A stretch of DNA of 64,000 nucleotides from an uncultured Methanosarcinaceae archaeon (GCA_963727895.1 CAVSHT010000005.1:320001-384000), one strand, 5' to 3'. Positions 1-64,000 are shown, counted from the stretch's first letter. Numbers and translations are program-made. The notes: generated by a model not told the origin, from the letters alone.

Positions 1-1539
1 ATAGAGAATACTGAACTTAAAGCATTCATCCAGCAACTCCTTAACAACACAACCAGAAACACAAAATTCCTAATAACAACTCGCTACGATTTTGATCTCC
101 TTGATGGCAGGCTTGCATCAGGAATTGAGCATATTTTCCTTCCTGAACTTCATTTTCCCCAGACAAACTGGCTTATGAACAATTTTACAGAATTGGCAGA
201 TATGGAAATTCAGAAAAAAAAGGAAATCTATGATGTTATTGGCGGTCATCCATGGACAATAGGTCAGTTTGCAAAACATGCCGCCGTTCAGGGAATAAAT
301 GATTTACTGCTGGATCTGTCGCCCCTGAAAAAAGAGCTTATTGAGTTCACCTTGCTGGATAAGTCTTATTCCAAACTGGACGAAGACGCAAGAAAACTGC
401 TCCTATGCGCTTCAATCTACGAAGAATCAGTTCCTGTTGAAACATTGTCATGGATCATCGGCGACGAAAAAGATGAATGTCCTGCTGTCGGAGAATCTCT
501 GCAAAAACTCCTCCAATGGGGTCTTATTTCAAAAGAGCAGGAGTACGACAAGAGTGTTTACTCGGAGCACACTATTGTAAAAGATTTTGCACTCAAAAAA
601 CTAGAAGAAAACGGACTGGGCAAAAATGAGCTTCTTATCAGGGCTGCCAGATACTATGAGAATCGGGTTTCTCAAACCGGAAGCCTCTGGGATTATCTAA
701 AAGCACGCGACTATTATTTCCAGGCAGAAGACTGAGAAAGTGCAAACGAAGTTGTAGAAAATACTTCAGACCTCCTGATACGCTGGGGACATATTGAACT
801 TGCAATGACTCTATTAAATGATTCTATCAACACAACATCAGGAGAAACAAAAACAAATGCTGAGTACACACTTGCAACGATTTACCATCGCCTTGGAGAC
901 TTAAATTCAGCATTTAAAATATATAATACTATTAAATATAACTATGAGAAAAAGGGGAACAAAAGCGGAGTTGCATGCACACTGCACGTGCTTGGAATGA
1001 TTCATCAGGATAAGGGCAACTACGAAGAAGCAGTTCAAAAGTATAACCAGTCACTGAAAATTGAAGAAGAGTTGGAGGACAAAAGCGGAATTGCAATAAC
1101 ACTGCACCAGCTTGGATTGATTCATCAGGATCAAGGCAACTACGAAGAAGCAGTGAACTTATACAACCAATCCCTGAAAATAGAAGAAGAGTTGGAGGGC
1201 AAAAGTGGAATTGCAAACACATTGCATCAGCTTGGAAATATTCATTACCTTCAAGGCAACTACGAAGAAGCAGTTCAAAAGTATAACCAGTCACTGAAAA
1301 TTAAAGAAGAAATAGGGAACAAAAGCGGAATTGCAACAACACTGCACCAGCTTGGACTGATTCATGAAGAAGAAAGAGAATATTGTAGTGCTCTTAGGAA
1401 TTATTTAAGTTCTTACTCAATCTTCGAGCAACTTAATTCGCCGAACAAGAAAAGCGTTTTAGGATCCCTTGCAAGATTGCGAGATAAGATGGGAGAAGAA
1501 GAATTTTATGCTGAAGTTGAAAGGCTGGTGAATGAATGA
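1..1539 (+). pseudogene. C-terminal part of a STAND/NB-ARC-like NTPase with TPR repeats, interrupted by an in-frame TGA at 733-735
   Basis: Frame +1 is open from base 1 (IENTELKAFIQQLL...KFLITTR, GGHPW). It continues after the TGA (ESANEVV...RWGHIELAM) into 40-aa TPR repeats (LHQLGxIHQxQGNYEEA). ORFs 175..735 and 805..1539 share one frame. Confidence 0.8.
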
Positions 1540-2494
1540 CTTCTGAACATATAAAGTGTCCTCTATGCGGGTACAAATATTACACAGATGTAGAAAAAAT
1601 TGATGAAGATGGGGAAACTGTTGCAGTACGGTTAGGTTTTTCGGATATTAAAAAATGGCATTGGTACACAAAAATAGATATATATGCTTATAACATATAT
1701 TTCTGCATGAACTGCCAAAATACAATAGTTCTAATCACAAAAAAAATGATATAGTTGGTGGTCGTCAACGGTACAAATGCTCTGATTGTGGCTATAACTA
1801 TACAGTAGAGCTAAAATCAACTGCTTTTTCCGCTTCTGTAAAAAGACAGGCTTTACAACTCTATCTTGAAGGATTGGGCTTTCGCTCAATAGGAAGAGTT
1901 TTAGGGGTGAGTCATGTTTCTGTCCAAAGATGGATAAAGAAATTTGGTCAGGAGTTAGAGAACCTAAAAAGTGAAAATGAGATATCTATTGTTGAAATGG
2001 ATGAGATGCACACTTACATCGGTAACAAAAAAAAATATTGCTGGATCTGGATTGCTGTTGATAGAGTTGGGAAAAAGTTCATCAACTGCTCTTTTGGCAG
2101 CAGAGGAACGGAAACTGGAAAACTACTCTGGGAAAAAGTGAAGAAAAAAGAGATTGGAGAAGTGATGACAGATCACTGGAGGGCATATGCAGAGTTTCTT
2201 CCAGAAACTATTCATACTCAATCAAAAGCAGAAACGTATACTGTTGAAGGAGATATAACAGCATATTGAGGCATTTTCTAGCAAGGTTGAGAAAAAAGAC
2301 AAAGTGTTATAAAAAAGTCTTGAAATGCTAAAGTACTCGGTTATTCTATTGATGAGATAAAGAAATAAAGAACTAGAGATATTTAAGTAACAATGCCTAA
2401 AAAAGCATTCAGCCAAAAAACTCCCAAAAGCCTATGTATAGATCTTGCGTGTCCAAATTGTAAAAAAGCATTCGAGTGGGAAGTAAAGGTATGA
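1536..2494 (+). pseudogene. Small double-CxxC zinc-ribbon protein (about 69 aa) split by IS1
   Basis: Removing IS1 (1657-2397) joins MTSEHIKCPLCG...FSDIKK to AFSQKTPKSLCIDLACPNCKKAFEWEVKV*. It has ATGA overlaps with both neighbouring genes. Confidence 0.75.
1657..2397 (+). mobile_element. IS1-family insertion sequence (degenerate transposase)
   Basis: Ends GGCATTG...CAATGCC. InsAB motifs (EMDEMHTYIG, TDHWRAY). Flanks TAAAAAAT and TAAAAAAG form a near-perfect 8-bp target duplication. Confidence 0.92.
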
Positions 2495-2948
2495 CTGAAG
2501 GAGAAATTGAAAGCGGGGCTGGTGAAGAAGAGATTCCTTTTGTCTCCGCCGAGCCCAATCCTTTCTGGAAGAAAAACGCTGAAAAACTTGTTGGGGAATC
2601 TATTTCGGCTGTAGAAGACACAGCAAAACAGTTTGTTGTCGTCACAGGGCTCCTTCAGGGAATTTATTTTCATGCTATTGCATTTTCAGATATGAAGGAT
2701 CAAAAGGGTATTCTTTTCTGATTTATCTGGCTCCGCTTATTTTGTGGTTACTGAGTCTGGTTTTTGCGGTAATGGTACTTCTCAGAAAAAGGTATAAGAT
2801 TAACATAAATTCCACCAGCAATTCAAAGAAAATATTCGAGGATATGGTGAAAATTAAGTACAGGTACATTCGGATTTCAGGTTTTTTCCTGATTATTAGT
2901 TTTGTGGCTCTCATTATTGCTTTTTTGCATTATTTCAGCATATTTTAA
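2491..2948 (+). pseudogene. Small multi-pass membrane protein, frameshifted near 2715
   Basis: MTEGEIES...QKGILF continues as LIYLAPLILWLLSL... if one T is restored. Hydrophobic segments occur in both halves. Confidence 0.65.
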
Positions 2949-3086
2949 TTCTTTTCCGATGTTTGATTCTTTTCTTCTACTGATGGTTTCAGAAAAATAT
3001 ATTTAGTATGTGTTTTAATTATCTGAAAGCCTGTTTGCGAACAAATAAATATACAAAACCTTTTACAGGTAGCCTAAGAGATAAAA

Positions 3087-4412
3087 ATGACTGAACTTAA
3101 GAAAACGATTTCCTTCAGGCGGGGCATGGGGCTTGCAATCTGCATGCTTATAGGCACAGGGATTCTGGCGCTGCCGGGCCTGGCACTTGATGCAGGCAAT
3201 GTTTATGAAGCAATCCTCGGCTGGTTTCTCATAGCAATTGTCGCAGTCCCTCTTATCGAAGTCTGCTCCAGCCTTGGCCTTAAATTTCCTTCAACAGCCG
3301 GGCTTGCAGGTTATGCTGAAAAGGCTGTTGGTCCCTGGGGAGGATATGCAGTTTCCTATCTTGTGGGAGGATCTTTCTTTTTCGGGCTTCCTGCGGTTGC
3401 TCTTATAGGCAGCGAATATATGAGGCAGCTTTTTCAGCTATCAGATGCAGGAACAGTCTTTTTCGCTTTTCTGCTTGTAACCCTGATGTTCCTTTCTAAC
3501 ATAGCAGGAATGAGAGTTATTTCCATGATCAATTACGCATCTCTGGCTGTCCTTTTTCTGCTAATAGGCCTGCTCATTTCTTTTAATCTTGATTTTATGG
3601 GCTCAGGCATCGGGATTGCCAGCGAAGCTCTTAGCGGTAACGTGCATATAGACCTGCATAACATCTGGAAAGTTGCAGCCCTCCTTTTCTGGGCTTTTAT
3701 TGGTTGGGAAAACCTTTCTTTTTCCCTGGGGGAAATAAAAGACCCTGAAAAAAATATACCTCGCCTTTACTGGCTGAGTTTTGCCCTTGTGACTTCTATC
3801 TACCTTTTGCTTGCTCTTATCAGCACTGGAGCCAGTATTTCAGGTGCTTCCATTCAGGGTGCAGCCGGACTTTCCAGCCTCGTACGATTTACTCCCAAAG
3901 GAAATCTTCTCATCTGGCTTATGATAGTAGTTATTGCAGCAAACGCCTGTTCCTGGAACTTTACTGCAAGCCGCCTGCTTTATGCCGGAGGCAGGACAGG
4001 AATTTTTCCTGAGATTTTCGGAAAGCTTTCAAAAAAGAATATTCCTATGTCCAGCCTGATTGGGCTATATATACTTTCAATATTCCTAATTATTGGAAGT
4101 TATCTCTTCAAAATTCCGGTATCAACCATGATGTTGTTCGTAAGCCAGAACTACGTTTTTATTTATGCCTTTATCATAATCGCTTACTGGAAAAGTGAAA
4201 CTTGCTGGAATAAATGGATTTTTTCAGCTCTTTCACTTGTATCCCTTAGCTTTTTGATCTCAGGGTTTACATGGAAAATCATTTATCCAATCTTTTTGAT
4301 AGGATTTGGTTATTTCAGGTATCTTAAGAGTAATAATAAAATTTATGATTCCAGAGGTTCTGCATCAAAAATATCTGCATCCATAAATACTGATTCCAGA
4401 AATCAAATATAG
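3087..4412 (+). CDS. APC-family amino acid permease
   Basis: 441 aa with about 12 hydrophobic segments. Motifs IGTGILALP, FWAFIGWE, EIKDPEKNIPR, SRLLYA. Confidence 0.9.
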   Translation: MTELKKTISFRRGMGLAICMLIGTGILALPGLALDAGNVYEAILGWFLIAIVAVPLIEVCSSLGLKFPSTAGLAGYAEKAVGPWGGYAVSYLVGGSFFFGLPAVALIGSEYMRQLFQLSDAGTVFFAFLLVTLMFLSNIAGMRVISMINYASLAVLFLLIGLLISFNLDFMGSGIGIASEALSGNVHIDLHNIWKVAALLFWAFIGWENLSFSLGEIKDPEKNIPRLYWLSFALVTSIYLLLALISTGASISGASIQGAAGLSSLVRFTPKGNLLIWLMIVVIAANACSWNFTASRLLYAGGRTGIFPEIFGKLSKKNIPMSSLIGLYILSIFLIIGSYLFKIPVSTMMLFVSQNYVFIYAFIIIAYWKSETCWNKWIFSALSLVSLSFLISGFTWKIIYPIFLIGFGYFRYLKSNNKIYDSRGSASKISASINTDSRNQI

Positions 4413-4587
4413 GGAACGAAAATCTCATGCCTTGAAGATAACCAGGAAATTTCTTCGCTTATCAAACAGTAATCTAAAAATTTTTAAACAAGTATTGCTA
4501 TGTTATATGTATTCTCAAGTAATATGTATTTTTAAATACTAAAAAAATTTACTTGCAATGTTTTAAAGCCTGAAGGAAACTGGTCAT

Positions 4588-4989
4588 ATGTTATTGATAA
4601 GTGTTAAAGACTCACCTGGAAAAGGCAGGGGTGTATTTTCACAGCGGAATTTTAAAAGAGGCGAAGTAATAGAAACCTGTCCTGTCATAGTTTTACCCCC
4701 TGAAGAAATAGACTCACTTGAACTTACCCAGCTCTACAATTATTATTTTGCCTGGGGTCCAGACTCAAAAGATGCAGCTATCGCGCTTGGCTATGGATCA
4801 CTTTATAATCACTCTTACAGCCCAAATGCAAGATACTATAAGGACTTCGAAAACAGCCTTTTAAGATACATCTGTATAAGAGATATTCAAGAAAACGAAG
4901 AAATAACAATAAACTATAACTGTGATCCTGAGGACAAAACCCCTGTTTGGTTTGATCTTGCAAGCCAAGAAGATCTTGAAATTTACTGA
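4588..4989 (+). CDS. SET-domain lysine methyltransferase
   Basis: Motifs GKGRGVF, YNHSYSPNA, RDIQENEEITINY. Confidence 0.92.
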   Translation: MLLISVKDSPGKGRGVFSQRNFKRGEVIETCPVIVLPPEEIDSLELTQLYNYYFAWGPDSKDAAIALGYGSLYNHSYSPNARYYKDFENSLLRYICIRDIQENEEITINYNCDPEDKTPVWFDLASQEDLEIY

Positions 4990-5001
4990 TTGAAATTTGA
5001 T

Positions 5002-5080
5002 GATATTGAAGTTTACTGATATTGAAGTTTACTGATATTGAAGTTTACTGATATTGAAATTTAACGATATGAAATTTGAT
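5002..5080. repeat. 16-bp tandem repeat GATATTGAAGTTTACT (about 3 perfect copies plus degenerate ones)
   Basis: Read directly downstream of the SET gene. Confidence 0.8.
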
Positions 5081-5358
5081 GAAAAGCATAATATTGGATG
5101 TAATCAATGATTGTTCTTAAAAAATAGAGATTTTATTCTTCTAAATTTTTTAGGTTTTTATATTTTGTGTTCATGAGGTGAGAAGTTTATATTTTCGTCA
5201 AAGTTTATATTTTCTTCAGCTACTTAGCTTGAAAAGCTAATTTGTAGATTAACTTGTAATCAAACTTACAATAACCCTATTAAGCTAGCCTGTGAAATTT
5301 AATTTTGGATCAAATCAAAGCTAAAATTTCTTCTGAAAATTAGATACAAGGCATAAAA

Positions 5359-6165
5359 ATGGAAAACACATATCTTACAGTTTTTCGGGTAAGTCTATTC
5401 GAAACCTTTTATATTACAGGCTCTTTGATTCTTGTTGGTCTAGTACTTGGCCTTCTCGAAAACAGGGCCAATTTCTATATCCAGAGAACTTTTGGTAGGA
5501 AAGGAATTCTGGTTACTGCCTGGATAGGAACACCAATTCATGAACTCGGTCACATGCTGATGTGTTACTTATTTAGACATGATATTAATAAATTCAAGCT
5601 ATTTTCCCTCAAATCAAAAGACGGAACTCTCGGATACGTCAATCATAGCTGGAACCCGAAAAGTCTCTACCCGAACATAGGAAACTTTTTCATAGGTATG
5701 GGTCCAATTTTCAGCGGAACTGCAGCTCTTATAATCGGGATGCATCTGCTGCTGCCAAACTCTTTTACCAGGGTTTCGGGTTATCTTTCCCTTGAGACAA
5801 TCCAGCCAGATCAGTATATATTGACAAAAATCTTCACTCTTACCGCGGGTCTCTTTGAAAGCATATTTTCGGTACAAAACCTGCTTTCTCTCAATTTATG
5901 GATTTATTTTGCCCTGGCAATAGCCATTTCTTCGCATATAGCCCTTAGCAAAGAAGACCTTAAAGGAGCAAGCAGAGGCTTGATTACGATATTCACTCTT
6001 ATTTTGCTGGTAAATTTGGTTGCTCTTGTCTTCAATGCTGATATATCCAGCCTTTTTTCAAAGATTCTAGGACTTAATGTATATATCCTGGCTTTTTCAA
6101 TGATTTCTATTGTTTTTTCATTAATCAGGCTGGTGTTAAGTGTTCTTGCGTATTATTTAGTCTAA
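5359..6165 (+). CDS. Membrane protein with HExxH motif (possible M50-like zinc metalloprotease)
   Basis: Motifs IHELGH, GYVNH, FIGMGP and multiple TM segments. Confidence 0.65.
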   Translation: MENTYLTVFRVSLFETFYITGSLILVGLVLGLLENRANFYIQRTFGRKGILVTAWIGTPIHELGHMLMCYLFRHDINKFKLFSLKSKDGTLGYVNHSWNPKSLYPNIGNFFIGMGPIFSGTAALIIGMHLLLPNSFTRVSGYLSLETIQPDQYILTKIFTLTAGLFESIFSVQNLLSLNLWIYFALAIAISSHIALSKEDLKGASRGLITIFTLILLVNLVALVFNADISSLFSKILGLNVYILAFSMISIVFSLIRLVLSVLAYYLV

Positions 6166-6695
6166 AAATCTTACCTAATTTTTTCCTTAATTCTCTGAAA
6201 TACAGTAAGTTCCTTTTATTTTTTCATTATACTTTCAACAAATTGTACATGTCTAGTTTTGATCCGATCAATTAAATACTTCCTTGTTTATATCAACTGA
6301 GTGGGGGTAAGGTAGCTTTTCAAAAATTGTTGTAGAAAACGAAATTAATGGCAAACTTAAATTCTCTGAATTTCAATCCCACTGAAGATCCAGATTGATT
6401 ATAAGGATTCAAAAGGGAAAAGGAAACTGTTACTCAAGAAATTAAACTCGAAGCTGCAAAAGTTGGAAATATGACTACTATAGGAAGTCTGGGATGTCCA
6501 AGTAGTCACAGTGGAATTGGTTTATATATATATTATATTGTGGTAATACACTTGCAGACCGGAGTATTTGTCTACAAATAAATGAAAAAATAAAGACAAA
6601 AAGAAAATAGTCTGCACATAAAATGTCTGAAAATTATAAAATGTCTGACAATTAGACAGTATAAAAAACATATCAATACTTAATGGAGATGTAGG

Positions 6696-7934
6696 ATGAG
6701 GAACTCTACTTACCTGAAAATGGGTCTAAACATGCTTATGCACAGTAAACTGCGAAGCTGGCTGACCATTATCGGGATAATTATAGGAGTAGGATCTGTA
6801 ATTGGCATTGTCTCTTTAGGAGATGCTATGCAGGCAAACGTGCAAAGCAAACTATCTGAACTGGATCTGACAAAAATAACCATAACCCCGGGATATACCA
6901 AAGCGTCATCCAATATGCATATGCATGGTCCTTCTGGGGGTGGTAGTGGTACATCAACAGATGTAGAATTAACAAAGGATGATATTGACGCACTTCGAGG
7001 CCTGGATAGTATACAGTACATAGAATGAGAAATTTCAGGTAGTGAAGCGGTCAAATATATAGGACAAAACGCAACCCTTCCAATTACAGGTGTCGACCCT
7101 CAGAAATGGAAATATATGACTACTCTAAAAACAAAATCAGGAAGATTGTTAGAACCAGCTGATAAGAATGTTGCAGTCATAGGAAGTGACGTTGCTAGTG
7201 GAATTTATGATCATGACATTGGAATCAATCAAATAATAACAATAAACAACAAATCAGTTCGTGTTGTTGGAATCTTACCAGAAGAAGGCATGGGAGGCGA
7301 TTCAATAATCTACATGCCTATAACTGGAGCAGTGGACATTATTACAGATGCGAAAAAAAATGTTTATGACAGCATTTCTGTAAAAGCCAGGAATGAAGAT
7401 CAGGTAGATGGACTGGTAGAAGATATCGAAAAAAAGCTCATGGTCTCAAGACATATTAACAAAGAAGATGACAGGGACTTTACCGTAACAGCGTCAAAAT
7501 CGCTGGCATATTCGGTTACTGAAATGATGAGTTCTATGGCTCTTTTCCTTGGTGCAATTGCAGCTGTGTCCCTGCTTGTAGGAGCTGTTGGGATTGCAAA
7601 CACCATGTTTACTTCTGTCCTTGAAAAAACAAAAGAAATAGGGACTATGAAAGCCATAGGTGCCAAAAACAGGGATATACTCATGATTTTCCTTTTTAAT
7701 TCTGCAATGGTAGGTCTTGTTGGTGGTATCCTTGGAGTAATTCTTGGAGCCTTTGTTTCATCCGGTCTCCAAGCAATGATGGGAAACAATATGACTGGAG
7801 GGAGCAGTGGATTAAGTATTCCCCTTATGTTTGAAGGACTTAGCCTTGCCGTTTTGATAGGAGTTATCTCTGGGGTTGTCCCTGCATACAGGGCTTCAAA
7901 ATTAAAGCCGGTTGACGCATTAAGGTACGAATAA
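6696..7934 (+). pseudogene. MacB/FtsX-type ABC transporter permease with an in-frame TGA at 7026-7028
   Basis: ORFs 6696 and 7116 are in the same frame and open between them. Motifs RSWLTIIGIIIGVGSVI, GIANTMFTSVLEKTKEIGTMKAIGA, PAYRASKLKPVDALRYE. Confidence 0.88.
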
Positions 7935-7942
7935 AGAAAAAG

Positions 7943-7972
7943 AAAGGGTTAATAACCCTTTTTTATTTTTTT
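7943..7972 (+). terminator. Hairpin plus T-tract terminator
   Basis: AAAGGGTT-AAT-AACCCTTT followed by a T run directly after the stop codon. Confidence 0.5.
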
Positions 7973-7985
7973 CATTGGAATTTGT

Positions 7986-8057
7986 GGCTCTCTATTTGGC
8001 TCTCTATTTGGCTCTCTATTTGGCTCTCTATTTGGCTCTCTATTTGGCTCTCTATTT
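7986..8057. repeat. 12-bp tandem repeat GGCTCTCTATTT x6
   Basis: Six perfect copies followed by degenerate ones. Confidence 0.9.
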
Positions 8058-8147
8058 GATTCTTTATTCGGTTCTCTATTAGGTTCTCTGTTCTATAGAT
8101 TTTATTAGCTGTGAGGTTTCTCATTTAACAATCAAATAACATTTTCT

Positions 8148-9807
8148 CTATTTAGCTCTCTGTTCTATCGATTTGATTAGCCTTACAAATCCTCCATTGC
8201 CTTCAGAATCCAGTTCCATTTCTACAAAATAAACGTAATCTGAAATTTCTGAAAGCCCACCAGTCTCACTGCTGCCTACGATCAACGAGTAAACTTTTGC
8301 GTTATACTTCTTTTTTGCTTCTTCCCAGCGAGCCAGTACCAGTTCTTCGGAGACTTCGGACTTGCCATCGGTTATAAAGAGCAGGTCAACTCCCTGAAAG
8401 TCTTTTTCTTTCAGGGACTTCAAACCTGAAGCAAGGACAGTATTGAAGTCCGTCCCTCCACCAAAGGTATATAAAAGGAAATTCAGGAATTTTTCGGACA
8501 TTTTTTTTCGGCTGCTGAGCTCGATTTCCAGATGCTGGCTTGTCGAGGCAAAAAGGATAACTTTCATGTCTCTGCTGGGAAAGCATTCGTTTTGCCATAG
8601 CCAGTACTGCAGACTTGGCAAGAGTTTGAGGAGCTCCGTGCATTGACCCGGAAGTGTCAACAAGTACAATCATCGGGCCTTTAGGCTTTATTCGAGGAGG
8701 GCCTGTGTAATATTTTCCAAGTAATTGGTAACTAAGGAGCTTTCCTTCAAGCATGTCTGCATAGAATTTCTTTTTCAGGGAAGGGTTAAGGAGTTTTGCG
8801 GCTTCAATAGGTAGTAGATTATTAATAGAATCAGAGAAACGTACTGTTTGAATTTGATTTTTTCCAAAAGGTGAATAATGTATGCGATTCGATGGTGTGT
8901 CAAACTCTCGTCTGCCGATAAAATCTACAATTTTTCTCAGTTCAGGACTTTTTTCAAAAAAGGTTGAATAGCTTTTAAGCGTTTTAAGCTGTACATAAAA
9001 AGGCTCTTTTTTAAGCTCTTTTACTGAATAGCTCCAGTTGCGCTGGGGAAAAAGCAGGGCAAGTGTATCAAAAAGCTCCAGATTTTCTTCCATTTCAGAA
9101 ACGAATTCATTTATTCTTCGATATAGCTCACTCATTATTCATTCCAGAAATTCCTGGTATCCTTCCTTCTGCATGAAAGCCAGAACATTTTCCTGAAGAT
9201 TAAATTCTTCAGAATTTCCCATTTCCGAGTCCCTTCGGCCTGAAAACACCAAAGGTGTTTTATTTGCCCATATGAGAAGAGTTTCTTTCAGGATTTCTTC
9301 AAATTGCTTGAGAATTTCATCCATTCTGCCATCAAGTTCTTTAAGAAATTCTGTACCTGAAACGCCAGTTGATTCTGAAAAACGCTCCAGAATCTCGTAA
9401 ATAAGAGGCAGGAAAATTTTCAAACCTGCAATTCCGGCTCCCCTGCTTTTTTTTGCAATTTTTTGGAGTCTAGGCCAAGGTTTTGAATTTCTCAAGGTGA
9501 GAAGAACCGGATAAAAAGCTCCAAAAGTCTCTATAAACCTTTCAGGATCTTTTATTTCATAAGGCTGTCCAAATAGAATCTCAAAAGTAAGAATTTCGGC
9601 TATTTTTTCTCGCATAGGACGGGGAATAGTTCGAGGAAAGGCTACTGTGCTCCTGAGGTCTCGTTGCAGTACAGATGCAGTCTGATTCTGGAGAATAAAC
9701 AAATCCCGCAAGTTTTTATTATTCAGGCTTTTATTTTCCGAAAAAAAGGAGTAGCTTTCAGAGGGAGCTGTACCTTGATTATTATGAAAATTCTCAGAGC
9801 CTTCCAT
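8148..9807 (-). pseudogene. ViaA-like vWA-domain protein; in-frame TGA at 9139-9141 and a frameshift near 8570
   Basis: MIDAS motif VDTSGSM, GGGTDF, LFITDG and LLPIEAAKL are spread over three ORF pieces. Confidence 0.82.
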
Positions 9808-9962
9808 TTCAAAATCTCATTAAATTATATGATTTAGAATTTCTTGACTTGAAATGACTTAGTTTGATAAACTACTTGGTTTGAAGTTATCTAATAATTA
9901 TTCTTTATCTTAGATTATCTAAGCTTTAATCGGGAGCCAATCCCTTTCATAAAACTATTGAC

Positions 9963-10820
9963 GGTTCCGTTGCAAAAAATTTCAGAATCAGCACGTAAAT
10001 CTACAGACAATGAACAAAAGTTAAAATATTCAAAAAGATGTGTCAATATTATAGAACTATTCCAAATAATTGATTAATATATTTAGCTTCATTAAGACCA
10101 GAGTAATTTAGATTCTTGACTTGTCCTTTTTTAATCATATTCATCGCTTCAATTCCTTTTAAAGTTTTAATGGCTGTATGAAAAGACTGAAATCCTAACA
10201 TTGGATTAACTATTCGTTTAATGGATCTATGATCTTGTTCTATAATGTTATTCAAATACTTGATTTGTCGAATGCCTACGTTTATAGGTAGTATTTTATC
10301 ATTTTTCAGTTTATTTATAGCAGGTGGATAAGCTGGATTTTTATCAACTGTGATTACTCTTGGAATTTGATCATGATTAGAATTCAGAGCTTTCTTAAAG
10401 AAACGTTTTGCTGCTTTTTGGTCTCGTTTTGCACTTAACATGAAATCAATTGTATCTCCATTTGAGTCAACTGCTCGGTAAAAATATTTCCATTTACCTT
10501 TAACTCTGATGTAAGTTTCATCAACTCTCCAAGAGTCGTTTGTTGGTCTTAAATATCTACGTACCTTCTTTTCGATTTCAGGAGAGTATTGATGTACCCA
10601 TCTCATAATATGGTTGTATGGTTGACTATTACTTCCCTTTCTGCCATCATTTCCTTTAAATTTCGATAACTTAATGGATATTTTAAGTACCATCTAACAT
10701 TCAATAAAATAATTTCACCCACAAAATGCTTCCATTTAAAGGGATTAGATAGCATGTCATTATCCTTTACTTCCCTTTTATTTGATTATATCCTTAACAG
10801 ATATTTTTTGCAACGGAACC
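9963..10820 (-). mobile_element. IS6-family element, transposase frameshifted near codon 49
   Basis: TIR GGTTCCGTTGCAAAAAA at both ends. DDE motifs WRVDETY, DKNPAY, NNIIEQDHR. Confidence 0.95.
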
Positions 10821-10906
10821 TGTTGTTTTCTTAGTTTAAAAAGTAATACATATTCCAAAACAAACAGGTAACCTGATGTAAATAGAATCAAAACTCATAT
10901 TAAATT

Positions 10907-11710
10907 TCATAATATATGCTTCAAAATAATATCATTAACCATACAGTCTTTTTTTTGATAATACCTTTTTGCATGTTCCACAAGCAGGGCATGATACTCC
11001 TGATAAGCAGCCAGATCTTTAGGTAAATTGTCCTCAAACAGGGCTTTGATTTCATTATAAGTTGTTTTGTCATTAGCAAGGTTCAAGTTTGTTACTATTC
11101 TTTTAGTATAAGCATCAACAACAAAAGAAGGTTGCTTAAATGCATATAACAGAATCGAATCTGCAGTCTCAGGACCTATGCCTTTTAAAGAAAGGAGTTC
11201 TTCTCGCAAAGGTATTCGAGCTCCGAGTTTTAAAAACCAGTTGGCAAGAATTTTTAAACGCGTTGATTTCTGGTTATAATGGCCTGCAGGCCTGATAACT
11301 TCTTTTAAAGTTTCCATATCAAGCGTGAGGATATATTCAGGAGAAAGAGAATGTATCTGTTTAAGGTTTAAGAGAGCCTTTTCAACCTGCATCCAGCTTG
11401 TGTTCTGAGTAAGCAAAGCTCCACAGATAACCTCAAATTGCTGGTTCCTGGTTTGCGGGTAGGTATAATCAGAAGGGTGATATCCCTGGATCGAGCCTGT
11501 TTTTGTAGGGTTTTTTCCTTCAGCTTCATGAAGTTCGGTTAAAGGCCACCAGCCCTGAGGGCCATAAAGAACAAAAAGATGGTTATAGATTCTTCTGATA
11601 GCAGGCTCATTGCCCGTCTCCCGTGAAATTATACTTACTTCAAGGTCTGTTTTTTCGGCGAATCTTGGATCTATTTTTTCGGTATCGAAATCTTCAATGT
11701 TATTTTTCAT
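10907..11710 (-). CDS. Endonuclease III-related HhH-GPD protein
   Basis: Motifs QGWWP, GALLTQNTSW, LLSLKGIGPETADSILLYA, VVDAYTKR, YHALLVEHAK. Confidence 0.88.
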   Translation of the reverse strand: MKNNIEDFDTEKIDPRFAEKTDLEVSIISRETGNEPAIRRIYNHLFVLYGPQGWWPLTELHEAEGKNPTKTGSIQGYHPSDYTYPQTRNQQFEVICGALLTQNTSWMQVEKALLNLKQIHSLSPEYILTLDMETLKEVIRPAGHYNQKSTRLKILANWFLKLGARIPLREELLSLKGIGPETADSILLYAFKQPSFVVDAYTKRIVTNLNLANDKTTYNEIKALFEDNLPKDLAAYQEYHALLVEHAKRYYQKKDCMVNDIILKHIL

Positions 11711-12030
11711 TTCATCATTCTTATAGCTAAGAAATTATTTAAAGCTGTCATGTTCTATTTTTTACAGGATATTATATAGATATACTAATATTACCAAGGT
11801 CTTTCATACACCATTTAATTGTGTTAATTATAAAAGTCTTTGAAGGGAGACTAATTCTCAAGAAGCTAACTTTAGAGAAGGCTTAGTTCTAAAAACTGCT
11901 CTTAAAGAAATTACCTTAGAAAAGGTAAAATCGAAATTTTAAGTATTTTTCGAAACTTGTGGAGGGCATTTAATGTTAACTCTCGAGGTAACAACATTGA
12001 TAATTAAAAATATATGATAGGCTTTAGAAA

Positions 12031-12954
12031 TTACCAGAATTTCCACCAGGGTTTTTTTGCTCCAGGTGCAACAATCTGTTTTTGGTTAATCAAAGTCTGT
12101 ACTTGCATCATGTAATTATTGTGCATCTCTTCAAAGTATATTTCCCTTCTCTCTGCCTTTTCAAGTTCTTTTTGTAAATCTTTAATTTTCTGTTGTGCGT
12201 CCTCTATCTTTATTTCAAGTTCTCTTTGCAATTTCTGGTTATTCGTTTTTTCGTCTGTAAATATATTTTCTGTTTCTTTTATCTTAGTTTCCAGTTCCTG
12301 GTTCTGTTTCTGATTATTCTCATTTTGTTTTTCCAAGTCATGGATCTTAATTTGTAGTTCCTGAGCATTTTTTTGTCCATCCACGAATTTATTTTCGGTC
12401 TCCTTTAATCGAATTTGTAATTCATGATTATGTCTATGATCATTTTCAATTTGTGTTTCCAAGTCTTGGATCTTAATTTGTAGTTCCTGAGTATTTTTTT
12501 TCTCGTCTACAAATATATTTTCTGTTTCTTTTAGTCTAATTTGTAATTCATGATTATGTCTATGATCATTTTCAATTTGTGTTTCCAAGTCTTGGATCTT
12601 AATTTGTAGTTCCTGAGTATTTTTTTTCTCGTCTACAAATATATTTTCTGTTTCTTTTAGTCTAATTTGTAATTCATGATTATGTCTATGATCATTTTCA
12701 ATTTGTGTTTCCAAGTCTTGGATCTTAATTTGTAATTCTTGATTCTGTTTTTGTTGATTATCAAGTTCATCTTTCAATTCTTGTATCCTTATTGCTTGCT
12801 CTTTTCCATACAGATTAAGTTCTGGATCTGATACAAGTTTTTCCAAGGCACTAATAACTGCTTTATTAGCACTATCAAAACCTAAAGATTCCACTTTTTG
12901 CCATAGGTCAAAAGGTATCTTTGCTTTGATTTTATGCCCTTCCTCCGAATACAT
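12031..12954 (-). CDS. Coiled-coil protein with RHH-like N-terminus, three 42-aa repeats and C-terminal KKPWWKFW
   Basis: 126-bp near-identical repeats at about 12380-12740 and a heptad-rich sequence. Confidence 0.75.
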   Translation of the reverse strand: MYSEEGHKIKAKIPFDLWQKVESLGFDSANKAVISALEKLVSDPELNLYGKEQAIRIQELKDELDNQQKQNQELQIKIQDLETQIENDHRHNHELQIRLKETENIFVDEKKNTQELQIKIQDLETQIENDHRHNHELQIRLKETENIFVDEKKNTQELQIKIQDLETQIENDHRHNHELQIRLKETENKFVDGQKNAQELQIKIHDLEKQNENNQKQNQELETKIKETENIFTDEKTNNQKLQRELEIKIEDAQQKIKDLQKELEKAERREIYFEEMHNNYMMQVQTLINQKQIVAPGAKKPWWKFW

Positions 12955-13470
12955 ATAAAATAAAAGAATCTAGTTAGCAATATAATTTCTCATTTTGACG
13001 TTTATTAATGGTTGACTGTTCTTGGAGTCATACTGAATATAATTAATAAGTTTTTATGGAGTATATACAAAGCTAAATATTGTCTGAAAGCTGAACGAAA
13101 TAACTATCCAATATAACTAAAAAAATTCTAGAGCTAATTTGCACAAATATAATTATTTTTGTAGAGTTGATATATTTATCAAAATATTCAACAGATGGAA
13201 ATCTCTTTCAGAAACTCTTTCAGAAATTCATTCAAAGTCCGAATCTTCAAAAAGAAATAATTCGTCGATTGTGGTTTTCAGACACCTTGAGATCCGGTAA
13301 GCAAGAAGGCCCAGATACCAAGACTTTTATTTTGATATAACCAAACGAATATTCCAGAAAATGTGAGATAAAAAACAACTTAAGTGAATCAAAACCACAA
13401 ATGTCTTATAAGGCAAAAGATCCCTTTAAATGAAGAATATTTTTTATACAGGTTATGGGAGCAGATTAAA

Positions 13471-14050
13471 ATGACCCTTGTTATCGTTTTTATTGGAAAA
13501 AATAGTGCAGTAATGACAGGAGATATGAGAGAAATAACTTTTGAAGGAGATAATCACAAAGAGCGAAACTTGAAAAAGAGCTTTACAGTGGAGCAATAAT
13601 GACGGATGAAGAGCTCGTAAAAAAGCCAGAGAATTCGAAGTTGGCATAACTGTTACAGACTGCAAAAGCAAAATTTCTGAAAGAGATGGCGCTTTAATAG
13701 GAGAAGTGTCTTCAATTGAAGGTGGAATCACCAAAAAAAGAAGATTGTACGCCTCAGCTGGAAATTACGCAATTGTTGAGATCATGGATTCAGAAATAAC
13801 CTTAACTTCACACGCAAAAGGAAGCAACCTGATCGTATTAGGAAATGATTTTACAAAAAAGGTAGCCAATAAATGTTTTAAGGACAACTGGACGAAGAAA
13901 AGCACCTTTCAGGATGCCGTGAAAATTCTTATGCTCTGTATGGAAACTACAGCCAGGAAAACCGCGTCCGTGAGCAAACAGTTCTATCTGATTCAGACAA
14001 CTTCAAATTTAGATGTTTTAAAAATTGTAGAAAAGGACAAACAAAGCTGA
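13471..14050 (+). pseudogene. Connectase / DUF2121 (MJ0548-like) gene with two single-base deletions
   Basis: N-terminus MTLVIVFIGKNSAVMTGDMREITFEG. Reframed middle LEKELYSG..TDEEL. C-terminal KKRRLYASAGNYAI and KTASVSK. Confidence 0.8.
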
Positions 14051-14285
14051 AAAAAATCAAAAAGACAATCAGTTTTCTAAATTATTTTCTTTTGTTATTA
14101 TAACTTGGTATCTCAGGCGATTTCAATCAAAATTTAATAAATATATCATTTAAAGTAGAAGTGTTTCTAATTTAATTATTTGAAAATGGACTTAACAAAA
14201 TTTGAGAAGATGGAACAACTCTAAAAAAAGAATACGGAAGGGAAATCGCTTCTAGCATTACTCTAAGCATCAATCATGAAGAAGT

Positions 14286-14537
14286 TTAAGAGTCATCAGG
14301 ATTGTTGTCATTTAGATTTGAATGACGCCAGGGACAACCACCAGCTCCATTATCACAATCGCTACCAGCGTCAACGAGTTCATTACTCATTGCGTTGCCA
14401 GCAGGACCATTGTTCCCCTCGTTTGAAATAACTGGATGTTTTTGTGCACTTGCTGCCATAGATGTTAATGACACTACGAAACAAACTGCCAGCAAAATGG
14501 CTATTATTCTTTTGATTTTGTTTTCCATAATCCCCAC
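14286..14537 (-). CDS. Small secreted protein
   Basis: Signal-like KRIIAILLAVCFVVSLTSMAASA followed by a short low-complexity mature part. Confidence 0.6.
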   Translation of the reverse strand: MGIMENKIKRIIAILLAVCFVVSLTSMAASAQKHPVISNEGNNGPAGNAMSNELVDAGSDCDNGAGGCPWRHSNLNDNNPDDS

Positions 14538-14793
14538 TCCTAATTTTCACTGCTTTTCAACATGCTGCTAATGAAAAAAACTATAACAGTCAGTTGTTTT
14601 TAAGTTACTACCTTAAATTCCCCCATTTTTAGTAGTAATATCTAAATTAAAATATATAAATTATTCAGCTATAAATAACTAATACGATTAAGACTTCCGG
14701 TGGTTAAACGGAAAAAATCAATAACATTAAACCAAAAACTGTCTAAACTACGTCTTTACTGTAACGGCTATTGTGCTTGATTTTTGAATTCAA

Positions 14794-15030
14794 ATGGACA
14801 AAAAAGCACTTTTCAGAATGCTATAAAAATCCTCATGCTCTGTATGGAACCTGCATCTAGGAAAATTGTTTCTGTGAGCGAGCAATTCTTTTTGATTCAG
14901 ATAACGTCGAATGTTGATTTTTAAAAAGCTTAAAAAATAGCAGAAATAATTGAAAAAAGTATCGTGAGGACAATCAATTTTTTAAACTTTTGCTTTTGTT
15001 ATTGGATAACTTAATATTCATCTGATTTCA
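14794..15030 (+). pseudogene. Diverged duplicate of the connectase 3' end and its downstream flank
   Basis: TGGACAAAAAAGCACTTTTCAGAATGCT...ATGCTCTGTATGGAA...TGATTCAGA parallels 13888-14130. Confidence 0.65.
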
Positions 15031-15853
15031 ATTAAAGTTGTTATTTAGTATGCTTTGTGAAACTATCTTAAAAAAGGAAATATTTAGTATTAATGAACCC
15101 ATTAATGGAAATTATTTATTTTAAATAGCATAGATATATTATTCACTAAATAGACTATGACTTAATTCGATAACTTTTTGAATCAAATATTCAAAATTAG
15201 GTTATAGTTTGTATATTTAATATCTTTTCGTATCTTTGTCTTGAATCTTTATTATCTTTTATTCCAGAAGCTTTTAGACCTAACATAATTTTTGCATTCA
15301 TTCAGATACATTTAATAATGTTTTTATATACGAGCCTATCCCAAAAATTGATCTAACCTCATTATTGCTGCTAATATTACACCAAAGTATGATATTTCTT
15401 TGATTTCATACTTTGAAAATACTTTTTTACATTATCTATCCAGCTAAAAAACTTTTCAATTGTACTTTTCTTTTTGTATTCTTCCTGATCTACTTTTATC
15501 GGTCTTCTTCTTTTCTTTTTCTTCCGATTTCTTTTGTTTACTGGTATATTGGGACTCTATTCATTTTTTCCGGTTTTATTTTCTAATCTTAGCTATATCA
15601 TATATTACATCAGCTGGCCACTTTGGAAGGCCTGTTTTGTAGCCATCATACGCGATGTTTCCCCTTTTTTAGCAGGAATATATTTTATATCAGTAAAACA
15701 ATGGAAAAGATCTATTTTCTTCAAATCATAACCTTTATTTAAAAGTTCATAAAAGATTTCCTGATAAATACCATGTTCGCAAAGATAAAGATGGAACCTG
15801 TGAACATATGATTTTAATCACAACGCTGAATATTTAATCAGGAGTTAAAATCC

Positions 15854-16933
15854 TTGTTTCAGACTGAATCTATAATATATCTACAATCCTTTGGAAACTA
15901 CTGGCTTACGTCCCTCATGATTCTGATAACTTCAATGGGATCGTCGGCTTTTTTAGCTGCCGTAATAATTATTATCACTTTTGGGATTAACTTCCGGAAA
16001 GGTTTTCTTCTCTTCCAGCCCTTAATCTGGACAGGGCTGATTACCGAAATCATTAAGACAATAGTTGCTTTTCCAAGGCCGGATTTTGTAGATAATAGAG
16101 TCTTTAACCTTGAATCAGGAGTAAAAAACACATCTCCTTTCAGAGAAAATGGATCTGAAGGAGCGTTCCAATTCCCCAGCAAAAAAGTTCTTGATACATT
16201 CCATCTTCAGAAAACACTTACTTCTTCATCTTTTGGTTTTCCGTCAGGACACGTCGCACTTACAACTGCCCTCTGGGGAGGAAGCTCTACAATTTTCAAT
16301 AGCAAGGTAATTAAAAAAATAGCTCCGTTTGTGGTATTACTTGTTGCTTTTTCGAGACCGTATCTGGGAAGGCATTTTCTTGGAGATCTGATGGGAGGGG
16401 CTGTGGTAGGATTAATTCTCCTGACAATTTTTACCTTGGTTCTTAAAAGCTCCCTGATAGATGAGTTTTTCAAAAAAGAGAATTTTGACTTTATATTCAA
16501 AAGCCAAAATATAATTTTATATTTTTTTATGTTTGTAGTCCTTTCTGTTCTTACAGCTTTATCTTTAATTAGCGTTGATGTAGCAGGTTTTTTCCTTGGG
16601 ACGAATGCGGCATACATTCTGATTGTAAGAACTGGTCTTCCTGATGATTTTGGAAGTACTGAACGGAGAGTTCTGAGGATATTTATTGCACTTTTCCTAT
16701 TTGGGATCTCCAGCCTGATTATAGATATTGGGTTTGGGAATATTGAAACTACTGCTTATTTTGGTTTTAAATATATTGAATTCTTAAAAACTTTCATTCC
16801 TGCGTTTACAATCTGGATATCTGTAGTTATCTGCACAAAATTTAATCTGTATCAAAAAGAAGAGGAATTTATAAGCAGCCAGAGTTCAGAGTGGGATATA
16901 GGATCATTAAAAAAATCTGGTAAAATATACTAA
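15854..16933 (+). CDS. PAP2-family membrane phosphatase
   Basis: Motifs KTIVAFPRP, FPSGH, SRPYLGRHF and TM segments. Confidence 0.88.
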   Translation: MFQTESIIYLQSFGNYWLTSLMILITSMGSSAFLAAVIIIITFGINFRKGFLLFQPLIWTGLITEIIKTIVAFPRPDFVDNRVFNLESGVKNTSPFRENGSEGAFQFPSKKVLDTFHLQKTLTSSSFGFPSGHVALTTALWGGSSTIFNSKVIKKIAPFVVLLVAFSRPYLGRHFLGDLMGGAVVGLILLTIFTLVLKSSLIDEFFKKENFDFIFKSQNIILYFFMFVVLSVLTALSLISVDVAGFFLGTNAAYILIVRTGLPDDFGSTERRVLRIFIALFLFGISSLIIDIGFGNIETTAYFGFKYIEFLKTFIPAFTIWISVVICTKFNLYQKEEEFISSQSSEWDIGSLKKSGKIY

Positions 16934-17489
16934 GTATTTAAAAAAACCAAATAGATCACTATAGTCTAATATAGTGTATATCAAAAACAGCAGAAACTAT
17001 AGAATTAAATAGAGTAACAGGTGTTTATTCAGAAACTTACTTCGTGAATTTTTCCAAGTTTTGATTGTTCTTATATATGGAGAAAACTTTATATCTTAGA
17101 ACCTAATGGAGATCAGATATATTATATGAAGACAGAAATAGTAGAAATAATCCTTAAATCCAACAATATGTAAGTAGGCTAGAGAGTCACAATAAGACTA
17201 TGGGATTCATTGACTAGAGAGATAGGACTAAACGTACAGACTTTAAGAAATACTGATACAAAAAAAAGAAAAAACTCTATATCATAACAAGATAATTTGA
17301 TCTGAAGCTATTCATAAGGAATAACTTAAATAATGCTTTTGACTATTGAGCGTATTCACAATTCACTGGAGAAATAATACCCAAAAACCGCGGCCTGTCG
17401 GTTGCAGTCAATGGAAATGACCCAAGAGTTATTTCATCTTGGAAAAGTTTTCCCTCAATATATTTTAAAATCAGATCAAAACATAGAGG

Positions 17490-18395
17490 ATGACATTCAT
17501 GGACTTTGAACAATTGAGACACGGTACAGAACTTATTAAGCGTGGATTTGCACGTATGCAGAAAGGGGGTGTGATCATGGATGTTACAACTCCAGAGCAG
17601 GCCCGCATTGCCGAAGAAGCTGGTGCAGTTGCTGTAATGGCCCTTCAAGCTGTCCCTGCCGATATCAGAAAAGCTGGTGGAGTTGCCAGAATGGCTGACC
17701 CTGAGATTGTCCAGCAGATAATTGATACTGTCACAATTCCTGTAATGGCAAAAGCCAGGATAGGGCACTTTGTTGAAGCGGAGATTTTAGAAGCTCTTGG
17801 CGTTGACATGGTTGACGAGTCAGAAGTTTTGACCCCTGCTGATCCCTACTTCCACATAGACAAAACCCAATTCACCGTTCCTTTTGTCTGCGGAGCCAGA
17901 AACCTTGGAGAAGCCCTAAGAAGAATTAACGAAGGGGCAGCCATGATCCGGACAAAAGGAGAAGCCGGAACTGGAGATGTCAGCCAGGCAGTCAAGCACA
18001 TGAAACAGATTCAGGGCGAAATCCGTGCTCTTGCAGGAAAGACTAAAGAAGAGCTTATTATGGTTGCAAGGGAAATTGAAGCTCCGATCGAACTTGTGGT
18101 AGAAACCTCTAAAATGCAGCGTCTTCCTGTGGTAAACTTTGCAGCCGGCGGGGTTGCAACTCCTGCGGACGCAGCACTTATGATGTGCCTTGGAGCAGAC
18201 GGAGTCTTTGTAGGCTCAGGAATTTTCAAAGCTGAAAACCCTGAAAAGATGGCAAAGGCTGTTGTCGAAGCTGTAAACAATTTTGATAATCCTGCAAAAC
18301 TCGCAGAAATTTCAAAAGGTGTGGGTGCAGGGATGAAAGGCATTAGTGCAGATATGATCCCTAAGGAAGAAGCACTTCAGGAACGCGGCTGGTAA
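17490..18395 (+). CDS. pdxS: Pyridoxal 5'-phosphate synthase lyase subunit
   Basis: Motifs [40 protein letters not shown]. Confidence 0.98.
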
Positions 18396-18670
18396 TACAA
18401 GACTTGAAAAAAGGCTTGAATAAAAAAATTTCTTTAAAAAGGTTTGACCTAAAAAAGCATCATCAAACGGCTTAATACAAACCTTTTTAATAAATTTAAT
18501 TGAAAAAAATCTATAAACAAATCTATCAAGCGGCAAAATACTTGATGCCCATGCTTGAGCCTTAATTTTTAAAAATGGTTTTTCTTACGGGCCTGTAAGA
18601 ATAAATAAGTTTAATTTTTTGTTTTTTGGATTAACAGGTAAAGAATTATTTTTGGAAAATGGTGTTTTTC

Positions 18671-19270
18671 ATGAAGATAGGTGTAATCGCTATTCAGGGA
18701 GCGGTTTCTGAGCATATTGGTGCTTTAAAGAGGGCACTCAAGGAAAGAGGGGTAGATGCAGAGGTAGTTGCAATAAAGCATAAAGGTATTGTCCCGGAAT
18801 GCAGTGGAATTGTGATTCCTGGTGGGGAAAGTACAACACTTTGCAGGCTGCTTGCTCGCGAGGGAATTTCAGAAGAGATTAAAGATGCAGCTGCAAGAGG
18901 AGTTCCAATCCTTGGAACCTGTGCAGGCATGATTGTAATTTCAAGAGAAGGCGACGAGCAGGTTGCGAAAACTAATCAGGAATTGCTCAGAATTATGGAT
19001 ACGAAGGTCAATAGAAATGCTTTTGGAAGGCAGAGAGATTCTTTTGAAGCCGAACTTGAAATCGATATTCTTGATTCTCCTTTTACCGGCATATTTATAA
19101 GAGCTCCTGGAATCGTAAGCTGTGGGTCCAAAGTTCGTGTACTTTCCATAATTGATGATATGATTATTGCTGCAGAGCAAGGAAATGTGCTGGCTCTTGC
19201 TTTTCATCCGGAATTAACTGATGATTTGCGGATTCATAAGTATTTTTTGAATAAAGTATTAAATTGTTAA
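18671..19270 (+). CDS. pdxT: PLP synthase glutaminase subunit
   Basis: Motifs PGGESTT, GTCAGMI, RNAFGRQ, FIRAP, FHPEL. Confidence 0.97.
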   Translation: MKIGVIAIQGAVSEHIGALKRALKERGVDAEVVAIKHKGIVPECSGIVIPGGESTTLCRLLAREGISEEIKDAAARGVPILGTCAGMIVISREGDEQVAKTNQELLRIMDTKVNRNAFGRQRDSFEAELEIDILDSPFTGIFIRAPGIVSCGSKVRVLSIIDDMIIAAEQGNVLALAFHPELTDDLRIHKYFLNKVLNC

Positions 19271-19404
19271 ATTAGAAAATTTTTCAGGCTATTTTCAGTT
19301 TTTTGGACTTTTTTGTTCAATTTAATTTATTTTTCATATATCTTCAAAGCTATATACAAATTACAGTCATATTAGTAAAAACCGATATATAAGGTGTGAA
19401 ATAA

Positions 19405-19527
19405 ATGGTGAAATTAACTGACGAGATGAAGGAAGACTTTGCAAAGATGAAAATTTTTCCATTTGCAACCGCGTCTAAAGATGGAGAACCAAGCGTCATA
19501 CCAATAGGCAGGTTTGGCGCTCAATAA
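19405..19527 (+). pseudogene. Truncated pyridoxamine 5'-phosphate oxidase-like FMN-binding protein
   Basis: MVKLTDEMKEDFAKMKIFPFATASKDGEPSVIPIG (ATAS-x-DGxP motif), then the similarity ends abruptly. Confidence 0.6.
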
Positions 19528-20284
19528 ACATATACTTTTTCAGAGAATTATATTTAAAACACTTTGCTGAAAGATCTTTTTTGAAGATGAAACCAACGCC
19601 TCAAATTTGCCTGCATAGCCCTGAACTCCTGAGTCAAAGGCAAATACCTATCCATCTATTAAGACCTTTCCTAGAGCCTTAGAAAATGAAGAGTATATGC
19701 TCTTCAAAAAAATAATGAGAGGAAAACAGGAAGTGTTGCTGTTTGAGGAAATCCAAAAAACCTAAACAGCAGGAAGTGCCGCAGAAGAAAACGGCTTCAT
19801 CAGGAGGGTGCAGGAGAGGTGATAGAGAACTTCTGCAATGTGTTTAATGGTAACAAAACTTTTAGTAAGTGCAATATATTACATGTGCCCCAGAATATAA
19901 AAATGTTTGCAAACATATCGGCTGACTTGCTCATAAATTGGTGCATTATTCTGGCTGGTCGGTTCCTTATCCTCTCGCGACCATAACTAATAAGAGGAGA
20001 AGGGAAAAATAAGTCAATCACTCCTACTGATATTGTTTAGATATATTTTGGCTTTCTTTATAGTCTCGCGACCAACCTGCAAACTCTTTTTATCGTCGTC
20101 ATCATCGTATCTCGCGCAAATCTGTAAACATATGACTTAAATAGGTGCTAGCTTTTTGTCAGACACCTGACTAAACAAAAGTTAACATTTTTGTTTGGTT
20201 AGTAGAGCAAAAAGACAAATTTTGTCTGTCTGTCTGGCATTCTCAGACGCATGTCTAGCTAATAATAAGGGAATAGACATTTTT

Positions 20285-21023
20285 GGCTTTGATACTTAAA
20301 CATAGTTATATACTATTAGAAAGTATATTTCTTCATTAACTGCCCCAGATGCAATAGTTCCAGTCACAAAAAAACGGTATAGTTGGCGGGCGTCAACGGT
20401 ACAAATGCTCTGATTGTGGCTATAACTATACAGTAGAGCTAAAATCAACTGCTTTTTCCGCTTTTGTAAAAAGACAGGCTTTACAACTCTATCTTGAAGG
20501 ATTGGGCTTTCGTTCAATAGGACGATTTTTAGGGGTGAGTCATGTTTCTGTCCAAAGATGGATAAAGAAATTTGGTCAGGAGTTAGAGGACCTAAAAAGT
20601 GAAAATGAGATATCTATTGTTGAAATGGATGAAATGCACACTTACATCGGTAACAAAAAAAATATTGCTGGATCTGGATTGCTGTTGATAGAGTTGGGAA
20701 AAAGTTCATCAACTGCTCTTTTGGTAGCAGAGGAACAGAAACTGGAAAACTACTCTGGGAAAAAGTGAAGAAAAAAGAGATTGGAGAAGTAATGACAGAT
20801 CACTGGAGAGCATATGCAGAGTTTCTTCCAGAAAAGAGTCATACTCAATCAAAAGCAGAAACATTTACAGTTGAGGGATATAACAGCATATTGAGGCATT
20901 TTCTAGCAAGATTGAGAAGAAAGACAAAGTGTTATACAAAAAGTCTTGAAATGCTAAAGTACTCGGTTATTCTATTGATGAAATACAGAAATAAAGAGTT
21001 AACTATGTTTAATTAACAATGCC
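20285..21023 (+). mobile_element. IS1-family element
   Basis: Ends GGCTTTG...CAATGCC. Perfect 8-bp TSD ACATTTTT. InsA/InsB frames. The start codon appears mutated to ATT. Confidence 0.95.
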
Positions 21024-21177
21024 ACATTTTTTACTTCTACTCCTGGTTTTATTGGAGCAGACACAAAAAATGAAATAAGTAGTAAAATGTTTGTAAGAAG
21101 TGTACGCATCGCGTTTGTAAAAAGCAACAGTCTAAAGATTGTCTGCGCAAAAGAAGTGTATTTTTCTGGAAAAAGAA

Positions 21178-21217
21178 GTGAACTACCACGAGGCTTAAGA
21201 CCTCGTGGTAGTTCACA
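21178..21217. repeat. 16-bp-stem palindrome resembling an IS200/IS605 end
   Basis: GTGAACTACCACGAGG-CTTAAGA-CCTCGTGGTAGTTCAC. Confidence 0.6.
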
Positions 21218-21270
21218 TCCCAATTGAAGTTTCTCATCTTCTCCCATCTTTCAATTCTGTGGCATATACT

Positions 21271-21531
21271 TTACGTCGTAATTTCAACGTTTTTTGTTGC
21301 CTTGAGTAGATCAGTCTTAATCTGTCTGACTTCGGCTACTTTTCGTCCTTTCTCCTTCATGGCTTCGCTTGCTTCACTTGGGTCTTTGCCAAGCCTGAAC
21401 GCCCACAAAACGCATTTGCTATCCTTCGCCCAGGGTCCCGCTGCGCAATGCTCCATGTCTGAATAAGAGTTGGAGCAACAATTTAAACAGTGTTTTCGAA
21501 TTGTCTGAAGTAGCTCAAATTTAGTTGTCAT
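21271..21531 (-). CDS. Small Cys-rich phage/plasmid-type protein
   Basis: IRKHCLNCC...HC...KCVLWAFRLGKDP, with GGAGG upstream of MTTKF. Confidence 0.6.
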   Translation of the reverse strand: MTTKFELLQTIRKHCLNCCSNSYSDMEHCAAGPWAKDSKCVLWAFRLGKDPSEASEAMKEKGRKVAEVRQIKTDLLKATKNVEITT

Positions 21532-22552
21532 CTTAAATATCCTCCACAATTTTGGTTAAATGAATTGTCATATCACAGTTTGTAACGCTCAACAGATCTC
21601 CTTTCGCCCATCCCATCGTTTTAATTATTTCAAAAGGCAAAGGAAGTGCAAAATCACCTTTTTCATTCGTTTCTTTTATTCGCACTGTCACTATTTTTTA
21701 CTTACCTACAAATTTTGGTATTCTCAGCTTGTCACAATTTAACTTTATTTCTAAATGTATGGCGGTAGTTATTTTTAATTTTTTGTCATTCTAGCAGGCA
21801 AAATCAAGCTCAAGGAACCAAATGAATTTGCCTTTATACAATTTTTTACTACTATATCCTGCATTGTATCACTCAAAATATTTTAGTTATAGTAGTATAT
21901 AATTATTTATCCGTATATAAAAGTAGTTGGAGGTGGTACGAAGGCTTAAGCTAACGATTCCCTGTTAACCTAACACAAAATGTATAATGAAAATACCGTT
22001 TTTTAAGCGCAACCGCGCCCGACCACTAAAATAATAATTATAAGGAACTCGCGAAGACAGAAGAAATTAAAATAATATCAATTGTTTAAATATATAAATT
22101 TATTCTGTTATTTATATATGATGTGTATAAATATGTGTTTTTCTCCAAGATCGGCGGCTTATATTTAGATTATTGAAAACCAGCTTGGGAGGAGGAATAT
22201 TAATGACCTTACTAAGACCGTTTGGAAGAAAAAAAGTTATGAGTGGACTAGAGTATAAAGTATCGAGTCCTCAAATGAGGACTCGATTAAAACTTCTCAT
22301 AAAATAGCAAAACAACTAGGGGTTAGTCATGTAACAGTAGAGCGTGCAGCTGAATTCTCAGGTGTTTGAGACTGATTTTTGATGAAAATAACAGGGAAAT
22401 TTGCAAAATTTCCCTTAAAATACGAATATTCTAGCTCAAAAAGTTTGTATATAAAATCACCTTAAAAATTAGATTTTTGCAACAGAACCAAAATGCCTGT
22501 AAGAATGAGAAATCAAAAAACATATTTACATTAGTCTTTTATTCAAAATAGT

Positions 22553-23293
22553 GGTATTGTTACTTAACTATATCTAGTTCTTTCTTTCTGTATTTCATCA
22601 ATAGAATAACCGAGTACTTTAGCATTTCAAGACTTTTTGTATAACACTTTGTCTTTCTTCTCAACCTTGCCAGGAAATGCCTCAATATGCTGTTATATCC
22701 TTCAACAGTATACGTTTCTGCTTTTGATTGAGTATGACTCTTTTCTGGAAGAAACTCTGCATATGCTCTCCAGTGATCGGTCATCACTTCTCCAATCTCT
22801 TTTTTCTTCAATTTTTCCCAGAGTAGTTTTCCAGTTTTCGTTCCTCTGCTGCCAAAAGAGCAGTTGATGAACTTTTTCCCAACTCTATCAACAGCAATCC
22901 AGATCCAGCAATATTTTTTTTTGTTACCTATGTAAGTGTGCATTTCATCCATTTCAACAATAGATATCTCATTTTCACTTTTTAGGTTCTCTAACTCCTG
23001 ACCAAATTTCTTGATCCATCTTTGGACAGAAACATGACTTACCCCTAAAAATCGTCCTATTGAGCGAAAACCCAATACTTCAAGATAGAGTTGTAAAGCC
23101 TGTTTTTTGACAGAGGTGGAAAAAGCAGTTGATTTTAGCTTTACTGTATAGTTATAGCCACAATCATGACATTTGTAGCGTTGACGCCCGCCAACTATAC
23201 CGTTCTTTTTGTGACTGGAACTATTGCATCTGGGGCAGTTAATGAAGAAATATACTTTCTAATAGTATATAACTATGTTTAAGTATCAAAGCC
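22553..23293 (-). mobile_element. IS1-family element (A9 in-frame variant)
   Basis: Ends GGTATTG...CAAAGCC and a fused transposase ORF at 22560..23075. Confidence 0.93.
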
Positions 23294-23506
23294 CTTTAAT
23301 TTTATATATCAAGAAATAGACTATGATCTGGCATCTGAGAAGGTTATTAAGGACCTTAATAACTCTTTTAAGAGAAGACCATAGGAGTCAACCGATGGAT
23401 GATACATAGAAGACGCATTGATCTGATAAGTTGCAAATTACATTCTTAATCTGCAACTCCTGATCATTTGTGTACTTCACTGCTCAAACTACTTAGTCCA
23501 AATCCC

Positions 23507-24139
23507 TTATTTAATGTAGTACGTTACCTGTACTGACATTGAAACGATAGACTCACCTGGCTGAATAGGAGTGGAAACTGCTCTCGCTGCTGCTTCTGTT
23601 GGTGTCTCGTATTTGGAATTTACTCTAGAACCGCTGTTTTCACTTATAGATGACATCTGCACGCCGGTTATCTTAGCACCCAGGCTCTTAGCAAGCGTAG
23701 TGGCTTTAGAGGATGCATCTGCTACTGCTTCATTCATCAGTTCCTCACTAAGTTGTTTTTGCTTGTCATCGGATACCGAGAATGAAATGCTTCCAATATC
23801 ATTAGCTCCAGCGGCTGTGGACCTGTCAATTATTTCACTCAGGTTGTTGAGTTTCTTGGTTGTGACCTGCACACTGTTGGATGCAGAATAGCCTTTGATT
23901 GTTTGCGTATCATTCGCATTGTAGTTGTATACCGGGGATACGGAAACATAGGATGTCTGGATTTCCTTGTTCTGCAATCCCATTGCTTTGAGTCCTGCTA
24001 TTACAGTGCTCATAAGGACTGCGTTTTTATCTGTTGCTTCCTTTGCAGTTTCAGATTGAACTACAACACCGATGTTCAATGTTGCTGTGTCAGGGATAAC
24101 TTTTTGCTCAGCATATCCACTAATTGAAATAGTATTTTT
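23507..24139 (-). pseudogene. SIMPL/DUF541 protein, N-terminus removed by IS6
   Basis: Motifs ISISGYAEQKVIPD, IQTSYVSVSPVY, GANDIGSISF, PIQPGE. The 5' end runs into the IS6 TIR. Confidence 0.85.
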
Positions 24140-24997
24140 GGTTCCGTTGCAAAAAATATCTGTTAAGGATATAATCAAATAAAAGGGAAGTAAAGGATAA
24201 TGACATGCTATCTAATCCCTTTAAATGGAAGCATTTTGTGGGTGAAATTATTTTATTGAATGTTAGATGGTACTTAAAATATCCATTAAGTTATCGAAAT
24301 TTAAAGGAAATGATGGCAGAAAGGGAAGTAATAGTCAACCATACAACCATATTATGAGATGGGTACATCAATACTCTCCTGAAATCGAAAAGAAGGTACG
24401 TAGATATTTAAGACCAACTAATAACTCTTGGAGAGTTGATGAAACTTACATCAGAGTTAAAGGTAAATGGAAATATTTTTACCGAGCAGTTGACTCAAAT
24501 GGAGATACAATTGATTTCATGTTAAGTGCAAAACGAGACCAAAAAGCAGCAAAACGTTTCTTTAAGAAAGCTCTGAATTCTAATCATGATCAAATTCCAA
24601 GAGTAATCACAGTTGATAAAAATCCAGCTTATCCACCTGCTATAAATAAACTGAAAAATGATAAAATACTACCTATAAACGTAGGCATTCGACAAATCAA
24701 GTATTTGAATAACATTATAGAACAAGATCATAGATCCATTAAACGAATAGTTAATCCAATGTTAGGATTTCAGTCTTTTCATACAGCCATTAAAACTTTA
24801 AAAGGAATTGAAGCGATGAATATGATTAAAAAAGGACAAGTCAAGAATCTAAATTACTCTGGTCTTAATGAAGCTAAATATATTAATCAATTATTTGGAA
24901 TAGTTCTATAATATTGACACATCTTTTTGAATATTTTAACTTTTGTTCATTGTCTGTAGATTTACGTGCTGATTCTGAAATTTTTTGCAACGGAACC
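24140..24997 (+). mobile_element. IS6-family element (same frameshift as the 9963 copy)
   Basis: TIRs present; near-identical to 9963-10820. Confidence 0.95.
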
Positions 24998-25122
24998 CTT
25001 CTTGGCAAGGTTGAGAAGAAAGACAAAGTGTTATCGAAGAGTCTTGAAATGCTAAAGTACTCGGTGATTCTATTGATGAAATACAGAAATAAAGAGCTAA
25101 CTATGTTTAGTTAACAATACCA
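24998..25122 (+). mobile_element. IS1 3'-end fragment abutting IS6
   Basis: Encodes SLEMLKYSVILLMKYRNKE and ends in CAATACC. Confidence 0.85.
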
Positions 25123-25216
25123 AAAAGATATTGGATCATTATTTTAAAGATCCAATTTTATATTATTCAGTAGCTTTTGGCTTGTACTACTTTACCAATA
25201 GCCAATCATGTCCTTA

Positions 25217-25360
25217 TTAACGATGTCCGTATCCACCATGGCCTCCGTATCCGTCGGGACTTTGTGCGCTTACTGAAGCAGCTGTCAATGATACTACAAA
25301 AAGGACAGCTATTAAGACAACAGTTGTTTTCTTTATCCTCTTGAAAATATGTTTTCCCAT
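25217..25360 (-). CDS. 47-aa secreted Gly/His/Tyr-rich peptide (not in ORF track)
   Basis: MGKHIFKRIKKTTVVLIAVLFVVSLTAASVSA-QSPDGYGGHGGYGHR, with GGGAG upstream. Confidence 0.55.
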   Translation of the reverse strand: MGKHIFKRIKKTTVVLIAVLFVVSLTAASVSAQSPDGYGGHGGYGHR

Positions 25361-25937
25361 TTGTTTAAACTCCCACTATTGATCATTTTTTACAACGCCA
25401 AAAAGTACAACTTAATACAATTTGAGATATATGTCCTAAATTTAATAGCCAGATTGAAATTGTATCAAATATCAAACTATCAAATCTCAAACTGCATAAT
25501 GAGGTAATATTGTATCATATATAACGTCAGTAGAAATATAATTTAGAATGCAATAATAATCAAAAGCAGATTTTATTTATTCAACTTCACCAGATCCCTG
25601 TTTAGAAGAGATATCTTTAAAATACATTTCTCATTAATGTGTTATGTTCTTTTTACATAGATCGAAGGTGAAATACAGAGGCTAATTAATCCTTAAATAA
25701 AGGTTCTGTCAAGTCTACGAGGGATAACAATTTTTATCAGCTACTGTTGGTTGAATTATAAAATGTCCATCCCTCATAGACTTCACAGTACCCTTCAAGT
25801 AAATGCAAAAAAAGACTTAAAAGATATTGGAGACTTTTATAGTTCTGAGTGGATTCAAACCACTTTCTCAGGCACCAGAGGCCTCGAAAACGACATATTT
25901 ACTGTAACAGACGAAGACGTTATGAAATAAAGTTTAT

Positions 25938-26246
25938 TCAAGAGTTGTTCAGGTCATTCAGCCTCATCTGAGCCATCTCTATATCCATCTTTGAAACCTT
26001 TTTGGAATCCTCTAGCATAATCGCTTTTTTTGCGGAATGAGCGTGGTGAGACCAGCCAGCTCCATATTCACTTTGCTCAGCGTGATTTACACCGGCTTTG
26101 TATCCTGCGGTGTAACCTGCCAAGTCCCCTTTATTATATTCTTTTTGGGTTGCACTCACTGCTGTAGCTGTTATTGGAGCTAAAAAAAGGACGGCAAGCA
26201 AAATTGTCAATGTTTTTTTAATTTTATTAGACGCTTGATTTTTCAT
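25938..26246 (-). pseudogene. Small secreted GYxxG-repeat protein, probable frameshift in an A-run near 26025
   Basis: Same leader type as 14286 and 25217. The alternative frame gives SDYARGFQKGFKDGYRDG, matching the upstream GYTAGYKAG pattern. Confidence 0.55.
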
Positions 26247-26844
26247 TATATACACCCGAAGTTTATGATGATAGAAAGAGAGGTTATGTTGCAAAAATTC
26301 TATTCTCGTAGTTTGAGGCTATAATTGGTACCTTTATGTACTATTTTTCCGGATGATGTGAATGACTAACTTTTCTAACTGTGAAGTTTTCACTTGTTTT
26401 GTAACGAAGCCAGATTTTTTGCAATGGAACCAAAAAATATTGTAACCTTGTATAAACCAATAATCTTCGGAAACATTCTCCAAAAAAAATAGTATATACT
26501 TAAAAACTTTCTGAAAAATTAAATTTTTAGAGAATTTGCTGCATACTAAAGTTTACTTTTGTCCTAAATTTTATGTAACAGAACCTCATATAATACCTAA
26601 TATAGTAACTTATTGAAATTTATGAATTTACAGTCTATTTTTTACACTGCTTATATTCACAACATCGCAAAAAATATTTGTGTCACTTATATATGTATTA
26701 ATTTACCATTCTCTAATTATTTAAAAACTATAGCCATCAGTTCAAGATGGTTTATCAGAGATTATTTCTCAGTGTCAAACTGATGACTATTATTTATTCA
26801 CTCATATTTAATATATTTTGTTTATAATGTATCTGAACTTGTTC

Positions 26845-26892
26845 TTAACAGCCCCAGCCACATCCACCGAAGCCACCAAATAATCCAAACAT
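26845..26892 (-). CDS. Putative 15-aa micropeptide MFGLFGGFGGCGWGC
   Basis: GGAGG a few nt upstream of ATG. A GC-rich island in AT-rich DNA. Confidence 0.4.
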   Translation of the reverse strand: MFGLFGGFGGCGWGC

Positions 26893-27180
26893 ATTGTGTT
26901 TCCTCCAACTATTATATTATTTTATGTTTTTAAGAGTATATCAAAGATCTTTAATTAACCCTAAAATTTACTCAAGTGACACTTTCATAGCAAGTTTAAT
27001 AGAAATTATTTGAGATATCACTCTCATTTGGAAAGTAATGGTTTTACCATGAAAGTGTAATTAAAAATAGAATTGTACTTATATACCAAGACAAGAATAA
27101 TTTATTCTTAATAAAAATAGTTTTTATAAAAATAAAAGCGAAATATGGAAAATTAAATAGATATTGTTCTCCAATCGAAC

Positions 27181-27411
27181 TTATTTGCCTTGTTTGATCA
27201 TTTCCTGAACCTGTTTAATATCGGTTATAGCTTTTTTCTTCAGCGCAATCATCTTTTCCATATCACTTATTTTTGCTTCAATCCATTGTATTTTCAGATC
27301 CGTTGCCATTAATGCAATTTTCTTTTTCTGTTCTTCAGTCATATTTTTCAAAAATTCTGGTGTTGAGCCACATTGCATTAAAGGATGTTCTGTTGATTGT
27401 TCATGTTCCAT
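27181..27411 (-). CDS. Small hypothetical helical protein
   Basis: 76-aa ORF with AAGGA upstream. Confidence 0.55.
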   Translation of the reverse strand: MEHEQSTEHPLMQCGSTPEFLKNMTEEQKKKIALMATDLKIQWIEAKISDMEKMIALKKKAITDIKQVQEMIKQGK

Positions 27412-27781
27412 GTTTAATCATTTCCTTTTTAGATCTCGATAATGGTAACTTTAAGTTATACCAATAATTCATTAGTATCCATATCATATAATATTTAAAG
27501 AAATATAATTAAGAATCTAATATTAATTAAAACAGGATGTTAGATAATCTAAGTTCTCATAAATTGGATCGTATCCCTAAATCAGTTCTGTTGCAAAAAA
27601 TATAAGAATAACCATGTAAATCTGCGGATAATGAACAAAAGTTAAAATATCCAAGAGGAAAGCAATCTACCTATGTGTTTCTCTATGTTTTTTGTATTTG
27701 ATACACGTTAATCGAAGGAAATAAGTGTATTCTTGGTTCCGTTGCAAAAAATATCTGTTAAGGATATAATCAAATAAAAGG

Positions 27782-29304
27782 TGTCAATGCCGGTGAATAG
27801 TTCCTCATTTTAGCCGGATTTAAATTCCCTAATTTCCAATCCTCAAGAAAAGCTTGAGGATCGTAAATAATGCTGAAAATGGAGGAATGGCTATTGATAC
27901 GAGATTTGTATTCACAAGGCTTTAGCATCAGTGAAATCGCCAGAAAAACAGGCTTTGACAGGAAAACTGTAAAGAAATATATTCGGCTGAAAACCTTGCC
28001 CGAACCCCAGAAACGTTCTGGAAGAAAGAGCAAGCTTGATCCTTTCAAACCTTATATTCTTGAAAAACTTAAAGAAGGTCCCTATACTGCTGCTCGCCTA
28101 TTTCGTGAAATAAAAGAAATGGGTTTTGATGGAGGAAAAACCATAGTCAAGGACTTTGTACAAAAAGTCCGACCTGAGCAAAGAACCCCTGCTGTATTTC
28201 GCTACGAAACAAAACCAGGTGTACAGGCTCAGGTAGACTGGGGAGAGATGGGAACAGTTGAAGTGGTTCCGTTGCAAAAAATTTCAGAATCAGCACGTAA
28301 ATCTACAGACAATGAACAAAAGTTAAAATATTCAAAAAGATGTGTCAATATTATAGAACTATTCCAAATAATTGATTAATATATTTAGCTTCATTAAGAC
28401 CAGAGTAATTTAGATTCTTGACTTGTCCTTTTTTAATCATATTCATCGCTTCAATTCCTTTTAAAGTTTTAATGGCTGTATGAAAAGACTGAAATCCTAA
28501 CATTGGATTAACTATTCGTTTAATGGATCTATGATCTTGTTCTATAATGTTATTCAAATACTTGATTTGTCGAATGCCTACGTTTATAGGTAGTATTTTA
28601 TCATTTTTCAGTTTATTTATAGCAGGTGGATAAGCTGGATTTTTATCAACTGTGATTACTCTTGGAATTTGATTATGATTAGAATTCAAAGCTTTCTTAA
28701 AGAAACGTTTTGCTGCTTTTTGGTCTCGTTTTGCACTTAACATGAAATCAATTGTATCTCCATTTGAGTCAACTGCTCGGTAAAAATATTTCCATTTACC
28801 TTTAACTCTGATGTAAGTTTCATCAACTCTCCAAGAGTTATTAGTTGGTCTTAAATATCTACGTACCTTCTTTTCGATTTCAGGAGAGTATTGATGTACC
28901 CATCTCATAATATGGTTGTATGGTTGACTATTACTCCCCTTTCTGCCATCATTTCCTTTAAATTTCGATAACTTAATGGATATTTTAAGTACCATCTAAC
29001 ATTCAATAAAATAATTTCACCCACAAAATTCTTCCATTTAAAGGGATTAGATAGCATGTCATTATCCTTTACTTCTCTTTTATTTGATTATATCCTTAAC
29101 AGATATTTTTTGCAACGGAACCCTACGACGATTAATATCAAAGGGGAAAGTTACAGGCTGAAAGAAAGGAAGAAACAGGGTATAAAAACAGGAAATCTAT
29201 ACCAGTAATTTTTAACAAGTTCATGAAAAATTGAGTAAACTTTATATCACAAGGTGGGGAAAATTAATCCGGCCAAAATGGGGAAAAGTAAACCGGCATT
29301 GACA
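27782..29304 (+). mobile_element. IS21-family element, internally deleted by IS6
   Basis: Ends TGTCAATGCCGG...CCGGCATTGACA. istA 5' part (SISEIARKTGFDRKTVKKY, RYETKPGVQAQVDWG) at 27870-28264. istB tail INIKGESYRLKE at 29123-29208. Confidence 0.9.
28265..29122 (-). mobile_element. IS6-family element (same frameshift), nested in IS21
   Basis: TIRs present; near-identical to the 9963 and 24140 copies. Confidence 0.95.
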
Positions 29305-30027
29305 CAAATAATTGGTTAATATATTTAGCTTCATTAAAGCCAGAGTAATTTAGATTCTCGAGTTGTCCTTTTTTAATCATATTCATTTTGGCCCCAGTAA
29401 TCAAGTTTATGCGGATCTCTTAAAGTCTAGTCAACATTTTATGTAATATTTTGCGTTTTTCTGAACATTTTCAGTAAAATCTCGGTTTTTGAAGCAGATA
29501 TTATCTTAAAAAGCAACATTTATAATTTATTGATGCTTTTTAAAATATATGGAATATTCGAAAATAACTACTGCAGATATTCAAAGAGAACTTGAAGAAC
29601 TAGAAGATCCAGTTATACATATACTGAACATGGAATTATGATATCACACATATCCTGTAATAAATTTATATTTTTATTCTGAGATTTTTGCAACGGAACT
29701 ATAATGTATGATCCTAAAAAAGATATGTATTGAAATATACTATTTTTCAACAACAATACCGTTTTTGGAGAAATAATTTTTTTAGTACTCTATTATTATA
29801 TAGACATGTGTATGTAACTAAGCCACCAAAACCGACAAAATTGATTCCATTGCAAAAATAATTTTTCTGTACTTTGGGGCTATAATTGATATCTTTATGT
29901 ACTCTTATTATTTCGAGTGATAATAATTATTAATTTTTCTAATTGTGAAGTTTTCACTGATTTTGTAACAAAGCCAGATTTTTTGCACTATAACCTGTTA
30001 AAATACTCAGAACACCTAATTCATAAT

Positions 30028-30240
30028 ATGAATAAAAGGGATGTATTAAACAAAATCGATGAATTATGTTTAGTTTATGAAAACGGAGTTTTGTCACATC
30101 CTTACTGGTATATTCCTCCAAATAAAAGACATTTAATTGAAATTCATGATAGATTATTCAAAGGTAAACGCGAGATGACTTTAACTTTAGAAGAAGTAGC
30201 AGCATTATTTTTGGTCAACAAATTAATGTACCTTAATTGA
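30028..30240 (+). CDS. Hypothetical protein
   Basis: ORF from MNKRDVL. The upstream part of the track ORF overlaps an IS6-end remnant. Confidence 0.4.
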   Translation: MNKRDVLNKIDELCLVYENGVLSHPYWYIPPNKRHLIEIHDRLFKGKREMTLTLEEVAALFLVNKLMYLN

Positions 30241-30420
30241 GAATTATAACAATACTTTTAAATTATTTTTCCTTTTTGTGTATCTCCTCAGTGCCGGATC
30301 CACGCATATCTGACATGGCTACAGGCTTAAATCAATATGTAAAAACTATTCCTAAAAAGAGAATATCGCATGGAGCCTGTAGGTAGAGATAATTAAATAG
30401 TTCGAAATAGAGTGGAATAT

Positions 30421-30675
30421 ATGACTAAAATGACACTAATCGAAGCACTGGAGAAACTTGCATTAATCAAAAAAAACGGGCTTGATACACTGATCCAGAT
30501 CCCAGATAATACAGATAGACCTATCACAATAAGCAAGGCAATTAAAGCAATTCGGAGCCACACTTCAGACACTTCTGAAGCTGATAATTATGTCATAAGT
30601 GGTGACGGAATCCAGAAAGTTGAAGATTATGGATATTTAGGCGAGATTGTATATCAAATCAGAGAAGAAAACTAA
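30421..30675 (+). CDS. Hypothetical protein
   Basis: 84-aa ORF with protein-like composition. Confidence 0.55.
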   Translation: MTKMTLIEALEKLALIKKNGLDTLIQIPDNTDRPITISKAIKAIRSHTSDTSEADNYVISGDGIQKVEDYGYLGEIVYQIREEN

Positions 30676-31039
30676 AACAGCCTTTACTCTTCATATAAAT
30701 ACTAGTAACTATTCAGCTTACCAAAATTAGTTGGTTGATCTCGATTTGGATATAACCGATAAGTGTGATTACTAACCACTGAGTAAAGAAAAATGCAATC
30801 AATAACCAACAATTAGCAAAAGTTAGTATGGTTCCATTGCAAAAATTTTAGAAACAAAGCAATGCATAGTTTTTGTGCTAAAAACTGAGCATCAGTGGAT
30901 AGTATAATATCATTGGATAGCATAATTATTCTCTTGGGAAATATTTAAGGAAAAACATTTATTAAAGAGTTCATTCCAAAACTTGATTCCTTATTGCTGT
31001 TAAAATTACAATTCCAGAGTGTGATATTTACTTCCGTCG

Positions 31040-31220
31040 AATACCCCGCTAGCTTGCTGCGGGGATGGAAACTTCCCCGGTAACCGTTGAAATAATATAA
31101 TTTACAATTCCATTTTTTGGTTACTAACTTCTGCTTAAACTAAATTATTTAGGGTTATTATTTCCTTTAACGGAATTTCAAGCGGTGGTGTGAACATACC
31201 CCGTTGCTTGCAGCGGGGTG
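31040..31220. repeat. Pair of GC-rich hairpins (REP / IS200-605 end-like)
   Basis: ATACCCCGCTAGCTTGCTGCGGGGAT and ATACCCCGTTGCTTGCAGCGGGGT about 150 bp apart. Confidence 0.55.
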
Positions 31221-31500
31221 CGCCAGCGCAACTTTGATTTAACTTCATATCCTGTAAATGCCTTTTTATGTACTCAAATACCTCAATACGCTCTTTTTTA
31301 GATACTGTCAGAACTGTCAATTATATCTCGCCACTAATTTAATTGTTTTTTGTATTTGTTTTCTTCTCTGTACCTAAACTCCTCAACAGTGAAACATTTT
31401 CATAAAATTTTAAATTAGTTAAAATAGTTTAAGTGTGTAATAGGGTACAAATATTGATAGTTTTTATTGAAAAGCAAATGAACGATGAAGGAATAGAATA

Positions 31501-32190
31501 ATGAGAAACCATGAAAAGTTGCATAAGTTGGCTTTAGCTTTGTTGGCTATAATACTGATTATAATTATTGTTTCTTCAGTGACTTCGGCTGCAGCTCTAA
31601 ATGTCGGACCAAAAGATAAGTATAAAACTATCCAGAAAGCAGCAAATGCCGCGCATGATGGAGACACTATCAAGGTAGCTCCTGGCACATACAAAGAAAA
31701 TGTCAGGATCACTAAAGATCTAACGTTTTTAGGTACAAAATACCCTAAAGTTAATGGTTTCTATTTAAACGGAGGCAGATGTACAATAAACGGCTTTTCT
31801 ATCCAGAAATACGGATTTAGCAGCAATTATGCAGGTGTTGGAATCATACGCAATAACTATTTTTATAATTGTGATATCGATTTGGCTGGAGGAGTGACTA
31901 GTTCTTCTTCTATAATTAATAATCAGATCATAGGTGGCACAATTATATTATATGATACTATAATGGGAGGGATAACCATCACAGGAAACACTATCTCAAA
32001 GTCAAAGTGCGGGCTTTATTTAGGAGATCTGGCTGGGCTTCCATTGGTTTCAAAAAACACATTTAAAAATTGTGGATACGGAGTTTATATTTATACTGAT
32101 ACTTATCCAGGGCGATTGGATACGTTTACAAATAATAAATATATAAATAACAAAGTTAAGATTGGATGGGGTACTGATTATTATCTATAA
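31501..32190 (+). CDS. Secreted right-handed beta-helix (NosD/pectin-lyase-like) protein
   Basis: Signal peptide, YKTIQKAANAAHDGDTIKVAPGTYKENV and IxNN repeats. Confidence 0.82.
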   Translation: MRNHEKLHKLALALLAIILIIIIVSSVTSAAALNVGPKDKYKTIQKAANAAHDGDTIKVAPGTYKENVRITKDLTFLGTKYPKVNGFYLNGGRCTINGFSIQKYGFSSNYAGVGIIRNNYFYNCDIDLAGGVTSSSSIINNQIIGGTIILYDTIMGGITITGNTISKSKCGLYLGDLAGLPLVSKNTFKNCGYGVYIYTDTYPGRLDTFTNNKYINNKVKIGWGTDYYL

Positions 32191-32547
32191 CGTATCCTCT
32201 TCAAATTGTATGGGTAAAAGTAAACTTCATGTATTTACTGAATATTTAAAAATTTAATAAAATTAAAGAAACAACCGCATGCGATTCATTCAACTTTACA
32301 ACTGTCTGATAAAATTGGTGCATGTTTTTCGAGTCGGAAAATTCTCCATTGAATTTGAAGAGAATACGATTTTATTAGCATTGGGATTTATTAATTATTG
32401 GGATTTATCAGCTATTGGGATTTATTGTCTATTATTTGGAATGAGGATGCGTAAATATTTCATATCATCTCCTTCTTTTTTGGACTTATCGGTAGTTATT
32501 TGAAAAGAAAAGGGTAAAGAGTTTTTATATATCTCCTCTGTCAAAGT

Positions 32548-33423
32548 TTATGCTTCAGTGCTGTTCTCTGCATTGTTTTTAGGCATACTTCCTGGTTCTA
32601 TTGGACAATTGCCTCCATGATGCATCATATCTCCATCTCTCATTCCGGGCTCCATCCCAAACATTATATGAGAAGAGGACATTACTTTCTTAAGATCTTC
32701 TAGTGAATTTGCTCCTTTGACATTTTCTAATAGATTCTTGAGTTCTGTGATCCCGCTGCTAAGGTTTTCACTCATGTTCTCATTGGTAGTGCTTTCTGCC
32801 TTGGTTTCCATCTTTTCAAGATGCTCTATTTCCATTTCAATTGAATCAGTAGCTTGGGTTTGCATTTGGGTGAATACAATATTCTTTAGTTCTTCTGCGC
32901 TGGAAGCTGAACTTATTTTACTGGAGAAGTTTTCAAGGTTAGTTATTTTTTCATTGAGCATCGTAGTCATATTTTCATCAGTTGTGTTATTCAGCTGACC
33001 ATTAAGCATTTCAGTCATATTTCCAATGTTACTGATCATTTCTTCCTGGACATCAGTGTAATTATCATCAGTTACGGTTTCAACCTTAGATATGTCACAT
33101 AATCCGGACATTTTACCTGCCCCCATATTCATCCCATGAGGTATGTCTGCACATCTCTGATTGGCCAGAACTTTCTGGAGTTCGGAGGCATTGGAAGCTT
33201 TGCTTACATTGCCATAGAAGCCCTGAAGGTCAGTAATTTGTTCATTAATTGAATTCAGCATTTCTTTCTGAATAGTCGCAAAGTTTTCTTTAGTTATATT
33301 TTCCCCAGGAGCAAATACAGGTTTGTTTTCCGAAGCAAAAGCCCCTGAAGGTAGAATACATAATACTACCATTACCGTTGCAAAACGGCAAATTGAGTTT
33401 AATACTGTTGTTTTTATTCTCAT
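32548..33423 (-). CDS. Secreted helical hypothetical protein with internal repeats
   Basis: Signal ending GAFA and repeated (V/I)SxAxxxxEL units. Confidence 0.7.
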   Translation of the reverse strand: MRIKTTVLNSICRFATVMVVLCILPSGAFASENKPVFAPGENITKENFATIQKEMLNSINEQITDLQGFYGNVSKASNASELQKVLANQRCADIPHGMNMGAGKMSGLCDISKVETVTDDNYTDVQEEMISNIGNMTEMLNGQLNNTTDENMTTMLNEKITNLENFSSKISSASSAEELKNIVFTQMQTQATDSIEMEIEHLEKMETKAESTTNENMSENLSSGITELKNLLENVKGANSLEDLKKVMSSSHIMFGMEPGMRDGDMMHHGGNCPIEPGSMPKNNAENSTEA

Positions 33424-34406
33424 AGTTTCTTCCTTTCCTGATTTTTATTTCTGTTTTTCTTTTATTTCATTAGAGTGATCTTTTGTTTTTTACAAAATTT
33501 TTCAGTTTGTATTGTTTCTCTGTCTTTCTTCTGCCTAGTTTTTTCAATATTTTATTTAGTTTATTTTTTTGTTTTTCTTTTTGTCTTCAGAAAATTAACT
33601 GTTGATATTCGTAACATGAGCTGGGAAAAATATATATTTACTTTTCAAAACAAAGGGTATAAGTGAATTTAATTTTAAAAAAAAGCTTTATAAATGCTTT
33701 TAATTCTTAACAAACCTTAAAAAGATAATAGATACTTATCAGAATCCTTAAATGTCATATAGGTTTTGTTGCAAAAAATCCTAATATTGAAGCAAAATTT
33801 GAGTTTCTTATCAAAGAATCTAAAAAAGCAGAATATTTCTCAGATCACATCTTGATTTAGGCAGTTACTCCGAATAACTTGTTTATAATATTGACTTCAG
33901 CATGAACACATCGATTTAGAGTATCAACCTGTCCTTTTTCATGATATACATGCTTTCAATTCCTTTTAAAGTCTTGATAGCAGTATAAAAAGAAGTCTAT
34001 ATTTTAACTTGACTATGTCACATTACAAGGTAAAACGTTATCATTAGATCTCATATCCCAAGTATATTGTTCGTAGTGAAATCGATAACTGCAATTGGAA
34101 TAACTGTCTAATCTGACATAGTCGAGATATATGCCATTTCTTTTTGGTTCTGGAAGCTGTTTCTGCGTAATGTTATGTACTTTGAAATAATTCTGTGGCA
34201 ATATCAATACCCAGACATATCAATCCGAAAATTAAAATAAGTAATGACATTTTTTCAAATGCATATAGCATTGAATAAATACCGATAATCATTAAAGCAG
34301 TAAAAACAAAGATAGTTTTACATATTTTACCCAAACTTTTCACCATTATATCACATATTACGTTACTCTTCTACTTTATTTATACAATTCTTTAATTTAA
34401 TTATAA

Positions 34407-34532
34407 GCCTATCCCAAAACTCAAAATTACTTCTCTGATGCTCAAAGTTGGAATAATCAGTCAAACTTTGGATCACGAAAACAATTCTAAAAATCTATTG
34501 ATTTGGGAACTAAAATTGGTTGGGGGATAGCT
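34407..34532. mobile_element. MITE-like remnant with AGCCTATCCC / GGGATAGCT ends
   Basis: The same end motif GAGCCTATCC(C/G)AAAA also occurs at about 15332 and 34943. Confidence 0.45.
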
Positions 34533-34660
34533 TCGGTATATATGCGTGGCTATGTATATGCAGATTTATAATATATAAAATAAAGATAAGTTTATTAACA
34601 GTTGATAGTTATTGAGGCTGAAATCACTTATAGAGAATAGCCGCCTATGAAATAATACAA

Positions 34661-34942
34661 ATGGATGCAATGGATAAAATATTTGGAAAAACCGCACAGA
34701 TGACAGTCCTTAAGAACCTGATCGAAAAACAGAATGAACCAACCTACCTTTCAGGAATAGCTGAAGAAACCGGTCTGTCCCACGCGAGCGTATCAAGGGT
34801 TATCACCCCTCTGATCGCGTCAGGTATTGCCATAGAAAAACCACTAGGAAAACATATCAGAACTTTCCAGCTAAACATGGAAAGTGAAGCAACAAATGCT
34901 ATAGTTGATTTTTACAGCAAAATCAACGAAATACTAAATTAA
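34661..34942 (+). CDS. Winged-helix DNA-binding protein
   Basis: HTH segment YLSGIAEETGLSHASVSRVITPL. Confidence 0.8.
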   Translation: MDAMDKIFGKTAQMTVLKNLIEKQNEPTYLSGIAEETGLSHASVSRVITPLIASGIAIEKPLGKHIRTFQLNMESEATNAIVDFYSKINEILN

Positions 34943-35435
34943 GAGCCTATCCGAAAAGTGGTTATCTGCGGTTCTGTTGCAAAAAAATCATAATTTTGAA
35001 GCAAAAATTCAGTTTCACAACAAAGAACATAATAAAGCAGAATATTTTTCATATAACATCTAGATTTAAGCACTATCAAGACCAGTTTACTTTTTCTCAC
35101 TTGGCTGGTTTACTGTAAAAAACCTAAAAGTTTTTACCATGTTCAGGTTTTATTGTAAAACCGGTGTTAAAACTCTAATTTTGCAGGATGGTTTGAGATA
35201 CGAACTTTTTGAGATACAAAGTTCGGATTTGAACAGAACGGAAAAGAATTTAATCTATTTCAATTAATGATGTCTTGCAGGTCGGCAACCTATGTCACCT
35301 CGTTAAATTGTGTTCGTTGGCCTGTTACAACTATACAGTTTTGAGGTAAGTCACGGTATACTGAAAAAAGTTGTTTTAAGGTCATGTTGCCTAACTTAGT
35401 TTTCTAGGGTAAAAATTGAAAAAGAAAATTTTTAT

Positions 35436-35729
35436 TTACTCTATTGTTTCGATTTTCTCTTTCTTGACAAAGGGCTTATCTATTTTCTCAGGCATCCAGC
35501 TAGGCCTATTTTCGGGAGCTTTTACAGTTTCTTTCCATCCCTTGAAAACGTGTACTTTCTTTGTTCCGCGTTCTCTAAGACGAATAATCTCCGGTTTGGA
35601 TTTTGTCCCAGCACCCCGATTTGCAGCTTTCAAAGCAGCCTGTCGAGGCTGTTTCCCTGTGAAGACTCCATGCTCATTGCCATTCTCATCTCGTAAAACA
35701 AAATTTCTCGCATCGGCTATAATAGTCAC
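35436..35729 (-). CDS. Chromosomal protein MC1 (start codon probably ATG>ATA at 35718-35720)
   Basis: RNFVLRDENGNEHGVFTGKQPRQAALKAANRG...RLRERGTKKVHVF...PSWMPEKI. Confidence 0.93.
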   Translation of the reverse strand: MTIIADARNFVLRDENGNEHGVFTGKQPRQAALKAANRGAGTKSKPEIIRLRERGTKKVHVFKGWKETVKAPENRPSWMPEKIDKPFVKKEKIETIE

Positions 35730-35824
35730 CTCGAAAATTAATCGCTAGATACTGTATAAATTTCTAACTATATAAAGCACTTCCACAAATGCTGGCGATA
35801 GCCATTGGTTTTTGCAACGGAACC

Positions 35825-35972
35825 GTATAGTTATAGCCACAATCAGAGCATTTGTACCGTTGACGCCCGCCAACTATACCATTCTTATTGTAATTAGAAC
35901 TATTGCATCTTAGGCAGTTCATGCAGAAATATAGGTTCTCATAATAAATAACTATAGTTAATTATCAAAGCC
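35825..35972 (-). mobile_element. IS1 5'-end fragment cut by an IS6-type end (35808-35824)
   Basis: CAAAGCC end and MNC...GRQRYKCSDCGYNY, then TTTTGCAACGGAACC. Confidence 0.8.
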
Positions 35973-36220
35973 AATTTAAAATAGTCTCTATAAATCAGTG
36001 TATTTGTTCATCAAAAAATAAATGTAGAAATTGAATTAAGCAAAGAGAAAAATAAGACGAATATGGTATTAAAGCCATTTAGAAAGATTAAATTCCTCAC
36101 CAGTAATTTTACACAAATTTGCATATCCAATTTCAATCCCTACGCTTGTTAAGAATATATGATTTAATATGGACATATTAAATTTATCAAAGAAAGGTTT
36201 GATTCTAAAATCTTCTTTCT

Positions 36221-37077
36221 GGTTCCGTTGCAAAAAATCTCAGAATAAGCATGTAAATCCATAATCAATAAACAAAAGTACAAATATTCAAAAAGATGTG
36301 TCAATATTATAGAACTATTCCAAATAATTGATTAATATATTTAGCTTCATTAAAGCCAGAGTAATTTAGGTTTTTGATTTGTCCTTTTTTAATCATATTC
36401 ATAGCTTCAATTCCTTTTAAAGTCTTAATAGCTGTGTTAAAAGACTGAAATCCTAACATTGGATTAACTATTCGTTTAATGGATCTATGATCTTGTTCTA
36501 TAATGTTATTCAAATACTTGATTTGTCGAATGCCTACGTTTATAGGTAGTATTTTATCATTTTTCAGTTTATCTATAGCAGGTGGATAAGCTGGATTTTT
36601 ATCAACTGTGATTACTCTTGGAATTTGATTATGATTAGAATTCAAAGCTTTCTTAAAGAAACGTTTTGCTGCTTTTTGATCTCGTTTTGCACTTAACATG
36701 AAATCAATTGTATCTCCATTTGAGTCAACTGCTCGGTAAAAATATTTCCATTTACCTTTAACTCTGATGTAAGTTTCATCAACTCTCCAAGAGTCGTTTG
36801 TTGGTCTTAAATGCCTTCTTACCTTCTTTTCGATTTCAGGAGAGTATTGATGTACCCATCTCATGATAGTACTATGATCAACTTCTACTCCCCTCTCTGC
36901 CATCATTTCCTCTAAATTTCTATAACTTACTGGATATTTTAGGTACCATCTGACGTTTAATAAAATGATTTCTCCTTCGTAATGTTTCCACTTAAAGGAA
37001 TTAGATAGCATATTATCGTTCTATTGATTTTCTTCTTATTCAATTGAATCCTTATTATGATTTTTTGCAACAGAACC
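36221..37077 (-). mobile_element. IS6-family element with intact 234-aa transposase (36307..37011)
   Basis: TIRs present. Full ORF MLSNSFKWKHYEGEIILLNVRWY...DETY...EQDHR. Confidence 0.96.
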
Positions 37078-39843
37078 TATTAATTTTAATTCGTAGCTCT
37101 CATTGATACCCTTCAACCTCTTTTCCAGCTTTTGTTTGATGATATTCTTGTCTTCTTCACTAATGAAGTCACATATCGATCTGTCAATACTTTCTTCTTT
37201 GTTGTAGCCAAGCATATCCACCATTTTTTTATTAACGTAAGTGACTATGCCTTCATCGTCAATTATGTATATGCCTTCGTTTGCGGTCTCCACGATATTG
37301 CGGTACTTTTCCTCACTTTCCCGAAGTTTTTCTTCTGCTTCTTTACTCTCGGTAATATCTCTGTAAATAACTGAGATAGCAGTCAGCTTTCCATAAATAT
37401 CAAAAATCGGAGAAATAGTTATTGAAACATTTATTATTGTACCATCCTTTCTTAATCGCAAAGTCTTATATTGCTGGACTTTTTCTCCTTGTTTAATCAG
37501 TTCAGCTAATTTATTTGTTTCTTCAAATAATGTACTTGGCTCCAAGATGGATATCGGCTTTCCGAGAATTTCCTTAGCTGAATAACCATAAACTTCCTCC
37601 GCTCCTTTACTCCAGCTTGTAATAATACCATAAAGAGATTCAGTTATAATAGCATCATTTGACGATTCCACAACATTTGCCAGGTTCCGGATTTTTTCCT
37701 CTGCTTTCTTAAACTCAGTAATGTCCTGAATTGTCCCCTTTATTTGAATAGGGATATTTTTTTCATCAAAAACAACTTCTCCTTGTTCATGGGCTATACG
37801 TTCTTTTCCATCGACTGAGATAATCCGAAAATCAATGCTATACGGCTTTCCTTTAAAAGCTTCCTTGGTGGCATTATCTATATAGTCTCTGTCATCGGGA
37901 TGTACATAGCTCAAAAACATATCATAAGTTACTTCGAATTCTTGAGGCTTAAGTCCAAAAATACGATAAACTTCATCAGACCAATATTTTTTAACAGTTG
38001 CAATATTCCATTTCCAGTTTCCAATATGAGCCATTTCTTGAGCTTCATCAAGATTTTTTTCACTCTGTTTCAATGAATCATAAGCCTTTTGAAGCTCTTC
38101 TGTACGTTCTTTAACTAATTTATCTAAATTGTCAAGAGTATCTTTCAGTTTAGCTTCTGCCTTCTTACGTTCAGTAATATCACGTGCAGCTGCAAAAACC
38201 CCAATAACTTCGCCATTCTCGTCTCTATAAACTGAAGCATTGTACAAAACAGGAGTTATATGTCCATCTTTATGATGAATCCATAGAGGATAATCTCTAA
38301 CTTCACCATCTCTAAACACCTGTTGATATCCTTTTCTGGCTTTCTTAGACTCAGTGAAGTAATCTGAAAAATCAGTCCCAATCAACTCATTTCTGGAATA
38401 TCCAGTAACCTGTTCTGTAGCACCATTTACATCCATAATTTTGCCGTCAGGTCCAATGGTTACTAAAGGATCCAAGCTGGTTTCAATAAGGCTACGGTTA
38501 TAAATATTTGATAATCTAAGAGCTTCTTCTGCTTTTTTGCATTCGGTGATGTCCTGCGTTGTGCCAAAACCACCGAGCAGTAAGCCGTCGTTGTCAAATT
38601 CAATGTATGCCTTTTCACGCACCCACTTGATCTTACCATCCGCGATGATGCGGTGCTCAACGTCATATGATTCTCCCACCAACTCAGCTTTCCATTTTGT
38701 ATCAACATCTTTCCTGTCATTTGGATAGATCGTTGAAAGAAAGATCTCATAGGTCAAAGGGACACCTTTTGGGATGTCAAAGATACAGTAAGTTTCGTCT
38801 GACCATGTCAATTCATTTTTACGCACATCCAAACGCCAGCTTCCGAGATTTCCTACGGCCTGGGCGCGGGCAAAGTCCTCTCGGATCTCTCGGAGCGTAT
38901 CCACTAGAGCATCGCGTTCCGCCAGCGATTTGACCAGCTTGATATTGCTATAACCTAGCTGTGAGACCATGTTGGCAAACGTCATAAGGAAGGACATACT
39001 TGTGTCCACAGCATCCCTGCTCAACCGCGGAACTTTTTCAAGCGCTGCTATATATTCTTCTTCATTGAAGCCGTACCTTCTAGCCCGGGATCGGAAAAGC
39101 TCATAATCTATTGGCTCGTCCTCGTAAAAGAACTGCCCTGCAATAATATTACCGACGTGCTGATCATTTACTATGATGGGAGTCACTATATCCCACATAT
39201 TGTTCATGCACTTGTATCGTTTAATCTCTCCTGGAAAAATTACCGAGGACAGTATTTTGTTGCTTTCAAGGCATTGCTTGCAGGTATCTGGATGAACTCT
39301 CTGGAATTTTGTACATATATCCTGCCATCCGATGCCTACTAGAGTCTTGCCATTGATATCGTCTAGAGCCATGGAAATATGAGAAAGCTTATAAAAGTCA
39401 TTCATAAGTGACTGGATTACATGGATATCAATGATATCGATAAGTTCCAAGTTTGCCATCTCCCCAGCTTCACTTTTCTGAAGTTTTCCTTCAAGCTTTT
39501 TCTGGTCACTTATATCGAATCCATAGATGGTTACACATTCTTTTTCTGATGAAGGGTAAAATGTAAGCAAGTATACTATTTTTCCTACTTTAATTTCCAT
39601 CTTTTTGAGGTTGTTTTGGTAAATTACCCTTTGAACGAAATCTCCGATATATGAAGGTAATTTTTCTCCGACTTTCACGTCCCATTCGTGTAATAAGGGC
39701 TCACTTGCTCCATTTGAGTAAAAAATTGTCCCATCATTTCCCACATTAAGCACAGGATTTTGGTTCTTTGCTGGAAATTGCTCAATTTTCTTCATTTTTT
39801 CCCTTAAGGATCTTTTTCTTTGATGGTATTTCTTTAACGGCAA
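37078..39843 (-). pseudogene. PocR plus multi-PAS sensor, C-terminal output domain removed by IS6
   Basis: PocR segment (WQDICTKF, YKCMNNMWD, GQFF) and repeated PAS/PAC (DITERKKAE). The ORF reads into the IS6 TIR. Confidence 0.85.
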
Positions 39844-40206
39844 TATGTCTTATTTAAAAGCAGTGAAAATAGATTAACACTTTAATTGTTAGATTATTAT
39901 TTATTTCACTATATTATATATCATAGAATTATATCTAGGGTTAAATCTCAAGTTATTAAATGGTTAAATTTATTCTTAGACAGTTAAACTTTTGGTACAA
40001 TTGATTTTTCAGTTCAATCCCTTAAGTCCTAATGTAATAATTTTCTCGAGATTACTTTATCTTAAAATTTATACAATGTTAGTTATTACCTGATTGCTCG
40101 ATTTTTTATGGGAATCGATTGGTATAAATATTATATCATCCACAGATGCATCATTTACCGATATATCGCTAGACGATATTTTGGGGTGAGAATTACGGAA
40201 AAAAAG

Positions 40207-40632
40207 ATGTGTACAGAGGCCAGGCGAGCTTTTCTCAAGTATATCGTGCTGAAACTTATTAAAGAGAAACCTACTCATGGCTATGATATCATCAAGACGA
40301 TAGAACTTCGTTCAAATGGGCGCTGGACTCCGAGTGCAGGTTCTATCTACCCAATCCTGGAGAAACTTGAATCAAAAGGTTTTATTCAGAGTGAGGGGAT
40401 TGAACGCAAGAAGGTATACACAATTACCCCCAAAGGAGTGACAGGGTTGGATCGTATGACACAGGAAAAGCTGGAACTTCTGAACGAAATGTCCCGGATC
40501 GTTAACAATGTGATTGAAGGTAATGATAATAGTGATGCCGACGAGAAGGCCGGCGATATCCAGGATGTTATACAGAAATTTGAGACGGCACACGACTGTG
40601 ATTTCCATAATCAAAAAAACGAAACTGATTAA
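40207..40632 (+). CDS. PadR-family transcriptional regulator
   Basis: Motifs [33 protein letters not shown]. Confidence 0.9.
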
Positions 40633-40648
40633 AATAGAAGGTACTAAA

Positions 40649-42460
40649 TTGACTAAATATATTAATTTGACAGATAAAGTAGCCGCGGGCAGATCTGGGA
40701 AGAATATTGCTTATAAATGGGTTGCACTGTTCAATGTTACCCTGGCATCATTAATGGGCTCTGTCAACGGCAGTATCATCCTGATTTCTCTGCCCGCGAT
40801 ATTCAAAGGCATTCAAATGGACCCAACGGATCCTGGTGCATTTCAGTACCTTCTGTGGCTCCTTATGGGCTTTGGTTTGATCACGTCTACACTGCTACTC
40901 ACTATCGGTCGGCTGGCAGACATGTATGGCCGAATAAAACTCTTTCGGCTGGGCTTCCTGATATTCGCCATCGGTTCAACCCTGCTTTACCTGACGCCTG
41001 GTACAGGCAACACTGGTGCACTGGAACTAATTATTTTTAGGCTCATACAGGCCGTGGGAAGTGCATTCACCATAGCAAACGGTTCAGCCATTATTACGGA
41101 TGCGTTTCCAGCCAGTGAAAGGGGCAAGGCACTCGGAATAAACATGGTTGCCTTTATGTCCGGCCAGTTCATTGGCTTGCTGCTGGGTGGCATACTGGCG
41201 ACATACAACTGGCGCTATGTGTTCCTGGTCAATATCCCCTTTGCCGTCCTTGGAACGATGTGGTCTTACTGGAAGATGAAGGATATCTCATTTCGGGCTT
41301 CCAAGACCAGTCTCGATATTGTGGGCAATTTACTATTTGTCGGTGGACTGACCTCACTTTTAGTCGGCGTCACTTATGGCCTGATGCCGTACAAACATGA
41401 TGGTATCACCGATGCCATGGGCTGGAGCAACCCTTTGGTAATAGCGGCTTTAGGTATCGGAATAGTGTTGTTGATAACTTTCCCATTCGTCGAGAGCAAG
41501 GTGAAGAACCCGATGTTTAAGCTGGAGTTCTTTAGGATCAGGGCCTTTGCCTACGGATGTCTCGCCAGCTTCACTGCAGCTATTGCTCGAGGCGGTGCCA
41601 TGTTTATGCTTATTCTTCTGCTGCAAGGGATTTGGCTGCCACTTCACGGTTACCGCTTTGAGGACACGCCTTTATGGGCAGGTATCTACATGCTTCCCAT
41701 GACTCTAGGTTTTATGATCATGGGACCAATTTCCGGGATGCTCTCAGACAAGTATGGGCCTCGGTGGATAGCTACTGCCGGGATGACTATTGTGGCACTG
41801 GTCTTCGTCGGGCTCTCGCTGCTTCCATATAACTTCGATTATTGGGAGTTGGGAGTACTGATCTTCTTCATGGGTATTGGCAATGGTATGTTCGCTTCTC
41901 CTAACAGCTCATCGATAATGAATTCTGTACCTCCTCAGAATCGGGGTGTAGCTTCGGGCATGCTGTCCACACTGGGGAACTCGGCCAGTACGCTGAGTAT
42001 GTCCGTGTTCTTCACCATCGTAATAGTGGGCATTCAGAAAGCTTTCCCGGGTGCGGTACACAACTCGTTTGCTAGCCTTGGATCTGCACAGGTTGCACCT
42101 GCTTTGCAACAGCTTGCGAATCAACTAGCAACAATGTCGCCTACAAATGCGTTGTTCTCTGCTTTTCTGGGTTATAATCCAATGAGCTCTATTCTGAAAT
42201 CTATGGATTCGAGTATCGTCAGTTCAATACCGCAACAAATCGTGACCACACTGACAAGCAACTATTGGTTTCCACAGACACTTCAACAGGCGTTTATGCC
42301 AGCGCTGCGGATTTCGTTCATAATCGGAGCTGTACTCTGCGGCATAGCTGCGGTACTGTCCGCGATGAGGGGACAACGGTATGTGTACGAGACTCACGAT
42401 TCAGGCAACGATATTAGCAAAGTTGATCTTGCAGTAGAAAGAGAAGAAATGCGGATTTGA
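40649..42460 (+). CDS. MFS efflux transporter (DHA2 / EmrB-QacA-like)
   Basis: Motifs [28 protein letters not shown] and about 14 TM segments. Confidence 0.9.
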
Positions 42461-43186
42461 TATTTGAAAACTGGGCAAGAGTCATTGCAACACAGCACGC
42501 ATGAGAAACTGGAAATACGGAAGACAAACACAGAAACAAAGCTCGGTATCTTTTGAAAAATGGTTCCTGTAAGGAACCAGAAAATGTAAAAAGAATGGCG
42601 CAAAATTTGAATTTTTTGAACCTTGAATGGTTAAAATTATGTGGCCGGGAAAATATGCAATATTCAGGACAAAAGAGGAATTTGAAAGAATACAAAAAAC
42701 TACTTCTCTAAATCCTCCTTTTGATTATTTTTAGAAATAATGATATATTGTGTTCCTGTAATTGCTGGAAAATTGAAGGAGTTAAAAAACAATGGTAGAT
42801 GACTAATTTGAGGATTCTAAGCCTCTAGATCCTAATACTCTCAACTATATAAGAATAAAAATGTTACAAAGAATAAGGCATGCAGTTGATGAAGGACTTG
42901 TAAATACTTCTGATTTTCATTTAACCGAAGTTATGATTGATCTCAAAACTTTGCTTAAAGATGTAGAAACGGAAATAACTAACAGGGGATTAGAGTTTAA
43001 AAAATGAATTCAAAACCTTCACTTGATATGTGTTTTTTTATATGTTTCAGAAATTCCATGAGCTCTATAGGTTCCATACGTCAAATAACAGCAATTTTTA
43101 AAGATAAAACAGGGGTTCCGTTGCAAAAAATCTGGCGATTTTACAAAACAAATGAAAACCTTTACAATTAGGGAAGTTAATTATTT

Positions 43187-43924
43187 GATATTGTTATCTA
43201 AATATATCTAGTTATTTATTTCTGTATTTCATCAATAGAATAACCGAGTACTTTAGCATTTCAAGACTCTTCGTATAACACTTTGTCTTTCTTCTCAATC
43301 TTGCCAGAAAGTGCCTCAATATGCTGTTATATCCCTCAACTGTAAATGTTTCTGCTTTTGATTGAGTATGACTCTTTTCTGGAAGAAACTCTGCATATGC
43401 TCTCCAGTGATCTGTCATTACTTCTCCAATCTCTTTTTTCTTCACTTTTTCCCAGAGTAGTTTTCCAGTTTCTGTTCCTCTGCTACCAAAAGAGCAGTTG
43501 ATGAACTTTTTCCCAACTCTATCAACAGCAATCCAGATCCAGCAATATTTTTTTTGTTACCGATGTAAGTGTGCATTTCATCCATTTCAACAATAGATAT
43601 CTCATTTTCACTTTTTAGGTCCTCTAACTCCTGACCAAATTTCTTTATCCATCTTTGGACAGAAACATGACTCACCCCTAAAAATCGTCCTATTGAACGA
43701 AAGCCCAATCCTTCAAGATAGAGTTGTAAAGCCTGTCTTTTTACAAAAGCGGAAAAAGCAGTTGATTTTAGCTCTACTGTATAGTTATAGCCACAATCAG
43801 AGCATTTGTACCGTTGACGCCCGCCAACTATACCGTTCTTTTTGTGACTGGAACTATTGCATCTGGGGCAGTTCATAAAGAAATATATGTTATAAGCATA
43901 TGTATCTATTTTTTTACCAATGCC
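43187..43924 (-). mobile_element. IS1-family element (A8 frameshift form)
   Basis: InsA 43442..43876 (MNCPRC...CSDC), InsB 43212..43445 and terminal repeats. Confidence 0.93.
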
Positions 43925-44289
43925 AGATGTTTTACTCTAAAAAGGGCAAATTTTGTCTGTCTGTCTGGTCCTCTCAGACGCATGTCTAGCTAATAATAGA
44001 TAACAATACATGTTTTTCTACTGATGCTGATTTTGGCAGAGCAGACACTAAAATGAGATAATAAGTATAAATGTATAAAATAAGTAGACGCATATTGTTT
44101 ATACAGCCATAACAGGTTAAAGGCTGTCTGAGATACAGAGTTGTATTTACGTATCCTCTTCAAATTTGATGGGTTTTCAATCACAGAAAAAATGTATTAG
44201 TTGTTCCATTTACCCATATTCATATTTTGGAGAACAAAAATGGATCTTAGAGCTCTTGAACAATTGCTGTTATCACTGAACATCTATCC

Positions 44290-44415
44290 GGTTCCGTTGC
44301 AAAAAATATCTGCTAGGAATATAATAAAATAAAAAGGAAATTAAAGATCGCGACATACTATCTAATTCCTTTTTATTTTATTATATTCCTAGCAGATATT
44401 TTTTGCAACGGAACC
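44290..44415. mobile_element. 126-bp IS6-derived palindromic MITE (two left ends)
   Basis: Inverted arms of about 50 bp beginning GGTTCCGTTGCAAAAAATATCTGCTAGGAATATAAT. Confidence 0.85.
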
Positions 44416-45020
44416 GTTATAACTATACAGTAGAGCTAAAATCAACTGCTTTTTCCACTTCTGTAAAAAGACAGGCTTTACAACTTTACCTTGAAGGATT
44501 GGGCTTTCGCTCAATAGGGCAGTTTTTAGGGGTAAGTCATGTTTCTGTCCAAAAATGGATAAAGAAATTTGGTCAGGAGTTAGAGGCTCTAAAAAGCGAA
44601 AATGAGATATCTATTGTTGAAATGGATGAAATGCACACTTACATCGGTAACAAAAAAAATATTGCTGGATCTGGATTGCTGTTGATAGAGTTGGGAAAAA
44701 GTTTATCAACTGCTCTTTTGGTAGCAGAGGAACAGAAACTGGAAAACTACTCTGGGAAAAAGTGAAGAAAAAAGAGATTGGAGAAGTGATGACAGATCAC
44801 TGGAGGGCATATGCAGAGTTTATTCCAGAAAAGATCCATACTCAATCAAAAGCAGAAACATTTACAGTTGAGGGATATAACAGCATATTGAGGCATTTCC
44901 TGGCAAGATTGAGAAGAAAGACAAAGTGTTATACAAAAAGTCTTGAAATGCTAAAGTACTCGGTTATTATATTGATGAAATACAGAAATAAAGAACTAGA
45001 TATATTTAGTTACCAATACC
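44416..45020 (+). mobile_element. IS1-family element, 5'-truncated
   Basis: Begins at YNYTVELKST and ends CAATACC. Confidence 0.9.
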
Positions 45021-45303
45021 GAAAATTGCTCATTGAATTTGATAGGACTTATGCAGTTGCCTACTTTACAGGCAACTTTCGAGTTTTTACTTTTTAAGCT
45101 AATTTATATATTTCTAATAACTCGATTTATAGTATTTTTTGTATTTCTCAATTTTAGGTCGTGCACTAACTAGGTGGTTGATATTTATCTTTGAGCATCT
45201 TTGATTTAGAGCCTCCGAAAAGCGTTGTAAACTACGATCTCAAAAATTGACAGTTCAATCAGAACTGATTCTGGGTGTTACAAATTTATTGTAACAATGA
45301 CTA

Positions 45304-45663
45304 TTATTCACTTACCCACACTTTTGCTTTATCAATTTCACTATTACTAAAAACTTTCACTTGAACAGGAATGATAAATTTGAATACGTTAACAGAATCA
45401 TTTATCCAGTGAACATCAGAAACAACTACAACTTTTTCAAATGAAAGTGTATGCCACGAGACTTTTGCATCTTCTAAGTAAGCATCGGGTGCATAATGTA
45501 CAAAGTCCTTTTTCAATTGATAGAGCATGCGAATCTTTTTGTGTCTTTGCAGTTTGTCTTTCATTGCAGGAATTAGTACAGTGTCATAGTCTTCTCCTGT
45601 TATTGTTCCACTACCCACAATACCCAGAACATTGTCGGGCAAACCTTGAATAAGTTCCATCAT
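45304..45663 (-). CDS. SpoIIAA-like (STAS/SEC14) protein
   Basis: Motifs GTITGEDY, FEKVVVVSDVHWI, VKVFS...AKVWV. Confidence 0.8.
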   Translation of the reverse strand: MMELIQGLPDNVLGIVGSGTITGEDYDTVLIPAMKDKLQRHKKIRMLYQLKKDFVHYAPDAYLEDAKVSWHTLSFEKVVVVSDVHWINDSVNVFKFIIPVQVKVFSNSEIDKAKVWVSE

Positions 45664-46077
45664 ACTATTATCTCCAAATTAAAGTTAAATATTCCTGCTC
45701 ATTGATCCAAACCTTTTCCTTGTAAGTTCATCTTGCTAAAAAGGCTTACATGAATATAAACCATAAGTTAGATCATCCATCATTACAAAGTTTATGCTTT
45801 GAGGATTAAGTTTCCAGCGAGACTAAAGTTTGTATTTTCATGCATCTAAACAGGTTTGCTATAGCTTCACATAATTACAGAAAAAAAGTATGAATATAAC
45901 ATTAAAAGCTTTTTGAAAATAGCTTTGACCAATTAATAGAAGAAGATTAGATAGTTAAAGGCAAGATAAAAGTTTTATTCTTTTATCTATGACTTTCTTT
46001 TCAGAATATTCGGCTGAGGTCACTGTTTATCCAGCATCTTTGATATCAGCGACCTGCAGCTCTATACTTAAGATATC

Positions 46078-46188
46078 TTACTTTCCTTTCTTTCCAGGCT
46101 TTTTTAGTTTATGTTCTGATGCTTTATTTGATGCGGCTTTCGTGCAATTACCTGGATTTATTACCGGTTTGGTTGCTTTCTCAGTCAT
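46078..46188 (-). CDS. Putative 36-aa Lys-rich peptide
   Basis: AGGAG upstream; MTEKATKPVINPGNCTKAASNKASEHKLKKPGKKGK. Confidence 0.3.
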   Translation of the reverse strand: MTEKATKPVINPGNCTKAASNKASEHKLKKPGKKGK

Positions 46189-46989
46189 GTTTATCTCCTA
46201 CATTTATTGGTTGATTAAAGTCCGGTAATGGGCGTGAGTTGTTGAAAAAAGTAAGCGCAAGAATACTTCTCCACTTTTTTGAAATATGGGGAGAATACTC
46301 TCTTTTTTGTAAGTGATCAATAACCCCCGCACACGACCAAAACTTCTATACTCAATATATTGAATGTACTTTAACAGATATATAAATTTGTGTATGTTGG
46401 GGGTTATGAGATTTGGACTTACTGGGTTTCATTGACTCATAATTACAGTTACAATTTAAAATAAGTAGTCCCACCTCAGAACAGTATAACTCTTATTTAT
46501 TTTCAATATTGTCCCTGTATGCAGACCTAATCAGCTGGGTCTTACTTCACACGCCCATTCTCTTACTATTATAGTTCTTTCCATCCTCCATTTTCTCTCC
46601 CTGACCATCTTCTTCTCTAATTGCACTTCGACAACCTCTTGTAACCTGAAATAGTCCTGATTTGTTTGTAAGTGAGAAATTTCAGAAAGAATTGAGTAGG
46701 CGCTTGAAAGTCCTGAGAGTCACCCAGGGTTCACTTAATATAATAGTATTGAAAATAATAATTAAGTAACTAAAAAGAATTTTGTGTCCATAAGTGATAA
46801 AAAGTTAGCGAGTCTCTTTCTAAAAACAGTAGCTAATTAAACAAAAAAGAAATTTATTTCATGATATTATGAGCGATGTTCCAAACAAAAAAATCAAAAT
46901 CGTAGATAAAATACTTTAAAGATTAAGGTATTATTTCATTAGATATCAGTAAAAAAATAATCAAAGGGAGACGAGTTAGCTGGATATTT

Positions 46990-48035
46990 ATGACGGATTA
47001 ATCGCCAGTCGCTGGAAAATCGGAGCAGCCTTGGCTGTAGCGTTGCTTCTGTACTTTTCTTTTCTAATTCTGCTGCCCCTGGCAGACGGAATTGTACTTG
47101 GCATAGTCTTTGCTTACATTGCCAGACCCATCAAGATGAGATTCAAAAAGCATAAAAAAACTGGGGCACTTGCGGCCAGTATGTGTATATTCATCCCAAT
47201 AGTATTCATTGTCGGGGCAGGAATTGTTGAAATTATTAATCAGGTCTCCTGGATTATTAGTAATCAGACCGCAGTCGCGGCAGCCGTTCTGAATTTCATA
47301 AATTCTCTGAACATTCCAGATAAAGTTATAGAAAATGTTAATTCCGCCATCTGGGATCTATTTACCTCGCTGCTCCCTGCAGTAGGACGCATAGGGGTTT
47401 TTTCATATGCTCGAGGAATTGGTCTTTTTGTCGTTAATTTCATAGTTTCGATCATTTTTTGTTTTTATATACTTGCGGATGGTGACAGGCTTTACTTTGC
47501 TTTTCTTGGTGTGATTCCAAAAGAGTATAAGGGAGTTGTAAACCGTTATGCATGTCATCTGGATCTAATTCTTAGAGGAATTTTCATAGGTACTGCTTAC
47601 TCTTCACTTATAGTAAGTGTGACTTCAGTTTTTGTATTCTATGCATTTGGGTTTCCACATGCACTGGCACTTGCAACTCTTATCTTCATAGCCTCGGTAA
47701 TTCCTCTTTTTGCCGGATACATGGTGCTTGTGCCTCTAGCTTTAATGCGTTATATAGAATCAGGGTTTGAAAGTGCAGCATTTTTCTTTGTGGTCTCTTC
47801 TCTCATTATTTATGGGCCTCCCGAACTTATACTCAAACCTTACCTTGCTGGCATGAAATCTAAAATTCATCCGATGCCGCTCATTCTTGCCTTCCTGGGT
47901 GGAGCTTTTGTCGGAGGAATTGCTGGCTTTTTTGCAGCTCCAATTCTTTTGGGAGCCCTGGTTGCAGCTTACAGGGTTTATCAAGAACAAACAATAGCGG
48001 ATGACGAGTTTATACAAAAATTACAAATATCTTGA
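46990..48035 (+). CDS. AI-2E family transporter (possible 1-nt deletion just after ATG; 3' end possibly replaced by the element)
   Basis: Motifs LKPYLAG..SKIHP and LAFLGGAFVGGIAGFFAAPILLG. ATGACGGATTA would read MxGLIASRWK with one added base. Confidence 0.85.
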
Positions 48036-48063
48036 GCCCCACTATATAACCGGAGGTTATATT

Positions 48064-49269
48064 TTGAGGGACGAAAAATTCTTATTTAGCTTTTTTGAAA
48101 AGAACAACACTTCCAAAAGAAACCAAGAAATTGCTTGGCGATACATTGACAAATATTTTAGAGATCCAGGTAGTGGACTATCTGAAGCGACTGTACAAAA
48201 TAATATTGACATTTTGTCTGTGATTCTTAAATTTGTTGATACTGATCTTGATAATTTAACGCAAGATGATGTTGACACGTTTAAAATAGGCATCAGTAAA
48301 TACAAAAAGAATAATGGTCAGCCAATTGCAAAAGCCTCAATGAAACACTATTATGTCGGGTTCAAGCAGTTTCTCAAATGGGCAGCAAGAGAATATCACA
48401 AGCCTGAGTATCGGGATCTGAGCGAGAACTTTTCGACAAAGTTAAAAACAAAAAAGAAAAATGCTTCTGATCTTTTGACTGAGCAAGAGATTGACAAAAT
48501 TTTTGCAGCAGCAATACATCCCAGAGACAGAGCAATTCTTTCAGTCTTGTCTGAGAGTGGCTGCCGAGCAGGTGAGCTTGTCAGTATGCAGATCAAGCAT
48601 GTGAAGTTCACAAATGAATTCGTCTGGGTTACATTCCCGCAAAGTAAAACAACACCTCGGGCTGTGCCATTAAAAGAGTCGATGATATATCTGTCAGCTT
48701 GGCTTACACATCATCCATTGAAATATGACGAGGAAGCACCTCTTTGGGTTTCACTGAACCCAATATCTGCCACAAAGGGCGGTGGTGATCGTGCCTATCA
48801 ACCGATGCCGAGGTCAGCTGTACTTGAGCTTGTTCATAGACTTGCAAATAAAGCGGGGATAAAGAAGCGATGCTATACTCATCTGTTCAGACATTGTGCA
48901 GCCACAAAAATGTCAAAAGAATGGACTGAGCCACGAATGCGGAACTTTTTTGGCTGGTCAACTCACTCAGCAATGCCTTCGGTCTACTCACATTTGGGAG
49001 CTGGGGATTTCGAAGAAGCAATGAGAAAACTGTGCGGCACAGCAGAAGAAAGAAAACCCGAACCTAAATTCCAAAAATGTCCCAGATGCAAGCGTGAATT
49101 GCCAAAAAGGGCTGAGTACTGTGATGTTTGCGGCACAAAGCTTGGGAAGCAGCAGGTTCAAAAAGCTGATGATGATCTTGCAAGTCAAATGCGTCGTATA
49201 CTCTTAGAAGAGCATCCAGAGATCTTACAAAAAATTGTTCTCGCGATGACAAAATCACAAAATCAATAA
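48064..49269 (+). CDS. Tyrosine recombinase/integrase with C-terminal Zn ribbon
   Basis: Motifs RDRAIL..ESGCRAGEL, SKT, HLFRH, FFGWS, YSH and CPRC...CDVC. GGAGG precedes TTG 48064; the ORF is open from 48001. Confidence 0.93.
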   Translation: MRDEKFLFSFFEKNNTSKRNQEIAWRYIDKYFRDPGSGLSEATVQNNIDILSVILKFVDTDLDNLTQDDVDTFKIGISKYKKNNGQPIAKASMKHYYVGFKQFLKWAAREYHKPEYRDLSENFSTKLKTKKKNASDLLTEQEIDKIFAAAIHPRDRAILSVLSESGCRAGELVSMQIKHVKFTNEFVWVTFPQSKTTPRAVPLKESMIYLSAWLTHHPLKYDEEAPLWVSLNPISATKGGGDRAYQPMPRSAVLELVHRLANKAGIKKRCYTHLFRHCAATKMSKEWTEPRMRNFFGWSTHSAMPSVYSHLGAGDFEEAMRKLCGTAEERKPEPKFQKCPRCKRELPKRAEYCDVCGTKLGKQQVQKADDDLASQMRRILLEEHPEILQKIVLAMTKSQNQ

Positions 49270-49384
49270 CGGTAAAAGATTACATATATGTTGAAACAAT
49301 AATTATTATTGAAAGTGACTTACTTCGGCGAGATTGCCTCGATGAAAGCATATCACTCTTTTAAATGAATATCGAGGCAATATT

Positions 49385-49537
49385 ATGACCCAAACATTTG
49401 AAGAACAGGCTGCTGAGCTTGTCCGCCAAAATACTGACAGTGTAAAGAGGATTACACAGTATCATTCTGACGCTTTCACTAGAGCAATGGCTCAAGTGTT
49501 TCTTGAGACAGCGGGTGAGCAGCCATGTCAGACCTAA
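49385..49537 (+). CDS. 50-aa hypothetical protein (not in ORF track)
   Basis: GAGG upstream and MTQTFEEQAAELVRQ...; overlaps the next gene. Confidence 0.5.
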   Translation: MTQTFEEQAAELVRQNTDSVKRITQYHSDAFTRAMAQVFLETAGEQPCQT

Positions 49538-49830
49538 AAATGGTCAAAGCCTGCCCGAATTGCGATAGTACGCACCTCCACTATCGAAAACGAACAAATG
49601 ACTATCACTGCATTCATTGCAAATCGGTATTTAGTGAGCCCATAGAACGACCTGCAAAGCCCAAAGGTCATGAGCTCGGCATGTGTGGCAAATCTCGTCA
49701 GTGTCCAGAATGTGGCAGTCGAAAGACGAGATATAGTAGCCCTCGACTCAATGGCCCTAAGCATTGGGTCTGTACATATTGTTATAATACTTTTGATGTG
49801 AACCGAGACTGCCAAGCCCGCAATGCCTAA
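49525..49830 (+). CDS. Double zinc-ribbon protein
   Basis: CPNC..CIHC and CPEC..CTYC. Confidence 0.75.
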   Translation: MSDLKMVKACPNCDSTHLHYRKRTNDYHCIHCKSVFSEPIERPAKPKGHELGMCGKSRQCPECGSRKTRYSSPRLNGPKHWVCTYCYNTFDVNRDCQARNA

Positions 49831-50032
49831 ATTAGATCCGGGCCTACTTCGAGCTTGCCCAAATTGCGACAGCGCTAATATCTATCATGCAAAGCATGAT
49901 TGGCGATGTCATTCTTGCAATAGTGTTTTTGAGCAACCTATCCAGCGGGCAAAGAAAACGTGGCGTTGCAATACCGATTCAGCATATAGACCATTGCCTA
50001 AATTTTTGAAAATTATAAAGAGGGATAATTGA
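49823..50032 (+). CDS. Zinc-ribbon protein
   Basis: CPNCDS..WRCHSC; paralog of the previous gene. Confidence 0.72.
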   Translation: MPKLDPGLLRACPNCDSANIYHAKHDWRCHSCNSVFEQPIQRAKKTWRCNTDSAYRPLPKFLKIIKRDN

Positions 50033-50181
50033 TGGTCAGAGCTATCAATCCCAATAAAAAAATTAATACTTCGCTTTCATTTGACCTTGAGGTCATAGCA
50101 ATTATTGATAGAGAGCGAGGCATTGACAGTCGTAGCGGGTGGCTCAACGACCTAATTTTAGAGATGTTCGAGGGCGAGTGA
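50032..50181 (+). CDS. 49-aa ribbon-helix-helix-like protein (not in ORF track)
   Basis: MVRAINPNKKINTSLSFDLEVIAIIDRERGIDSRSGWLNDLILEMFEGE, with a TGATG overlap. Confidence 0.6.
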   Translation: MVRAINPNKKINTSLSFDLEVIAIIDRERGIDSRSGWLNDLILEMFEGE

Positions 50182-50183
50182 CG

Positions 50184-51149
50184 ATGAAGATTCCGACAAC
50201 GACATCGATCACGGCCTGTCCACACTGTGGCAGCTATCACATTATAAAAAGGATATTTTACTATTATTGTTCAAAGTGCAAAAATACATTTGAACAGCCT
50301 GAAATACAGCTATTTTCAGGGCCAGTCATCGATGAGAAATATAAAGTAAAACAACGTGAGAAAAACATTAAGGCAGGACTAAAGCTGCTATGGGAGTACA
50401 AAAAACAAGTAATACCTCCTACACAAGTAATACCACATATACAAGTAGCAAAGTCCCACGAAGATGTTCTTAAAAATATCAACCAAAAATTAGACCAGCA
50501 GCAAAAACACGAACTCACAGATGAGCAAAGAGAGTGTTTTGCGCAGCTGGTGGCGTTCAACACACTAATAAAAAATATATCAACCTCTCTAAAAGACGAT
50601 CTGCAGCTGGCGTCGCCAATTCCACCAGAGCCAAAACCGAGGCAGGCCACAAACTACGTTCCTATATGCCCAACCTGTGGCAGCACCCAACTAAATCCGC
50701 CGCGTGGTGACCGGTGGGAGTGGTACTGCCCGAAATGTATGAAGATGTTCGATAAGCCTGAAACCCGTGAAAAACAGCCTGTAAAAAGCGATAGACTTGA
50801 GATCGAAATAGAGAAAAGAGCGATTCTTCGGGATATTAAAGTGGGTTTGAGGCTACTATGGAAGCAACAAGAGGTTGTAAAGCCTAGAAAGCCTGTAAAA
50901 AGCAATAAAATTCCGAGAGTAAAAATACCCGAGATACAAATGCCAGAACAGTTGTTTGAAGTTGTTGACAAAAAGCCAAAACCAAAGTCTAGAAAAGCCC
51001 AAGTTCCAAGATCAGAACCCATAATATCCCTCGATCCAGCAGAACAACGAAGAATAGAGGTTCTTAGGGATATTAAGGTTGCCTGCAAGCGCACTAAAGG
51101 TCAAGTACGAGCTCTTCAGCCTGTTTTTATGGCTAAAAAAGCAAAATAG
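50184..51149 (+). CDS. Basic protein with two Zn ribbons and three IKxGL/RDIKV repeats
   Basis: CPHC..CSKC, CPTC..CPKC; NIKAGLKLLW, DIKVGLRLLW, DIKVAC. Confidence 0.7.
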   Translation: MKIPTTTSITACPHCGSYHIIKRIFYYYCSKCKNTFEQPEIQLFSGPVIDEKYKVKQREKNIKAGLKLLWEYKKQVIPPTQVIPHIQVAKSHEDVLKNINQKLDQQQKHELTDEQRECFAQLVAFNTLIKNISTSLKDDLQLASPIPPEPKPRQATNYVPICPTCGSTQLNPPRGDRWEWYCPKCMKMFDKPETREKQPVKSDRLEIEIEKRAILRDIKVGLRLLWKQQEVVKPRKPVKSNKIPRVKIPEIQMPEQLFEVVDKKPKPKSRKAQVPRSEPIISLDPAEQRRIEVLRDIKVACKRTKGQVRALQPVFMAKKAK

Positions 51150-51229
51150 GAAGCAAAATTGCTGCCAAACTAAGAGCTAAAACGTTAATGAATATCTTTG
51201 AAATTGTGGATGAAATTCATAAATTCTAA

Positions 51230-51589
51230 TTATGACCTATTAACTGGAGTTCCTGCTGGTGGAGTTGCTCCTCTGGGAGGAATGGTACCGTTGGCTGACA
51301 TATTATCTGGGTGCATTGTTGAATTAGGTGGCATGTTCCCCATTTTTCCTTCTGGAGGCATTGTCGCATTATTTGGCACATTTCTTGATTTTCCTCCAGA
51401 GGGCATGTTATTAGGTGACATGTTACCGGGGTTTCTTTCAGCAGGTCTCGTATTATTGTTTGACATATTGCCTGCGTTCTTTTCTGTAGGTGTAGCGTTG
51501 TTAGATGTTTTATTGTCAGTACATCCTGACATCGCTAATACTAACATAAGTAGCAAACCAATCACTAAAAAACTAACTTTTCTCATCAT
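51230..51589 (-). CDS. Low-complexity lipoprotein
   Basis: Lipobox AMSGC followed by N/P/G/M-rich repeats. Confidence 0.7.
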   Translation of the reverse strand: MMRKVSFLVIGLLLMLVLAMSGCTDNKTSNNATPTEKNAGNMSNNNTRPAERNPGNMSPNNMPSGGKSRNVPNNATMPPEGKMGNMPPNSTMHPDNMSANGTIPPRGATPPAGTPVNRS

Positions 51590-52114
51590 ATTACCTCAAT
51601 AGATTGGACTTTATAAAATAAAGTCACTTAATCACTAAAAACTTTTGCATGATATTCAATCAATATTCTCAAAATCTTTTTTCAAAAAAGCTTGCAGAAA
51701 TGAAAAGTTTGGGTCGAAAACGATGAAGTGAGCCAGCTTTCCCGACAAAATACATTAGAGAACTTTCAAGCCTTGGCTATGATGTTCACTATACTAGTTC
51801 TGAAGAAGAACAGCTTGAAAATCTTAGGCAGCTTGCTGAAGCTAAAAATGACGAAGTGCTGAAAAGCACTTACTAATTTTCTTTTTTGATATTTATATCG
51901 GGATATTTAGGAAAAGTAGTATCGGGCAACCTATATATCCCTCCTCAAAACGGTATAACTAAATTGTTAAAAACCTTTATATACTTTACATAGTTATTTA
52001 CTTATATATACAAAGTAGTAAATTATAAACAGAAGTTGTCCTCCGGCGGCTGGATCAGCCGATGTATAATTACGAAAACTGCTTTTTTAATCGAATAAAC
52101 AGGAGGAACAATAA

Positions 52115-52339
52115 ATGGGCAATGTGAGAAATTTTGCATTTAGTGCAGATCCACGAGAATTCATGTCAGTACAGAACAAAACCGATGAAATTGCGAAGCA
52201 ATATCCTGGTTTTTCAAGGTCACTTGTCTGGAAAACCCTATTAATTGAAGTGCTTGGTGTCGAGCCTTTAGATCCTGATATGCATAAGGTCTATCTCAAT
52301 CGTATAAACAAAGCGCTTGGAAAGCAGGAGAACAAATAA
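52115..52339 (+). CDS. Small putative DNA-binding protein upstream of the replication gene
   Basis: AGGAGG SD and a 74-aa ORF containing SRSLVWKTLL. Confidence 0.6.
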   Translation: MGNVRNFAFSADPREFMSVQNKTDEIAKQYPGFSRSLVWKTLLIEVLGVEPLDPDMHKVYLNRINKALGKQENK

Positions 52340-52503
52340 GCTCAAAAGAAGGTGTGTCAAGGGCGCCCGAAATCGCCCCTGAGATCGGTTGAGAACATGA
52401 GTAAATTGGTCACAAAACCCATATAATAAAAGGGTTTGAACCTATTTACATATTATGTCTGCCGATATCGTTTTTGACGCACCTCTTTTAGGAGGTCATA
52501 AAC

Positions 52504-54887
52504 ATGAGTGAAGCAAATAATTCACAGGATAATATGCAGTCACCCGAAAAGGTTGAGGGAGAGCCCGAGGCAGTTTATGTTCAGGCACCCGTCGATGAAG
52601 TGCAAGCGAGAATTGAAAAACTTGCAAAAAAGACTGGTAAAAGTGCTGATATTATACAGGCAGAACTTGATAAGATCATGCAAAACATGCGCGGTGATGG
52701 AGTTAATAATGCAACTCAAGCTGACAAATTGCGAGGAGCACTTATATTTTTAGAATCGCAAGTGTCCAACTACACAAAAAGTGTATTACCTGCTGATGAA
52801 TGTGAAAGTTCTAGTATAATGTCACAAACACGAGCTGACAAGTTTTATGGTTTAAAGCGAAATCCAAATATAGTGCACATCGATTCAAAAACTTACATTT
52901 TGCCATATGATGAGGAGAAAGGCGTATACTATGAATTCGATTCCAATCCTGAGACATCTGGCAAGCGTGGTGAGATTGTTAAAATCACTGCAAAACGAAA
53001 TAAAGACGAGTCATATTTCTGGATCAGAGAGAGAATATGTAACTGTATGACCATGGTTACAAGCTATCATCACTCGTTGGAGTCAACACATTGTTTTGTT
53101 GAAATTGCATATACTGACTACAGTGACAGAACTGCAATATGGAAACAAAAAACAATTCCAGCTGAAGCAATAGCAACAAAAGATGGACTTAAAAGAGTTG
53201 TTGTGCCAGAAGGCATAGCCATTATTGAATCGCAGTTTCAAGATATGATTGAATTCTATAGCTTGTGTATTGCACATAATGATCATCAGAAAAATACAGA
53301 TTTCACTTGTGGTAGTGTGACTGAAACCACTGGCTGGAAAAAAATCAACAAAACTGATATGACATCTAACATATTTGTTGTTGGGAATTATGCATATTAT
53401 CTCAAAAATAACAATATCGAGCGACGCTGTTCACTATTCAACGATACTAAAAATGCTGACGTTGAATCTAAGCTTCAACAAAAAGGCACATTGGAAGGCT
53501 GGATTGATGCGGTACGACCACTTATCGGCCACAATATCGTTAGAGTAGTTTGTTATGCCGCAATGGCATCAACATTAATCAAAGTTCTAGGAAGTCCACA
53601 ATTTACACTTGGTATAGTAGGCGAGAGTTCGATCGGTAAAACACTTTCGACGCAAGTTGCAGCAAGTCTCATCGGAAATCCAAATGATAAAGATGGTGGA
53701 CTATTAGATAGTGGTGATGTCTCAATTACTGGTTTGAGTGCAATTGTCACAACATTTAATGATCTCCCATGTTTCTTTGATGAAACAACAACAATGAAAG
53801 AAGACGTGAAAAAATATCTGGGTTATTTGATTGCAAATGGTCAAGAACCAAAGAGAGGAACAAAAGATGGAAAACTACGTGACAAACATCCAATTAGATC
53901 TAATGTGATACTGACTGGTGAAACCGATTTTATCTCAAGAGTTGCAAATGATGGTGCACAAACGAGAGTTATAGTGATTAGAGATCGACCAATTCCAAAG
54001 CTTGACTACCCGAGCATACTATGGCAGTCGAGGGATAAAATGCTGGAAAATTTTGGTCATGTAACACCACTATTTCTCAAGCAAATCGATATGCTAGGTA
54101 GACAGCAACTTATCAATGCATATCATGTACTTAGAGAATATTATGCGAAGACAACAACCGATGAAAAACAACAAAGAAAAGCACAGTGTTTTGCTTTGAT
54201 GGAAATTGCCGGGATATTGCTCGAAAAAGTATTTGTGAACATTGGAATTGAATATAAGGATCCTCATAAGGTCACTCAGTCACTTTGGGAACGCTGTGTT
54301 ATAGAGAAACCTGATGTATCACTTGCTGTACGAATCGCACAATCAATAGATGAATATATCGAATCAAATAAACTAAATAATTTCATCGTCAATAATAATA
54401 AAGATGCCAAAATAAGTGGTGATGGACTATATGGCTATATTAAAATAAAAAACGACGAATACAACGCTTGTTTGTACCCAGATAAGCTCAATGCACATCT
54501 CAGAAAACATGACTATAGTATGACCCCAGTGTTTGTTACAGGGATTTGAAAGTAAAGGGTATAATCAAAGTCGATCCAAAGAGACGCGATTTTACAAACA
54601 ATGTTCACCGTGGTGGAAATAGACTTCAGCTAATCAACATTGACATGCTTAAGTTGCAGGAATATATAGGTATGAAATCAGAGCCAGATTACAATACTGA
54701 TGACATCACTGATGTACTCGGGGATGTGATAGCATATTCAACTCCTATAATATCACCTGTGACTGGCGAGCCAATACGGACATGGAGTGATTTAAATAAG
54801 CCTTGTAAGAAACTCGAACCAAAAAAACAAATCGATGAATCCGAGTTTCCACAAAATCCCTACGATTCTATTGATGATGAATGGTAA
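52504..54887 (+). CDS. DUF927-like P-loop replicative helicase, frameshifted near 54520
   Basis: TGWK, GTLEGW, Walker A GESSIGKT, Walker B CFFDE, NGQEPKRG, LTGE, GAQTR, ENFGH. The tail continues in another frame (DPSVCYRDLKVKG). Confidence 0.8.
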
Positions 54888-54999
54888 ATTCCTAAAAAAA
54901 TATCTGAACTAATCTTCTTTTTTGAGCCGCGTCTGGACTCTACAGTATAATTTTATTGTAAGTGTAAACCTTTTTTTGATATTTTTACCATTTTTTTGA

Positions 55000-55402
55000 T
55001 CAAAGTCCATAAAAAATCGGTTGCAATATGGACTTTTTTATGGACTCTTTTCGGTATTGGTAGACAACTTGAAAAAAGCTTTATGGACTTTTATGGACTC
55101 TCAAAACGATATCCCAATACCGAAAAATCAAGAAGTCCATAAAATTTGGTCAAATTACACGTATATACGTAAATATATTCATACGCACGCATGAGTAAAT
55201 ATTAATTAATTTATGAAGTTCTAACATTATAAATTTGTTTATATGCGAATTCTTCCTATAAGGGTGTAGATTCTTTACGGACTTTATGGACTTTTATTAC
55301 TATATATACTTAGATGTATTCATACACTTATACCAATACCGAAAAGAGTCAAAAAAAAGGTCCATAAAAAAGTCCATAAAGGTCCATAAAATTATGGACT
55401 CT
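55000..55402. repeat. Putative replication origin: about a dozen TATGGAC(T) boxes in both orientations plus a 20-bp inverted repeat
   Basis: GACTCTTTTCGGTATTGGTA (55043-55062) and TACCAATACCGAAAAGAGTC (55331-55350) enclose an AT-rich core. Confidence 0.65.
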
Positions 55403-55520
55403 GATTGGGTGCCATAGAATTTTTCTTTATTAGTATAACATCGTTATTATTTATTTGACCATTAAATTTCAGGTCAGCCTATAGATAGTTAAATTTTTAA
55501 CGCTATTAAAATTTTTGTTC

Positions 55521-55775
55521 GAGGATATTTTGGAAGCGAGCCTTCGTACCTGGGCTAAGCCAAATATCCCCTAGGCTTGAACAATTATAGCTACGCAAGT
55601 AAGCAAGATCGTTATGCGAAGGCTACGAGGCTCCATAGAGGCTCTACGAGGATGAAAAGGTACAAATAAGAGGGATAGATGATTCACTCAAAGTATATTT
55701 ATCTTAAATAAGATCTAACAGCCCGAAAGATTCACTTCCAAAATATCCTCCAAATCCACTATAGCGGCTCTATAT
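55521..55775. repeat. GGATATTT/AAATATCC palindromic unit, copy 1
   Basis: Perfect 16-bp IR at 55521-55536 and 55735-55750. Shares blocks with 58255-58443, 59777-59898, about 62260-62310 and 62840-62889. Confidence 0.7.
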
Positions 55776-56082
55776 CTCGTATAAATGAAAATTAATAAAG
55801 CCTATGACTATTTTTATTACAAAGAATCTTATTAACTATTCCTATATTCTCTAAAATTTCGCAGTCTATTTTTTGAGATATTTAGGAAGGTTTAACAAAT
55901 CACCTAATCCACCTTTTTAAATTCAGACTTCACCTCTTTGTTACTTAATTCCCTAATAACTAATTCTAAATTTCTTAATTTTTATAAAGTTCATATCCAA
56001 AAGAAAAGTTTTAAGAATTTATCTGATATCTGATTATTAATATTTTAAAATAAAATCAAATATTATCAGAGGATTAAATATA

Positions 56083-57639
56083 ATGAAAAGTCATAACAAA
56101 ATTAAGTACAGAGATTTAATATCTGTAGTTCTAATTTTAGTTTTATTATTGGTATCATCTGTGGCATCTTTGGCCACTGCACAGACTGGTTCTTCCGGAA
56201 ATACTGCATATGTTACTAATGATGACGGAACTATTTCTATCATAAATACTGCATCAGACACTGTTATAGCCACAGTGCCTGTGGGAAATGATCCTTATGG
56301 AACTACAATTACTCCAGATGGAACAATAGTTTATGTGACAGATTACAAAGCTAACAAAGTTTATGGAATTGACACAGCTACAAATACTGTTACAGCCACA
56401 ATACCTGTAGGCGATGTCCCTTATGGCATTGCAGTTACGCCAGATGGAAAAAAGATCTATGTAGCAAATAATGGAGATAAGACAGTTTCGGTAATTGACA
56501 CAGCGTCAAATAGTGTTATAAAAACAGTTTCTGTGGATAGTAATCCTTATGGAGTAGCAGTTAACCCATCGGGAACGAAAGCATATGTAACAACCTCAGG
56601 TAGTAATTCTGTATATGTAATTGACACTTCAACAGATACTGTTACAGATAAAGTAACTGGATTAAGTGGTGCCTATGGAATTGCCTTTAATCCAGATGGT
56701 TCACAATATTACATAACAGAGAGGGGAACTAACAGTGTTTCTGTCATTGACAGTGAATCAGATAAGGTTGAGACGAGTGTACCTGTAGAAAAAGACCCAC
56801 ATGGAGTTGCAGTAAGTCCGGATGGAACAAAAGTATATGTGGCAAACAATGGAGATAACACCGTTTCTGTAATTGACACAGCCACAAATACCGTTACGGC
56901 TACAGTAAATGTTGGAAATGCTCCTTTTGGGGTTGGAGTTACATCAGATGGAACAAAAGTATATGTAGCTAACCGTGGACAAGATAATCGTCAATTAAAA
57001 ACTGTATCGGTAATTGACGCATCAAGCAATAATGTTATAAGTACGATAAATGTAGGAACCAATCCAAAGGCTTTTGGGTTATTTATAAGCAGTTATTCAT
57101 CAGCCACTGAATCTAATACAGGAACTTCTACTAATACAGGAACTTCTACTAATACAGGAACTTCTACTAATACAGGAACTTCTACTAATACAGGAACTTC
57201 TACTAATACAGGAACTTCTACTAATACAGGAACTTCTACTAATACAGGAACTTCTACTAATACAGGAAATTCGACTCTTTCTAAAGTTATTAACAATTAT
57301 AATAATATTACCATATATAATAAAACTAGTAATAATAATAACAATAATATAAATAGTGGAAATAATATTACAGGCAATAATATCAATATAGGAAATACTA
57401 CAAACAGTGGTAATAATATTAGTCATAGTAACATCGATAATAAAAATAATACGAGTAATAATAACATAAATGGCAATAATAATATAAATGGCAATAATAA
57501 TATAAATGGCAATAATAACATAAATGGCAATAATAACATAAATGGCAATAATAACAACTCTACAGAACATGGGTCTAGTTGGTTAGATGTTATTTATGAA
57601 GGTGTTATAGCCAAGCTGTTTGAGTTAATAAAATTGTAA
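56083..57639 (+). CDS. Secreted YVTN beta-propeller protein with TNTGTS and Asn-rich tail
   Basis: Seven roughly 42-aa repeats (P.G.AV.PDG.K.YV.N....VSVID) and an 18-bp repeat x8 at about 57112-57268. Confidence 0.92.
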   Translation: MKSHNKIKYRDLISVVLILVLLLVSSVASLATAQTGSSGNTAYVTNDDGTISIINTASDTVIATVPVGNDPYGTTITPDGTIVYVTDYKANKVYGIDTATNTVTATIPVGDVPYGIAVTPDGKKIYVANNGDKTVSVIDTASNSVIKTVSVDSNPYGVAVNPSGTKAYVTTSGSNSVYVIDTSTDTVTDKVTGLSGAYGIAFNPDGSQYYITERGTNSVSVIDSESDKVETSVPVEKDPHGVAVSPDGTKVYVANNGDNTVSVIDTATNTVTATVNVGNAPFGVGVTSDGTKVYVANRGQDNRQLKTVSVIDASSNNVISTINVGTNPKAFGLFISSYSSATESNTGTSTNTGTSTNTGTSTNTGTSTNTGTSTNTGTSTNTGTSTNTGTSTNTGNSTLSKVINNYNNITIYNKTSNNNNNNINSGNNITGNNINIGNTTNSGNNISHSNIDNKNNTSNNNINGNNNINGNNNINGNNNINGNNNINGNNNNSTEHGSSWLDVIYEGVIAKLFELIKL

Positions 57640-57646
57640 AGAAAAA

Positions 57647-57768
57647 GGCTCTGTAGAAAACTTATCTAAATCAGTTACTATAAGCTAAAAACCAATTTGC
57701 AAAAATATATCAATTAATTCAGTTAATATTAATTGGGACTTTTCGTATAAGAGGATATCTACAGAGCC
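57647..57768. mobile_element. MITE with GGCTCTGTAGA TIR
   Basis: GGCTCTGTAGA...TCTACAGAGCC. Confidence 0.65.
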
Positions 57769-57984
57769 AAAAAAGTATATTTAAATGTAAGAATTAAAGT
57801 ATATCCGAAAAGTTAGTAGTTATATTGAAAACGTTAAAATTTGAATTGGCTTTTATCCACAAGCTAATCAATTTTATAAATATAAGGATTCTGGATAATA
57901 ACCTTTATAGATGAACTCATCTAAATCAATAAAGATCATTGTGGTATTTCTTTAAACAGCTCTGGTAAATATGTTTAAATTCTT

Positions 57985-58116
57985 GGCTCTGTATAAATCT
58001 TTAATATTCAGGCGAAAATCAAAGTTAACAATAATTCAAAAAGTAATATCACTTATTGGATAGATTTGCCAGTTTCAATCTGCTGACAGTGGATTTGATA
58101 GGTTTTCTACAGAGCC
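57985..58116. mobile_element. MITE with GGCTCTGTA TIR
   Basis: GGCTCTGTATAAA...TTTTCTACAGAGCC. Confidence 0.6.
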
Positions 58117-58254
58117 AAATTCTGATATCTCTGGTCTTTACCTTATTATGAATAAGGTCAATTCAATTTTAACCTTATTTTGACTTTTTTTCGCGATTTT
58201 TCGATGATGACTCGAAGCAGCCATTTAAGGTTAAAAGAATCTTAACTTTAGTAA

Positions 58255-58443
58255 GGGATATTTGAGTCGATTGTCGTTAGAAATTACCAAATAGCCCTTG
58301 GCTTGAACAATTATGGCTACTGAAGCCAGCAAACCCGCTATAGAGGAGCTACGAAGCTCCAGGATATGTCTACGTGGCTGAGATGGATAGATGAGGCTGA
58401 TTCGAGAGACCCGAAAGTCAGGCTGCTAATTTCCAAATATCCT
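58255..58443. repeat. GGATATTT/AAATATCC palindromic unit, copy 2
   Basis: GGGATATTTG..CAAATAGCCC, then GGCTTGAACAATTATGGCTAC as in copy 1, ending CCAAATATCC. Confidence 0.65.
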
Positions 58444-59211
58444 AAAGCCTGCATATTTTGGGAATAGTTTAACTACATAATAACTCATTTTGTGATGGGT
58501 CTAGCAATAAGGTTTAGTCTTGGGCAAATAATATCCCTGCATCTATAAATTATGCTTAAGTCATTGACGCTTATGATAACGATTTTTATCTTAATCACGA
58601 GTTCTATGAATTACAAACGTTGCTCTGTAGAAATAGTAGGGGCAAAGCATATGAAATACCCTAGTTATTTGATAAATCCAAACTCCTAAAGTACATTATT
58701 TTTGTGAAGATTACGGCCTTCTTTTCTAGATATAATACACCTCTCTCCTTTTAGTGGAATAAAAGACCTTAATAGCTTAGTTCTACAGGAAAAAACTTCA
58801 CATGTGTGGTAGGAGTGGATATAAAGGACTGTCGGAAGACATAGAAGGGATCTCTCGTCTCAAATGTTTTAAACTCAATTTTAAACGGATATGTGATGAG
58901 GGTTAAAAAATTGTTATTTTTAGAATCTACCTATTTTGAAGATCAAGTGTTATAAAGCTTTAAACTCGCTTTTTGATTTTTATTTAAGATCCTAAAAATA
59001 AGTATGTTTATATGCAAAAATTAACTAGTTGATTTCGATTGTAAGTACCATCAGATCAAATGTAACCTAATAAGATAAAAAAAAGTAATGTCTATTTAAT
59101 AAAAAACATTAGTTCTCTAAAACCCATAGAAATTCCCTAAAATTCTATTAGGTTTCGATTGTTGGTATTTTTAGATCAAATTAAACCCAAGATTAATACG
59201 GAGGAAACGTA

Positions 59212-59604
59212 ATGCGAAAAAATATGTTTAAAACAGTATGTATTTTTACATTGGTCTTTTTAGTTCTGTCAATGACAGGAGCAGCATGCAGTAACAGTTG
59301 TAAAACAAAAACAGATGCAAGAAACGATGTTTTTACATGTAGCTGTAAATCTTGTTGCCATAATGTTCTGAGTAACGACAAAGGATGCAGCCTTAAAGTT
59401 ACAAACACAGGAACTATCAAGACCAAACTCGGCGGCACAGTAAAGATGTCCAGCAACGGTAAGTTCTGTTACACAAAACCAGCAAGCTGCAAATCTTGCA
59501 CTGACAGTTTCAAATACTGTGTAAAAGGTAAAAATGGATCTGATTGTGCAACCGTTACAATTAAAAACAGTTGCTCAAGCTGTTCAAGCTGCTCAACCTG
59601 CTGA
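59212..59604 (+). CDS. Secreted Cys-rich protein with one Ig-like (Big_9/cadherin-like) domain
   Basis: Signal peptide, then ARND..VLSND..GTVKMSSNGKFCYT..DSFKY..ATVTI. GGAGG SD. Confidence 0.72.
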   Translation: MRKNMFKTVCIFTLVFLVLSMTGAACSNSCKTKTDARNDVFTCSCKSCCHNVLSNDKGCSLKVTNTGTIKTKLGGTVKMSSNGKFCYTKPASCKSCTDSFKYCVKGKNGSDCATVTIKNSCSSCSSCSTC

Positions 59605-60433
59605 AAGTACCTTCAGTACTTGATTCGGTAGGAATACTTTTGCAATCAAACACATTAAAGGGAAAAGGAAGGGTTGATCTTCCGGGGTTTAAACCCTAAA
59701 TCCCTTAATGCTTTTACTTAATTACTATCTATTTTTACCCGTTCTTGATGTTGATAGAACTGAATTCTATTTTGCTGGGATATTTTATCCTCAGCGTGGC
59801 AATATTACCACTTCTTCAATCCTAGCTTAAGGATATTGGCTTGCCAATCACACTTATTACACTAATATCCCCTAAACCCACTACAGCGGCTCTATATATC
59901 TTACAGTAGCCAGCCTGCCCGATGCGTTGTTACCCACACATCGGAGTGCTGAGATGGGATGTTAGTGTTGATCCTTTTACCCAATACAGCTATGTTTTGG
60001 AAAGAGTTAAGACTTGGAAAAACTTGGTTTCTGGGGCTGGTAAAAGCTCAAGTAGATTCCTTTATGGTTTGTAATCAGTTAAAACAGAATTATCTTTAGG
60101 AAATGAAAATATTTGAAATTATATTTTTCTCATTCCTTAGTATATCCCTAGCAGATATTTTTTGCAACAAAACTCTGTGTAGTCTATGTCTGTGATAAAC
60201 TTTCAACATTTAATTACATTTGTCTGGAGGCAAAAATGCTATCGTTTAATTTTCACCAAATAATACAAGAACCAAAATTACTTGCATCTGTTTTAAAAAC
60301 GCTATCAAGAAAAATATTAGTTTAAAAAATAATGTGGGATCTTGAATATACATAAACAAATATAAAATTATTATCCCCTATGAATCAATAAAAAAGAAAG
60401 TTTTAATAATTATACTTTATTTTAAGTATTCAG

Positions 60434-62004
60434 ATGATTACAAAGGAAGATATAGAAATATCAATTGATAAAAAAGTATATTTGTCTCTTTTAATTATAT
60501 TTTTATTTCTTCTTTCATTAACGGCATCGATAGCTGCTGCACAAACTGCATATATCACTAATGATGATGGAACGGTTTCTGTCATAAATACTGCATCAGA
60601 CATTGTTATAGCCACAGTGCCTGTGGGAAATGATCCTTATGGAACTACAATTACTCCAGATGGAACAATAGTTTATGTGACAGATTACAAAGCTAACAAA
60701 GTTTATGGAATTGACACAGCTACAAATACTGTTACAGCCACAATACCTGTAGGCGATGTCCCTTATGGCATTGCAGTTACGCCAGATGGAAAAAGATCTA
60801 TGTAGCAAATAATGGAGATAAGACAGTTTCGGTAATTGACACAGCGTCAAATAGTGTTATAAAAACAGTTTCTGTGGATAGTAATCCTTATGGAGTAGCA
60901 GTTAACCCATCGGGAACAAAAGCATATGTAACAACCTCAGGTAGTAATTCTGTATATGTAATTGACACTTCAACAGATACTGTTACAGATAAAGTAACTG
61001 GATTAAGTGGTGCCTATGGAATTGCCTTTAATCCAGATGGTTCACAATATTACATAACAGAGAGGGGAACTAACAGTGTTTCTGTCATTGACAGTGAATC
61101 AGATAAGGTTGAGACGAGTGTACCTGTAGAAAAAGACCCACATGGAGTTGCAGTAAGTCCGGATGGAACAAAAGTATATGTAGCTAACCGTGGACAAGAT
61201 AATCGTCAATTAAAAACTGTATCGGTAATTGACGCATCAAGCAATAATGTTATAAGTACGATAAATGTAGGAACCAATCCAAAGGCTTTTGGGCTATTTA
61301 TAAGCAGTTATTCATCAGCCACTGAATCTAATACAGGAACTTCTACTAATACAGGAAATTCAAATAATAATAATAATAATAATTATAATAATAATAATAA
61401 TAATTATAATAATAATCTTGATGTAACTGATATATATCTTGAAAATAATAAACAAAAAGCAAAACTTGCATTCAATCCTACTCCACAAATGATATTTGGT
61501 AAATCAAAAAAAGTTGATGCATACATTACTACGAATCTATCAAAGAATATTTCTCAAGAATACGGATTAAATGGAACACTTCAATCTAAGAATATTAATG
61601 CAACACCAACAGTGAGAGTTACATTAACAGGTGAAACTGGAGCTTTTAACATAGAGACAATCCCTCCGAATTCGAATGGAATTCAGAACATAACAAACGA
61701 TATTGTATATTGGAATTGGCAAGTAACACCACTAGAATCGGGAAAGCATAAACTTTTCTTATCTGTTGAATATGTAATACCTCTAAATGATTATGACTCT
61801 CAAAATTACAAGACTCTCAAAGACATAGAGGAAGAAATAAATGTAAAATCAAACTACGATTATTGGTTTTCAAAATATTTGTGGGAAATACTTGGTGCTA
61901 TAGTTGGAATAGTTGGTATGATAAGTAGTATACTAACTATACTGGAGTTTATACGAAAATTTATACAAGAGTTCCTTAACAAGCATAAAAAAGAGAATAG
62001 TTAA
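60434..62004 (+). pseudogene. Second YVTN protein with C-terminal beta-rich domain and TM anchor; frameshift (A6>A5) near 60790
   Basis: Core DNA is near-identical to the 56083 gene, but the leader and C-terminus differ (WNWQVTPLESGKHKL, TM helix). Confidence 0.85.
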
Positions 62005-62349
62005 GATGATATTGATTAATAGTACTATACTCTAAAGTGTTGGCTACGACAATTTTACATTTGGCATTTTATGAGTATAACTTAAATGAATGATGATTCT
62101 ATTTTTTCCTGCCTGAACTCTATTTTTTCATTAAGGGTTCTCTAGGTATAAGTATTAATGGGCTATCTTTCAGGGTATATATTAAATTTCAAAGTTACTG
62201 CAACGTTTCATTAATTTTTTCAAATTTACTTTCCACTTTATAGACATTTTACCAAATAGACCTAAATATTACATCCAATACTCCACAATAAACGTAGGAA
62301 GGCTACGAGATTGTAGGGGGCTAAAAAGAGGGTTGTGGGAATTTGGTGC

Positions 62350-62766
62350 TTATTTCCGCTCTGCCAACTCATATCCCTGCTCAATCACGTTTACCAACCA
62401 ATCGTTCAAAAACTCATTAAGCTCCTTCTTGAGCTTTGGGCTATACTTTCCTGGCTCTGGATATACCTCTTGATAAATGCCCAGATAGTCGTTTTGAAAA
62501 GTAAGAGCCTCGGCGGATTTTGAAGCTGGGTATATCTTGACTTGCACATCTGGGTCCGCCATCACATCACCGTTCTGGATGCCATTATGAGCTAGAGCAA
62601 TAATATCATTCAAGAGGTTATCTACACTAAGATCCATAAGGCCCGAAGCCTTGAATTTCATATACTCGGCTTGCATAACCCCGGTTTCGTCCAATATCCC
62701 CAGTTCTTGTAGGTTTCTATAAATCGATTCATATATTGTCTGTTTTATTTTACCCACCCACTTCAT
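62350..62766 (-). CDS. DUF1249/DUF6908-like protein
   Basis: Motifs GLMDLSVD, LAHNGIQNGDVMADPDV, AEALTFQND, LNEFLNDWLVN..EQGY. Confidence 0.7.
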   Translation of the reverse strand: MKWVGKIKQTIYESIYRNLQELGILDETGVMQAEYMKFKASGLMDLSVDNLLNDIIALAHNGIQNGDVMADPDVQVKIYPASKSAEALTFQNDYLGIYQEVYPEPGKYSPKLKKELNEFLNDWLVNVIEQGYELAERK

Positions 62767-62917
62767 ATTATTTTATAATGTATATATAATTCCTTCCTCA
62801 TGTATTTTTGGTAATTTTCGATATAGTGAGCCAGTCGTTGGGGATATTTTGGTCGCAGAACTTCGAAGTCACTCGCTACCAAATATTACATAAAGTTTGA
62901 ACTTTATATATAATTAC

Positions 62918-63154
62918 ATGGAGAAAAGTTTATCAACCGAGCCACCAGTTCAAGTTACGAATAAACACAAGACTTTAGTTGATGTCTGTTTTTCTATTGC
63001 TGCATGCATTGGGTACACACAAGGTGTGTTCACAATATCTGATCTAATACTATTTTTCTGTTTGGTGATCATTCTAAACTTTGTAAGTATTTATATCGAA
63101 ATTGACGCCACGAGAATAGGAAAAATCAAACAGTTGATTAGAGAATGTAAATAA
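62918..63154 (+). CDS. Small two-TM hypothetical protein
   Basis: Hydrophobic segments and a downstream hairpin TCGGGGC..GCCCCGA. Confidence 0.45.
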   Translation: MEKSLSTEPPVQVTNKHKTLVDVCFSIAACIGYTQGVFTISDLILFFCLVIILNFVSIYIEIDATRIGKIKQLIRECK

Positions 63155-63234
63155 GTTACCGATCGGGGCTTTAAATAGTCGGCCCCGAATGTATATATTG
63201 TTAAACGGATATAGCGACAAAAAACGAAAATAAA

Positions 63235-63426
63235 TCACGATTCACAGGTTCCAGCTGTGAGTTGTGAAAGACGTAGAAGCATAATTTATCAGTATTTTTT
63301 TGAAGTGATTATCGAGAAGGATTAATATCCAGCCAGACAAAAATGCTAGCGTTGGAATGATTGGAAAATTTATTTCAATCATTCTAAAAAAAATCACAAC
63401 TCACAGCAGGTAACTGCGAATTGTGA
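63235..63426. repeat. Inverted pair of 13-7-13 palindromic sites
   Basis: TCACGATTCACAG-GTTCCAG-CTGTGAGTTGTGA (63235-63267) and TCACAACTCACAG-CAGGTAA-CTGCGAATTGTGA (63394-63426). Confidence 0.75.
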
Positions 63427-63603
63427 AGTCAATTGTTAAGCGTATAGAGTGATGCAGTATCACCAAATTCATCTTATTTTTCTATTTTAGTTTTGTTTAA
63501 TCTAATATCGTGTCGCTTGTTGCTGATTCCCAAACAATATATATTTATACATTTAGTACTATAATAATTTTTGTCTAAAAATAATTAAGTTGGAGGATCA
63601 ATA

Positions 63604-64000
63604 ATGACAAACACACAGAAATTAGATGTGGAATCATATTTCGAAGCAAATAGCAAATTTTTTGAAAGTGGGGATAGTAATGGCAAGAAGGCGTTTTTCT
63701 TATTGGGCCAATACACTAGAAAGGTCATGGAATGCCAAGAGAAAGTCATAGCCGAGAATGGTGGCGAGGATAAATATCAAAAGAGATTGACAAGCCTGGT
63801 GCGAAGCAATATGACCTATAGGGTCTTCGCAGAGCTTAACAAATTGCTTGATGATATAGCACTAAAATGTGACGCAAAGCTGTTTTACACCCACAACGGC
63901 CTGTCAAAACAATATATGATAAACGCAGAGCTACCCAATGACAAAAAGGCTTTGCCTGTAGAAGATAGTAACACAGCTTTTTCGTTGGGACTTTGCCAGA
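63604..64000 (+). CDS. Stand-alone protein resembling the Cas8b/Csh1 C-terminal (Cas11-like) domain; runs off the window
   Basis: GGAGG SD. MTNTQKLDVESYFEANSKFFESGDSNGKKAFFLLGQYTRKVMECQ...SKQYMINAE...LPVEDSNTAFSLGLCQ. Confidence 0.6.
   Translation, partial: MTNTQKLDVESYFEANSKFFESGDSNGKKAFFLLGQYTRKVMECQEKVIAENGGEDKYQKRLTSLVRSNMTYRVFAELNKLLDDIALKCDAKLFYTHNGLSKQYMINAELPNDKKALPVEDSNTAFSLGLCQ

Follow-up and report, generated by a model that had tools for sequence, protein, structure and literature searches.

Palindromic units in Methanosarcina integrated elements: a possible new family of gene-boundary repeats

REP/BIME repeats and REPINs go with RAYT transposases, while mosaic intergenic arrays flanked by dRS3 in Neisseria represent an array anatomy known by the term NIME. 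An integron has short ORFs in a tandem series, most of them pointing the same way, with an attC site close behind each. The attC sites fold into stable single-stranded hairpins and are composed of boxes R''/L'' and L'/R' with the consensus RYYYAAC/GTTRRRY, and pdif modules are known from Acinetobacter plasmids. The dRS3 repeats (ATTCCC-N8-GGGAAT) have a spacer fixed at 8 nt, number in the hundreds on the chromosome, and have a phage recombinase and the Ssn nuclease as known partners (PMC11893778); integrons have an IntI with an IntI-specific additional domain, archaeal integrons included (PMC9668308); the Xer/dif layout is 11-6-11, with 11-bp arms and a 6-bp spacer (PMC2958812); and MITEs are common to prokaryotes and their viruses (PMC11602168).

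Here we analysed a window of 64,000 nucleotides from an uncultured, methane-making Methanosarcinaceae archaeon (GCA_963727895.1 CAVSHT010000005.1:320001-384000), which holds part of a 29.3-kb integrated element with palindromic units. Like attC sites, these units have conserved inverted arms and variable centres and follow the ORFs of unrelated cargo genes, but the arms read GGGATAT/ATATCCC and, in contrast to integrons, there is no IntI and no compact same-direction array, single-strand folds are weak, and arms are also found in the element core. The likeness to pdif lies in cargo modules between short inverted-repeat sites, on mobile DNA with a Xer-like tyrosine recombinase; unlike dif and pdif, the sites lack a fixed 6-bp spacer and have arms of only 7-12 bp. 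With REP/BIME repeats they share imperfect palindromes of 20-50 nt at gene 3' ends and in convergent gaps, single or composite, and genus-wide relatives in tandem arrays. They resemble dRS3 in being short palindromic repeats with conserved arms that are enriched beside variable genes, and in the proposed recombination homology, the link to phage biology and the mosaics formed with other conserved blocks (PMC11893778), but they are archaeal, have arms spaced 3 to 40 nt apart in the window, and within this genome are confined to integrated elements. Taken as a whole, they have the look of a repeat family, not described before, that sits at gene boundaries and at which pieces of such elements were swapped.

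Anatomy and enrichment of the palindromic units

The element is bounded at both ends by a 20-bp direct repeat. Its features in the window are given below; those with no sign have no strand.

47972..47991, left attachment core, a 20-bp perfect direct repeat (CAGGGTTTATCAAGAACAAA); twin at window-equivalent 77294-77313, past the window end
48001..49269, +, tyrosine integrase (not an integron integrase), zinc ribbon at the C-terminus
50029..50181, +, 50-aa protein, putatively ribbon-helix-helix-like by sequence pattern, conserved in all three palindrome-bearing loci
51900..51941, hairpin H1, GGGATATTTAGG...CCTATATATCCC, in the element core upstream of the Rep module
52504..54549, +, Rep, a replication helicase with DUF927
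55000..55400, putative origin with iterons, which are GTCCATAAA repeats in both direct and inverted orientation
55518..55753, unit A1, 236 nt; 27-nt ends 85% complementary, perfect 14-nt core GGATATTTTGGAAG
56083..57639, +, cargo gene YVTN-1, beta-propeller surface protein
58251..58442, unit A2, with hairpin 58256-58297 and, at 58433-58442, right arm CCAAATATCC; its body is related to those of A1 and A3
58480..59840, +, Cys-rich gene segment (gene proper 59212-59604); second copy on C4:400150-398766, 92%
59777..59871, unit D1 core, made up of mini-palindrome GGGATATTTTATCC, TGGCAATATTACCA and hairpin 59831-59870 in that order
59872..59948, right flank: CCACTACAGCGGCTCTATAT and hairpin CCGATG...CATCGG, common to D1 and D2 (91%) and partly to A1
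60434..62004, +, cargo gene YVTN-2, in two frames (60434-60805 and 60874-62004)
62250..62330, unit E: decayed arm CCAAATAGACC and GGCTACGAG...GGCTAAAAAGA
62350..62766, -, DUF6908 gene (53% identity with the corresponding gene of the related element described below)
62841..62889, hairpin H6, right arm decayed (AAATATTAC), between divergent genes

The arm-bearing sites belong to larger units, either as their ends or as internal parts: A-type units of 190-236 nt, D-type units of about 95-170 nt, and hairpins of 40-50 nt. The initial annotation had described six palindromic sites sharing one strict motif, GGATATTT-N-AAATATCC. Inverted arms of the GGATAT/ATATCC type are present at all six, but the exact motif occurs only at 55523-55569, within A1 (0 of 100 shuffles match), and the other five sites have 1-3 arm mismatches. 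The perfect 16-bp terminal inverted repeat ascribed to the first copy, H1, amounts to 11 of 12 paired arm bases. The listed site at 55693-55748 does not form an independent hairpin (single-strand fold -1.9 kcal/mol, z -0.5), and what serves as its right arm is A1's terminal repeat on that side. The adjacent shared blocks were all recovered, namely GGCTTGAACAATTAT at 55574 and 58300 with one extra copy on contig C4, GCTACGA at about 55622, 58347 and 62302, and CCACTAYAGCGGCTCTATAT at 55756 and 59878. Two of the proposed half sites are real (58433-58442 and 59778-59790), whereas the one at about 62263 is weak (AAATATTAC). The D core begins with GGGATAT and finishes with ATATCCC, and terminal inverted repeats, a feature of MITEs, are present in both A1 and the D core. 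Single-strand folds of the hairpins range from -1.9 to -8.4 kcal/mol, with z below -4 in two of the seven folded pieces and above -2.3 in the other five.

Enrichment was measured with 6-base arms (GGATAT-N(1-64)-ATATCC) across the 3.67-Mb genome, which contains 49 such pairs. Four fall in 51900-62889, where 0.15 are expected (Poisson P 1.7e-5), and the whole element has seven against 0.39 expected (P 1.9e-7), two of which, at 57753 in an unrelated MITE and at 67714 in an ORF, look like chance. BLAST of this genome places the units only at C5 and C4:398766-405436, both mobile-element loci, and finds no MITE-like scattered copies elsewhere in it. Units are not limited to the cargo region, as one lies in the core (51900) and more lie past the window end.

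Every cargo gene is separated from the next by a unit, as had been proposed, in the order ori-A1-YVTN1-A2-Cys-rich-D1-YVTN2-E-DUF6908-H6. This arrangement had suggested integron-like or pdif-like gene capture. In such a system the palindromes would be site-specific recombination sites, and the element integrase at 48001 or host XerA would cut and rejoin DNA at the arms and thereby capture, excise and invert modules. Besides units flanking every cargo gene, such a mechanism would suit the duplicated Cys-rich segment that terminates within an arm, the mosaic identities described below, and a gene order and orientation that are shuffled between elements as symmetric sites would permit; archaeal XerA is also the integrase's nearest curated family. 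The integrase nevertheless falls far under both cut-offs, scoring 30.6 bits against the integron-integrase model TIGR02249 (cut-off 265), with a match to residues 147-228 only, and 93.9 bits against XerA, its best match (cut-off 220). Neither CAGGGTTTATCAAGAACAAA nor the attachment core of the related element, TTATAAAAAAT, resembles the palindrome arms, which are thus distinct from the att cores at which the element's own integrase would act. Nor is there an IntI or a fixed site geometry, and the single-strand folds are weak. The cargo is not compact, with non-coding gaps that reach about 1.5 kb (57640-59211) and a MITE and an IS remnant in the region, and gene orientations are mixed, DUF6908 lying on the opposite strand. 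Another integrase in the genome, 82% identical, has no such palindromes near it. Among the joints listed from public contigs none links one unit to another, but these contigs are too fragmentary to weigh on either side. Cassette capture is therefore a doubtful explanation, and we regard it as distinctly unlikely.

A related element in another Methanosarcina species

A 31.5-kb element in genome G017, bounded by the direct repeat TTATAAAAAAT and with relatives that show the empty site, encodes a Rep 32% and an integrase 30% identical to those of the window's element, and at this level of about 30% protein identity the arms are conserved. It contains seven perfect GGGATAT-N-ATATCCC pairs, with mutually unrelated spacers of 5 to 34 nt, and 63 heptamers, compared with no pair and one heptamer in 12.5 kb of flanks; seven of the eight matches to GGGATAT-N(3-45)-ATATCCC in the G017 genome are within the element. 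The shared genes differ in order and orientation between the two elements. In both, hairpins occupy corresponding places, where they follow the iterons, the Cas11b-like gene and DUF6908, the last of which has arms on both sides in each element, and unit E, 3' of DUF6908, occupies the position of unit U1 in the G017 element. With two imperfect hairpins counted beside the seven perfect ones, seven of nine lie 4-106 nt past, or overlap, the stop codon of a mechanically called ORF. Several are between convergent ORFs, and T6-T7 runs follow two of the nine.

Positions at or after stop codons, between convergent ORFs and before occasional T runs would be consistent with arms that are fixed cis-regulatory sites, neither mobile nor recombining. 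A small element or host protein would bind them, mark gene ends and block read-through between modules, and exchange would be a by-product of short homology. Mycobacteriophage stoperators are a comparison for dispersed binding sites that block read-through, and protein-assisted terminators are another. Arms conserved at matching positions while spacers diverged point in the same direction, and the weak single-strand hairpins favour recognition as duplex DNA. A candidate for the binding protein is the 50-aa protein common to the three palindrome-bearing loci (79% and 41% identity), for which a strand-less N-terminus and two helices are predicted, compatible with a ribbon-helix-helix fold. However, Pfam gives no match for this protein at E up to 10, its structure model is poor (pLDDT 62.7), and its presumed DNA-reading N-terminal stretch differs between the window's genome (G000) and G017. 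A dimeric operator with arms anywhere from 3 to 40 nt apart would be unusual, and T runs occur at only two of the nine hairpins. Regulation alone also leaves unexplained a 96% identical 52-nt hairpin in unrelated DNA and a same-ended genus family in genomes for which the Rep query returned no relative. We consider fixed regulatory sites a serious alternative, albeit on the unlikely side.

Mosaic identities and possible exchange at the arms

A second, decayed element on contig C4 carries copies of the units. The hairpins of A1 and A3 are 96% identical (50/52) with upstream flanks at 40%, and the bodies of A2 and A3 share 82% identity. Upstream, D1 resembles D3 (93%), and downstream it resembles D2 (91%), the downstream flank of D3 being unrelated (48-49%). 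The Cys-rich segment is the sole cargo block duplicated in the genome (92% over 1387 nt); its end falls within the left arm of hairpin 59831-59870, and between its start and an arm lie 38 nt in the window and 11 nt on C4. A 98% identical stretch common to both YVTN genes has both ends intragenic, not at arms. By our own reading, six of 11 homology ends lie no more than 5 nt from an arm, two lie 38-39 nt away and three are more than 75 nt away, and BLAST alignments tend to terminate at conserved islands. With just three palindrome-bearing elements known, two of which share a genome, the mosaic represents few events.

Our tentative reading, which we place somewhat short of an even chance, is that the units are REP/dRS3-like boundary palindromes that served as exchange points. 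The GGGATAT/ATATCCC arms would be the ends of small non-coding palindrome-ended repeat units, which may occur in full form (about 95-236 nt) or as collapsed hairpins (19-50 nt) and, within a single lineage of integrated elements in Methanosarcina, would fill the intergenic gaps. The same short arms are found again at each module boundary, so that they could act as portable junctions. Arm-bounded segments would have been exchanged between two related elements of the same cell, and gene order would have been shuffled between species. We infer that the arms may themselves have been the place of exchange, as opposed to ordinary homologous recombination across the adjoining conserved 60-90 nt, and that a trans-acting protein, not necessarily element-encoded, may recognise the arms and keep them uniform. 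Against this reading, no enzyme that acts on the arms was found, and the retention of hairpins at corresponding positions despite the divergence of the two elements would suit a fixed functional site no less than a mobile repeat.

A fairly improbable alternative is an undescribed recombination system that acts on GGGATAT-N-ATATCCC, with a host- or element-borne recombinase or nuclease that would cut at the arms and transfer arm-bounded modules between elements and chromosome or invert them. In archaea, such a system would correspond to pdif/dRS3 modules or integron cassettes, without IntI, and the blocks of other species that combine a unit with a 132-aa winged-helix gene would be one such module.

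A genus-wide repeat family

A family with the form GGGATAT...TTGTACGTGGCTTC...ATATCCCAGAAGC, whose ends are those of the window's units, occurs in 28 of the 59 Methanosarcina genomes, and a genome can hold as many as 20 matches; these often stand in tandem and lie in ordinary parts of the chromosome. An nhmmer profile built from 12 full units finds a clear copy in the G017 element (E 2e-15) and, with E up to 10 allowed, no match in the window's genome; when 74 kb are searched, A2 comes up at E 0.24. Compared with the family consensus, A1, A2 and A3 each beat 498-499 of 500 dinucleotide shuffles and D1 does no better than shuffles. Judged by sequence similarity, the link between this family and the window's units appears weak.

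Like MITEs, the units are non-coding and intergenic with inverted ends, and are found in genus chromosomes and integrated elements. The initial annotation's suggestion of a MITE gains from these inverted ends and from a same-ended family scattered over other Methanosarcina chromosomes, but no target-site duplication was seen at A1 and A3, no parent transposase was found, and tandem arrays and 19-nt minimal forms are unusual for MITEs. This alternative is closer than integron or pdif capture. In a check of five genomes, family units lie within about 1 kb of two of seven Y1 (IS200/IS605-type) transposase loci. None of the seven (from G000, G005, G024 and G185) is flanked by arms, and the Y1 ends differ from the arms; unlike REP/RAYT systems, then, no RAYT-like gene is arm-flanked among the checked Y1 loci, and copy number is low.

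The units could also encode or act as structured RNA, such as a 3'-UTR element or small RNA, as had been raised earlier. They lie mostly at gene 3' ends and contain the recurring secondary hairpins CTACG...CGTAG and CCGATG...CATCGG, and a z of -4.6 is obtained for the fold of the mini-palindrome at 59772-59797, whose flanking bases change on both sides (CTG...CAG in D1, CAG...CTG in D2). Rfam, however, gives no match at E up to 1 over 44000-64000, and in related loci only a lone CRISPR repeat and a tRNA. The consensus of nine family units folds weakly (-10.7 and -14.5 kcal/mol on the two strands), with the terminal arms alone paired; the palindromic arms have no strand preference, and copy number is too low for a covariation test. 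An RNA function seems highly improbable. In other species, the family unit and a 132-aa winged-helix gene are found together in multi-copy blocks.

An integrated element carrying the palindromic units

The source genome (3.67 Mb in 19 contigs) contains a perfect 20-bp direct repeat, CAGGGTTTATCAAGAACAAA, at 47972-47991 and again at 77294-77313 in window-equivalent positions, that is, window coordinates continued past the window's end. The left copy falls within an AI-2E transporter gene, at its 3' end. The two copies delimit an integrated element of 29.3 kb, and the palindromic units of the window sit within it. From the left, the element begins with the following features:

48001-49269: tyrosine integrase with zinc ribbon, first from the left
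between the integrase and Rep: zinc-ribbon and small proteins
52504-54549: DUF927 replication helicase (Rep)
about 55000-55400: iterons GTCCATAAA, followed by the region with palindromic units

The palindromes were real in part as first described, and their clustering exceeds chance. Of the six sites listed in the initial annotation, the motif GGATATTT-N(15-45)-AAATATCC fits 55523-55569, while arms at the other five carry 1-3 mismatches; the motif has 2 matches in the whole genome, the second on contig C4. With 6-base arms, the genome has 49 occurrences of GGATAT-N(1-64)-ATATCC, of which 4 fall in 51900-62889 against 0.15 expected and 7 in the 29.3-kb element against 0.39 expected, 2 of the 7 looking like chance. 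Shared blocks adjacent to the palindromes were found at the positions originally reported. The third site, counted as a separate palindrome, has no hairpin of its own, and in the first copy 11 of 12 arm bases pair in place of the claimed perfect 16-bp TIR. Single-strand hairpin folds are weak, from -1.9 to -8.4 kcal/mol. The palindromes form parts of larger units, of A type, D type, or reduced and decayed forms, which are interspersed with other inserts and genes:

55518-55753: unit A1, with 27-nt ends that are 85% complementary and a perfect 14-nt core, GGATATTTTGGAAG
58251-58442: unit A2, on the same plan as A1, with an unrelated hairpin spacer
59777-59871: core of unit D1, a mini-palindrome GGGATATTTTATCC, then TGGCAATATTACCA, ending in hairpin 59831-59870
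51900, 62841 and 62250: reduced or decayed forms H1, H6 and E, respectively
57640-58123: MITE-like insert of 484 nt with inverted ends GGCTCTGTAGAAAAC (30-nt arms, 83% complementary), unrelated to the palindromic units
60137-60173: solo insertion-sequence end, ...TATCCCTAGCAGATATTTTTTGCAAC, 94% identical to ends at 44296-44409, with a copy at C4:406506-406533
60434-62004: YVTN-2, in two frames

A1 comprises a 52-nt hairpin, a body beginning CCTAGGCTTGAACAATTAT, and a second right arm, and the D1 core is followed by a further block consisting of CCACTACAGCGGCTCTATAT and a CCGATG...CATCGG hairpin. The order in the element is ori, A1, YVTN1, the unrelated MITE, A2, the Cys-rich gene, D1, the insertion-sequence remnant, YVTN2, E, DUF6908, and H6; a unit therefore separates each cargo gene from the next, as had been proposed. 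Elsewhere in the source genome, arm matches (C3 radA, C8, C11, and C13) lie in coding DNA and were dismissed as chance, and one weak D-like copy is present at C12:397544-397595.

The genome has 27 copies of GCTCTGTAGAAA, a sequence of the MITE-like insert, often arranged in inverted pairs with 120-470 nt between the members. The GTTGCAAA end of the solo insertion sequence presumably recalls the IS6 family. Compared with YVTN-1, YVTN-2 has one A fewer in a run at about 60797 (GGAAAAAGATC versus GGAAAAAAGATC at 56447).

A second, decayed element and mosaic identities

When six unit-bearing pieces were compared with the genome by BLAST, all 14 matches fell on the window's own contig, C5, or on C4:398766-405436. 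In minus-strand order, the C4 locus consists of iterons, unit A3, genes and insertion-sequence copies, D2, a copy of the Cys-rich segment, and D3; its iterons (CTAAGGAAA, C4:405560-405700) differ from those of the window. C4:389309-392780 contains a broken integrase as well as a Rep interrupted by in-frame stops. Together, C4:389309-392816 and 396000-408000 make up another element of the window's kind, now decayed.

Segment identities among the units are mosaic. The hairpins of A1 and A3 are 96% identical and their upstream flanks 40%, and the bodies of A2 and A3 share 82% identity. Upstream, D1 corresponds to D3 (93%), and downstream it corresponds to D2 (91%); the downstream flank of D3 is unrelated. 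The Cys-rich segment (58480-59840) shares 92% identity over 1387 nt with its C4 copy, and its right end falls inside the left arm of hairpin 59831-59870; the distance between its left end and an arm is 38 nt in the window and 11 nt on C4. Of 11 homology ends, by our own count, 6 are no more than 5 nt from an arm, 2 are 38-39 nt from one, and 3 are at distances above 75 nt.

Tentatively, and with less than even confidence, we read the units as palindrome-ended, non-coding boundary repeats whose arms, recurring at each module boundary, would mark the points of segment exchange between co-resident elements. Against exchange at the arms, the YVTN genes share a 651-nt stretch of 98% identity (56203-56853 and 60545-61194) that begins and ends within the genes. 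As palindrome-ended boundary repeats, the units can be likened to REP/BIME sequences and to dRS3 of Neisseria. According to the sections of PMC11893778 that treat it, dRS3 is a 20-bp palindrome that is enriched near variable genes, is targeted by a phage recombinase, and has been proposed to provide homology for recombination. Some further reading, beyond those discussed here, we consider unlikely.

Little is known about accessory-gene swapping in the viruses and plasmids of methanogens, which are archaeal. If the arms are exchange points, they would make it simple to locate module boundaries and cargo in Methanosarcina mobile elements by sequence, and would supply a concrete substrate in the search for the acting protein. 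The Methanosarcina literature that we searched, mostly papers available without subscription, held no description of this repeat.

A related element and candidate proteins

Of 177 family genomes, 32 have Rep relatives. The best of these (about 32% identical) belongs to a genome of another Methanosarcina species (G017) and lies in a related integrated element:

G017:C3:18712-50217: 31.5-kb insertion carrying a Rep copy

Copies of an 11-bp direct repeat, TTATAAAAAAT, flank this insertion, and the site occurs empty in other species. Proteins common to it and the window element are the integrase (30% identity), Rep (32%), DUF6908 (53%), and a Cas11b-like protein (55%), together with membrane proteins and a protein of about 50 aa, and the order and orientation of the common genes are not the same in the two elements. 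Rep-based locus searches yielded G017 only; in the 19 other Rep-related loci fetched, arm pairs did not exceed the chance level.

The heptamer occurs 63 times within the G017 insertion, which has 7 perfect GGGATAT-N-ATATCCC pairs whose spacers (5-34 nt) are unrelated to one another; the 12.5 kb of flanks examined have 1 heptamer and 0 perfect pairs. Two of the 9 hairpins in the insertion are imperfect; relative to the stop codons of mechanically called ORFs, 7 of the 9 either overlap one or sit 4-106 nt past it. Hairpins occupy three matching positions in both elements: directly past the iterons; directly past the Cas11b-like gene (22040 in G017 and window-equivalent 64027-64064 in the source genome, where the arms are GGTATATT and AATATCC); and 3' of DUF6908, where both also carry GGCTACG...GGCTAAAAGA. 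The arms have therefore been kept while spacers and proteins diverged. Separately, a 2186-aa ORF at G017:C3:33147-39707 has 6 heptamer copies, mostly as ...TTTGGGATATG..., a pattern suggestive of a repeating peptide and not of sites in the DNA.

The main rival to segment exchange, which we regard as somewhat unlikely, is that the arms are fixed binding sites of a small protein and mark gene ends. The protein of about 50 aa is a candidate, being present in all three palindrome-bearing loci (window 50029-50181, window-equivalent 65094-65291, C4:390687-390839, and G017:C3:24059-24211). It has a basic N terminus, a short hydrophobic-polar stretch, and two predicted helices, and looks ribbon-helix-helix-like, but it matched no Pfam family, and the quality of its structural model (pLDDT 62.7) was too low to permit a fold search. 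Were the arms plain regulatory sites of this sort, their interest would be modest, as a lineage-specific boundary signal.

The initial annotation had instead proposed integron-like or pdif-like capture sites between cargo genes, a proposal that did not hold up. The window integrase is not an integron integrase (IntI), and its score is below the XerA cut-off also. In neither element are the integrase's att cores related to the palindrome; the arm spacing is not dif-like; and the defining features of integrons, as given in PMC9668308, are absent from the window element. A true cassette recombination system appears improbable. As to enzymes that might bring about exchange at the arms, none acting in trans was found, and Y1 transposase loci showed no consistent link to the units. 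DUF6908 had no PDB relative at E up to 1. A further integrase at C4:229547-230749, 82% identical to that of the window, has no palindromes beside it; the window Rep query recovered no Rep relative with it, and it may be what is left of a third element.

A genus-wide repeat family with the same ends

Exact patterns taken from the units had no genuine match in three public collections. The 21-mer GGCTTGAACAATTATRGCTAC had 0 matches in genome_contigs and viral_contigs, and a 30-mer D pattern had 0 in viral_contigs. The 8 contigs that a metagenome scan for unit blocks produced all represent a single, unrelated coding region, glycine-rich and of 56-62% G+C, and are therefore chance matches. BLAST of A1 and D1 against 60 relatives did not find the unit sequences, the sole match being 24 nt in one genome (G031). 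The motif, taken strictly, was present in 44 of 177 family genomes as scattered singletons, at most 3 per genome, so it gave no evidence for a family. The best public sequencing run contained 23% of the sampled words; the public contigs, too short and partial to carry weight either way, showed no listed unit-unit joint, and some ended near 55607, 58407, and 59717.

A genus scan for GGGATAT-N(3-45)-ATATCCC yielded units of the type GGGATATATTTGGTCCATTTGGCTACGAGCGATATCCC, and BLAST with one such unit gave matches in 28 of 59 genus genomes (20 in G185, 18 in G005, 14 in G024, and 0 in the source genome). The matches are often tandem, with four units in 700 nt in G185, and adjoin ordinary chromosomal genes. 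Full units are about 115-125 nt long and run from GGGATAT to ATATCCCAGAAGC, which is also the extended right end of several G017 hairpins. A profile built from 12 full units detected a clear copy within the G017 element (E 2e-15); A2 reached just E 0.24, and the whole source genome gave 0 matches at E up to 10. Aligned locally to the family consensus, A1, A2, and A3 beat 498-499 of 500 dinucleotide shuffles, and D1 failed to beat them; the A units are thus tentatively read, with modest support, as distant relatives of the family. Such a link, extending to about half of the sampled genus species, would tie host repeats to infecting elements and could help in assigning elements to hosts. That the units are a structured RNA is very improbable, since neither they nor the family matched Rfam (0 matches) and in the family consensus fold the terminal arms alone pair.

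At L121:1578-1614, in a G185 locus, a single CRISPR repeat (Rfam CRISPR-DR7, 48.8 bits) lies about 600 nt from a family tandem array. No CRISPR array or further repeat was seen near it and no CRISPR repeat in the other scanned loci, and a CRISPR link of the family, resting on one lone repeat near one array, was rejected. Tandem arrays in L121 (G185), L119/L120 (G005), L135 (G189), and L139 (G005) have two recurring linker types, one of which includes AGAGCCGCTACA; read on the other strand, this is the CTACAGCGGCTCT block of the window. A multi-copy gene for a 132-aa winged-helix protein (L122:11637-12159, with copies in G005, G009, G013, and G185) shows about 85% nucleotide identity among copies. 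In at least 6 cases a family unit precedes the promoter region of this gene by about 20 nt; none of the 4 homologues in the source genome has upstream arms or units.
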